Positions 1 through 64,000 of a stretch of 64,000 bases of DNA are shown piece after piece. Each line of letters opens with the position of its first letter. Within the stretch, counting starts at the first letter, position 1. The notes beneath the pieces are model-generated. The model saw nothing but the letters and a program-made list of their open reading frames with translations, searched no databases and was not told the origin of the DNA. Location of the stretch: assembly GCA_964234715.1 (NCBI GenBank), contig OZ174281.1; one strand, written 5' to 3'. The stretch comes from Podarcis melisellensis. Taxonomy: Eukaryota. The position numbers were made by a program, and so were the translations under genes.

Positions 1-520
1 ATCAGTGTGGGTTTGCCAAGCATGCCTCCCTCGAGTGTCTTCAAAGCCCATGACACCTTTGGTAAAGGCTGTCCTCCAACTGGAGCACTCGCAGGCCAGT
101 GTTTCCCAGTTGCCGGTGTTTATACTACATTTTTAAAATTTGCCTTGAGACAGTCTTCAAACATCTTTTGTTGACCACCAGCATTACACTTTCCGTTTTT
201 AAGTTCGGAATAGAGTTGTTGCTTTGGAAGACGATAATCAGACATCCGCACACAATATGACCAGTCCAACGAAGTTGCAGTTGAAGAATCATTGCTTCGA
301 CACTGGTGATCTTTGCTTCTTCCAGTACACTGATATTAGTTCACCTGTCTTCCCAAGTGATGTGTAAAATTTTTTGGAGACACCGTTGATGAAATCGTTT
401 GAGGAGTTGGAGATGGTGTTTGTAAGTGGTCCATGTTTCACAAGCATACAGTAAGGTTGCTAGTACAATAGCTTTGCAAACAAGCATTTTGGTTTCCCTG
501 TGAATGTCGCAGGGATATTC
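1..520 (-). mobile_element. RTE-clade LINE, degraded 3' ORF fragment
   Basis: TKMLVCKAIVLATLLYACETWTTY...FHQRCLQKILHITWED, continuing LRW.GH..RM...RLPKQ.LYSEL: the typical RTE C-terminal region. Confidence 0.8.
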
Positions 521-532
521 ACATTTTTTCAC

Positions 533-589
533 TGCAGGGGGTTGGACTAGATGACTCTTGTGGTCCCTTCCAACTCTATGATTCTATGA
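533..589 (+). mobile_element. CR1 LINE 3' terminus
   Basis: GGGGTTGGACTAGATGAC...GGTCCCTTCCAACTCTATGATTCTATGA. Confidence 0.8.
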
Positions 590-3500
590 CAGTTCTAACA
601 GCAAAGTGTAATAAAGTGTAAAGGCAAATTGTAATGCACATATTGTGAGCCATATTCAAAATCCTAGTGCAGCCTCAGAGGTGCTTTAATAACAGCTGTG
701 ACTTGGTTGTTGTTCTTGGCACCCCTCTGATTTGAGAGAAAATGCCTTCGGGGGCCAAGTCAAACCGCTGGAGAATCACAGTGCCTGATGTGGCTGAAGA
801 AACCTGGAATTCATAACTGCTGCACCCCACATTATTCTTGCTGCGTTAAGCACCACAAAGTGATCTCCCCGGGGTGCAAACCTGGGCAGTCCTGGGCTGC
901 CCAGACAACAAGACACGCCCTCATGTATTGAAATAAGCCTGTTTCCCTTTTTTTCTGTCTACCAAGGAACTTGTGTGTTTACCTAAGGATTTGTATTTTC
1001 AGAAATAGAGAAGCAACTACTGAATTCATTCAGCAGTCCTGGGTTGCAACCAGAAGCCTGCATGGGACCTTGTAGAGACTTAGTCACTTTTAAAGTAGCC
1101 AGAATGGGGGTGGGGGTGGGGGACGGGATGTTCCAACTCCCAAGGCGTATTGCGAGCAGATCCCTCAACAGGGAGGCCACGAGTCGGTACTATTCAGAAG
1201 ACTGGATAAGCCCCCAGAGCTTCTAGCTGCTTTCTCACCATACTTGGCCATAGAGTTCACAGACAAGCCATTTCTCCTCCTCCTCCGTCCCTCTCTGCTT
1301 TTACTGCTCCCTCTTTCCATTGCCCCCCTACCCAACTGGTTGCAGTTGCTGCACTTGGGCTGAGCGTGGAGAGGTCTCTACTCATTGGAGCCAAGGAGTT
1401 GCTATGCTGGCATTCGTGAATAGTTCCAAAACACAGCTTTTGCTCTTGAACAGTCATACACTTGCAGGCTGCGGGGGGGGGGGGGCAGTGTGTGGGGGAG
1501 AGGTTGCTAAGAGAGTGCTGGATTTTTTCAAGCAAGTAGTCAGGCAAGCTACAGGCGGGTTGTCTCTTGAAAAGCAAAAAAGAGATTTGCTGAATCAGGG
1601 AAATACCACTGCCTTCCTTTGCATACTATTATGCTGCTATTTCCTCAGAGAAAAAAATAAATTGGGAGCTGTAACAAAAGAAACGAGCTTCCATCTTGTG
1701 GTAGGACAGTCTGAGCATTGTTTTCTTAAGTAACCAAGAGTTTCCACCATCCATATTAAAAGTTAGATACCCTCAGTCTGGGCAAGTGGGAACCCAAACA
1801 TGGAATATTTTCTTGGGAGAAGGGACAGATCTTAGCAAACTGCCTTCATCTAACCAGGCAGATATGAGGAGCCTAACACAAGGTTAAGCCTAGTCCTGCA
1901 AGCAAATTGTCAACTTCAGGTTTCTATTTTCAGCTTTTAATTAAATAAAAGTAGGAGAAAAAGAAAGCACAAAGATTAAAAAAACAAACAAGTGATTTCT
2001 AGCTAACCTCACACTCAGTCAGTTCCTCAGTTCGTTTCAGCAGCCTGCAGTAAAGTGCAGCATCGTTTTATGTGCAAATGACATAGAAGTTGAAGTTGAA
2101 CAAGCAGAGTTCCTCAGGGCCAAGGGAGGGCATAACTAAAAAACATTTTTATGTCTCATGTTTCAAGAGGAACAATGATGTCTGATCAGGCCTGAGATGG
2201 GTGCAAAGCACTTATCATTCATTACAGGATATTAGGGAAACAGGTGTGTGGATTGAGAAGGATCTCCTCTTGTGTAGTTAATCTGAATGGATTCGCTAAG
2301 CAGGAAACATCCTCTTGCATAGACCCTGAGCTGAGCTCCATATGTTTCACTGTGCAGTGTCTTTGAGGAGACTTTGGAATTCTTAAATGACCTGAAAGGT
2401 TGGAGCTGGTTCTTTGACATGGCGGCATTTCTAGGATGGCATTTGTTCTCTTTCCCAGCACTCCTGTGTGCTACAGAAGTTTTGCAAAGAGATATTTAAG
2501 TGAATAGAGTTGCCAAACAGCCTCTTGGACAGTTGCTAGAATCTGAGAACAGAAAGTCAGAATTCAGCCACACTGCCTCTTCATTGACCAGTCCTGTCAT
2601 GCAGGGAAAGAAGCTGGTCATAGCATGGAGGGAAAGTGATGGCAAAACCATTGAACAAAATCATGTTTGGTTTTTTCATAGCAGATAAAGGAGACATGCC
2701 ATTTAGAAATCTCTCACTCGCATTCCTGCACACCACACAAAAATGCAAGGATATATCTAAATTATGCACAAGGAGGACCAAACAAGTTCCCCCCACCTTT
2801 CCTAAAATTAAGAGGGGCTCAGTGGCTGTTTTTGTAATCCCCCCCCAGTAATTAGAACAAGAAAAAGAAGGAGGTAATCACGGAATGTGAGTTTGCACAA
2901 ACCAGATTGTATACCTATGTGGCCATGGAAGTCTGAATCTTCGAGGAGTCTTGTTCCCCCACAAATTGCTAAGATCTCAGAGAAAGATCAATTCTTCTGG
3001 TGGGGAAAAAAAATCTTACAGCTTTGTACTTACTAAACAAAACCAAATGTTTGGAGGCCAACACATGCTACAGGAATAGAAATACATTCCAAAACCAAAT
3101 TAAACAAAGGCCTGAAACCCCGTAGACATCCTTGTGCTGTTTTTATGAAGCATTTGGATTCTCATATTTCTGTAAGTTTAAACCAACTGTTGGAGCAGCC
3201 AATGTGCTTTGGCAAAAACACATCAAGTCCTCTCTGGGTCTCTCTCTTACACTCAAGCAGTCATATAAACATAATATTCTTTTTTAAAAAGTTTTGGAAG
3301 TAGCCCCCAAAGCAATTTTTCTCCTGTCTGTAGTAACAGGAGTCCCGAGATTCAAACCATTCCCTGAGGTATATCAGCAGAGCTGCCAGATCAGCAATAT
3401 CCCAAAGCCTAGTGGTATGGAATGAGTTTGGTGTGTGTTTATGAGTTTAAATCTGATTCTTTATAAAGGTACTGTTTTAAAATGATATTGTTCCAGCCAA

Positions 3501-4004
3501 TTATAATGATGAAAACTCCTAAAACTAAGATTCAAGGGCAGTAATTTGTCTGGATTACTAGAGCACTCCAGCAGCCAGCCAACCTTTCGCAAATGAAGAT
3601 AAGAGCACACTCCTAGGACACCTTGGTTCCAGTACCAAGCCCCTCCCCCCCGGTCTTCCTTCCCAGCGAACCATCACACATTGCTGAAGGTTGTGTTCCA
3701 CCTGCTGTATTTGTTTGTCCCACACTGATTTACAGTTCAAGAGCAAGTTTGTTTTTAGCTAAAAACCTACTTGAAAAACACAGTGGCATTACGGTGGTCC
3801 AGTTTGCATGTCACAGTAAACCGTAGTTGATTAGTTTACCATGAAAACGTTGAGCTGGGCCACTTTGCTGCCCACTGGAGAAACGGAGAGCTTAGCTTAG
3901 TGCTGTATCATCTGCTGTGGATCATAATTTGTTTCATGCAAGACCATGGTTTATTTGAAGGGTTCTAGATCATGCAGGGAGGAAGTTCCTCATTTCACAC
4001 TTTC

Positions 4005-4333
4005 TTTTTAAAAATAATTTTTATTGCATTTTAAAAAATTACAAATACACAATTACAAATACACATAAAACTCAAACACACCCACAAAAATACATCTTCA
4101 TTTCTTTTTCATTTACATTCATATTCTATATCTCATCTAAACTTATCCATATCCATCGTACATTAATTGACTTCTGTCTGTCTCTTTACGGCTTCTTCAC
4201 CTCTTTTTTATTTTCCCCTTTATTTTGTATTCAATATATATATTACCTTTTATTTATTTTTGTGAAATCCAGTCAAAGCACAACCAAGTTTTGATTTGGG
4301 AACCATGTTTGTGCAAATAATTTTTTAAACAAT
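4005..4333 (-). mobile_element. 5'-truncated retroposon (L1-like 3' UTR) with 16-bp target site duplication
   Basis: CTCATTTCACACTTTC at 3989-4004 and 4334-4349. The T-rich left end has a minus-strand AATAAA. Confidence 0.65.
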
Positions 4334-7300
4334 CTCATTTCACACTTTCCACCTTGCACTTCACCTCTGCACTCCCTCCTGTGAGTGCCTGCATGAGTAC
4401 TCCGAACACACAGTTAGGGCTCACGCCTCTCGCAAGTGTTAATGATTCAAATAACAATATTTGTTTTGCATTCCACCAAGTCCTAAAATACATTGTTTGT
4501 CACTGACTAAGACATAGAGCAGGCCCATTGAGATCACTGGACTTAAGTTAGCCAAGTCCACTGATTCATTTCTGTGCATGACTTCACCAGACACAACCCT
4601 ATGTCACTGGAGATGGGGCAGCTAACCAACTCACCCTTGGTCCATTCTCTGTGGGGGCCGCCCCACTCTCCTTTATGCATAGACAGACACCTGCAGGTAG
4701 GCTGAAGCACACAGGCTCCCCCCTCACCAGCTGACGTGGGTTATTATTGCCCCCACTCAGCTCCTCAAATGGTCAGACTAATGACCAGGTGAAATTTGCA
4801 TCCCCATCATGGCACGTAGTTCCATACCCCAACAAGGCTGGGTTTATCTTAACGTGTCTCTCTCTCTACCCCCCCCCCCCACTTTTTGCTCCTGCTGCCA
4901 AATTGGTGGGATCTTGGAGAGCTGGAAAAATTGACTTGCGGGGTAGTTTACATCCCCAAAATGAGGGTTGAGGAGATAGAAGAAGCTTCTAAATGTCTAC
5001 TTTGCAATCTCCTGCAAATATTTCTGGAAAAAAATTCTGAAAGAAATACTGTACTTGAAAAGATAACAGGAAAATGTCAAGTCTACTTTTGGGAAATTGT
5101 ATGAGCTATTATTTTCATGATTTTGGGAAAACTATGGAACACAATACTGTTTTTATATCATATGAATGATATTTAGAAAAAAGTGCAACTAATTTTCAGT
5201 GAAACATGCATATGGCTTATTTTATTTTATTTTGCACAGTGCCAGTGACTGTGGAATAAGCGGGAAAATGTTTCATCAAAAACTGCAGGTGCTATTAAGC
5301 GACCTCATAGTCTTGTCTATCAAGTGTGAACTTGCAGGAGAAATTTACTTTGGGGAAATAATTTCACAATAAAAAGGCAAGAAGAAAAGTTTTAAAGTAA
5401 ATTGGTCAACTCAAAAATATATTTGCAGTCACATGATAGATTTTTTTTTTTAATCAACAGAAAAATATATTTATTTGGACCAACCAAAAAATACTCTGCA
5501 AGCTTTGGGAAACTCTTCAGACTGGATGGTAAGTTAAACAAAAGTAGGGGGCGGGAAATGGCTTGGGGTGGGGTGGAGGCCTGGTAGAAATGCCCAGTAT
5601 GGGCCATGGTGTCATATCAGAAATGCAGAAAATGTAATTTCATAATTAAAACAGGTATTCACATGTGGGTTTCCTTAGTGGGACTGCACAGAGCCAAACT
5701 TGAGGAGCAAAAGCTACAGGCAAGCAAATCTGAACATTTGTTCCACTTAAAGTAAGTGGGACTTTTCTCTCCAGACTAATTTTCTCTCATGCAGGCCAGG
5801 ACTATCTGTCATAATAGGACAAGCAGTTAGGAACTGCAAGGAATCTGTGCCATCTTGGAATGCAGCCACACGAGGGCTGAACTTTTATAGACCGAGGGAG
5901 AGCAAACCAGGTGTTAATGCAAGTCGAACAGCAAGGGCATGAGGAAGAAAATTAAGATGTCCTTGGGTTGCGTAACTATTTTAACCCAGAGAAATTATTC
6001 CAGAATGCCACTCTTTTGGTGTTAGTAATTTTATTAATGGACAGCTTGTATCAAAAACCGATGCTCTTTTAAAAACTATGTAGATATTCGTGCTGTTATT
6101 ATTAACTCATCTAATGTATTTATAGAATCTAGTAACATTTGCCAGCTAAATGAGGGCAGATCTGACAAGTTGTAAAATTCCATCAGCTTAATTTGGGTTC
6201 ACATATTTAGTTTCTCTTTTCAGCTAGAAGAGCCATAAATAATCTAAGAGAAAGAAAAGTGTGCTCCAGAGATAACCCAAGCTCCCTCTCTCAAGAATCT
6301 CTCTCAAGAGCAGACAGCGCCAGGCCCAGCCTTCTGCCAATTGTTCAGTTTATTGTATTTTAACCCCCATGAGAGATGCAATTTGGATTTCCTGCCTCAC
6401 ACATCAAAATGGCACCACCTTAACAGAGTTGTGTGAGGTTAAAACATGAGGCGCTGGGAGAAGAAAAACATTGTACTCCAAAGAGCTCCTTGGAGAAAAG
6501 TAAAGATAAAAATGGAGTAAATCAGTAAATTCAAATTGTTGTACAACCCAAGTATTGCTAATTGCATGGATCCCAAAATGAACCTAGTCAAGCAAACCTT
6601 TAGAGCGAAGGCTAACAATGCACACTGGCCAAACACAGTTTGCTCCCCTGCACTAAAAGAGACACAGCACATCCCCAATAAATACTCACCCATAATAGAT
6701 CGAACTTTTGCGCAGAAATCCACAGCTCCCTTTACCCAGCAACTGCTTAGCATTTCTTAAAGGACTCTCGTTGTAGAAAACACTTTATGATTCTTACTTG
6801 TAAAAGGTCCTGTGCATACACCAAGAAGCAGGATGGAACCCAGAGATGGGGTGATGTCGGATAGCTCTTGTAGAATGAGGTGTGTTGGGGTCCCAGCCGC
6901 CCGGTGACAGTGACCTTGGCCTGCACCCCTAAGTGCAGAGTGTGGCCACTTCTTCTCTTTTCGGTGATGGTAGGAGAGCAGGGCCTACTTCCCTCACAAG
7001 GGAGTGAAGCAGCAAGAGCCCAAGGGGGGAAAGGCCAGCTTCCATCAGCCAAGCCCTAAACTGCTGCACCTGCTCAGCGAGCTTTGATGGTTGGGGCTTC
7101 CCACACCTGCTTGAGTGGCTGGCTCTGCAATAAGTAACCAAACAGTTAAACCCCTGTGTTCCAAATAAATATCAGTAATATCCAAAAGCAACACGATGAC
7201 AAAGTACAACAATGTGATGTCAATATAAAGGCTTTATATAATCTATACAGAACACTGAACAATATGAAATATGCACTCTCTGCAAAACCAAATAAACAGA

Positions 7301-7382
7301 AATCTTCTAAATCTCTGAAAGTCGCAAAATATGCATTCTCGGTGGATTCTCGTGAAAACATAGAACCAAATAAATGTTAGTC

Positions 7383-7751
7383 TTTCACCCCAAATGATTG
7401 AGGGACAACTTACCTTATGGATAATTTCTACATCTGAAAAGGAATTCCTCTCTCGATCATGATTTTCATAAAAATGCTGACATGCTAGCAGATTCTCTGA
7501 GTGCTAGGGGGTATCCTTTTGATATTGTCTATCGATCCAAAATCAAATCGCTTACTAAGGATCGTGCTTTGCTTCTTGGTCCCACATCTACCCCACGTGC
7601 TCAAAATTGCATTACAGGATCATTAGAATACACCTCTCATGCAGACAGAGTTATTAGAATAATACGCAAACACTGGCATGTACTCTGGAATATACCAGGT
7701 TGTTTTGAATTTCCTTTAATAGGCTTTAGGCCTATTAAGCGTTTATATTGA
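7383..7751 (+). mobile_element. Penelope-like element RT C-terminal fragment
   Basis: In frame: FHPK*LRDNLPYG*FLHLKRNSS...LSARGYP...IIRKHWHVL, matching the PLE motif (HP...NLPYGQFLRLRRNCS...RGYP). Confidence 0.7.
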
Positions 7752-8276
7752 CATCGCATTGTTGTACTTGGTTACCGTGTTGCTTTTGGATATTACTGAG
7801 TGGCTGGCTCTAGCAGCTGCTTTTTTAAACTTATAATTGTGTTTGTGGGTTTATTTTTACTCACGTTGGATGTGCCTTTCCATAACAGGTACAGAAGCCC
7901 ACTGTAATGGCAGCTGAATCTAGCTTCCACACCAAAGACAGGACAGCATCCTCCATTCTAGACAAGGTTATAGCTGGCTAACTTAGAGGGCGAATGGCAG
8001 GCTGTGTAGCCCCACAGCTCTGTCCTCTGACTTGCCCCCCGTCCCCCGGCACACTTTGCTGCCTTCCCAGCACCAGCTGCCTGAGGCACCTGCCCTACTC
8101 TGCCTAATGGCAAGGCATGTGTACAACTTCTGCACATGTGCAGTTTGCAGGTTCATTGTGAACTATTATTTCTGTGCCGCTTGTTGCTAATGGCCTGTTG
8201 CGCTTTGCTCCTTTGTTTTATAGATTGCACATGCTTGGCTTAGCATACCTTTTCATTTGGTCTTTGGTTGCTTCAG

Positions 8277-8372
8277 GAGTAGGGTGGTCATCTGCCTGAG
8301 ATTCCTGCATTGCAGAGGGTTGGATTAGATGACCCTTAGCATCCCTTCCAAATCTACAAATCTGATTCTGTG
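8277..8372 (+). mobile_element. CR1 3' terminus
   Basis: GATTCCTGCATTGCAGAGGGTTGGATTAGATGACCCTT...CCCTTCCAA..TGATTCTGTG. Confidence 0.7.
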
Positions 8373-10049
8373 TGTTACTTCTCAGGAAACACACAGAGGA
8401 TTCAGCCGAAAGGTTTCCAGGAAGGTTGTCAGTGATCAGATGTCCTGCCTATACCTTTCCCTAGAATGTGGGAGGCCAACAGCATTACCTGCCTTGAATT
8501 TCCTGGGGGTGAGAAGGCCATTATTCTCAAGAGAGCTGCTCTGTAACAGAGCCTTCCCTTGACAAATAACAACAGGGTTTGTTCTTATTTTTCACCTTTT
8601 TATTACAAGAGTGCATTCTCTTCCCTATTAATAAAACAGGATGGATAAGGTCAAAAGTAAATAAAAATGGATTAAAGTCAATATAAGTGTAATTCACTTT
8701 ACTTCTCTTAGTCCCACTCATCCTGACCTTAAAGCAGGATCTTTAAGGACAGATCTTCAGATTTTCCATCCTCTCCTCACAATTTTTTAAGCCCTTCCCT
8801 CCTGATCTTCCTCAGTCTGCTTGAAAACTTTGGCTTGTTAAGCTGTTGTCTGGTATTTCTCCAACAGAGGCTCCTCTCAAAACATATTCTTGACAATAGA
8901 GCAGTTCACACTGTTCACAAAACTTATTTCACTGTTTGCCTTCTCTGTGTCTCTCTTTGTAGACTTTGGTTCATTGTTACATGGCTAAATACCAGGTACC
9001 ATTTGGGCCATCTGGGATCTGTCACAGGATCCCTATGAGCAGAAGCAACTTGCAGGACAATGTGTCACCGAGAGAACCTTCCTGGCCAACTGTCCTGAGT
9101 CAGAGCCAGATTTCCACTGCTTCCCTCCTGCTACAGGATGCTCTCCAGGAAAGAGTACGCACTCCTTTTTGCAGCTTTGGGCTGGCTGAGCTCCATTCTG
9201 CTCTCTCCCTGGCTGGGGTCAGGTGTGAGGCCTTGATCTGTTTCTGATTAGCAGCCAGCAGCAGAGCTCATTAATTGTCCTGTGATCCTTGCCCTAACTC
9301 AGAGCGGCTAACTCCATCCAGCCAAGGCTGGAGCAGAGGGCAACCCTTCAGGGACTGGGGGAAAAGGCCACTTCCCCTCCCCCCCATCTCTTCTTCCAGC
9401 CGGTGCTTCAGAGAAAGACCCGGCCCCTCCCCCATACACTGCAACTGGAGCTGATTAACTTCCTTGGCCTTGAGGAACAAATCATTCTCCTCTAATCTCT
9501 CCCTCTCCCTCCTTCAGTAATTGCAGATCAGCTCCAATCCTTTTCACTAAAGTAAAGGAAGGAATCACTCCGATTTTTGTCTGCTTCTACAATCTGAAGC
9601 TACTGATCCTCCCTTCCTTCCAGCGCACCAGGCTAGTGTGATGCACTGAATTCTTCCCAATGACCACAGAAGTGAGTGAATGCAAAGGGTGATTGACTGC
9701 ACAGGGCTCTTCAAAAAACGTTCCCCAAAAGCCATGCCGATCAACCCAGGATGTACATTTGTGGTTACTTAGCCACAACCTGTGATTTGACAGTGGATTG
9801 GGAGCGGGGACGAAGAAAGGTGCACCGCGCACTTCTTGGCTACTTCTTCAGCGACTGGACTATCAGTTCAGGGGCAAAGGAGGAGCCACTGTCAGCCGGG
9901 ATGAGCCAACTCTGCTGGATGGGATGCCCCCCCCTCGCCCCAATTAAGAAGGCAGACAGAATCGAGGACCGAAACTGGAACAAAAGCTTTTTTTCAGCGG
10001 GGGTGGGGCGTTTAGCTCCGGAAATGCCCACAATTTGTCTGCATGGAGA

Positions 10050-11450
10050 CACCAGGCAGCTGCATCCGCGGATGGTCACGAGGGGCAGATTGCGGGATGA
10101 TCCCATCGGGGAAATATGGGGCTCCCAGCGCACGTGGCGCTTGATCTAATCTGCCGCCCACACAAAGGGGTCCCCCCCCCGCCTTTCCCGGCACAGAGCA
10201 CCCATTCAGAGATGCTCATCCCGCCCGCTTGCCCGAGGGAGGTGCGCGCCTTCTCTCTGCCTCCCTCCCTCCCTCCCTCCCTCCCCGGGCGCTGCAGCCC
10301 CCGACTTGCCAGCCAGCCGCGCTCTCGCGGACAAAGAGCTGCTCTTCTGTTACCGTTTTGGATCTGGTCTGTTTAAAAAGAGAGAGAGAGATATTAAACC
10401 TTTTATCTGGCTGCGGAATTCCCTGTTTGGGTGGGATGGGAAAATGCGCCACAATCTAACGGAACCTGGACGTGAACGGGGAGAAATTCGGCAGGAAAAG
10501 CCCGTCTTGGCATGGAGAGGAAATGCTTCTGCGGAATGTCTGCCCTGTCGAGGGGCTGTTCAAGGCGCAGGAGCTGGTTATATGTACTGTATGCATGTGG
10601 TGAAACCCCGCCAGAGCCGAGGTGCGAGTTCTCACAACCGCCCTCTCACATCAGCTTCCCTTGCCCGAACCCCAATATTATTTCATGTTCATAAGCAGAG
10701 AAGACAAGTCGCCCTTCGGAAACGGCGCATTTATTACAGAGCAGCCAAGATCACCGCGCTGTGCGCTGGCGGGGAGAAAAAGCCGCGCCGACGGCGGCTG
10801 TGGCGAAGAGGCGCCTGTTTGGGTCAATTCTCGGGGGGGGGGGGAAGAAGCGGCGTTTCGCCCCCTCCTTTCCGGGTCGCCTCCTGCTCGGGGGCTCCAG
10901 CAGGCAGCGCTCAACCTGCGCGCCCCTCGAGGCGGCCGACTCCCGCATCGGCGCCAGAGCCCGAGGAAGACCTCGTCACTATGGCAACAGGGGCTTGCGA
11001 GAAGAAGAGGAAGAGGAGTGCGCGTGCGTCCGCTTGTCCTCCCTCCGGCCTGGACTTCTCTCTCGCGCGCCCGCCCCTCCTCCGCACAGCCAGACGCCTC
11101 CTTCGGCGCCCAAGGCGCAGCCCTGGAAGAGGAGCGTTGTTTTCCGGGGCCCCTCTCTCTCGCGCACCTCCTCGCAGCCGCCGCCCACCACCTCTCCTCA
11201 CGAGGAGGCTGCAAGGGACTCCGGCTTGAGAGCTCTCCGTGGCGGCGCGAGATGCCTGGCGGCTTTCCTCTGCCCCGACCCCGGCACCCTGGGGTGCCCT
11301 CGCTCCGCACCCAGCGAGCCTTCTGGGGGCTGAGCCTCGAGGAAGCCTGCGGACAGGGGGAGAGTGAGGAATTGGGCCGGGCGGGGCTTGCCGCCCCCCA
11401 GTATTTTATTCCAGTTGGCACCTCTGGCTTCTTGTGCTCCTCACTCCGCC
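10050..11450. promoter_or_regulatory. CpG island promoter of an unidentified gene, probably firing on the minus strand
   Basis: Dense CpG/GC. RFX X-box GTCACTATGGCAAC (10975-10988), NRF1-like TGCGCGTGCG (~11019-11028), GC-box CCCGCCCC (~11070), ETS-like TTCCGG (~11141). Confidence 0.7.
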
Positions 11451-14400
11451 CCCACCACTAAACTTACCTGTTTTCCTTTTGATTCCTTTGTTGCCGTCGG
11501 CAAATGGCATTCTTGGAAAGGGCGAGGGATGGCTTTTCTCTCCCCCCCCCCTTATGCTCCCTGCCCCTTTTTGGACTGTCCTAAGCAAAGGCCTTCTGCT
11601 GAAAGGCGCTAGGCAGGAGCAAAGGGTTTTTTGGAGGGTGGGAGGAATTGTTTGAGCAAATGGAGGGAGGCTGTAGGCCTGCTGGGAAGCTAGCACCTGG
11701 TGCATGTCTGACATTTTATGAATTAAGATGGTGCTGACAGGCAGTTCCCCTCCCCGGTTTCTTTAGGACTAGCTTGACAAAGGACCAAACTAGGAGTAAA
11801 GACCCGGCGGTCTGTGGGGCAGACTCAGACAGCTACCTTGGGCAGCAAAATCCAAGGGGCGCAGCCACTGACGCCAAAGAAGTGGGGACAAATGGCAGTG
11901 GCTTCCAGGACCTTGCAAAGGTGGTGCAAGATGTCACCAGAACTTGGAACCTGCCACTGCTGCCAAGTGACCCCAGGAAGCAAGGCTTCAGCAGGGGTGG
12001 CAAGGGGTGGGCACACACTGCACAGTGGGGTCACTTTCCCATTTTTGCCTCAGGCAGCAAAACGGGATGGGCTTCCGCTGAGTAAAGGCAGCACTTAGCA
12101 GTAAGCGTTTGTATGTATTTTTAATTATTTGTGCTGATTTTTGTTATGTAGATAATAAATGGACCAAATAAGTAAATATAGAACAAAAACACAAAAGGGA
12201 GGGGGTTTCCTACTCACCACCACGGAGCTCTTTCTATGTGGTTGAGGTTGGTACTGAAAAATAAAGACAGAACTGCTGCCATCTTAGTGAAGCTTTGCCA
12301 TAGCAAAAAGCTATCTATGCTAGATGGCTTAGTTATTGGCCATGCCAATTTCATATGTATAAACCTTCCACAGATGCAAAAATTCCATTGCTTATGGACC
12401 AGAGGCCAAGGGAGGCCTTTGCAATATCCAGACTCACAGTGATTGAAGATCAGTTCGTAGAACAGAATCAGAAGCCATACTTTGAAATGGGTTTGCAGAC
12501 ACTACTGTATTATGGAACTACCTGACCCTGAAGATATTCATGGAGGCCTCTGCTTCATGTACTTCCGCTACCACCAGAAGTACTACAGGCCGGCATGGTG
12601 ACTGACAGGGCCTTTTCTGTGACGGCAAGGAGGCACCAAGCCCAGAGAAGCTTTTCTCACCCTCCCCCCATGGCCATGTTTAGGTGCTGCTGTTTTAGAC
12701 TTTTTTTAAAAAAACAACAATGTTTCTTTTAAAAAACAACAACAGATGCTGTTAGCCAACTGTTATATATATATGTAGCTTAAAATATTGCAAATATAAC
12801 TAATCATGGTTGGCCTAGCATGGTGTCTAAATTGACAAACTGCTTCTACACCTGGGGGCCTCAGCATTTAGTGGCCAAGTAAACAAAGCAAAAACGGAAA
12901 TATATGAAGTTTAGACCTAAATTTGGTCTGTGGGCTGGATGCTCTCCACCCCATGATTAGCCAATTGTACATTGAGAATCTCAGAGTTGTGGTTTTGTGT
13001 GATGTCTAACCTGAGTCTTTACCGTACTTAGCCCCACAGGCCCCTCCCACTTCTTTTTAGGTGCAAGCCCCCCTTCCTGTAGCACTCCTGACATCTGCAG
13101 ATTGCCCAGGATAGCTCCAGCCAGCAACAAGGCGAGGAGAAATTCAGTACTGTGCATTTTGGAAGCTTTTCATGTAAAGGAACTGCGGGAATAGACATGG
13201 GGCTTATGCTCACCAGAGTGTAGGGTGTGTTTCCATTTCATTTGCAAAGTCCACATCATGTTGCCCTCAAACAACAGTGGGAATGCTTCCTCAAAGCCAG
13301 CAATGCCTGGTACACATCACCCAAAAGCAATTAATGCAGTTTTTGTTGTGGAAATACTGGTTTCACTCTCATGCAAATTTAATCATTTGCTTAATTGACT
13401 GACAGCACAACCCTACGTTTGTTCAGTATTAAGTCCTATTGAATTCAGTTGAACTTACTCCAAGTTAAATGTGCATAACAGTGTAAATATGCATAGGATC
13501 CAAGTAGTCATGACTAAGTTTACAGTGAAATAATTTTAGACCCATTAGGCCATACTATCTATATTTAAGCTCTGGCTGTTCTGTACCAAACTCCCCCTTC
13601 CTACCCTCTTAGGCTTCCTTGCCTCAGTATTTTGGGCTATCCTCCCTTGTGAACAATGCGCCCTGCTCCTGCAGTTTTCTTTACAGAATCTGGCATAGGG
13701 AAGTTTAGTAGGCGACACTTTTCTCAGGACCTTATTTCCATTTCAGGAAAGACCTTAGCTGCTTAATGCCTATGTGTGAGGCACAGGAACAGGGTAAGTC
13801 AAAGAAACGTAAGTTGACAGTCTTATTTCTTAGAAAGAAGCCCAGGCTTTGCCTAGATGGATCACCTTCCTTCTCCTCCCACGCAGTCCACCAGGTTTGG
13901 CAGGCTAGTTCCAAGCAACCCAGCACTCTGACCAAAAATGAAAGCCGTCCAAGAAAGGAAGTCCTGCTATAATGTTGCAGGACTGGAGAGACCCGGGTTC
14001 ATGTCCCCACTGGGTGGACCTTGGGCCAGTCACTCTTCCCACTTAATGTACCTCACAGAGTTGTTATGGGGATGTATGCCTCCTTCAACTCAGTGGTGGA
14101 AAGGCAGGATATAAGTGTTCAAAACAAGCAAACATTTCTGCTGAGGTAAATTTATGCCTGCACTGTACCACCTCAGAATGTAGCTAAGGGCATTCAGGAA
14201 TGCTTCTACAATGTCCGTAACATTGTATGACGTTTTATGACGAAGCTACACTAGAATCTTCTCCCAGCCATTATATTTTTTTTAAATGGAAAGTTCCCCC
14301 TTCCTTGCAATATAGAGAAGCAGTCAATCATGTGTATCTTCACCCCCCCTCTTAATTGGTACACACCAAGCACCTCCTGCCTAATTGAGGGCTAGGCCCA

Positions 14401-15332
14401 AGGCTCACCATGGTATTTCTAAAGGGGGCTTCATTTCCTTTTCTGTCATCTTTCTTGCACACAGACATGCATCCCTTCCATCCCTGTTTGTTGGAGTGAG
14501 ATTGGTTTAGTCACATTGTCTATCCCTCTTCTCTCCTTGGGCAAGGTGTTCGTGTTCTCTGTAGCCCCATGAATACCACAAGGAGGTTCTAAAGTGAATC
14601 AATATGGTGGCACTAATTGGAAAAGCAGCCAAGACAGGAAATAAAGAAAGCTGGGTCGTAGAGCCTGCAACAAATCCCTTCACAGGGACTAGGGAAGTTC
14701 CCTCTTTCCCAAGGGGCTGGGTTGTGCCATTTTCCTTTTCCCTTGCCCTTACCACTGGGGTGGCATCATGCCAGTCATCCCTAGTGGGCATATGACACAT
14801 CTCTCTGCATTATTTACACCTGCTTTACATTGTCCATGAATTGTTTACCACAGGCTTAAGCCAGGCTTTCTTGTTTTCTGTGGAAACAGATCAAGATCCC
14901 TGATAGCTGGGGGAGACAGTGCTGCAGGTGTGCCCTATTATTTATCTATTATTCAGAGCACAAATGCAAAAGAGCCAGATGGTCCAGTTAGAATGGGCTC
15001 CACTCCCAATGGCTAATGTATAGGTTAAACCAGGTGCCCATTGCTCTCTCCCTCCCAGAGGCAAGTTCTTATCTGTTAGCAGCAGCAGCAGCAGCAGCAG
15101 TTTCTTGGTAAAGAAAATAGGTTTCCATGTTTGAAAGATTCGGAACACTGCAAAAGCCAGCCAAACCTGTCTACCAGAGGCACTGCTGGAGAGAAGCCTG
15201 GCATTGTTGCCTCTGCCACATTGCCTTCAATACTTTGGGGTGGGGTTTCCAGTCTAGCACTCCCATAATCTTGCTCTCCCCTCCTTCTCGTCCTTCAGAA
15301 GCAATCACAACAAACGCATCAGCAGAAAAGAT

Positions 15333-15338
15333 TTTATT
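15333..15338 (-). terminator. Likely distal poly(A) signal of PCDHG transcripts (3' UTR ~15315-17932)
   Basis: Minus-strand AATAAA preceded by a long AU-rich tract and followed by a GU-rich element (GCGTTTGTTGTGATTG). A further AATAAA lies at 17806-17811. Confidence 0.6.
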
Positions 15339-17932
15339 ATTTTCCCCAAAGAAAAAAAGAGCAATATAAATATTAGAGTATAAAACTTGCGTGTAACACA
15401 TTGACGTCAGTCTATATGGATATAAGAAGGATATAAGCATATATATAATATATAAGTATAGTTCAATATTAGACACATTGAAAGGACAGTAAGTGTGTTT
15501 CAATTCACATACATTTAAAAGCACAAAGAGCACACGTAAAGAAGATACAAAGGAATAAAAAAAATACTGATGTCCACAACTCAATTACTAAGATTAAAAA
15601 AGAAGAAAGAAACCTACACATCACTAGGTTTTCAGCACTACTACACTACTTTCAGCTTATTGATTAAAAGGAAAAAGAGAATGACTAAGATTAATCTACA
15701 GTACTTTGAGAAGAGTCACATAATAACTACTTCAGTACATAATAAGCCCCAGGCCCAATCCTGTGAGGAAGCTCACCTGCATCAGCCCCGTTAAGATGGA
15801 GAGAAGCTGCAGGACAGAATTGCCATTCTGGTGATTCCAGCCGAGCTTGTGCAGGAGAACTTCCCAATGGATTGCGCTCTGTTTTAACTAACTATGTAAA
15901 CTGTTTCTAGTGCAGTCACCAAACACAAGGGGTGGGTGGGTGACTGGGATCAGTACAAAAATCATACGTCGACTGAAGTTTCTTCCCACAGACAAATCCC
16001 GCTTTCTAGACACACAGGAGGCAGCAGATACGCTCTAGCAGTGCAAGACTACACAGCCAATGAGATTGGTCCGCAATGTTTTGAAAAGTCGTCAGATGTT
16101 TAACCTGAGGTGATCATAGAAGGCCAGACCATCTCAGACAAGCTCCTTATCAAAGATTTAAGAAAGAGTAATATGTTTCTGGCCTAGTGATTAGCCCTCC
16201 ATGTTGGAAATATGCTGCTTCTCTGCCCTCGGCTGGTCAGTGCCTCTATAGAAAGGCAGCCTGAGTTTGCCAGCAGCAGGCCGAAGCTCCCTGCTAGTCT
16301 GTGCTGCGCTTGAGCGAAGAAAGAGATGAGAACACAAGCCGAGGAAACGCTCACTTCCTCTCCAGACTAGGCTATGAAACAATGTGGCTAAAAACCCTAA
16401 AACAAGTCATTTCGAAACACAGCAAAGGGATTTATGATTATTCACTTTAAATCCAGTGGATTTATATCCAAGTGGGGGTGATAGCAGAGGTCCCAAGGAC
16501 CTTCAGTGCACCAATGGTTACTCACTTCTCTAACGTTCAGAACTTGGCCTTGGGGGCTTGGTATCAGAAATCCCTGCCCAGCTCCAGCTCCGGCATCCCT
16601 GATCTGTCCCTGGCCCCTTGCGTCCTCAGACCAACTGTTGTTCGCACGTGAAGAAGGCCAGCAAATCAAGGGCCTTCCTTGGCTGTGCTGCCTAGGCGTG
16701 TGGAAACTTTCCTACTGCTCTGATCCAGGGCAATGCATCTTGTTACTGAACTCTACTCACAGACAGACAATGCTCAGGTTCCACCAGGATGTGGGCACTT
16801 CACAGCATATTTACATCATGCTGTATATGGCATGCAATGACTTCTCTATTCTAGGTTGGGAGGCGGCAGCTGGCCTACCGTAGATGTGAAGTGAATGTTT
16901 TGCATGCAGCTCGATGTGCAGAAAATATGAAGCATTCCATTTTTGTTTTAATTCTCTACCTACAAGGCCACCGGAGCCCATTCACTGACAGAAGGCGTCT
17001 GCCTGTGGAACTAACAGAGCTATTTCAGTGCTTAAAGGAGGAGCGGCAGCTCACTATACTCACAAGCGATTGACTTTGACTTCCTTAAACTTATTCCAGA
17101 AAACAATTACTGTACACATAAATATTTATGGATCAAAGTGTGGATGAGATGTGTTGTCTCTTCAGAGGCCACTGTAAATCAATCAACACAGGCAAAATTC
17201 TCCATCTTCCTACTATGTGAGGCATTCTCTGCCTCTGGGAGGCTTCCCATAGCAATGTGTTTGTGCGCCTTGCCTCTTAGGTATAACCATTTCAGTTTTA
17301 TTTCAACCATCATTGGTTAAGTTTTAAAAATGCTGTTGAAACTCATTCCCTTCTAATAATGCAGGATGGACACTGTTTTAAAATAGAAAAGCAGAAACTA
17401 AAGCATCCCCTCGTCAATTTCATAACAAGGATTCCAACCGAGATATTTTTGTGGGGACAGAAAGCATTCATCAAAATTTGGGGGACGTGAGAATGTTCTT
17501 TAAATGGAAAAATGTATAAATCAAAACCCCTTTTTAGAAGAATTATTTACAATGGACAGGGCCCACCCTAAGCCTTGTATGTTGTGCAGATCCCTCTGGA
17601 GCAAAGCAATGGGAGAGAAAAATATTCCAAAGATCTGACACCCTTGCATATTAGATCATCCGCATGAGAGTATAAGCTATAATTCATCACTATCCACAGG
17701 GCTTTTGTTTTGTTTTGTTTTGTTTCCAGATACTTTTACATCAGGAGGACTAACAGTAGGAGACTTTCTCCTAACTCAATGTACATTCGCCATGTTCCAC
17801 ACTTTTTTATTTTTAAAAAATGGTTAACCACAAATTCACATTCATCCTCCATCCTAGGCTATGAATTGGGGGAATGCTGGAAGAGTCTGCCCTTTAGATC
17901 TAAGGTGGCAGCGATGTGTCATCCTGCGAATC

Positions 17933-18189
17933 TTACTTCTTCTCCTTCTTCCCTGACTTCTTCTTGTTTCCACCTCCGGAGGCTGCAGGTTTCCCATCCC
18001 GCTTGGCTGCAGAGTTGGAGAGCGTGGCTGTGCTGCCAGGGATGTACACGTTCTGTCTGTAGTCAGGGACGTGCTGCAGGGTGAACTGGGGGCCATACCT
18101 GGTGCTGAGGCCCATTGTGCCGGCTGCTGTTGCTCCTCCGCCCAGAGTAGAATTTCCATCAGGATTTGCAGCGGCGGCGGCAGCGGCTT
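17933..18189 (-). CDS. PCDHG: PCDHG constant exon 3, coding part ([53 protein letters not shown]...[11 protein letters not shown])
   Basis: gtgtag|AAGCC acceptor at 18190/18189. Hallmark [22 protein letters not shown] and lysine-rich C-terminus. Stop TAA at 17935-17933. Confidence 0.97.
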
Positions 18190-21100
18190 CTACACCACCA
18201 CAGGGAGGGGGATGGAGAGAAGGAGATTGGAAGGGGGAGAAAAGTCAGAAGGGCGAATTCTTAGCATAGTCGTTGCTAGATGTCAATGTATAATTTTAGG
18301 GTCTTGACTACACATCATCTAGGGAAGATGCACTCAGCCCACCTCCCCACCCCCAGAATTCTTATGAACAGCAAGCTCTTTGGCATGTGCACAAGGCTTG
18401 GGAGTGATAAGGCAGAGAGCTCTGGTTTGAAGAAGTGGCATCCTGCAGCCCGGCAAAAATAAATCCCTGCTTTTTCCTGAAGCCCAGAGGATCCGAGTGG
18501 AGAGGAAGGGAAAACTCTAGGCAAGAACAAATAGAGGCTTGCTAGCACACTCAGAGCTCTTAGGAGCAATCTTACTGTGCCCTTGTCGCATGCCTGGGAT
18601 GCTTGGCAAAAAGGTGGGTGTTGAACCCTCATCCCAAAAAGGCTGTGTGCTTTTTGCAGGGAGCCTCATGGCCAGGGAGCCACATGGGTGCTGTGTTGTG
18701 TGTCTTCTGTGACCTCTCATTTGTATGCCTTGCATTGTAATCGGCTGTGTTACTGCAGCAGTGGTGCGTGTGTGCAGGCGTCTGGGTTAGGGGTGTGTCC
18801 CTGTCATTTTTGCACTATAGACTTAAGTTTTCCATTTTTTAACAGTTGGCTTTAATGAGAGATAAACACTCCTTTTACAGTAAACAATGACATATTTGTA
18901 TTTTACAAAATACAAATGCTTCTACTTATTTTAGATTCACTGAAGATGAGCCATCTGTGGCCTGAAACCCAGCTTTTGTTGATGATGAATACATTTGCCT
19001 GTATACCCTTCTATGGACTTCTTTGTGCCATGCTTATTTCTGGAGCTTCCTTTTCATTTGACTTCCCAAAATACGAAGAATCTATGAAAATACTGAATGT
19101 GTAGCAACAATAGAGCAAGGAGGAACAGGAAGAGGTATTAAAATTGTGCCAATGGACTTAACTATTTTGATTTTGGCTAGAGGAGAGACATTCTGTCCTG
19201 GAGTTAGCAGTTATGCATGGGTTTTTAATAAAAGGGTTTAAAATAGTGCTTTTTCTGGGGGGATGCAGGGGTACACATACCCCTAAACATGTTGTGTTTT
19301 TAAAACGGGAAAGGACAATCTGTCTTCTCCGCTGCCTTATCTCTTCCTAGTGACCTACCAACCCACTTCTGTGCTGTAGTTTGACTGAGGAACTCGAATG
19401 AGAAAAGACCGTCCAATTGAGCTGCCCTGGTAAAGCTTTTCTGCCCTCTGGCATGAGATGGGCTTTGATTATTATGCACAGCAGGCTCCTCAAATGAAAA
19501 ATAGCAGCCGGGTGCCAGAATAACATCCAAGTGCATGGAATGGCAGACTCTAGTTTTGTATGGTCTTTGGTTAATTTATTTATTAAGTCAAACGTCAGTT
19601 GCCCCACACAGAAGATTAAATTTATAAAGAAAGAGAGCACATATACTTTAACTGTTAAAAAATACTGAGTGATCAGTCTGTGTCAATCGCATGATTGAAC
19701 CCCTCTATGCCCTCTTGCTAAAGAACGTGAGAAGTGCTTTCCTGTATCAAGACCCCAGAGCCCAGCCTTGCTCTAGCTCTGAGGTGGGCAGAAAGTATGT
19801 CAAGATCTACTGGCAGACCTCTGGGTTATTTGCAGTAGATTGTCTGGGGAGGGTTCCTCACTCCCAATTGTTTAACAAGCAGCTGTTGTTTTCGCTCTCA
19901 ACGCAAGCACGCTGACACCAAACTCTACATACATTAAGCATAATAGAAACACCGCCACCCGACCCCACTCCCATCCATCTTCCCTCTCTCCACCCCCTTT
20001 CTTTTTTCTTTCTTTTTTCTTCTCCCCCTAATGCCTCAACAAATGAAACAGATCTGTAAAAACGCTACGTGGAAGAAGAAGAAAAAAAAAATACGAGGCA
20101 CTACACTTCTGTAAAACAAGAAAATCCTTAATAAAAAAAAAAAAATGGCTGCGAAGGGGAAGAATCTTTAGGCAGAATGCAGGACCCAGAGTAGATTTTT
20201 CTGTGACAGAACTGTGAGCTCAGTTCTGGTATGAAAAAATAATCATAATCCTGAGATGACCATGCTAAGAGAGGCTCTATTTCTTAATTATATGTAGCGT
20301 CTTTCCGTAAACCCCTTTTGCGCCTGGCTTCAGTTGGTGGATCTTGGGTATGGATGGAGTCTTGATTTTCAATATGCACAGGTCCCCCCCCCCCCACAAA
20401 AAACTTGTTTCCCTCCTTAATCTCAATGGGAAACCAGCTTCCCCCACAGTTCTGCTTAAAAATATTAGCAATTATTGTATCTTATATGCATATTATGCAC
20501 ATATACACTCCAGCTTTCTAATAAGCTGCATTTGGCCTCAACATTATGCTTCACAAGTGTTCCAAGAAAAATAAATGCCCCTAAAAATATGCAAACTTTT
20601 TCAGAAAGGTGCTGAGAATCAATCACCACAATAAACTTTAATGGGGCACCTTGAAAACTTAACTTTCTTTTGTTTTCTTGTTTGCAGAGCCTTAGCTTCT
20701 CATTCTGGCTTTTATGCTGACTGCTTTCTATACTCCTACAGTTGCAGATCTTTTTTCATACAACAGTTTGATTTGAAGGGAAAGCACCTGTGAGAGGCTA
20801 AAATCTTGAGAGGACCACAGGCAGGGTCCCAAGGGGAAAGGGGCTGCCTAATCCTTTACTCAAGCTGCCTCTCCTCCTCCTGTGGCTCCCTGTGGGGAGA
20901 AACAGCCTGAGAAGATGTGGAACAGGTGACTAGGGAAGCGATTTAGAGCAGATGAAAGGGTTAAGAAGTCCTCCTCCTCCCAGGTAGACTCTGATTTATT
21001 TCATGCTCACATTGACCTGAATTTTTGTGTCTCACCTCTTATGGCCAACAGGAGGCTAGGAAAGCAAATCTTAGAACAGGCAAAAATAAATGAGTTTGTG

Positions 21101-21670
21101 TCTCTGCTTGTTTCTGAAACAGAACCTGCCCAGAGAGCTCAAGGGCTTATCACTGGCGCTATGGACACTTATGTCTGTTGCCTGAGCTTTGACCACCACA
21201 AATGCTCGGACCTTTATTTAACAGCAGACAGTTCAGTTCAGGGAGACCTGCTGGGGCCTGCAGACAGGTGGTGTCTAAAAATCTATGCAGCAACATTCCA
21301 CCAGGCAGTTTCCTTTTATCAAAGAATGCAATTCTCCTATGTGCACAGAAGCCAGGTTCTCTCCCATCTGCCCCCATGCAATCTTAGCTCATCTGCTTAC
21401 ATCCTCTTAAAGTTCTTTTTTTTTCTTTAACCAGCCAAATAAATAATCTATCTCTAAAATATCTACTCAGGATGAAAAAATTGGGCCCTTTGGAATTTCT
21501 AATTTTCTACGGTGCTATAATTCTAATCTGTGCTGTACTTCTCTGTCTGCCTGCCTTAGGATATTGGCCCAGAGGGTTTCTCTTTGATGCTTCAAAAGAA
21601 CTCGTTTTTAAAACTAATTGAAGAGATTCCTAGGCTCTTCAGCACATTTGCAAATAATAGTTTCTCGCAG

Positions 21671-21672
<2 letters not shown>

Positions 21673-21723
<51 letters not shown>
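21673..21723. repeat. (CT)n microsatellite
   Basis: About 25 perfect CT units. Confidence 0.95.
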
Positions 21724-21726
<3 letters not shown>

Positions 21727-22952
21727 AACCATGCTAATGGATGAGGACGGGACTTACTAAAAAGAGAAACATGGATTGACCATTCCATTGTGCATCATTA
21801 AACATGCAGTCTATGAATGACCTCTGAATATGCCTAATGATGGATGTCACCCCAGTCTCTGTAGTTAAGCACAGTTTTTCCAAGTGACCATAGAAAGTGT
21901 TTAGAACAAGGCTTCTCAAACTTTTTTGTGCCCAGGACCCCCTTGAGATGGCTGAAAATTACTGAGGCCCACCAGTCACAAAATGGCAGTACAGGCAGAG
22001 CCAGTCACAATGTGGTGGAAGATGAAGGCAGAGATTGATATTTTCTACTGATATCTTATCCATCTTTGGAAACTGCTAGATTCTTTACCAAAGCCCTTTC
22101 CTTGTGGCAAGATGCTTCAAAACTCAGCTCTACTCAGGCTAAGGACTGACACTGGAGGTATTATGACTCAACCTCCCCATTTTAGGTAGAATTTGCTGAT
22201 CCAGAGGATCTAGGTGGAGGAGGCTTTGCTTTTATATATTTTCCTTCCCACCCATCTCCTCTAATTTCATCTCCCATTCTCCTTTCACAGTCAACTTGCC
22301 ACTTAACTCTCCCCTCTTCCCTTGCCAGTTTCTTTCCTTTTTCCTCCTTTCTATTCCCAGTTATCTTGCTTTCTCATTTCATTCAACGCCTCCCCTGGCC
22401 TTTTCCCTTCAGAGGAAAGAAACCTTCTCCTCTCCTCCCTGCTCCCCCTCTCCAGTTTCTTTGTCTCCTGGTCACCTTTACTCAGCACGAATGGAGGTGT
22501 TGGCCCAGCCCAGAGGCTGTGGCATGGCTAGGGGCCAGGGCAGACTGTGGCAATGAGGCCCCCCCAAAAGTGGCCCAAGGGCCACTGTGTGACAAACACT
22601 GGCTTAGAAGATGATGGGATCCTGCACAACGCTTGTAAGGAAAGGGTGATAGCCAACATTAGTCATTCTCAGATCAGACTCAGTGAAATCAGTGGATTAA
22701 CTAGGTCTTATTGATTTTAATGGATCTACCCTGTCTTAGCTGGATATCATCCATAGTACATTAGTTTTCTTAGGATAAACTAAAATGCTACTTTTGAGTG
22801 TAGGGAATGTTTAGATTAGTCTCCGTTGGGTGCAAAACAGATTTCAGGTTGCACCAACAGCTACTGGGACAAGAAAACAACCATAGCTGCCCCCCCATAT
22901 TTTGTAAATATAAAATGTAGCAGCCACCTCATATTTTTGTATTTTTAAAATA

Positions 22953-23186
22953 CAGTGGTACCTCGGGTTACGTACGCTTCAGGTTATATACACTTCAGGT
23001 TACAGTCTCCGCTAACCCAGAAATAGTACCTCGGGTTAAGAACTTTGCTTCAGGATGAGAACAGAAATCGTGCTCCGGCAGCAGCAGGAGGCCCCTTTAG
23101 CTAAAGTGGTGCTTCAGGTTAAGAACAGTTTCAGGTTAAGAACAGACCTCCGGAACAAATTAAGTACTTAACCCGAGGTACCACTG
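22953..23186. mobile_element. Tc1/mariner (Tigger-like) MITE
   Basis: TIRs CAGTGGTACCTCGGGTTA...TAACCCGAGGTACCACTG flanked by TA on both sides. Confidence 0.85.
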
Positions 23187-23744
23187 TATGGGGGAAACAA
23201 CCATTATTGTATATTTGTTTTTTGAATGCTTCCCTGCCAAAACCTCCCTGCACATAGATAGGTAGCTCACAGCACCGTCACATTTTTTTGAAGGATAAGG
23301 TGAAAATAAAAAATTGATCTGCATTTGTAGCTGAGTCAAATATAAACAGCTGCATTTTAATCAGCATTGTCAATATTTCAATGCAGTTTCATTTGAAACT
23401 AATAGATTAACCCCATAGCCTTAAAAGATAAAAATACAGACACTATTCTCACACGATGGACTGAATGGCTGTTCACATTCACTATTCAGTACGTTGGGCT
23501 AAAACTGCGCAACAAAAATAGCTTTCCTTTGAAAGAAACAACATCCCAACATTACAGACCGTTTTATTAGACAAATGCATCTGGAAGCATTTGGATAGTC
23601 ATCAGTCGCTTGGCAGAGATGTGATCTCCAGAGCCTTTGGTGGGGGGAGCTAAAGCGAGCAGCAAATCCAGTGAATGTATAGACACAGTAACCTATTTTT
23701 TAAAAGCCACGCTCCCTGGACTACAAACTCAGGACAGTGATTTA

Positions 23745-24062
23745 GGGCTCATCCAGGCTTTCTTTTGTCTTGCACTTTCCAGGCATATGTCCGCACTCTA
23801 AAGCTCCATAGCCAAGCAGTGTTTTGTTTTGTTTTTTGTCCTGGCGCTTTCCCTGGGGAAAATCCACATTTTACCACTGAATCAGAGCAAATGTCAATCC
23901 ATAGAAACTCCGATTGCCTTTTGCTCTGATTCAGCGGTGAAGTGCAGGTTTCCGTGGGGTAAGCACCAGGACCCAAAACAAAACAAAACTACTTGGACAC
24001 AGAGCTTTGAAGCCCAGACCTGTGCCTAGAAGCACAGCACCAAATAAAGTCTGGATGAACCC
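23745..24062. mobile_element. Palindromic MITE (possibly PIF/Harbinger-type)
   Basis: GGGCTCATCCAGGCTTT...AAAGTCTGGATGAACCC ends. The arms are imperfectly complementary along their length (e.g. CTGAATCAGAGCAAA / TTTGCTCTGATTCAG). Confidence 0.65.
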
Positions 24063-25490
24063 TGACTGTGCAGAGGGACTTGGCATCAGGGCCTGTTGGA
24101 GCAGACGTTAACCACTATCCGTGTTGATTTGCAGAGGCTACAGCTAAGACAAGAGGTGAATGCTTAATAAACCCCTCCCACCTCCATTTGGCAAAAATAA
24201 TGGGGGAAATCTGCTTAAATGGACATTAGAAAGCACTGACGTGAACAGCATGATTGCTTGAATGCATCTCGCTTGCTTGTGTGCTTTGCTGAACTAAGCC
24301 CATTATGTGGCTTGGGAGAGAGGTTCCGCAAATAGCAGGCACCGAAATCTCTTAAATGTGTGTGCTGCACAGGCAGCTAGATTCTGCCTTTCCCCCCAGG
24401 AACTGCTACAGCTTCTCTGTTTCCCTTTCTACCAGATCCCCTTTGTAGATCCAGAGTGGGCTCCCTCTGGTACAAAACAGGTGGCCCTTCTGGGAGCTCT
24501 GTCCAGCCTTGCTAGGGGGCTCCCCATTTGGTCCCAGCAAAGCACTGGTTCTGCTCTTTGCCTCCTGAGATGCAGCTCCTTTACCTCCATCCTCTCTAAG
24601 GTGCCAAAGGAAGAGAGGCTCTGGCAGTGTTCTTTCCTTACACAACTTACTCCTCTTTGTCTGCGTCTGGACCTGCCCACAGAGCAAGAAGCTGCTAGAT
24701 CACTTCCTCCTGGCTGGTCTCACTGGGTGGGAGGGAGCTAAAGAGACCTTTGGGTGCCTTGGCTCCCGTGGGAGTTGGCTCCATGGGCACAGGCAATGCT
24801 GCTGGCCCTATGAGCATGGGGAAAGTGGATTAACAGCTAAATAATGCTCCGTGTGGACAAGCCACTTGGAGATGTCAGCTCAGCAAGGATAAATGTGATG
24901 ATTAGCTAGCCGTATTTACCCCCAGGCAAGATATCACATCTAAAACTTGCAAGCATGCTGCAATTCTGCACATTTCCTTGACAGTAAGTCCCACTGAGGT
25001 CAGCCTCTGAATAACCTGATCCAGAAAACACATTGTCTTCAGAAGTATTAGTTTTATGTGCATTTTGCAATTTTAACTACGTAATTAAATAAGCAATTGT
25101 CAGGGATTTCAACATTCAGATAACAGCCAGTTTGTGAAGTGATTACCTAATTTTGTGGTGTTTTGGATCCAGTGTGGATGGGAATGTGCTGCATTGACAG
25201 AATGGAATGCTTGTGGATTGTTGCTTGTCCCCATGGAGCCTCCAAAGTGGGGTTCTACAGGGGTCAGTTGTATCCCCTGTGCAATTTAGCATCCACATGA
25301 AACCTCTGAGTAAGGTCCCTTTGCATTTTGGAGTGCATTGCTAGCACTGTGCTGATGATATGCAGCTCTGTTTCCCTCTTTGCAGCTGCAGGAGTTGCGA
25401 TGGATATGCTAGACAAGTGCCTAGCAATGATAAATGGATTAATTGGGAGCCAACAACCTTGATTTAGATAAGACTGTGGCGCTGTTAAAA

Positions 25491-25836
25491 GGGACGCGGG
25501 TGGTGCTGTGGGATAAACCACAGAGCCTAGGACTTGCTGATCAGAAGGTCAGTGGTTCGAATCCCCACGACGGGGTGAGCTCCCATTGCTCAGTCCCTGC
25601 TCCTGCCAACCTAACAGTTCGAAAGCACGTCAAAGTGCAAGTAGATAAATAGGGACCGCTCCAGCAGGAAGGTAAACGGCGTTTCCATGTGCTGCTCTGG
25701 TTCGCCAGAAGCAGCTTAGTCATGCTGGCCACATGACCCAGAAGCTGTCTGCGGACAAATGCCGGCTCCCTCGGCCTATGGAGCGAGATGAGCACGCAAC
25801 CCCAGAGTCGGTCACGACTGGACCTAATGGTCAGGG
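25491..25836 (+). mobile_element. Sauria SINE, near full length
   Basis: GGGACGCGGGTGGTGCTGTGGG...GGTTCGAATCCC (B box)...GTGCAAGTAGATAAATAGG...CACGACTGGACCTAATGGTCAGGG. Confidence 0.88.
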
Positions 25837-26440
25837 TGGTGCTGTTACTGGGTGCTTCACTAAACCGGATGGCTGGAGTTCAGCCTGTTCTGCATGGGGT
25901 TAACACTCCTCCTGAAGGAGCAGGTACACAGTTTGGGGCTACTTCTGGATCTTTTAGTGTCACTTGAGGCACAAGTGATAACCTCTGGACAGTGATAACG
26001 TCTGTTATCCACACTCTGGTAACCTCTAAATTAGATTAATGTGTTACGCACAGGGCTGCCTTTGAAGATGGTTTGGAAAGTACAGTTCAGAAGCTGGCAG
26101 CCAGACTGCTGATTGGGATAAGGCAATCTGAGTATATAACACCAATTCTGGCCGGGCTGCAGGAGCTGCCAATTGGTTTCTGGGCTCAATTCAAAGTGCT
26201 GGTTTTTACTAACACAGCCATATGTGGCTCAGGACCCCAATACCTAAGAACCACCACTCCTCATGTGACCCCACATAAATATCAACAGAGGTCCTTCTTG
26301 GTGTGCCTTCTCTGAGGGAGGCATGGAGGGTGGCGGCTCCCCGTTTGTGAAATGCACCTGGGAAGTTCACCAGGTACCACTGTTGTTTGCTTTTAGGCAC
26401 CAGACTAAAACCTATTTGTTTACCCAGGGATGTGACTATT
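25837..26440 (+). mobile_element. Degraded L2-like LINE 3' fragment (interrupted by the Sauria SINE)
   Basis: Residual GVQPVL.GV../LLKEQVHSLGLLLD, AARLL.G....EYITPIL..L..LPI.F.AQFKVLV. Confidence 0.65.
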
Positions 26441-26500
26441 AATTGGGAGGGTAGTAAGTGATGCTTTCATATTCATAGGTCAGCATGCTAAGGTATTGTA

Positions 26501-26738
26501 CAGTGGTACCTCTGGATGCGAACGGGTTCCATTCCGGAGCCCCATTCGCATCCTGAAGTGAACGCTGTGCGCGTCTTGCGATTCGCCACTTCTGCATAGG
26601 CGCACGACGTCATTTTGGGCGTCTGCACATGCGCGAGCAGCGAAACCCAGAAATAACACACTCCATTACTTCCGGGTCACCGCGGAGCGCATCCCAAAAA
26701 GGCTTAACCTGAAGCGACTTCAACCTGAGGTATGACTG
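26501..26738. mobile_element. Tc1/mariner (Tigger-like) MITE
   Basis: TA-CAGTGGTACCTC...GAGGTATGACTG-TA. Confidence 0.75.
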
Positions 26739-27526
26739 TATTTTATACAGAGTTTTAATGTCTTATCCAGTTAAGTTGCTTTGGGACACTCTTCTGTGTT
26801 AGAAAAGTGACAAATAAACATTAACAACAACAACAAAATTGTGAGACTTTTGTCTGAGATTCTCTTTATAAAGTTAAACGCTGGCTTGTCTGCCACTGCT
26901 CATCAGGCAATCTGCAATTTGTGGGGCAGCTTCCGACTTCCTGGTCCCTGGAACTGTGCAGAAGACAGCTCAAAAGCAATCCTTTAATTCGCAAAGCAAG
27001 GAAATTGGATCTGGATTTGCTGAGAGACAGTGGTGAACATATGGACCCCGTAAAGCTATTTTTACCAAGACACATTTCAGAGCTGAACTGAACTTCCGCA
27101 TTCTAACCCTCTCTGTTTTAAAATGTAAATGCTTTAATTCCAAAGATGCGTGTCAGGGTCCTAAACCAGCCTGAGCAACTGTTAACCAGGACTGTTTAAG
27201 ATGTGTAGGCAGCTATGCGAACAATATTTGGGAACCCGCCTCCAGCTAATTTTATATTGAGCTTTTTTTAAAAAAGAAAAAAATCCTGTATACAAACATT
27301 AATTGACTAAGAGATTAGAGTTCTTCTAAGAACAAAGAAGCCCTTTAATCTACAAAGAGTTGCAAACCAGCCAGCTGCCCATTTGCCATGGAATTCTGTA
27401 TGGTGATAAATAGCGGCACAGCTATTCAGGAAGCACGCAAACCTTGGCTCTCTTGCCATAACCCTAAAGCTGTTTTAGTTCAAGCTTTCTGTATAAACTT
27501 TTACAGGCATGTACATTAAATATCCT

Positions 27527-27527
27527 C

Positions 27528-27556
<29 letters not shown>
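27527..27556. repeat. (CA)n microsatellite, (UG)n in the PCDHG pre-mRNA
   Basis: About 15 CA units ~70 nt past the constant exon 2 donor. Confidence 0.9.
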
Positions 27557-27558
<2 letters not shown>

Positions 27559-27625
27559 ACCCCTCCACTCACTCCCAGCACAGCTGAAAGTAATAACATT
27601 AGTGAACAAGTTAGCTGCAACTGAC

Positions 27626-27714
27626 CATTTGCTGATGCAAGAATCATGGCTTGAAGCATTTCTGTATCAAACTGGTTGTTTGGCCAAGTCCCATTCTCAT
27701 CCCCATTCTGAGAC
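27626..27714 (-). CDS. PCDHG: PCDHG constant exon 2 (89 bp; [29 protein letters not shown])
   Basis: ccttag|GTCTCAGAATGGG...GCAAATG|gtcagt. 89 bp as in mammals, and phases fit exons 1 and 3. Confidence 0.97.
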
Positions 27715-29006
27715 CTAAGGAGAAAACAAAGCAAATGGAACATTAAAAAGAGGCAGAGTAGACACAGTGCTAACAATCTAAGGGATTGCTTCCTCCACAA
27801 AGCACACACAGCACAGTCTATTCTTAGTATTGTTTTTTTTGGGGGGTGGGGGGTGGGGGAGAAAGCACAAGGTACAAGGGAGGTATCCTTTTTTGAGGGA
27901 CTAATTTCTTCATGGATGTACTCTTAACTTGGAAACTACTGCAAAGCAAACCTACTGTCCCTTTAAAAGTTGTGCAAGAGTGCTTGTTATGCAAAGAAAA
28001 GAAAAAACTTTTCCTACAGACATTCTCTCTGGTACACAACAGTGTCTTATGGCACATTAAAACAGATTTATTGTGACATTAGCTTTTGTGGACTAGAGCC
28101 TACTTTGGCAAATGCATGAAGTTTTCTCCTCAGTATTTCATGCAACTCATGATTCACAAAGCACATGCCACAATAATGACAAAAACATCTGTTATTTTTG
28201 CTGCTCACAGGTCTACCCCTCTGGAATTTACTGTTATTGGAGCCCAAATCTCCAATAACTGGGCATGCTGTTTAGCAGGGCATGCTGCCCCCTTAGTGTA
28301 ATTAGGATACTGACAATAAGTAGCACAATGCCATGGGAAAATAAAACTCCCCCCCTTCTATCAAGTCACATCCATGAAGGGGTGCAATCAAAGGCTTTTG
28401 GACCCACAAAGCTCTATTTGCTGCTTACATTAAAACAAAAGGGGAAATTGGCAGCACTTTCTACCAAATCAAGATGTCAAAGCAGATCCCTTCAGCTGCA
28501 GAACCACTTTACACTGCCTGTAAAACTGTTACTTGAGCTGTTGACTCAGCTAATTCTAATATCCTGGTGTCTACCTCTTGTATTGATTTATAGTCTGACC
28601 TTATTTGTATACTTACAAGCAGGTCCCACTGATTCAAAGTAATCAGAACTTACTTCCAAATAAGTGCAGCTGTAGGGACAACCATGCAACTCCATCACTG
28701 CTTCTCCTTCAATGCTTTCCCAATGTCCGCAATATACTCTAAAATACTTTTAAAAAAGTAATCACTGGGCACTTACTAAGAGTACAATCCACCATGGTGA
28801 CTGAGGCCAGTTCATTTCCCAAACCCAGATTGGAACGGGTCCAGATAATCTCCTTCTTCCAAGAGTACCTGGAGTTGAGCTATCACTAGCTTCTCTAGAA
28901 CCTCCACCTAAAACAGGGTGTTTGTGACAAAGCAGTATTGTCATAAAACTCTGGGTCCAGGGTAGGATCCTTCAAGAATGGGCACACTACTGCCCTTTAG
29001 ATATTT

Positions 29007-29315
29007 CATAGAATCATAGAATTGGAAGGGTCCCAAGGGGCATCTAGTCCAACTCCCTACAATGCAGCAGGAATCTCATCTAAAACATCCATGACAGATT
29101 GCCGTCCAAACTCTACTTAAAAACCTTCAAGGAAGGAGAGTCCACAACCTCCCAAGGGAGATTTGAAAATGGCTAACCTATCTTCTCTCAGTCTCCTCTT
29201 TTCTAGGCTAAACATACCCAACTCTCTCAACCATTCCCCATAAGGTTTGGTTTCCAGACCCTTAACCATCTTGGCTGCCCTCCTCTATACACATTCCGGC
29301 TTGTCAATATCATCT
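29007..29315 (-). mobile_element. CR1 LINE 3' fragment
   Basis: TCATAGAATCATAGAATTGGAAGGG...CATCTAGTCCAAC followed by CR1-like sequence. Confidence 0.75.
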
Positions 29316-30433
29316 TAATGAGCTCACACAGGAGATAACTATTGCTATGAGGCCAAAGCCTCACCAAAAGGTAGTCTGGCCATGACAACTGTACACCAGC
29401 AGTATCCCCCATCTATTTCTTTGGCTCAACACCAGGAATAGTGTTGGGGTTTTTTTGCTGAGAATAATGCAGTGTCTACGTTTTGAACACCAAATATGCT
29501 GTTGGCTGAAATGATATTTACAGTTATTCCCAAAGGACCATTTATCAAGAAAATAATCCGTATTCTAAAAAAGAGAAAACTTAACTGAGATAGTTTCTAA
29601 TTAAAAACAAGGAAATAAAACTTGCCATCTTAAGTTTGTTTAGAAGATAGTAGAAAAGTCTGAACATAAAACAGACTGCCAGCTACCAGAGTAATTGCTT
29701 GTCTTTATTAGGGTGTAATCCTATGCCCAGTTACCCGGGAGAAAGTCCTGTTGAACTCAATGGGACTTACTGCCATACATTTTTACTCTGCCTTTCAGCC
29801 AGCCAAGTGCCTAGGGAGGCTTAAATGAAACTAATAGAAATAGTGCAATCAATAAAACTAGAGGATCTAATAAACAAGTGGGAAAGCAGAATAAAAATAT
29901 AAGGCTGCTTTGTATGAGTGTGTATACTGCCTTGTACTCTTCAGAATCATCCTACGTTCAAAAAGGGTGGAACAGCAAATCAGTTACTGTGCCAAGAATT
30001 GCTGGATATGACAAAGAAGCTTGGCACACAGGCAGCACTCTTGACTAGGTTTCCAGCATAGGCAAATGTCCCCCCGTTGGGGTGCTCAAACCAAAAAAGC
30101 CGTGTCTCCTCACACAGTGGGGGCAACCCAGAAAAGGCTAGTTAGCAGACAGAATTAGAACAAACTAGAAAATATTATATGTTAGGTTATGCAGTTATGC
30201 TATATATAATGTAAAGTACAACCCTGCCTTCCTCTGTCACTGTGTTATTTTCACATCCTTGGTGTGAAAGACAGAGGTGGGCGAGAACAGGAATGCAAAG
30301 TACTGGTATGAATTAATCCGCTCTTCAGCTTAAATAAAAACAAGAAATGTTTCCTGATTTGGCAGAGCTCTAGCCATTCCAGCTCAGCATCTTCCGAAGG
30401 CTAGGAGGCCCTCCTGTATCTAGCACACTGGCA

Positions 30434-30447
30434 GTTTCTATGGCAAC
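30434..30447. promoter_or_regulatory. RFX X-box motif in constant-region intron 1-2
   Basis: GTTTCTATGGCAAC matches the palindromic X-box consensus, in sequence with no repeat recognisable by eye. Confidence 0.4.
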
Positions 30448-32446
30448 CTGCTGTGTATGCGTGCTACATCAATTGCATCACAAACACTTCTTCCATTAAA
30501 CCACTGTATGTCTGTGCTGCATTTAACTGGCATTTTCTATGGAATGTGTTAGTTCCGCTGGATTTTCTTTTGCGAGAGAAGAGGAGAGGCCATGGCGGAG
30601 GATGTGCTGTCGTGCTGAAGGTTCCTGGTTCAATGTTTTCATTAAAAGGATGTTGGCCAGAAGGGCAGAAAACCTTTGCCTGAGAACCTTGGGGACCCAC
30701 TGCCAGTTAGGGTGAGCTCAGTGGACCAATGGCCTCCTCACCCAGGGCAAGGCAGGGATCGGAAAAGGGAGAGAGGCTTTCTAGCCAAGGTCCTTCATTG
30801 TCTATGTTTGCCTGTATAAGGAGGGGAGGGGGGAACACCTTTCAGAACAGAAAGGCAATGGAGTGGCAGTGGATGGCAGGGAGGGTAGAGAGCAATTTCA
30901 AACAGATCTTGCACTGCAAGTACCTCTGGAGATGCCACCTACAAACTCCTGGGTTACTGACTGTGAAGAAAAGACTCTGACCCCAAGGAGCTTGCATACG
31001 GACACACAGCACAGCTACATCGATCAGTTGAAAAATGGGCAATTCTAGTGCAAGGTTGGCTGTTAAAGGCAAGTAAGACAAGGTGGCAGCCCTACTCCTG
31101 CAGTACTTCATTGGTAACTCCAGGGAATTCTGGTATGGCACAAATGATTCCAAGCACCTGCCTGCTAATTATGTCTCTCAGTATCCACTGAGTTTCTCTT
31201 GCCCCGGGGAAAAAAATCTCTGAATTGCACTGTGAGCCACAGACACCATTTGCAATCAGATTTCAAGAAATATCATGTTAGACTGATTTATTAAAATGAA
31301 GTTGTGTGAAGGAGGGAAATGTGTGTATGTGTGGGGGCGGGGAGGAATGGACTGCTACTTTAAAAACAGCAATAATGTTTCTGTACCTTCAAAAATAGTA
31401 TTGGGTGGAGCTTTCCCCATAATTTTCTCTTCCTGCCAAGAGAAGCTCCACCTGCTATTAAAGGTGGAGAAGCAGTGCCAGTGAGAAAGGTGGCAACCCT
31501 ACAGGTTGTAAGGATACAATTGGTCACCTTTGCCCAGGGAAACTAATGGACAGCTGCTGTTAAGCTTCTAGTAAAATCCCTCATTAGCACTGTCCCAATG
31601 ATAAGAAGCTGCTTTAAATATAGACAGTAGATTGCAGGCGATTATAGACAATTAGGATCGCCACATTTCCCCCCCTAGCAGTGCTCCTTTGCCTCATCAC
31701 AGTTATTGGAGGCGTTCATTATCACTCCATGCAAGGGGGGCGGGAACTTCACTTGCAGAATTTCTGCTTTCATACACTTAAAAGGCACAGGTGATTCGCT
31801 AGAAAAAATACGGACAATCGCACAGATTACTACACAGTTATCAAATCTGCAGGAGATCACTTATTTGGGAGACCAGGACTGCAGAAAATTGTGTAAGAGT
31901 GTTAAAAATTGAAGATTTGTTTCCATTTAAAGGGAGCATAAGAGGTCTTAGGTCCTAGTTACTACTTAAGCAAATGCTTAGAAAATGCAGTGGAAGTAGT
32001 CGAGGACTGACGACAAGGGCCGGTGCCATGGATCAGCATTACTAGGCACCCACAGAGACTGAAACCCCAACAGAGGAGGGTCCACCGCTAAATCCTATTC
32101 ATTGGCTTAAAACATTTCTATACTGCTCTTCAGTTAAGAGTTTCCAAGGAAGTATTACAACAGCTTGCCGACTGCAAAACACAAATCACCAATAAAATGG
32201 TTGAGAGAGCACAACAAACAATCCAAGCGGATATATAAAAATGCACCAGAAGTTAAAAACCTGGGGAAATAAAAAGGTGACTAGAAGATATTAACGTAGG
32301 CACTAGGCAAGCCTCCCTAGGAGAGAGCCCCACAAGGGGTGCTACAAGTGAGAAGGCCCTGTCTGGCTGTTGCTATCCGGTCCTCTGCCACTCTAGGAAA
32401 CACACAAGCACACACAACCCCAGGAAGCATCCAGTGATGTGAAGGA

Positions 32447-32587
32447 ATCATAGAATCGTAGACTTGTAGAGTTGGAAGAGACCCTGAGGGTCATCTAGTC
32501 CAACCCGCTGCAATGCAGGATTATGCTGCTGCCCCTATGAAGACTGAAATGGCAACCCTGGCATTATGAGCACCATGATCTAACCAC
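32447..32587 (-). mobile_element. Short SINE with degenerate tRNA-like head and CR1 3' tail
   Basis: Minus strand TGGTTAGATCATGGTGCTCATAATGCCAGGGTTGC... joined to CCTGCATTGCAGCGGGTTGGACTAGATGACCCTC...TTCCAACTCTAC. Confidence 0.6.
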
Positions 32588-33651
32588 CACCACAAATCAA
32601 CAGGAGCTGAACCACACCTGCCACTCCAGGCGTGTGAGCAGGGGCAAGAGCAAGGAGGAGGAGAAGTCACAGAAACAGCAGCCACCCCCACCTCTCTCTT
32701 TCAGCAGCAGTATGGGGCTGGACCCAAAGGAGAGCAAGCAAATGGGCAGCACGGATGCCACCAAAGAGGATGTGGGCCCATCTTGTCCAATCTCCACTGC
32801 CTCTCCCAACCAAAAAGTCAACAGACAAACCCCTGAGTATCATGAGCCTCCCCCTCCCCATTTTTATCTACAAGCTTTGCTGAACTGGGGGCAGAAACAG
32901 TAGACCAAGACGAAATGAAATTAAACCACTGAGAATATACATTGATCGTGCCAAATACTGATCTAAAATTTGGGAATGGCCATATGTGCAACTGATCAGA
33001 TGGGGGGGGGGAGTGCTCCTGTGCCATTAACAGGGGTCTGACTGGAAGAAATCAGAAGTGAAGCTTTCCATGCCATGGAGCAAATCACCTGTTCACTGCT
33101 GTAGCTCAAATGGTTACGGAAGAGCTAAAGGGACTGGCTGAAAAGTTGGCAGCCCTGGTGCAGCAGCAGCAGCAAGTCTGGACAACCAGGAAGCTCAAAC
33201 TGAGCTTTTCCTTGAGGGCTGAAGAATGCTGCCTTCTATGATGATGTTGCTTCTAATCTAGGAACAAAAAGCCCTTTATCAAACACTCAGTGACCTATTT
33301 TACTACAGTACAGTATATTTACTGCATTCTGGATTGGAGTTGCCAACATTTTCTGGCAGATTTTCTGAGCCTTTAACAGGTGTGTAAGAAGATTTCTGCA
33401 AGTGAAGCCTTTCCCTCTCATTAGGCATCTGTGCAATTGGGAAAAGTTTCAACTACTGGCACTTTCCCCAGTTATGCAGATGTGGTGATGAGAGCAAAAG
33501 GTTTTGCATAATGTATTCCTGCTTGTACAGCTGCAGTTCAGTTTGCAGAAGCCTGCTGGGACAAGCATCTCAGATCTATTCAGATGCAGGCATTACGTGC
33601 CTCCATTTTTTACCTTAAGCTACCTCTTTATTATATTCCATCTTTTGTAGG

Positions 33652-33724
33652 ATATTATTATTATATTATATTATATTATATTATATTATATTATATTATA
33701 TTATATTATATTATTATTATTATT
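33652..33724. repeat. (ATATT)n/(ATT)n microsatellite
   Basis: Direct observation. Confidence 0.9.
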
Positions 33725-34857
33725 AAAAACAGCCAGGTGATTTATCCAATTTGCAGTATTTTTATGAATTGGGTGGGCAGGGGGTGCAACACAACTCTGG
33801 TGGACACCAGCTTTCTTGTGTCAATTCCCTAAGTAAAATAAGAATATATCAGAATGTATATCCAGTAAATCCACTTTGTCTGTTCTCCTGCTCTGGAAGT
33901 TCTAAAAAAACTCTGCTCAGGGACAGGTGTGTCTCCATTGTTGGTTTCGCAATCAAAGGACTGTCAAGTTCAATTGGCCAATAGATGCTTAAACATCTGT
34001 TACTAAATGCAGAGTTTTTTGAATGACAAAAGTAGGCATATTGCCATAATTATTATTTTTAATGGCCCAAGTTACTTCTTTCAATGTAATTGGGTACAAG
34101 GTACTAGGGTGACCACAACTGGTAAAGCTCACCCCACCATGAATATTTATGCCAGATATTTCTCCATGTCAGGCTGATGTTAAAGGTACAAAGAATAGGG
34201 GCAGAGATAAGAGACATCTGTACCAGTGCTCCACCTGCATTGTTTTCATGTAATCCTTACAACAGGTCTGTAAGAGTTAGCCTCCAGATTGCAGTGGCAG
34301 TGGGTGGGAAAGCAGAGGATGGGAGCGAGGCTGGCTTGCCTGGGGCTACCTTATTATGACTTCTTGGCAGAGGTGACATTTGAACCAGGGTCTTCCTGAG
34401 TCAGCACTCTGTCTCTTTGCCATGGCTCTACATCAGCTTTCTTTTAAAAGCTTCTGATTACCCTAGTAAAAGACACTGGAGCAGAAACCCTTTTTAAAAG
34501 TACACAACCCTGCTATTGGCAACTTGAAAAACAAGTGCCTGGTTCTAGAGTTAAGACATTTGTGGCTCATGGTCCATCTTCCCTTTGTCTCATGATTTCA
34601 AGTGTCAGAGAGGGGTTTTTGGGGCCTGCTGTTTTCCCCAGGAAAACCCGTTGCTTACTGCTTAATCAGAACAAACATCAATCTGCAGAAAACCCAAACA
34701 TTTATTGGGGTGGGGGGGGCAAAGTGCCTCAGCCCTCAGGAGCTGGCGCCTATGGATGGAGGTGTCCAGGGGAACTCCAAAGAGAATGGGCTGAGAGCAG
34801 TGCAACTTTGCACCCACTTCTCAGTATTTCTGCAGCTTTCAATACCATTGACTATGG

Positions 34858-35331
34858 CAGAGGTTTTCAACCTTTTGGAGTCCACGGCTCCCTTGACCAA
34901 CCACATTCTTTCTGCAGGACCCCTGTGGGGCTCAGATGCCCAGTTGTGTCACCCCTTGCCTGCAGAGTTGGCAGCCTCCCCTCAACCTGTTCTCCTCTGC
35001 CCTCCCCTCTCCTTGGGAGTCCTCTGGGCAGCCACTGCTGCCACCCCTAGTCCCCCTGCCCCAAAGAGAGGTGTCTCCCAGAGGCACCATTCACCTGCAG
35101 GGCTTATAGCCCAGGCTGCTGCAACAAACAGCTGTGCAAATCTTTGGGAGGCTGAGACTTGAGAAGGCATCAAAGGAGGGAGGGAGGGAGGGAAAGGAAG
35201 GAAGGAAGGAAGGAAGGAAGGAAGGAAGGAAGGAAGGAAGAGGGACAGAGGCCAGTGTTGCCCACAGCACCCCTGACCATCATTCAAGGCACCCTGGGAT
35301 GCCACGGCACACTGGACTATGAATACCTCTG
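34858..35331. mobile_element. hAT-type MITE with 8-bp TSD, containing a (GGAA)n tract, inserted in an old L2-like fragment
   Basis: TSD GACTATGG at 34850-34857 and 35332-35339. TIR CAGAGGT.../...ACCTCTG. (GGAA)n at ~35195-35239. Confidence 0.8.
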
Positions 35332-35510
35332 GACTATGGAATCCTCCTGGACTGGCTCTGTGAAGTGGGGATCTGGGGGCACTGTACTACAGTTGTCCTG
35401 GTCCCACCTATGGGACCAAGTGCAGAAAGGAGCACTGGAAAAGTGCTTTTTGGCTCCCTGGCAGTTATGCCACAGGCCACTGTTTTATCCCCAATGCTAT
35501 GAAACCACTG

Positions 35511-35618
35511 GGAGTTTGGGGGCAGGAGGCCCCTCATTAGGAGTTTGGGGGCAGGAGGCCCCTCATTAGGAGTTTGGGGGCAGGAGGCCCCTCATTAGGA
35601 GTTTGGGGGCAGGAGGCC
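35511..35618. repeat. 29-bp minisatellite, 3.7 perfect copies
   Basis: GGAGTTTGGGGGCAGGAGGCCCCTCATTA starting at 35511, 35540, 35569 and 35598 (partial). Confidence 0.92.
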
Positions 35619-36691
35619 ATTCGTATGCTGACAATGCTCAGGTCTATTTTTTGAAAACATCTGAATCAGGGGAGGTCATGCAGGCCTGAATACAATGGTG
35701 GACTACATGAGGGAAAATAAACTGAGCTCGAATCCTGGCAAGACAGAGGCACTGTGGGTATAGAAATTAAATAAATAATAATATTTTTTGTAAACTGCTT
35801 AGAAGTTTTATTTATAAACAAACAGTATATAAATTTTGCTAAATCAATCAATTACAGTCACCTGAGACACAGACTCACCATGCAACTTTTAATAAGGAGA
35901 TAACAGCTTCTATTTACAAAGCTGCTGTATTGTCACCACTCTTTCCTTTGGGATTTTTGTTCATTTGTTACAACACCCCAAGGCTATTCATATTCTATAT
36001 ATTCAATTTATTCTGGACAATATTGAACTTGACATCCTTGATTAATAAGAGGACAGTTTTCAGAACTAGAAGTGTGTCGGGTCCATAGAGGGAAGCAAAA
36101 CCTACAAAAGGAGTCAGTCCTGTGGCACCTTTAAAAGCTATTGTGTTTGTTAAAGGCAGAATCTTTTGCAGGCTAGAGCCCAACTTTATCACATGACGAC
36201 AATGCCAAGGAGTTTTCAAGGTGTTGCTTCATTCTAGCATGGTTGTCTGTGGTTTGGGGTGCTGCTGGCTTTCTCCAGCTGTCTCAGATATTCATTATCT
36301 GAGGGAGGCAGAAAGTGCTACCAGACCATGTTTTCATCATCCAGCATCCTCCTCCATTCTACATGACTGTGTATTCCAGGTTTTGGCCAGCCCCTTTAAC
36401 TGCAATTCGTTCTGCAGCAAATTAATGGGGAAACACCTTGCTCCATACTACCACTTGATGACTTTTGCAGAGGCACAGAGTGAGAGCTTTCTTTTTTTTG
36501 GCCAACTGGCAACCCTATTTTAATAATAACCAATTCAGCTCAGTTGGATTTACTTAATAGCTTGACAAGAGATTGTTGGTAAGTCATTTAATTCTCTCAT
36601 TTATTTACAACCCAGCTTCTTCTTTTTTGGTAACAATAGATAGAACCAGACAACCAGTATAACAAGAAGCTCAGGAATATGCCTTAACCCA

Positions 36692-36827
36692 AGGATAGGG
36701 TATCTGTGACCCTCCAGATGTTGTTGGACTCCAACTCCCATCAGTCTCAGCCAGGGTGGTCAACAGTCAGGGATGATAGGAGCTGTAGTCTGGACACATC
36801 TGGAGGACCAAGGGTTCCCCATTCCTG
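36692..36827. mobile_element. Short palindromic non-autonomous DNA transposon (squamate MITE)
   Basis: CCTCCAGATGTTG..GGACTCCAACTCCCATCA ... TGATAGGAGCTGTAGTC...ACATCTGGAGG inverted arms. Confidence 0.65.
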
Positions 36828-37051
36828 CCTTAATCCATAGGTTGGTTCATTCACTGCATATGGAAAACAAGTGTGAGATAACATAGACTCAAACTCACAC
36901 AACCCTTTTCGATTTTTTTTAGCACGATGTATTATAGAAATTGTGGCAGAACAGCTGAAAGATCAGTGCATTTCCACAACAGCACAGAATGAAAATCCAT
37001 AGCTGGAACTTTGGAACAGCTTTCCAGAAGATGAGAAAATAAATAACTCAC

Positions 37052-37110
37052 CCACTGGTTCCTGGTCTCTGGGCCTGAGAGAAACGCCAGTCTGTGTTAG
37101 GTTGTGCTTG
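37052..37110 (-). CDS. PCDHG: PCDHG constant exon 1 (59 bp; [20 protein letters not shown])
   Basis: Not in the ORF track. Reverse complement reads ttgcag|CAAGCACAACCTAACACAGACTGGCGTTTCTCTCAGGCCCAGAGACCAGGAACCAGTGG|gtgagt. Same length as the human exon and near-identical peptide ([20 protein letters not shown]). Confidence 0.97.
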
Positions 37111-40100
37111 CTGCAAAAGAAACACAAAGAGAGGTTTAATGCTTCTATTCCTAAAATGAAGCTCAGCTATAAAATATACACACACATGCACACACAAGCA
37201 GAGAACATCATTATATGTTCCGAAATACTTCTAAAGAAGCGTGATTGGTTAACATGATAAGAAAATAATTTAAATAATTTTGCAGAAGATAAGACAGTCA
37301 GAAACTATCCATGAATAAATGAAGCATGAAATAAGCTTGAAGGGGCATCATTTAAACCAGAGAACACCAGAACATCAGGAATAATTTTTTTTTGGGGGGG
37401 GGGGAGAAGAGCAGAAATAATTGGTACTGAGAGAATACCAACATCTAAAATGCTAATAGAATTTCCTAATTTATAATCTTTTCTGAAACAGGTCAGTGTT
37501 AGGGCTTTGATTTAATGTCTTCTGTTTCCTTTGATCTTTGGAGCATTGCAATCTTTTTCGCCCACTGAGATTAAAAATTTCATTTCCCACAACAATAATG
37601 ATTTCTTTGAAGGCGCAACAGAAGACACTATATCAGAATAGATTGAGTCATGTATTACTTTCCACCCACATTGTTGTATTATTAGAACAATGGACATTTT
37701 GTAAATAAAGGAGTACATAAAATGCCACTATGAGCAGCATGTCTGAATGGCTCTTTGTGATCACAGCTGAAAGAAACACTGTGGTTGATGCATGCTGCAA
37801 AACTCCATATATCCTGTCAGTCTCCTCCATTAATCCTTCAGTAATAATATTCCACACCATTAGAGAGATTTGCACCCGAACCGTTGTTTATGTGTTTTTT
37901 CCTTAAACAAAATGGATAAACATGTTTTAAGATCAGGATACAAGGGTGTAATCGACATCTTATTCAAGCAACGTCAAAATTAGAATTGATTCAGGTCAAT
38001 CTGGACTCCAAGGATCCTGCAAATAAAAAACTATATGCCTGCAATCCAAACCCCACTTGCCTGAGAGTAAGCCCAATTAAATTCAATAGGACTCATTTCT
38101 GAGTAGACATAGCTAGGGTTGAGACAATGTGTCCTACTACAATAGGAGGATTCCAGCTTTACTGATTATTGATCTGTGAAAGCTAAAGGATTAAAATATA
38201 CTACTGGTGTCAGTTAAACAAGTTCATAAATCTATTTATGTATGTCTATGTGTAAAATTATCATATATAACAGTAGATAGCATGTATTATATTTCTCTGC
38301 AGACTAAATATGCAGAAACAACCTCTTCCTGTGAGTTATTCATTGTGAACACTTACTTCTTCAGTTGCTTCTATAATTTGCAGAGCCAGAGGCTACAATA
38401 ATCAAACCTTGAATCCTAAATTTAAACACCTAAATACAGGCAGTTCTTTAAATATATTTTGAGCATCTCCAGCACACACTGAATTAAAAAAAAACCTCAC
38501 ACACAACCTGTGGTTTTTCTGAAGTTTAGAAAATGGCACCTGTTTATTTAAGTTTCTAAATGTGGATTTAGACATTCCTAAAATGGTTAAGTTCCTGTCC
38601 CCAAGTCTCAAAAAGCTCAAATTTCAGCTATATTTCTTTACGAGGTGGCAAAAGCTAGCATGTGAAAGCTGTGTATGATAAGGATTGCAAAACAGAGTGT
38701 CATGTGTTGCAAAATACTGCATTCTTTCTGCACATAGTATCTTCATAGCGCCAGCAAAATTTAGAAGCAGGAAAGAAGCAAAAATGAAGTAAGAACAGTT
38801 TGTTAAAATTACTGATATGTAAATTTTGTGTTGTTGCTTTTTCTTAAATAAGCTGAGCCTGCCCCTTTCACTAAGGGCTCACTGCTTCTTGTCCCTTGTG
38901 TTAACCGAATGGGGATTTTTCATTTTTAAAAATACGTTATTTTTTTTTAAATTTATATTTTAAAATGTATTCTTGCCCACATTATAACACATCCAAGTAA
39001 TTCAGTTAAAAATATACTGCCTCACTTGCAGTCACTCTTAGCTCCTGCCACTCTTATGGAAAGGGCTTGATGATGCCTTCCTGTGCACTTCTGAAATGCC
39101 CATTCACTTCAATGGGACTTCCACATGAGAACGTCCCAGTGAATGGTCATAAGAAGTTTTCCCTAAGGTGCTGCTTAAGTGTAACTGTGATGTCACAGAA
39201 TCATGTATTTATAGGATGTACTTGTTTTAAACACTTGCAGGCTGCTCTTGGGGCGAAGACCCCCGATGCAACATGTCAAAATTAAAACATGCTCAAAATG
39301 GCAAAGTAACACTAGCAGCTTCACAGTTTTTCCACAATATTACCTTAAGATGGTGATAGATCTGGATTTGCCTGACAGTTTTACAGAACTCTGATAATGG
39401 TGGCAGTGAGGTGAGTAGGGAGTACTTTTTTAAATGAATTCAGCAACCCTCACCTTTTGACCCATATCCTCACCATCACAGTCTCTTTTGCTAAAGGATC
39501 CATTAAGCACATCTGTGCGAAACGATGCAGCTAAAGATGCCTCAACATATACACCCATGTGGTCCCATTTCAGCCTCTTCCTTTGAACCTCTGCTCAGAA
39601 CTAACTTCTTCCATAAAGCCTTTGGTTTAAACCTCTGGCTTTCCTCTCCAGCTGAGATGAGAGTGGAGTCAAAGTCTGTTCAGATCTGGCTTCTTCCCCA
39701 AATGTTTGCTGCACATGTAGAGAAGGTCTGGAACAGAGCTCGTTTGTAGCTGCATCTGCTCTCATTCATCCTTCGCTAAACTTGCCTCCCCCTTTTCTCT
39801 GACTACATTTAGGTCGAGAGCTTCTTGTGGCAGGGCCATGGGTTGTGCTTTTCTTTACTCTGTAAAGTGCTGTGCACACGGGTGGCATAATAATAATTCT
39901 ACTGAGTTTTTAAAAGCCTAACTGACAAGCAACTGTAGCAACCCAAACAGGACTGTGGATCCACCTGACCTTATGTCCAGCATAGGGCTACCTAAACGTC
40001 CCATCAGCAGATGGGTTTCCTCTTGCAAAACAGGACTCCCCTTGCCTCTTGCCTCTCCCCTGCCCCACTCGCTGTGCACCACCTAACTCTGTCTGGAGGT

Positions 40101-40614
40101 TCCTCAACCCTCTGGAGCAGATTTGGGGAGAGTTTGTGGAGCATGTGGAGAGGAAGAATGGGGGAAGGGAAGGAGGCAGATCCCATTTCACAAGCAGAAA
40201 TCCTTGCACGGATGGGATACATGTGTTGGATTATCACCCTATATATTTGTTTTATTATAATATTTTTATACCACCCTTTAATCATATTCCCAGGAGTCCT
40301 ACCACTGCACATGCATTCTCCTCTCACCCCAATTTACCATAGAACATCCTGGGGGTGGGGTGAGGCAGTTGGAGAGAGTGTAGCATGGAAAGAAATGAAA
40401 GCCCTACATGCACCTTGTAAAAAGCATAATAGCTGCAAAATGAAGGAACCCCGGGATGTCACCCTCCACAACACACACACGCACATGCATACACACCTCA
40501 TTTACCTCTTTACACCTAGCCGATGGAAGTCTATGGTAGATAAATATGGTAGATAAATATGGATTTATGGATTGCAAGCAGAAATGTTTTAAGAATCACT
40601 TTAGTGTATCTTAC

Positions 40615-43050
40615 CCCATCAGAGGGACTCTGCAAAACACTGCCTGCCTGCTCAAAGGCAAGCATGCTTTCTGCTGTAGTGGAATGACTGAAAGGTTTAA
40701 CAAAAAAGAATTCGCCCTGTTCAGACATTGGAGAGAGACAAGACTTGTAGTGCTGAGCTCCAGCTCCGCCCACTTCAAGGTATCTGATAAAGCCTTCGGG
40801 ATGTGGGCGCCCAGTGAAATTTATGGTGGATTTCCTGTCTGTCCTCTTACTACAGCAGTGTGACATGAACCAGCTGGGGACACAGAGGCCAGATCTGAAG
40901 CACCTGGCCCCCACAATAACCAACATTACACAAGAGACCAGAGAGATGGCCACAAGAGAGATGATAAGGTAGAGAGTTAGGCTGGGGGCTCTGGAAGGTG
41001 ATTTGGGGAGAAGGTCCAAGGACTTGGAAAAGTCCTGCACAGCATTATCCTCTGAGGAAATCACAAGAACCAGTGAGGCTGAGAGAGACGGCACTCCATT
41101 GTCTCTTACTTCTATCACCAACCTGTGGGACACCCCGGGCTCCCTCAATGCCCGAACAGCCCGGATCTCTCCTGAGTGGCGTTCCACTTTGAACGGGGTG
41201 GCTTCATTGGCATCCTGAAGCAAACTATAGGACAGCCAAGCATTGTGGCCACTGTCAGCATCCACAGCCACCACTTTGGTCACCAGGAATCCAGGTTCCA
41301 CCGGGAGCAGAACTGGCTGGTGAAAGGCAGAGCCCTTGGAGACTTGCGGGTGCACAATCACCGGGGCGTTGTCGTTCTGGTCCACAACAAACAAGTGAAG
41401 AGTGGCTGTGCTGCTCAGGGGTGGGAAACCCGAATCCTTCACCTCCACTGCAACTTGAAAGACTTTCTCTTGCTCATAGTCAAGCATCCTGGATGTGTAA
41501 ATGCTGCCATTCTCTTGGTTGATGTGGAAATAGGTCGAAATGGGTAAGCCATGATTTCCATTGTCCAGAATGGAATAAGACAGCTTGGAGTTGACACCTG
41601 CATCCGGATCTGAGGCTGACAGAGAAAAAACTAGAGTCCCAGGGGAAGTATTTTCCTCCACATGGGCAGTGTATGAAGGGATGGAGAAAGTGGGTGCATT
41701 GTCATTGACATCTGAGACTTGAATAAATATGTTTTTGTGGGTGGATTTTTGAGGCATCCCAGAATCTGTTGCTTTAATTGTGATATTATATCCAGCAGCC
41801 TTCTCTCGGTCCAGGGGCCCATTGGTCACCAGTGAATAATGTCCCTTAAAGGAAGACACCAGTTTGAACGGGATGTGCCTGGTAATCTCCAAGTGGACTT
41901 GCCCATTTTCCTCAGAGTCGTTGTCCTTTGCTTGGATCAGGGCAATGACTGTTCCTGTGGGTGCATCTTCTTGCACTGGGCTAGAGAGGGAGGTCAGCAT
42001 AATCTCTGGGCGGTTGTCATTGACATCAACAAGTTCCACTCTGATGTTGCAGTGACCCTCCATGGCAGGGGACCCCTTGTCTTTTATGTAGATAGCTATC
42101 TCGTAAGCATTGGCTTCTTCGTAGTCCAGCAGAGCTTTGGTCCTGATCTCCCCTGTCTGGGGATCCAAGCTAAATAAGTCAAGGAGCTTCAGAGGTGCGC
42201 TATTGCTGGCTTTGAGGAAATACTCCATCTCTCCATTGGGACCTTCATCTAAGTCCGTAACATTGAGCTTAGTTACGACAGTCCCCACCTGGACATTTTC
42301 CTCCAAATAAACTTTGGACACTGGCGGGTCACACACAGGAGGGTTGTCATTTGCATCCAGGACGTGGACTGTCACCTGGGCAGTCCCAGACTGAACAGGA
42401 TTCCCACTATCCAGAGCTGTCAGGACTAAGTGATGGACAGCGGCTTTTTCCCTGTCTAGAAGCTTCTCCAGCACAATTTCGGGCATTTTGACCCCGTCCC
42501 CCCTGACGTTAATGCTCAAGGCAAAATGTTCGCTTGGGCTAAGCTCATAGGAGGCAATGGAGTTGGAGCCCGTGTCCGGGTCTTCGGCGGCTTCCAGGCG
42601 CAAGCGGGTGCCCGGGTTGGCCACCTCGGTGATTTCCAAGGAAACCCTGTCCTTCGGGAACTTGGGGGCGTTGTCGTTCACGTCCAGGATCTCCACCTCC
42701 ACCCGGTGGAGCTGCAGGGGGTTCTCCAGCACCAGCTGGAGAGGGAAGGAGCACGTGGGGCTGGAGCTACACAGAGCTTCGCGGTCCAGCCTCTCGTGGA
42801 CCAGCAACATGCCGTCGGCGAGGTTGACATGGAAGTAGTGGCGCATCCCGTCGCTGACCAGCTGCAGGCGGCGAGCGGACAAGCTCCGCACGTCCACGCC
42901 TAGGTCCTTCGCCACGTTCCCCACGGAAGAGCCTGGGTCCCGGTCCTCCGGGATGGAGTAGCGAATCTGCGCGGGGATGAGCCCTGGCAGGGACAAGACG
43001 GCAGCCACCAGCGCCAGCAGCTGCCACGACCAGCTCTGCCCGCCGCCCAT
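40615..43050 (-). CDS. Extra C-type protocadherin gamma variable exon 2, last variable exon (812 codons)
   Basis: ATG at 43050 (MGGGQSWSWQLLALVAAVLSLPGLIPAQIRYSIPED), six cadherin repeats, TM, cytoplasmic YKSCLSPMSEQGEFFFVKP. Donor GGG|GTAAGA at 40615/40614, phase 0. Confidence 0.92.
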
Positions 43051-43560
43051 GCCTGGCTCCTTTGCGCGCAAGGATGGCCGTCTCCAGCGGCTGCCTCTGC
43101 TCCAGGTATCCAGCCCGGGGGTGGCCGCCGCTGCCTCCGGACCCCGCCGCAGTCCGGTGCCCCCCGCCCCCCAGGTCTGCTCCTGGCGGCTCCGGGGTGA
43201 CCTGAGAGGTGCTGTGCAGCGGAAAGGCGCGGGCTGCAGCTGGAGAGGCGGGAGGGGGGAGCGGGGGGATTTTAAAGCGCTCGGATCAGCAGCAGCTCAT
43301 TGGCAAAAGGAGCAGCAGAGAAAAGGGGCTGTGAAATGGATACAGACAAGCGGCAATTCCCTCCTCGGCGGCGGCGGCGGCAGCAGCAGCAGAGAAGCCC
43401 CTTCCCCGAAACGCACACACACCCTGCTGCTCCCCCCTCCCCAATCTCTCTTGCCACCAGTTTTCCCTCCCTGCGCTTCCCATTCCTTTCCCAGCGCAGC
43501 AGAGAGATTTGGAGGGCTGACCCAAGGGAGCCATTGGCCAGAAGAGCTCCCTTGATGCCC
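42490..43560 (-). promoter_or_regulatory. CpG island and promoter of the last variable exon
   Basis: CpG-rich 5' exon and upstream region. Minus-strand CCAAT boxes (GCCAATGAGC ~43295-43304; second ~43533) and TATA-like TTTAAAA ~43270. Confidence 0.65.
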
Positions 43561-43914
43561 CTTTGGTGGAAAAGCAGGAATCGAAGGTGCAGAACGCAGA
43601 CAGGGCGAGCTGCTGACGGCAGCTGTAACTCCAGGAGGGGGGAGGGGGCTACTCTACCCTCCTGCAACCTCTTCACTTCAATCCCCTCCCCCCTCCCCTC
43701 CCCTCCCCCCCCCCTCATAAAGAAAGAGAGGAAAATTAGGCACACAAAGCTTTGGAGCAGATAGGTGCAATGTATCACAGCCTATGCTTGAGACCACGCA
43801 TTGATTCCTCACCCCCACCCCAGGCACTTCTCCCAGGTGCAGGGAAACTCAAAGGAAAAGAAAGGTGGTGCCATGGCTGGAACAAAATAGGGACACTACA
43901 TGGAAAATTCTCAC

Positions 43915-46353
43915 CTTGCCAAAGAAGCTGGGTTCAGTGAGATTGCTGCAAGAGGCTGTCCTAAGTGTCAGATTAGGTTTCATGAATACAAATTCGCTAA
44001 TGTCTGAGACAGGAGAAAAGCAGGATCTGTATCCACGGGCAGGGGGTCCAGAAGTGGCCACTTGCACTCCTATCATGGCATCTCCAGGGCTCAGCTGATA
44101 ATGGCAGTGTCCCATCACGTGATCTGAAGCATCTTGAAGCCCACCAGCTTTGCTTCCACAGCATCCAAAGATGGTAGATGTTGCACGTGAATCACGGCGG
44201 AGGCATCGAACTCCCAAGGCCACCAAAGCCATCAGCGAGATGGTGGAAATTGCTGCCAAGGAGATGATAAGGTACACAGTCAATGTGGGAGGTCCCTCAG
44301 TTTCCACTGAGTGAGCTGTTAACCCCAGAAAGGCTTCAGGGCTGCTCTCCTCCAAGAGCACCATCACAGTGACTGAGGTGGACAAGGAAGGATCACCTGA
44401 GTCTTTGACAACCAGGACAAGGTCCTGCGTAGGATTGTCTATGTCCTGTAATGCTCGTGTAGTCCTCACCTCCCCGCTACGGAGGGCCATGCTGAAAATA
44501 CCCGGGTCTGTGGCTTGCTCTACATGGTAAGAGAGCCAAGCATTTCGCCCAGAGTCCAAGTCCACTGCCATAATTTTTGTGATTAAGGCATTGGCTGCAG
44601 TAGATCGTGGAATTCTGAACTGTACAACAGAATCTTTCCCAGTAAAGGGGAATCGAATCCAGGGTGCATTGTCATTCTGATCTAGGAGGTAGATGTGCAC
44701 CATGATTCTGCTGCAGAGAGGAGGGGAGCCACCATCACACGCCTCCACCAGGAACTGAAAATGATTCGTATGCTCGTAATCAAAAGGGCTCTCTGCAAAG
44801 ACATCTCCATTTGTTGGGTTGATGGAGACATAAGAGGTGAGGTCCTCAATCAATCCTTGCCCTGGGCTCGCCAAAACAGAATAAGACAAACGGGAGTTCT
44901 GGTCCTTATCAGAATCTGTTGCAGAAACTCTAAGCAGTACCACTCCCACTGGATTGTTCTCTTCTATGACGGCTTCATAAAATGGCCTGTCAAAATGAGG
45001 TGGGTTGTCATTGACATCTGCCAGAGTTATGGAGAAAGAGGTGTGCTCAGAAAGAGGTGGATTCCCCAAGTCAAAGGCATAGATGGTGACGTTGTATTGC
45101 GGAGTGCTCTCACGATCTAGCTGCTCACTGGTGAGCAAGGAATACTGGTGCTCAAAGTCTTTCCGAAGTTTGAAAGGAAGGTTTCTGGGCAGATCACACC
45201 GGACTTTCCCTTGATCCCCAGAGTCTCTATCCTTGACATGTATCACAGCAACCACAGTGCCAGGAGGCGCATCTTCACCCATAGAGCTGGAGAAAGAGGT
45301 GAGAATAACTTCAGGTGCATTGTCGTTGACATCTGTGACTTCTACCATAACACTGCAGTGTTCCTCCATAGTAGGGGAGCCCATGTCCTTAGCCTCCACT
45401 TCGATCTCATAGACATTAGCCTCTTCAAAATCCAGGTTCCCTTGGACACGGATCTCTCCCGTAGTCTCATTGATAGCAAATATCCTGCGCAAGGCTTCTG
45501 AGTTATGGCTGCTGAGGGAATACCTCACCTCTCCGTTAGGCCCTTCGTCCAAGTCTGTTGCGTTCAGCTTAATCACCAGAGTTCCTGGAGGAGAGTTTTC
45601 TACTAAGCGGGTATAATAAGTAGGTTTGTCAAAAACCGGATGATTATCATTGGCATCCAGAATGTGGACAGCAATTCGAATAGCGCTAGATTTGGGTGAT
45701 ATGCCCCCATCTTCAGCTGTCAGGACCAAGTGGTGGACAGCGATGTGCTCCCTGTCCAGGGGTTTCTCCAGTACTAGCTCTGGGAATTTGGTGCCATCCG
45801 TACGTGCCTTCACGTTGAGGTTGAAGTTCTCATTGGCGCTGAGGTGGTAGGTCTGTAAAGTGTTAGTTCCTACATCTGAATCCTGTGCGTGTGGGATGGG
45901 GAAACGGGCACCCAGTGCAGCCAGTTCATAGATCTGCAGAGATATTGTGCTACTTGAAAACACAGGCGCATTGTCGTTGATATCCAGAATCTCCACTTCG
46001 ATGCGATAGAACTCCACTGGGTTTTCAATCGCAAGTTTGAGATGCAAGAAACAGCGCAGGTTCTGCCCACAGAGCTGCTCCCTGTCTATTCTGTCATTGA
46101 CTATTATGATTCCAGTGTTCACATTCACAGAGAAATACTGGGAGTCAGAATCAGAAAGCACCTGCAGATTGGCAGCTGCAAGCTTTGTCACATCCATTCC
46201 TAAGTCCTTAGCAACATTTCCTACAAAGGCTCCTCGAGTGAGTTCCTCTGGGACAGAGTAACGGATCTGTGCAAAACAGTCACTCAGAAACAGACAGAAG
46301 GCAAAGGCATGCACGAGTCCCAAACGCCAGGCAGAGTTTTCTGTTCTGAGCAT
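43915..46353 (-). CDS. Extra C-type protocadherin gamma variable exon 1, downstream of C5 (813 codons)
   Basis: ATG at 46353 (MLRTENSAWRLGLVHAFAFCLFLSDCFAQIRYSVPEE), six intact cadherin repeats, TM, cytoplasmic YRSCFSPVSDISEFVFMKP. Donor AAG|GTGAGA at 43915/43914, phase 0. Confidence 0.92.
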
Positions 46354-46584
46354 CTTTCTGAAATCCACAGCAGGAAGCTCTAAAACTGCAAAACAGGAGC
46401 TAAATATAGCAGGCAGTATCTCTTTAAACCTCTGGAGGATTCACCACCTATCTCGAAGAAATATGAAATATATGAGAGGAAAAGGGTCTGTGGTCAGTGT
46501 TTACCTCTCTCATTCATTGTTTTGGTTTGAGAGAGATTGACACAGGAGGGGAGTGGTACACACCGCAGATCTTCAATGCTAACC

Positions 46585-46630
46585 TCCTGCTCATTGGCTG
46601 AGGCTGCCTTTCTATTTATCCAATCAGCAG
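46585..46630 (-). promoter_or_regulatory. CCAAT-box promoter of extra exon 1
   Basis: Minus-strand GCCAATGAGC (46589-46598) plus an opposite-strand CCAATC at 46620-46625, about 240-270 nt upstream of the ATG. Confidence 0.5.
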
Positions 46631-47473
46631 CCTCCTTCCCAGGACAGCAACACACGCACCAATCCAAGTCTGGAAGTTGCTACTGTGTGAAAAAGGACCG
46701 CGTAACCTGCTGTTTTTAACCTAGAGACACCAGGCTAAACGGCAGACAATGGAAAACAAAGCCCAAAATCTTGTCTGGTTTTGGCTTCTGTGCTAGCTAT
46801 AGGACTCTTAGAAGCATACGCTGCAAAGAAATGTTTGCTCTAAAAGCACACTGACTCCTCACGTATTACATCCACAACAGAACAGCTGATTTGTCATTTT
46901 TATGAACAAAGATAATTCAATGAATTCTAGGAAACAATAGTTCCTCTTACCCCATCCTAAGCTTCCAGATCAATCTCTTTTAGTTATTTCTAGGCTACCA
47001 AATTAATATCTAGCTTTATTTATTTCAGAAGCCTTAGACTCCACCCTTCCAATGTAAAAACTCAAGGGAGTGATTGGTTTTTCTTAGGGAAAGAAATCTA
47101 ATTGTACGGGGGGGGGGGACTTAGCAGTTGCAAAAATAAGAAGAGCTAGCTTTGTGACAGGCAGCATTTGAAGGATGGTTTTAAATTATCATTTTCTTAT
47201 TGTTCACATCCTAGTTCCAGTCCCTGCTCCCCTACCCACTTTCTCTCATTAAAAGGCAGCAATTTGTGGGAAGAAATCAATGTAATTTTCCCCACTCTCC
47301 TGCTCTCTCTTTCCCAAGGCGTTATGACTATGTGGTGCAGGGTTAAGTTATGAAGAAGGAGGCCCCACCCTATTCTGATAACTGATGAATCAGCCCTCAG
47401 TCAAGTTTCAAAGTGTTACTGGAGACACCAGATTCATGTGGGAAAGGAGAAAAAGGACAAAATGCCACCTCAC

Positions 47474-49924
47474 CTGCCTGGGATGGTTCAGTGTATCAGT
47501 ACGAGATAAGAAAGTGTCAAAGTCTCTCGTCAGAGTACTTGGTTGAGGGTAATCCACAGGCCTCATAAAGGTGAAATCACTTCTGTCCGAGCCGGGAGAA
47601 TAGCTGGCTCTATAGCACTGGCTCTGTGAGTCTGTGGGCCTGAGTGTGACCTCCATGTATTTCAATGTGCCATCTGAGTTCAGTTGAAGCTTAGGGCTGG
47701 ATTGTTTGAAAACATCCCTGGCAGGAGCACCACTCAGGCTGCAGCAAGAAGAACCCCTGGCTTTTTTATTCCGAAAGCATTTTGCAGACAGGATTATGAA
47801 CGTAACGAGGGACACAATGCTAACTGCCACCAGCGCAATAATCAGATAGAGGGTCAGGTCAGATTTTTCTTTGGGGTGAGTCAGGAAATCACGAGACTGG
47901 GGCCTTTCCTCGGTTACTTTATCCTCCAATGAGACCACGATGGTGACGGTGGTAGACAAAGGTGGTTCTCCATTGTCCTTCACTAGTACAAGGATTTTCT
48001 GTGCCGGGAGATCTGTTTCCTGGAACTCCCGAACAGTCCAAATTTCCCCAGTGTAGGGAGCCACTCGGAACAAGGAGGGGTCAGTAGACTGGGGAAGCAA
48101 GGAGTAAGAAAGCCAGGCATTGTGGCCAGAGTCTGCATCCACGGCAGTGACTTTGGTGACCACGTAGCCTGCCGATGCAGACTGAGGGATCCTCTGGATT
48201 GCAGACAGTTCCCGCCCAGTCACTGGGTGCAAAACAACAGGCGTGTTATCATTCTGATCCATTATGAAGAGGTAGACAGTGACACTGGAGCTCAGTTGGG
48301 GTGACCCAGCATCGTGCACCATGATGGGGATTTGCAGCACCTGCAGCATTTCATAGTCAAAAGAGTGCTGGGCATAGACATTCCCATTGTCTGGGTTGAC
48401 GTAAATGAAAGAAGAGACTGGAGCATCTTGAATTGGGCTTCCTGCCACTGAGTACGTGAGCCGGGAATTGTCCTCCTCGTCAGGATCAGAGGCCGCCACA
48501 GTGCATAGCAGAGAGCCAGGTGGATTGTTCTCCTTCAAGAAGGAGTTGTAGAAGGGCTGAGAGAAGTACGGGGCATTGTCATTAACATCTGAAATGTTCA
48601 GCAAGATGGTGACATCTGTGGTTAGAGGTGGGGACCCTGAATCTTGGGCCGTCAACTTGATAGTGTATCGAGAAACTGTTTCTCTATCCAGCTTCTCAGA
48701 GGTAACCAAAGAATAGTGGTTTTCAAAAGATTTAATTTTGAAGGGCAAGTTGGGTGATATTTGTAAGCTCACTTTTCCATTGGCACCTGAATCTTGGTCT
48801 CGCACATTGAAAAGCCCTACCACTGTCTCTAAAGGGGTGTTTTCTGGCACGGGGTTTACCAGAGAGGTAAGGAGAACCTCTGGGGGGTGGTCGTTTTCAT
48901 CTTCAACTTCCACTTGGATTACACAATGGCCTTCCATTTGAGGAATGCCCTTGTCCCTGGCCCTTACATGAAGCTCATAAAAATGAGATTCTTCAAAATC
49001 CACAACTCCTTGGACACGGATCTCACCTGTGTGGGGATCCAAGCCAAACAACTTCTGGATGGAATCAGGTGTGTGGATTCCAAAGGAATACTGTATTTCC
49101 CCATTAGAACCTGCATCAGGGTCAGTTGCATTAAGTCTGAAAAGCAAAGAGCCTACAGGGATGTTCTCCGAAAATCTTATCTTGTACAAAGGAAGGTCAA
49201 ATGCAGGCTCATTATCATTATTATCCAGGACCACAATGGTGATCAGAGCTGTTCCTGACAGTACAGGATCCCCCCCATCACAGGCAGTCAGGATGAGCTG
49301 GTGTTCCGATTGTTGCTCTCGGTCCAAAGGTTGCTCTAGCACCAGCTCAGGTAAAAGCTTGCCATCGTTCACATTCTTTACATTAAGTGAGAAGTGGGGG
49401 TTGGGGCTGAGTCGGTAGACACTGACTGCATTGGTCCCCACGTCCGCATCATGAGCGCTCTCCAGTGGAAAGCGAGACCCTGTGGCGGCAGACTCTGCTA
49501 TCCTCAGCACAAGCTTGGGGGTGAGGAAACCGGGGGAATTGTCATTTAAGTCCAGGATCTCTACCTCCAGGTGAAAGAGCTCCAAGGGATTTTCTATGAC
49601 TACTTGGATTGGCAAAATGCACCCCGAGCTTGCTCCACACAGGGTCTCTCGGTCTATCTTTTCATTCACTATCAGAGCACCGTTGGCCAAGTTAACGGCA
49701 AAGTACCTCTTGCTCTCCTCAGAGCCCAGCCTCAGCCTGCGACGAGAAAGGTCTGCCACCGTTAAGCCCAAGTCCTGAGCCACCTTTCCCACCACGGTGC
49801 CCAGCTCCGATTCCTCCACCACGGAATAGTGGATCTGTCCTGTAACCAACGCCCGGCTGAACAGCAAAAACAAACCCAGTACTTGCCATTTGAAAGAGGG
49901 TTGCCGGGACAAATGTGGCTCCAT
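47474..49924 (-). CDS. PCDHGC5: Protocadherin gamma-C5 variable exon (817 codons)
   Basis: Strong match to human C5 from memory: KWQVL signal, YSVVEESE.GT, GTVVGLFNVRD-like stretch, PPGSLLCTVAASDPD, LLPQST.P, SDLTLYLI.AL, KQSSP.LQ..SDGTLKYMEVTLRPTDSQS.CYR. Donor CAG|GTGAGG at 47474/47473, phase 0. Confidence 0.95.
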
Positions 49925-51452
49925 TTCAGAAAAAAGTCCCCTTCCAGAAGGAGTCTTTGTGATATCCCAGGGATAAGGAGGCTCCAGGACCTGGACGAAT
50001 GCTGTTTTTTAAATCCCTCGGTATTTCCTTCCAAATGAGTTAAAGTAGCTTTTGAGCTTGCCTAGCTGCAGCAACAGAATGTTAGTCAGAGAGTTGAGGG
50101 GGTGGATTGGGGGAGGGAAGCTGAATTACAGCCATAGCGACGGAGGAGGAAAGTCGAGGCAGAAAGAGCTGATCCCCCCTCCCCCCAAAATCTGGATCAG
50201 CACCTGACTAGATGACAGCTCCATCCACTCTCCACCAGTGGCAAGTCCACCTACACTCTTAAAGCTGCTGCAGCACATGAAGTTGGGAGACCAGGAGTGA
50301 TCACCCCCATACCTCAACCCTAAATGTAACCAAGAGGCTGGTTTGCCACTGGTTTTGGCAGCTAAGTTTAGCAGCTCAGATTCTTGTTCTCAAGGAAACA
50401 GCACGTCCGGGAAGCATGAACGGTACAAATCCTCATTGTTCACATTAGCTAGATTCATTCCATCTCATCTGAACAAAAGACAAACTCTCAGCTGTAGGGG
50501 ATACAGAATCATAGTCTCTCTGGCGAACAACTGGTCTGATTTTTCACTTGCAGTGAAAAAGGTATTTGTTACAGTCGAAAAGAGGAAAGATAGGGAGAAA
50601 CTCTCACAGAAAGTGCTTTAGCATTTTGCAACGCAGCTTCAATAAATGCATTTAAAACTCTTAGTCATTACCAAGGCAAAACAGACCCTTTCAGAATGTT
50701 CATTTTCAAATGCAGACATGGGAACCTCCACCACACAGTGAAGAATGCACAATCTTCAAAATTGCTTAAGGCCTCCCAGCTCTATTCATTGGCCTTTCCA
50801 AAATTAGAACACCACAATCAATGCAGCAGTATTTCTAAGTAGAACCATTGTAACCCAAAGACCATGGTGTGGCTTTGAATGTCAGAGACCCACATACCAA
50901 GTAGTTTTTAAGCTGTGGTGTTAAGGCACTTTCCAATAATGCGACACCCAAGTACAGATTCACAGAACTGTGATGGACTCAGTGAGTGGACCATTTTTCT
51001 TAAGATGGGGTGCCTCATTCTTGATGCACTCCCGACTTATGATCCTTAGCACTTTTTCTTTCCCCCTTTTCCACCAAGCTTTCAAAAACACCAGAAAAAC
51101 AAATATTTGACAACCTCCGCTGGAAAATCATTTAACTGCTGGATTTATTTTTCGGTTAGAAACTTTTTGCTGCTTGTTAACCTAAATCTAAGTACCAGTA
51201 GTTTAAAAGCATTACTTCTTGCCAAATATCCACAGGGTGAACAACTGCTAATCTTCCCAAGCTTCTTCTAAAATAGCCTATCTCCTTGAAGAATCTCAAA
51301 TCCAACAAAATGCTTTTTAATTTACAAACTGACCACCTTAACACAAAGGCTGCCTGACATTGCCATTGCATCTGTGACCTTATCTCTGGAGATTGTTACA
51401 GAATCACAGGGTGCTACATGACATAGTTATAGAACAGTATTTCATGCCTCAC

Positions 51453-53903
51453 CTCGTTTGGCTCTTGGGAAAGGCTGTAGGCCAGAAGTGTGCCTGTGCT
51501 GTTGATATCCTGCTGAGTGACTGGTGTAGCTATCCTGAAATTCCTCCCTTCTGAAAAGTGGGTCTGGCCAGGCCTTAGGAGGGTAAAAGGAGAAACAACA
51601 TCTCCCCCAATGAAGGCTGTAGGGAATTCCATTTTTTCCTCCTGGCTCAAGCGTACTGAGAACGTGTCAAAGTGTCCTCCCACAGGAATAGAGTTCCTAC
51701 CCTTCAGGTCGCTGGTCCAACCCACATCTGAGTGTCTTCCTTTCAATCTTTTAAGACACTTCATAGCTAAAAACACAAAGGCTAGAGCAGAAAGTCCTGA
51801 GATTGTGATTAGAGCAATAATGAGTTGCAAGGTCAGGTGAGATAACCCTTCTTGTTCCATGCTGGACTCTCTGAGGTCTGCTGTGCCCAACTCATGCTCA
51901 TGCTCTAGATTAAGAATCAGAGTGGCTGTGGCAGACAGAGGTGGCTTCCCATTGTCCAAGATCTCAACAACCAACTCTTGGGAAGGGGCGTCTTGTTCCA
52001 GGAGGGCTCGGACGGTTCGGATCTCTCCTGTGAACGCCGAGACTTGGAAAAGGCTTGGGTCTGTGGCTTGCTGCAACTTATAAGAAACCCATGCATTCTG
52101 CCCAGAGTCTGCATCCACAGCTGTGACTTTGGTTACCAGGTAACCTCCTTGTGCAGAAAAAGGGACTGGCTGCTGGGCTAGGACCCCCTTCTTGGTTACA
52201 GGGTATACAACGAGAGGAGCATTATCATTCTGGTCTATGATGAAGATGGAGACAGTCACGTTGGCACAGAGTGGAGGAGAACCATTATCCTTAGCTTGAA
52301 TCTGGAAAACCAGTTGCTGGGTTTGCTCATAGTCAAATGAGCAGCCACTGTAGACAGTACCGTTCTCCATAACATAGACATAGGAGGAAATGGGCATTCC
52401 ATTTATGATATGCTCCACTAACGAATAAGACAGGTGTGAGTTCTGCCCCAGATCAGGGTCAAAGGCAGATATAGAAATGATTGGCAGCCCCAGAGCATTG
52501 TTCTCAGTTACGAGGGTCTCATATGCAGGCTGTGAGAAGTGGGGTGGGTTATCGTTCAGGTCAGATATATTTACAAGGAAGTTTCTTTGACTGGAGAGAG
52601 GTGGAGAACCAGAATCCGTAGCTGTGATCATAACTTTGTACTGTGAGATTTCCTCCCGATCTAGGGGGCCACTGGTGATCAAAGAGTAGTGGTTCTTAAA
52701 GGAAGGTACAATCTGGAAGGGGACATCTGCAGGGAGATGAAGCTGTACTTCTCCATTTTCCCCAGAATCTGCATCGCTGACTCTGAGGAGCCCTGCTGTG
52801 GTACCTGGGGGAGCATCTTCTGGTATGGTGGTGGTGAGGGAAGTGAACCTAATGATAGGCTCATTGTCATTCACATCCACTACCTCCACTAAGATGTTGC
52901 AGTGTGCATCCATGGAAGGTGACCCTCGGTCTTTGGCCCTCACATCAATTTCATACAATGTGTCATCTTCATAATCCACACTTCCCAGGACTCTTATCTC
53001 CCCAGTCTCCTCATTAAGGCTGAACATTTTCCGGATTTTCTGTGGAGTGTGGCTGCTGAAGGAGTAGGAAACTTTCCCATTTGCCCCCTCATCATTGTCT
53101 GTAGCTTGTAAATGTATCACAAGGGCCCCCACTGGGGCATTTTCTAGTAGGCTAACTTTGTACACCGACTGGTTAAAGACAGGTGGATTGTCATTGGCAT
53201 CTACGACTGACACGAGGATCTTTGCTGTCCCGGATTTGGCAGGAACTCCTCCATCCAGGGCTGTAATCACCAGGGGGTAGCGCTGCTGCTGTTCTCTATC
53301 CAGCGCCTTCTCTAACACCAGCTCAGGTTTGCTGCCGCCTTTATGTGACTTAACACTGAGGCTGAATTGTCCACGTGGACTCAGCTGGTAGGTGCTGACT
53401 GAATTCATGCCAATGTCCAAATCTTCAGCACTTTCCAGGGGGAAGCGGGCCCCCGGCATTGCAGACTCTGCTATCTCCAAATGGGTGAGACTGGTAAGAA
53501 AAACTGGGTCGTTGTCATTCACATCCAAGAGCTCAACTTCCACACGATGGGAGGCTGTTGGGTTTGCAAGTAGGAGCTCCAGATAGAGCAGGCAGTGTAA
53601 GCTGGGCCCACAAAGCTGCTCTCGGTCCAGCCGTTCTTTCACGACCAAGACACCATTTGGCACCTTGGCTTCGAAGTACTTTTCAGCAGAGCCAGCCATG
53701 ATCTGCAGCTGTCGGGAGACCACCCGGGCAGCATCTAGACCCAAGTCTTTAGCCACATCCCCAACAAAGGCCCCAGGAGCTAACTCCTCAGGAATTGAAT
53801 AACGGAGCTGGGTCATCTCTCCAGCACACTGGAGAGAGACAGAAACCAAAAGCAAAGCTCTTACTTGCCATGGCAGGAGTAGTCTTTCTTCCAGAGACAG
53901 CAT
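51453..53903 (-). CDS. C-type protocadherin gamma variable exon, gamma-C4-related (817 codons)
   Basis: ATG at 53903 gives a signal peptide (MLSLEERLLLPWQVRALLLVSVSLQCAG), then six cadherin repeats and a TM. Donor GAG|GTGAGG at 51453/51452, phase 0. The C-terminal half has C4-like marks (NAWVSY, FDYEQTQ, DLRESS) but EC1 is unlike human C4, so orthology is uncertain and no symbol is given. Confidence 0.9.
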
Positions 53904-54599
53904 AATGTCGCCAAAATTTCCTCTTCCTTTGCTGGACTTCTGTCCTCTCTGATTCCAGCACAGCCAAGGAAACAACACAGAATCCCGGGTTAGATCGCGC
54001 AAGGGATGAGAAAGCGGCGCACCATCTGCATCTTTTCTCTGTTTTTCTTCCACAGAAAACAGCGGCGGTGCCTAGTCCGTATCGGAATCAAGAGGGGAGG
54101 AGCTTTGTTGTCCATCAAAGCAGATACAGGGCTCCTGGAATCAAGGACGCGCCTGGCTGTTTGCAATGGACCACCCATTCTCCCCCTCCCCAGCTCCAGC
54201 AATGGTGTGGGGGAGGTCTTAAAGCGCCAGTGCAAATGTTGAAGAAGAGCTGGGAGCCCATTCGCCAGCTGTCAGTGACTGGATTTCCCAAGATAATTAT
54301 ATGAACAATAAATCCTATGTCATTACAAGCTTTTGAATTCATTAATGAATGTCACAAGCATTTAAATTCAATAATGAACACTCTTTGTTTGGAATGGTTG
54401 GGGTTATAAGCTAAACCAGCAAACTGCAGATTTTGCAGATTTTTTAAAAAACAGAATGCAACAAACACCAGTGGCTGCACAATTAAGTGATATACTGCCA
54501 TTTGCTGGATATAAGATCACGTTAAAAGACCCATTGATTGTCTGCCTGAATTTCCTTTAAATGAATGGCATTCAATAACCGATGCAGGAGAGCTCTTCA

Positions 54600-56230
54600 A
54601 AGCTCATTCCCACTATGGCCTTTGTTCTCCAAATGGAGTATACTAAGAGTCTCTCCATATTTCCTTTCCTAAATTTCAGGAGTTTTGCAGCCAGTGCACA
54701 AAACAGAATAAACCATGACATCACAAAGGAATTTTTTAAGCCTCTGGAGTCAAAGGTTAGGAGGAGCAAGGTTAAAAAGAGTTTTATGAGCAAGAACCTG
54801 GTCCCTGAGGTTCCCAACAAACAGCTTCCATAGTGGAGACAACATAATAGTTAGGGAAGGGGTCAGGTCAATGAGATTCATGGACTTCCTGGAAAAGATG
54901 AAAGAAATCTATGAATAGAAGTACTTTCTCTCCCCTAAAGGTAGACAATGCCTTCTGAATGTTGTCATGGTGGACTTCAGTGAAGAGGTAGATGAGGCAC
55001 ACTGCTGTTGAAAAAGTGGTGTCCTCTGTCTTATGTGCATTAGAAGCACCTGGATTTGCTCCTAGTGGCATCATGTGTGGATGAGAAGCTGGGCACCTCC
55101 CGTGTGTGAGATTTCACAGTAGAAATGAAACAGACAGAATGTATTTACGGTGATGGTTCTTCTCCAGGAGTACTGTGCAGATAATATAGGGCAATGATCA
55201 CAGGTTGTTCGTATTGCATTTGTTATTCTGTTAGCTAGATTGGTCTTCACTGTCCAGAGGAGTATTTGTGACTAAAACCTGGTTTTGAAACACGGCCCAT
55301 GGCTTTAAACGCAGGCATCTGAGAATACTGGCAATCACTGCTGCTCCACTGCCTCTGGAGTGAGCTGCTTGCTATGTGCAGAGACATGCTCTCTGGCATG
55401 GACAAAGTTTGTTTTGACCAAGGTACAATCTTTTGGGTATTTGGGGACATAAAAAATGTGCACCACCATATATTCCATGGCAAAGACGTCCACCTCATTT
55501 TAACATTAAACTTATAGCTTCTATTTTATAGGCAAGCCTCCTTTTCACCACAGCTGTGACTTCCCAATAGTCACATAATGCTGCATTGGGTGGAGTCCCC
55601 CTATATACGGAATTGCCATACTAAGTAAGGTGTTGCTCCAATATAGAGCCTTCAGGACCAAGCAATGCTCAACTGCCTTAATTCCCGGTCAATGTTTTTC
55701 AAAGAAGCAAGTTCAGATCTCTTCACATCAACAGACAAGAAAGTCTTAACAAGTAAGTGATGACGGAACTGCTGCTTGTTCTACTAACCAAGGAATGTTA
55801 ATTTCTCTGATTCTAAATATCTCTCTGTGTCACAGGCCCTGGAGAGGGTAGGAATCATCAACACCTGCATTTCCCACTTCTGCCTGATACATTTCCATGG
55901 ATCTTTTTACATCCATCTTGACTCCATGAAGGAGCTTGACTCACATGTACACAGGGACTCACAGTTTACAGGTTCCTTTCAAAGCAGTAAAAATCTATTT
56001 CCACAGTTATCATCTCACTAATCAACTATTATATAGCAGTTGTTTGGGGATGCAATTTCCCGTTCTTTGCTATGATTTCTATGTAACCTAAACTCACCCT
56101 TCTAGTCCACTTGGACTAGTGATGGTCAGGGATTGGCACAGTGCCTGGGCAGAGAGCACAGAACAATTAGCAGCATCCACAAAACTCTTGCAGGGTGGAA
56201 GCACCTTGAGATTCTGGACTCAGGCTACAT
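54600..56230 (-). pseudogene. Decayed protocadherin gamma-C4-like variable exon (relic C)
   Basis: Collinear fragments with stops and frameshifts: RVLWMLLIVLCSL (signal-like); KEPVNCESLC (55949-55978); MEMYQAEV (55875-55898); VDVKRSEL...IDRE...HCLVLKAL; AVFQNQVLVTNTPLDSEDQSS* (55231-55296); TVKSHTREV; DLTPSLTIML; FCALAAKLL. Boundaries approximate. Confidence 0.75.
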
Positions 56231-56799
56231 CAAGAACAATTTTCTTCAGCTCAAGAGTTTGTATTTGTATATTACAACACCAAAAAATCACAATATCAAA
56301 TACATTCCTTGACTTACTGATTCTGCCTTTTCTAATGCCTGAGGATACACATTAAAAAAACTTAAGGATACTATTCTTTATAATGAATGTTCTTATCTTG
56401 ATAATACCAATGTCTTTATACACTCTTGCTTATCTTGAATTCACCTGCACATAACTTTCAACTTTGCAATCCTATTTATTTTCAGAATCCATTTAGTCAC
56501 AAATAGCACACATACTGTACAAATATTTCTAACTAGTTATACACAGTCTTGGTTCACAGAGCTACGAACGCTGCATACCAAGCTAAGTGGCTTTGAAAGA
56601 TGCAAAGCCACTTGGCTTGGTTTAACTAACACATGTGAACTTAACACACATAACTACATGACACTGTGCTAAACTTCACAGGAAACAGTATTTGATGAGA
56701 AGCAATTCAAATCAGTTCCTAATGCACACTTGTGCCATTTAACTTTAATGAAATCACAATAAATATTTGGTGCACAGGAAAACATTTCAACAATGGAAA

Positions 56800-58750
56800 T
56801 GGGAGACCTTGTAATTAGGATTTGAGAGGAGTGGGGAGACTGATATCTCACTTCAAAATCTGAAATGTGATTGAGTTAGATTGCTTTAGACTTTTTGGAC
56901 AGTCAATGACTATTTTCTAGGTTCAAGATTGTAGACAAGCAAGCAAGAGGGAAATTTTAAATGTTAGGGGTCAACATACAGTAAGTTTCATTACATTCAC
57001 TCATCCCCCTACACTAAACTCATTTGTGAAAGGCACCATAAGATCTTGAGTGGGGTCTCTGGGCAGGGATTGTGTATGTTTATTGCTGTCAAATCTCATC
57101 CAGTGGCAGATGGCTAGACAGCGTGGTGTTAGCCAGCTCTTTCCACTCTTTGTCTTCCATTATCTTTACAGAAAAATAAATATGGTTACTTTCTTGCATT
57201 GCTCTAGATTAGATGATAAAGTTTCTGATCTTGGATTCTCCTGTGTTGCTTTGGCTGCATATATGCTCATCTTAATTTTCAAAGTGAGATTTCTTCTTTC
57301 TAATCTCAGCGTCCTATAATTTAGGGATACTTCTTACAAACTAGAAGACCAGTGTGTTTGGCAATAAACCCCACAGCATATGAAGCTGTCGCTTGCATTT
57401 ATTTCAGTGCACAAAGCGCAGCAGGTTCTGGCCCCTTGCAACATATTTTCAAGCACATATGATTTTAATAAGTACAGCCTCCTCAACTGAAAATGTAATG
57501 GACACACTAAATGTTCACATTGTTTCAGTAATACGTGAAGGAGCCCTGATTATATTTGGTGAGAGTCTGCCCTGGTTTTGCATATTTTAGAGCCAGATGG
57601 CCTACTAATGAAAAGCCTCTAACTTTTGTTAAAACACTAAAGAAACTAATGGTTCTGCCTGTACAGATTAAGTGTGGGATCTGGTGCAGCTTTAAGAGTA
57701 CATCAGCTTAGGATCATCATATTGTGCTGGAATTGCTGATGCCTATTGACAGGACACACACGGACACACAAACACACCTCTCTTCCGCTGTCTCTGTTGC
57801 CCGCCCTGTTTTTCTGATCATAGTCATTTTCTTAACAATCTCCCAGACTATGTAATTTTGGGTAGGAAAACGTAGCTAAAACAATTTCCAAGGATCTCAG
57901 GGTTCACATGTCAACCATTTCAAGCAAAGCAACATGTATGGCAGTTAAGAAAGCCTAATTATGAATTGATAACAGCAATGCAACCCTTTTGGCATCAGAA
58001 TAGTAATAATAAACAATAATAATTTAAATCTCAACAACAAATTAAAAGTACAGATGAAATCACTAATCAGTTATCAATGAATTAACATCATCATCATCAT
58101 TATTACATTTATAAGGCTGCCTTCTAGCAGTTTTCTGGGTGGCTCACAAACCAAACCAAGCAGAATATAGCATATTAAAAACCTATGATGAATTAATTAA
58201 AAGTTGCACAATTTAAATCTCAAGGTATAAAATAAAAGCAAGCTACATACAAAATATCAATTACTGTTATGAATGTGTACATATATTTCCCACACAGCTG
58301 AAAGGTTAGATACCACATTGCTCTAAAACATGTTCGGATATCAGATGCCAAATACTAAATGCCAAATTAACCAGGTACAAAGTCTCAAAACCAGTTCACT
58401 GAAATGATGGCTCCGAAAGCTATTCACAAACTATCAGGGGTGAAACTGGCCTGGAGCCAGACTCTTTCTGGCAACCTCTGCTTCACCCTTGCAATCTCTG
58501 GGCTTCCTGGTCCTTCTTCCAGCGCCCTCTCCACATAAAGCTGCAGTTTATCGCTGTACCCTAAAACAACTTCCTGCCTATAGCATCTAATTGTGTAGCA
58601 GAATGCACCCTGAGCATGTATCTACACTGCAGATTCAAACTGGTGCAGCAATCATTCCCAAGGAATTTTATAGGAATTATAGGAATTGTGCTTCTGGCTC
58701 AGTTCTCAATGAGGTTGTACACCTGAGTCTGGGCTGTACCACTTCAGACT
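56800..58750 (-). pseudogene. Highly decayed protocadherin variable-exon relic B
   Basis: Collinear minus-strand fragments: AALCG; EAEV..SLAPGQ; PD/VNSFRSHHFSELVL (58386-58427); WHLVF; YVLENMLQGA (57430-57459); SLNYRTL; TLSSN..VTIFIF; TQSLPR. Manual alignment only. Confidence 0.5.
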
Positions 58751-59847
58751 GCAGGTGGGGACTCAAGATGGCTGTATGCTCCTCCATGCCAGCCACCCCA
58801 CGGTTAGGATCCTTCTTCCTTCCTAGCTTTGACAGAGCTCTGAATTCTTTGTACGCAGGAACATTCAAAAATGTGGGTTTCATCTGCAATCTGAAATGGT
58901 ACAGCCTAGAAACAGATTAACCATCTTGGTGAGAACTGGGCCTCTGTGAGGAAATCTTAGAAACAAGACACACAACGTGCTCTCTTCAGAGTTAAAATGT
59001 TCATGAATATTTCAAAGGAAACTAGCATGTACATACAATCCCAGCAATTAACATATTCACTGCCAGCCTTCTGCTGTTACACAATAACAAGATAAAATGA
59101 GTGTCACACGAGTGCTACCTAATGTTATCAGTGATCAGAATATGAGAGGAGCCTGGGAAGGAAGGGAATTTGATGCCTCCTGGGCAGTTTGCCTATGCCT
59201 GGTATTTTAGGGGGAAAGACTATTGGACAGAATGGGGATGGGGTGCAAGACAACAACATTTAAGTCAAGCTGAAAGTAGCCTGCCACTTGTGATTCCCAA
59301 AAGAAAGCTGAAGCCTGAAACTTTAGGTAAAACCTTGAGACTAAGAAACCCCAAAGCACAATAGCTTTGTGCAGCTGGTGGAAGAGTCAGGAAAAAGCTT
59401 ACCTATGTAGGTGTTGACCGGTGTGCTTTGTAGGCATTGTGAGAAAGAACCTGGCTATTGTTGTTGTTATTACTCCTCCTTCTCCTCTCTACACAGTAGC
59501 TTTTCTGGATTGCAGGCAAAATCTCCAATTAATATTCACTTTCATACAATAACATATTGCATTATCTTTTCACTTATTGACTTTTGATATGAACTCTATG
59601 ATGGGGCTGCCTATGTTTTACTGGACATCCAACAGGGAACACATTATCTCTACTATCTCCCACCTGATCAGGGACAACATGGGGGGGGGAGCTGAGCCCC
59701 TCCAATTAAGCAGGGGACTGGGCCCCCTCAATTTTATGCAGCCTGCAAGCCATCAGAAGGCAATCCTGTATAGGGAAGGGAAGTTTTTTATATATGTTGG
59801 AAGCTGCCCAGAGTGGCTGGGGCAACTCAGTAAGATGTGTGGATATA

Positions 59848-60106
59848 CCGTATTTTTCGCTCTATAAGATGCACCAGACCACAAGATGCACCTAGTTTTT
59901 TGGGGAGGAAAACAAGAAACAAAATATTTTGAATCTCAGAAGCCAGAACAGCAAGAGGGATCTCTGCGCAGTAAAAGCAGCAATCCCTCTTGCTGTTCTG
60001 GCTTCTGGGATAGCTGCGCAGCCTGCATTCGCTCCATAAGACACACACACATTTTCCCTTACTTTTTAGGAGGGAAAAAGTGAGTCTTATAGAGCAAAAA
60101 ATATGG
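59848..60106. mobile_element. Tc2/pogo-like MITE
   Basis: TA-CCGTATTTTTCGCTCTATAAGA...TCTTATAGAGCAAAAAATATGG-TA. Confidence 0.8.
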
Positions 60107-60549
60107 TAAATAGTAAAATTATCATTATGGAATGGGACGTCCCTATTTTCATTGGAGAAATGTTCGTATGACAGAATGCCCAAGCCTCTTTGCAAACTTT
60201 TCACATTTTGCACTTGCTATAGGGTGGGGTATTCTTTAACATCTAGCCACACTTATTGTGTAATAATATTTACAGAAAATAACTTATAGTGAGTACCTGA
60301 TCTTAGACAACTCACCACAGGAAAGATGCATCCTGTTTTGTAGAAAGAACAGATTGGCTAAATAACAGAAATTCCAAGGACTGCAGGGCAGAAAAGTGCA
60401 CTGGATGGAAGAGGGAAATGGCAGCTCTTTAAGACACCAGTTATTCTATAGCCTTGTGTCCAAACAACTTACTCATCAACCACAGCTCTGACGTCACTCA
60501 TTTGCTAAAAACACTGAAAGGGGGGGGGGATAGCTGGGCTGGCTCACTC

Positions 60550-61350
60550 ACTTAGAAGGGTACTCACACATTTTGCTTGATAACTTCATTTCTAGAAGGG
60601 CTAGGCTCTTACATTTTTAAAATGAAAACTCAAAGTCTGGGTCCTCTGACAAGCAGAGGCCCCAGAGCAATATCCGCAACCACCTTGATTTCTTAAAATA
60701 AAAAGCATAGGGCCCTTCATTGGGAACAGAAGCATCAAACCAGGTGGCAACAGCTGGCACCTTCTCCAACGGTCCCAGGGCCTCTGGGCCTCACTTCAAC
60801 ATAGTGGTGCTATATTGGGGCCCAGAAGCACTGAGGGGAAATGAAAACGGCATTTTTCAGCATCAGGGCAAGGGAGCACCATCTCTCCTCACCACCCCCA
60901 TGCTGCTGCCCATCCTTGCCTCCACCTGCTGCGGCCTCCAGGTAAACTAATTTGGGGGTGCACACCTGGTGGCTGGTCCTGTGTGTAGGCCTCCTTCTGA
61001 AAGGCATCCATGCTCAGGCTCTTTCCCAGAAGTCTCTTTCGTATAGAAGAGCATCTTCCCTGGAAGGCTGCTGCCATTGCTTCCATAGAAAGTGCCATTT
61101 CCCCCTACCAAATTAGTCTGAATGAGAAGTCATCAGAGCCCTGTTCTAATGTCTCTTCTTCTGCTACTCCTACTCCTACTCATGTTTAGCTACATAGAGA
61201 ATTGGTTCAATTCCACCATACACATAAGGAAAAGGAATAAGTCTTACATTTCCACCCCATCATAGATGAATATCAAACAGATATACTTCAGAGACTAGGC
61301 CCCCAAGGAAATGTTGAAGGTGATGTCCCTTTAGCGTCTTGAAGAAGCAC
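60550..61350 (-). pseudogene. Highly decayed protocadherin variable-exon relic A (core; may extend to ~59300)
   Basis: Collinear fragments: AEEETLE..DDFS; PKLVYLE; SVLLGPNIAP; LEKVPAVATWFDASVPNEGP (60710-60769; cf. LENVP.GT.V..LNA.D.DEGP); SGA/LLVRGP/DFE (60629-60666). Confidence 0.45.
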
Positions 61351-61777
61351 CCAAGCCAAAAGGCCTCCCAACACATATCCAACCCATTATTTACAAAGCA
61401 TTACTGTTTCCTTGCGTATGATTTTTCGTAAAACATAAACTTACTGAGAGCTATCATTCTTCAGAGGCAATGACTATGCAACCCAACAACAGCTGACCAC
61501 ATTGATCTGACCCAGACCAGAAAGAACAAACCACCCAACGCCATGTAATGTAGGAAGGAACCAACCCATGCACAAGAGTTAAACAGGCGGGGCTCTTAAT
61601 CATGCTATTAAATAACACAGCACTAGATGGAGACAGAAAACAGGAAAAAGAATGTGTTCTACAGGAACTACCCTGTTTCCGGGTAGAAAGACATTGAGTG
61701 GTCTGCCTTTAAGTCAACTTAAGCTCAGAGCTGGGATTTCCCAACTTTGCTGGAGAAGGACAACAAGCATACATTAC

Positions 61778-64000
61778 CTCAGAGGACACCAGAAGCCTCT
61801 TATTTGTGCTTATTAGCTGGTTATATATTGCAGGGTCACATCTTGTGATAGTGCTCTGGCGGCTCCCCATAGGGCTGGGAGCAAAGGGCATTTTGTACAG
61901 AAGTTCACTCTGGCGAGAGTCCGTGGTGAGGACCTGCTGGTAGAAGTTTGGAGGAGTAAATCCACTCCGCACAGTGTCTATGTGGTTGAAAGGCCCCGGG
62001 GTTCTATAAAGGGAGCTTCTGGAGGCTTTGAATATATCCTTGGATTGCCTCCACTTGTAAAATTTATAAATCCCCACCCCAACCACGGTGACAAAGAAGG
62101 CCACTGAGATCAAGATGACAGCAATGATTAAATAGAAAGTCAAGTGCTTCTTTGTTTGGGGTGTAGTGGAGACAGCAGTCAAGTCTGTCAGTGTCTCCCT
62201 AGATGTCTCTGCTACATCTACAGCAAGGGTCACTGTGGAGGACAAGGCAGGCTCCCCATTGTCTTTTATTAAGATGAGCAATGTTTGCTTGCGAGAATCT
62301 TCTTCTTGCAGAGAACGAGCTGTACTTATCTCCCCAGAATGCAGCCCCACAGTGAACAGCCCTGGGTCAGTGACCTGAAGGAAGGAATACGAGAGCCAGG
62401 CATTGTAACCAGAATCTGCATCCCAGGCCACAATTTTTGTGACCATGTAACCAGGGCTGACTGTGGGTGAGATGACTTCTGAGAGCGAAGAACTGTTGTT
62501 TGAGTTTGGGTATAAGAGCCTGGGTGCATTGTCATTCTGATCCGTGACAAAAACATTGACAGTGATGTTAGTGGCGAGAGGCGGGAGGCCGGCATCACGA
62601 ACCTGGACCACTAGCCTGAACTCCATGGTGCCCTCATGGTCCAAGGGGACTAGGACATATATACTGCCATTTTCCCGATTAATAGAAAAATACCTGCCCG
62701 CCAAGTCTCCCGAGGACATGGGACTATCCAGGATGGAGTAGGAAAGGTGGGAATTCCGGTTCAGATCTGGGTCAGAGGCACTGATGTTAAAGATCAGGGT
62801 CCCTGGAAGGTTGTTTTCCTCCACGTACACATCATAGGAGGATTGTGGAAATTTAGGAGGGTTGTCATTTACATCAGACACTTTAACCAGTATTTGCTTT
62901 TCTGCCATGAGTGAAGGTGTGCCTGCATCCTGAGCTGTGATGGTGATGTTGTACTCAGAGACAAGTTCCCTGTCCAAGGGTCCTTTGGTCTGTAAGGTAT
63001 AATAATTTTTAAGGGAAGAGCTGAGGGCAAAAGGGATCCCAGAAGGTATAAAGCAATTTACTAAGCCATTATCACCAGAGTCCTGATCCGTGACACTCAG
63101 CAACGCAATCACAGTCCCTGGAGCCGCGTCTTCTGGTATTGGGCTGTACACCGACGTCACTGTTATTTCTGGGGTGTTGTCGTTCACATCCACAATCTCT
63201 ACCAGCACTTTGCAATGAGCGACACCAGGATTCGAACCCTTATCTTTTGCCTGGATATAAATCTCATAAAATTTGGCTTCTTCAAAATCCAGCAACCCCT
63301 TCAGCCTCAGTTCTCCAGTGGCAGAGTCTAGGGCAAAGAGCTGTCGGATTCTGGCAGGGGTGTGACTGCTGAAAGAGTACACAATCTCCCCATTGGGGCC
63401 TTCGTCCAGGTCGAAGGCTCTGGTTTGGACAACCAGGGTGTTCAAGGGTGTGTCTTCTTTCACGCTGGCTCTGTAGATGGACTGGTTGAAGACAGGGGCG
63501 TTGTCATTTGCATCCAGGACGTCAACCAGCACCTGCAAGCTGGCCGATCGGGGTGGGGTCCCTCCATCCATCGCCGTGAGAACCAGCTGCACTTCCCGCT
63601 GCTGCTCCCGGTCCAGCTCTTTCTCCAGCACCAGCTCCGCATACTTCGTCCCGTCGCCTCGCGTCTGCACGTCCAGCACGAAGTGCGGGTTGGCGCTGAG
63701 CTGGTAGGTCTGCAGAGAGTTGCTTCCCACGTCGGGGTCCTGCGCGCTCTCCAAGGGGAAACGCGCCCCGGGGGTCACCGACTCGCTGATCTCCAGCTTC
63801 ATCTGCTTGCTCTGGAAAGCCGGGTCGTTGTCGTTGACGTCCTGGATCTCCACGGTCACGCCGTACAGCACCAGCGGGCTCTCGGCCACCACCTCCAGGC
63901 TGAGCGCGCACGGCGAGAGGGCCCCGCAAAGTTCCTCGCGGTCGATGCGCTCGCTCACCAGCAACTTCCCGCTGCCCAGGTCCACCTCGAAGTACTTTCG
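61778..64000 (-). CDS. PCDHGC3: Protocadherin gamma-C3 variable exon (5' end lies beyond the window; EC1 part to EC6, TM, variable cytoplasmic domain)
   Basis: Open frame with cadherin DRE/DxNDN motifs. C3-specific stretches match human C3 from memory: EIYIQAKDKG.NP..AHCKVLVE, TSVYSP.PEDA, SSLKNY, KWRQSKD...SSLYRTPGP, LTTDSR, CDP. Donor GAG|GTAATG at 61778/61777, phase 0. Confidence 0.93.

Follow-up and report, generated by a model that had tools for sequence, protein, structure and literature searches.

A decayed protocadherin gamma-C4 exon in the lizard Podarcis melisellensis and the probable repeated loss of C4 among reptiles and birds

The window, by which we mean the whole 64-kb stretch of Podarcis melisellensis DNA analysed here, is the 3′ end of the Podarcis protocadherin-gamma (Pcdh-gamma) cluster, carried on the minus strand. 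Five long cadherin reading frames lie on this strand, with a decayed exon in one of the intervals. The gamma-C3 frame (61712-64000) has its 5′ end outside the window and is followed by the decayed gamma-C4 variable exon (54745-56035, minus strand), which corresponds to residues ~61-811 of intact C4. Beyond it lie four intact C-type exons: one of the anole 'gamma-c4' or coelacanth type (51453-53903, in a frame of 51417-53903 whose protein shares 98% identity with one from Podarcis raffonei), gamma-C5 (47411-49924), and two in the positions of anole gamma-c6 (43852-46368) and gamma-c7 (40534-43071). Three gamma constant exons follow on the same strand (37051-37113, 27627-27713, and 17936-18190). 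In the anole passages of Jiang 2009 (PMC2764143), the gamma cluster holds C-type exons c3-c7, the same five that are intact in the window. The non-coding DNA between the C4 splice donor and the next exon (54072-54740, minus strand) is kept in geckos, Elgaria, Tiliqua, and turtles, and this conservation makes it a synteny anchor for the relic. Its part at 54072-54450 is strongly conserved in lizards and turtles, lies 5′ of the 51453-53903 exon and is probably the promoter of that exon; coverage by a presumptive RNA run stops near 54264. Elsewhere in the window, 10306-11461 is GC-rich, with long overlapping frames on the two strands; the frame tested matched no Pfam family, and the stretch may be a CpG island or mark where an adjacent gene begins.

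The original prediction of a dead C4 exon cited four C4-like motifs, and all four lie where it placed them, in order, on the matching residues of the intact C4 of the marsupial Dromiciops. These are KEPVNCESLC (55978-55949; residues 86-95), MEMYQAEV (55898-55875; residues 113-120), VDVKRS (~55732-55715; residues 179-184), and AVFQNQVLVTNTPLDSEDQSS (55296-55234; residues 398-418), all on the minus strand. With five window paralogues and 120 homologues as queries, tblastn gave no significant match on the relic, and intact C4 as the query reached only E 0.4-3.6. Frameshift-aware protein alignment of marsupial C4 with the relic scored 65, as compared with 42±3 for shuffled sequence (maximum 49, n=60). 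A C4 DNA profile, built from Dromiciops C4 and three turtle relics, aligned collinearly along residues 83-561 over 55987-54957 with a score of 947 vs 232±25 in shuffles, and the predicted collinear similarity to C4 is thus significant. Single pieces of the relic also stand out on their own, with 441 vs 165±21 for 55565-55232 and 361 vs 165±23 for 55168-54961 (0/200 shuffles as high in each case). One contig of DNA run X13, which may be the assembly's own source, crosses the relic with 8 substitutions and 0 indels, and assembly error is ruled out by large deletions that recur in two other lizards. Contigs of one run contain a 4-base and a 17-base insertion in the relic, at 54843 and 55581 (single low-depth contigs), which fits indels varying without constraint between individuals or closely related species. 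The presumptive RNA run (tissue not given) covers the relic patchily and at low depth, with zero splice joints.

Measured against the marsupial frame, 54745-56035 carries ~28 frameshifting indels and 12 in-frame stops, counts that depend on the alignment, so that the stops, frameshifts, and deletions first noticed on the minus strand are indeed there. The best-preserved piece (55625-55987) spans the end of EC1 and most of EC2 (residues 83-~219) and contains three of the motifs. It is followed on the same strand by the end of EC3 with most of EC4 (55232-55565; residues 299-420), by an EC5 remnant (54961-55168; residues ~492-560), by the start of EC6 (residues ~576-593), the EC6 deletion and a probable TM remnant (residues ~683-718) within 54805-54955, and by the end of the variable cytoplasmic domain (54745-54800; residues ~781-811), with a decayed splice-donor position near 54740. 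EC2, EC4, and EC5 are largely present, while most of EC6 (residues ~594-682) and much of EC3 (residues ~229-300) are deleted; it was EC5 that had been thought largely gone, whereas EC5 is mostly present and EC6 is the largely deleted domain. The EC6 deletion is common to the relic, Elgaria, and Tiliqua, and a further deletion in the cytoplasmic domain (residues ~718-780), which leaves the last ~55 exon bases, is found in this lizard only. Fragments had also been said to run from the signal peptide to the TM. At the TM end this probably holds, with a remnant at ~54890-54805 that is placed through the Elgaria and Tiliqua alignment only and is not significant alone (EC6 and TM searched alone in the relic gave no significant match), while the signal peptide is undetectable: no alignment above chance was obtained for the signal peptide, the EC1 start or the promoter in 56036-56800. 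Two further assignments were discarded. The segment 54850-54810 was read as cytoplasmic domain and was reassigned to the TM after Elgaria and Tiliqua were added, and the hydrophobic-looking 54720-54600 maps 3′ of the turtle splice donor, that is, to the intron. In essence, the relic lacks the full exon architecture of signal peptide, six EC domains, TM, cytoplasmic domain, and donor in one frame; its lesions leave it without a role as a coding exon, and it makes no protein. In other squamates, some of the best-preserved relic sequence is that of the cytoplasmic domain (L006:9357-9422, L002:8848-9035, L009:8834-9035, and L010:8642-8871; interrupted by stops in Elgaria and Tiliqua), possibly owing to its closeness to the promoter of the next exon, and its scores against C4 are 509 in Elgaria and 831 in Tiliqua, vs ~250, with a clear match also in geckos.

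Which isoform decayed is best seen at the DNA level. The relic scores 645 against the C4 profile (z about 21) and 242-336 against five paralogue profiles, and in nhmmer searches only C4 matches it (E 1e-4 to 6e-6). At the protein level, turtle C5 and marsupial C4 tie on the lizard relic (65 each), and its identity therefore rests on DNA, on synteny, and on better-preserved relatives. Projected identity of the lizard relic is nevertheless highest to C4, at 27%, vs at most 23.7% for the others. The turtle relic is unmistakably C4: in Emydura it is 59% identical to C4 along the full exon, and a turtle relic piece scored 61 bits against a solved gamma-C4 chain and 31 against C5. A search of representative proteins with the turtle relic piece returned no intact C4, and Dromiciops is the sole intact C4 used as DNA. 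In a tree that included one intact C4 and in which the relics were projected on the C4 frame, a treatment that favours C4 grouping, the relics group with marsupial C4 as expected (100/100); support for C4 with C5 is only 84/66, and C5 is accordingly not claimed as the sister of C4. The position is also as first described, with the relic 3′ of C3 and 5′ of C5 on the cluster strand and with flanks that align with those of turtles and squamates. The stretch is almost certainly a unitary pseudogene: mammalian Pcdhgc4 has here an orthologue that is decaying in place, in the interval from C3 to the next C-type exon. That the C4 orthologue was lost long ago, as had been proposed, agrees with the exclusive match to the C4 profile, the tree grouping, and a neutral ratio of ~1 within crown squamates.

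The relic sits in the same post-C3 slot as mammalian Pcdhgc4/PCDHGC4 (Garrett 2019, PMC6957209; PMC8553613; PMC12559083), is collinear with it from late EC1 to the cytoplasmic domain, and has C4-specific motifs in common with it. By order along the cluster, coelacanth Lm-gamma-21 also falls in the C4 slot. In contrast to the relic, the mammalian exon is intact and essential; the relic has no reading frame and no detectable promoter or signal peptide. Like the protocadherin variable-exon pseudogenes already described (14 in anole), it is a dead variable exon within a tandem array. However, those pseudogenes are largely young, half of them with a single indel, while the relic is ancient, belongs to the normally stable C type, and is the orthologue of an essential mammalian gene.

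We compared the same region from 11 other species: three turtles, the gharial, Elgaria, Tiliqua, two geckos, kiwi, goose, and Dromiciops. C4 is intact in Dromiciops and in 0/11 sauropsids, the window included. The loss originally proposed for this lineage thus stands, but its scope is wider, extending to all sampled reptiles and birds and apparently having occurred more than once. As anticipated for other squamates, Elgaria and Tiliqua carry a decayed C4 with the same EC6 deletion (63% identity between window 54909-56032 and Elgaria, E 2e-102), while in the two geckos C4 is reduced to the end of the cytoplasmic domain. Among turtles, the exon has 11 frameshifts and 2 stops in Emydura, 15 and 3 in Lepidochelys, and 23 and 6 in Pangshura; the gharial exon, partial and counted with an assembly gap unfilled, shows 13 frameshifts and 8 stops. 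C4 is faint in kiwi and was not detected in goose. In Emydura, L008:3442-4124 is an open frame that starts in mid-EC6, takes in the TM and the entire cytoplasmic domain, and reaches a donor that looks intact; the 5′ part of the exon is frameshifted, and the two cryptodire turtles have no such open 3′ frame. The lizard, turtle, and bird loci that were retrieved contain orthologues of C5, C6, and C7. The Dromiciops region, in contrast, shows no trace of C6, C7 or the 51453-53903 type, and in the leopard three C-type genes close the gene list. The orthologue of the 51453-53903 exon is intact only in lizards among these loci, broken in the three turtles and the gharial, present as a trace in kiwi and missing in birds.

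Gamma-C4 is the one gamma-protocadherin that mice need for neuron survival (Garrett 2019, PMC6957209). Its cytoplasmic domain is necessary and sufficient for the survival of cultured mouse retinal neurons, and how this ~100-residue domain signals is unknown (PMC12559083). The two sampled birds, kiwi and goose, have no intact C4, though according to Lin 2010, as cited in the review PMC7339444, gamma-Pcdh knock-down leads to apoptosis of chick spinal neurons. The leading explanation, tentatively held, is that C4 became dispensable through the reciprocal loss of partly redundant isoforms. Here, the amniote ancestor would have possessed six gamma exons of the C type, with some functional overlap between their cytoplasmic domains. 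With C5, C6, and C7 retained, reptiles and birds could do without C4; in mammals, C6, C7, and the 51453-53903 type would have disappeared, and the neuron-survival signal would have come to depend on C4 alone. C7 is the best candidate back-up among the C-type isoforms. The marsupial C4 domain matches the C7 profile at E 4e-4 and that of C5 at E 6e-3, with weak or no matches to the C3, C6, and neighbour-exon profiles (E 0.12-0.4), and the domain of the Emydura relic matches C7 at 6e-7 and C5 at 1e-9. C5, likewise a candidate, is weakened as a back-up by the finding that mouse C5 does not rescue C4 knock-outs (PMC6957209). It is doubtful, though conceivable, that three independent losses (squamates, turtles, archosaurs) came about because C7, a paralogue lost by mammals, delivers the survival signal of the C4 cytoplasmic domain, perhaps together with C5.

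The survival role of C4 could instead be a mammalian innovation, a reading that is plausible if on the less probable side. C4 in reptiles and birds would then have been an ordinary dispensable paralogue that needed no substitute, with neuronal survival in these animals resting on generic gamma-protocadherins (through the constant domain or dose) or on another pathway. The repeated loss of C4 in reptiles fits this reading, as does the ready turnover of C-type exons, which is seen in the neighbour exon being broken in turtles and the gharial and missing in birds, and which is proposed in the C-type passages of Jiang 2009 (PMC2764143). No one-to-one frog orthologue of C4 has been reported (PMC4978886), and the marsupial cytoplasmic domain has diverged from that of the turtle relic, with much lower scores against C5 and C7. 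However, the C4 cytoplasmic core is common to C5 and C7, and on the branch to crown turtles the constraint on C4 equalled that on C5. This constraint was gauged from branch lengths at codon positions 1+2 vs 3 on a fixed tree, a rough dN/dS proxy with one intact outgroup. From the lepidosaur split to crown turtles, the lengths are 0.035/0.24 for C4 and 0.031/0.217 for functional C5; C4 was therefore still under selection on that branch and, for a long period, was not freely dispensable.

By the same measure, C4 appears to have been lost at least twice, once on the squamate stem and once near the base of crown turtles. Crown-squamate C4 branches have ratios of 0.84-1.23, vs 0.18-0.24 for C5, and cryptodire C4 branches have ratios near 1, vs ~0.2-0.4 for C5, while the archelosaur stem ratio of C4 is 0.05 (bootstrap 0-0.17). 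Lengths at position 3 also reflect GC drift and misalignment (squamate stem 0.6 vs 0.3 for C5). C4 died on the squamate stem, before geckos, skinks, anguimorphs, and lacertids split. A separate loss near the base of crown turtles is likely, given these ratios and single-base deletions at residues 142 and 295 that occur in all three turtles and not in the gharial, residue 142 being undeleted in squamates too. The ratio on the turtle stem after the archosaur split, 0.41-0.7, has a wide interval and is poorly determined, which leaves a third loss, in archosaurs, uncertain and only slightly favoured. A possible one-base deletion near residue 404 in the gharial and squamates was not accepted as a lesion common to both, as turtles do not have it and the alignment there is ambiguous. 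One loss would be the most parsimonious count for 0/11 sauropsids with intact C4, yet a single event behind the absence across sauropsids appears improbable: between the marsupial and the ancestor of crown turtles, the position 1+2 distance is 0.213 for C4 and 0.217 for C5, so near to each other that no long period of neutral evolution can be accommodated, and no convincing lesion is common to turtles and squamates.

That the 51453-53903 exon is itself C4, or took over from it, is very unlikely, even though this exon adjoins the relic, bears the NCBI name 'gamma-C4-like', finds its best match among EC1-4 structures in gamma-C4, and is covered by the presumptive RNA run. In the tree it groups with turtle and coelacanth proteins and not with C4, and the anole passages of Jiang 2009 (PMC2764143) likewise leave anole c4 without a human orthologue. 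In turtles, a relic of each exon is found, the two lying next to each other, which places both in the reptile ancestor, and the cytoplasmic domain of the 51453-53903 exon is unlike that of C4 (E 0.4). On this comparative evidence, its standing as the C4 orthologue is already refuted, and being broken or missing in turtles, the gharial, and birds, it cannot be a general substitute. Its broken or trace orthologues lie at L001:6364-8882, L005:8451-10749, L008:6869-8235, L004:15960-17409, and L003:6075-6320. In the leopard gecko (L006:10319-12872), the orthologue is in two frames separated by one frameshift and is a young pseudogene or an assembly error. Database names are unreliable for this exon and for 61712-64000: the former is named C4-like or C5-like in different lizards, and a C3 orthologue from a tegu (P0126) goes by the label 'subfamily C, 4'. 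A working C4 would need the constant exons in cis, which counts against the weakest alternative, that the relic is a defunct duplicate whose working counterpart lies elsewhere in the cluster or genome. That alternative, which draws on the reading of this genome having covered 64 kb only, is hardly credible, as squamates, turtles, and the gharial all have the relic at the orthologous position, and the complete anole cluster, in the passages of Jiang 2009 devoted to it (PMC2764143), has no C4 orthologue.

Taken together, the account of a pseudogene, repeated loss, and redundancy is reasonably probable as a whole. Parts of it were foreshadowed in the anole passages of Jiang 2009 (PMC2764143), where anole c4, c6, and c7 are without human orthologues, one human C-type gene, printed 'Hs gamma c2' and probably meaning c4, is without an anole orthologue, and differential loss is held to have shaped the C-type group. 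These passages contain no C4 relic, no loss in turtles, crocodilians or birds, no timing, and no link to survival, a role of C4 that was discovered in 2019, after Jiang 2009. Our literature search, with most subscription journals outside its range, returned no report of the relic, of repeated loss, or of C4 loss in birds, turtles or crocodilians. Pseudogene decay itself is ordinary, and the interest lies in which gene decayed and in the direct test that this suggests. Practically, 'gamma-C4' in reptile annotations can mean a different gene, and the chick gamma-Pcdh survival experiments were probably performed in an animal without C4. Reptiles and birds living without C4 limit its essential role to mammals, a role that is either mammal-specific or covered elsewhere by a sister isoform, and they provide a short list of natural substitutes that can be tested in the existing rescue assay. 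If the redundancy account is true, the essentiality of mammalian C4 would be a result of reciprocal gene loss, and the motif responsible for survival would be marked by those residues that C4, C7, and C5 have in common in their cytoplasmic domains.
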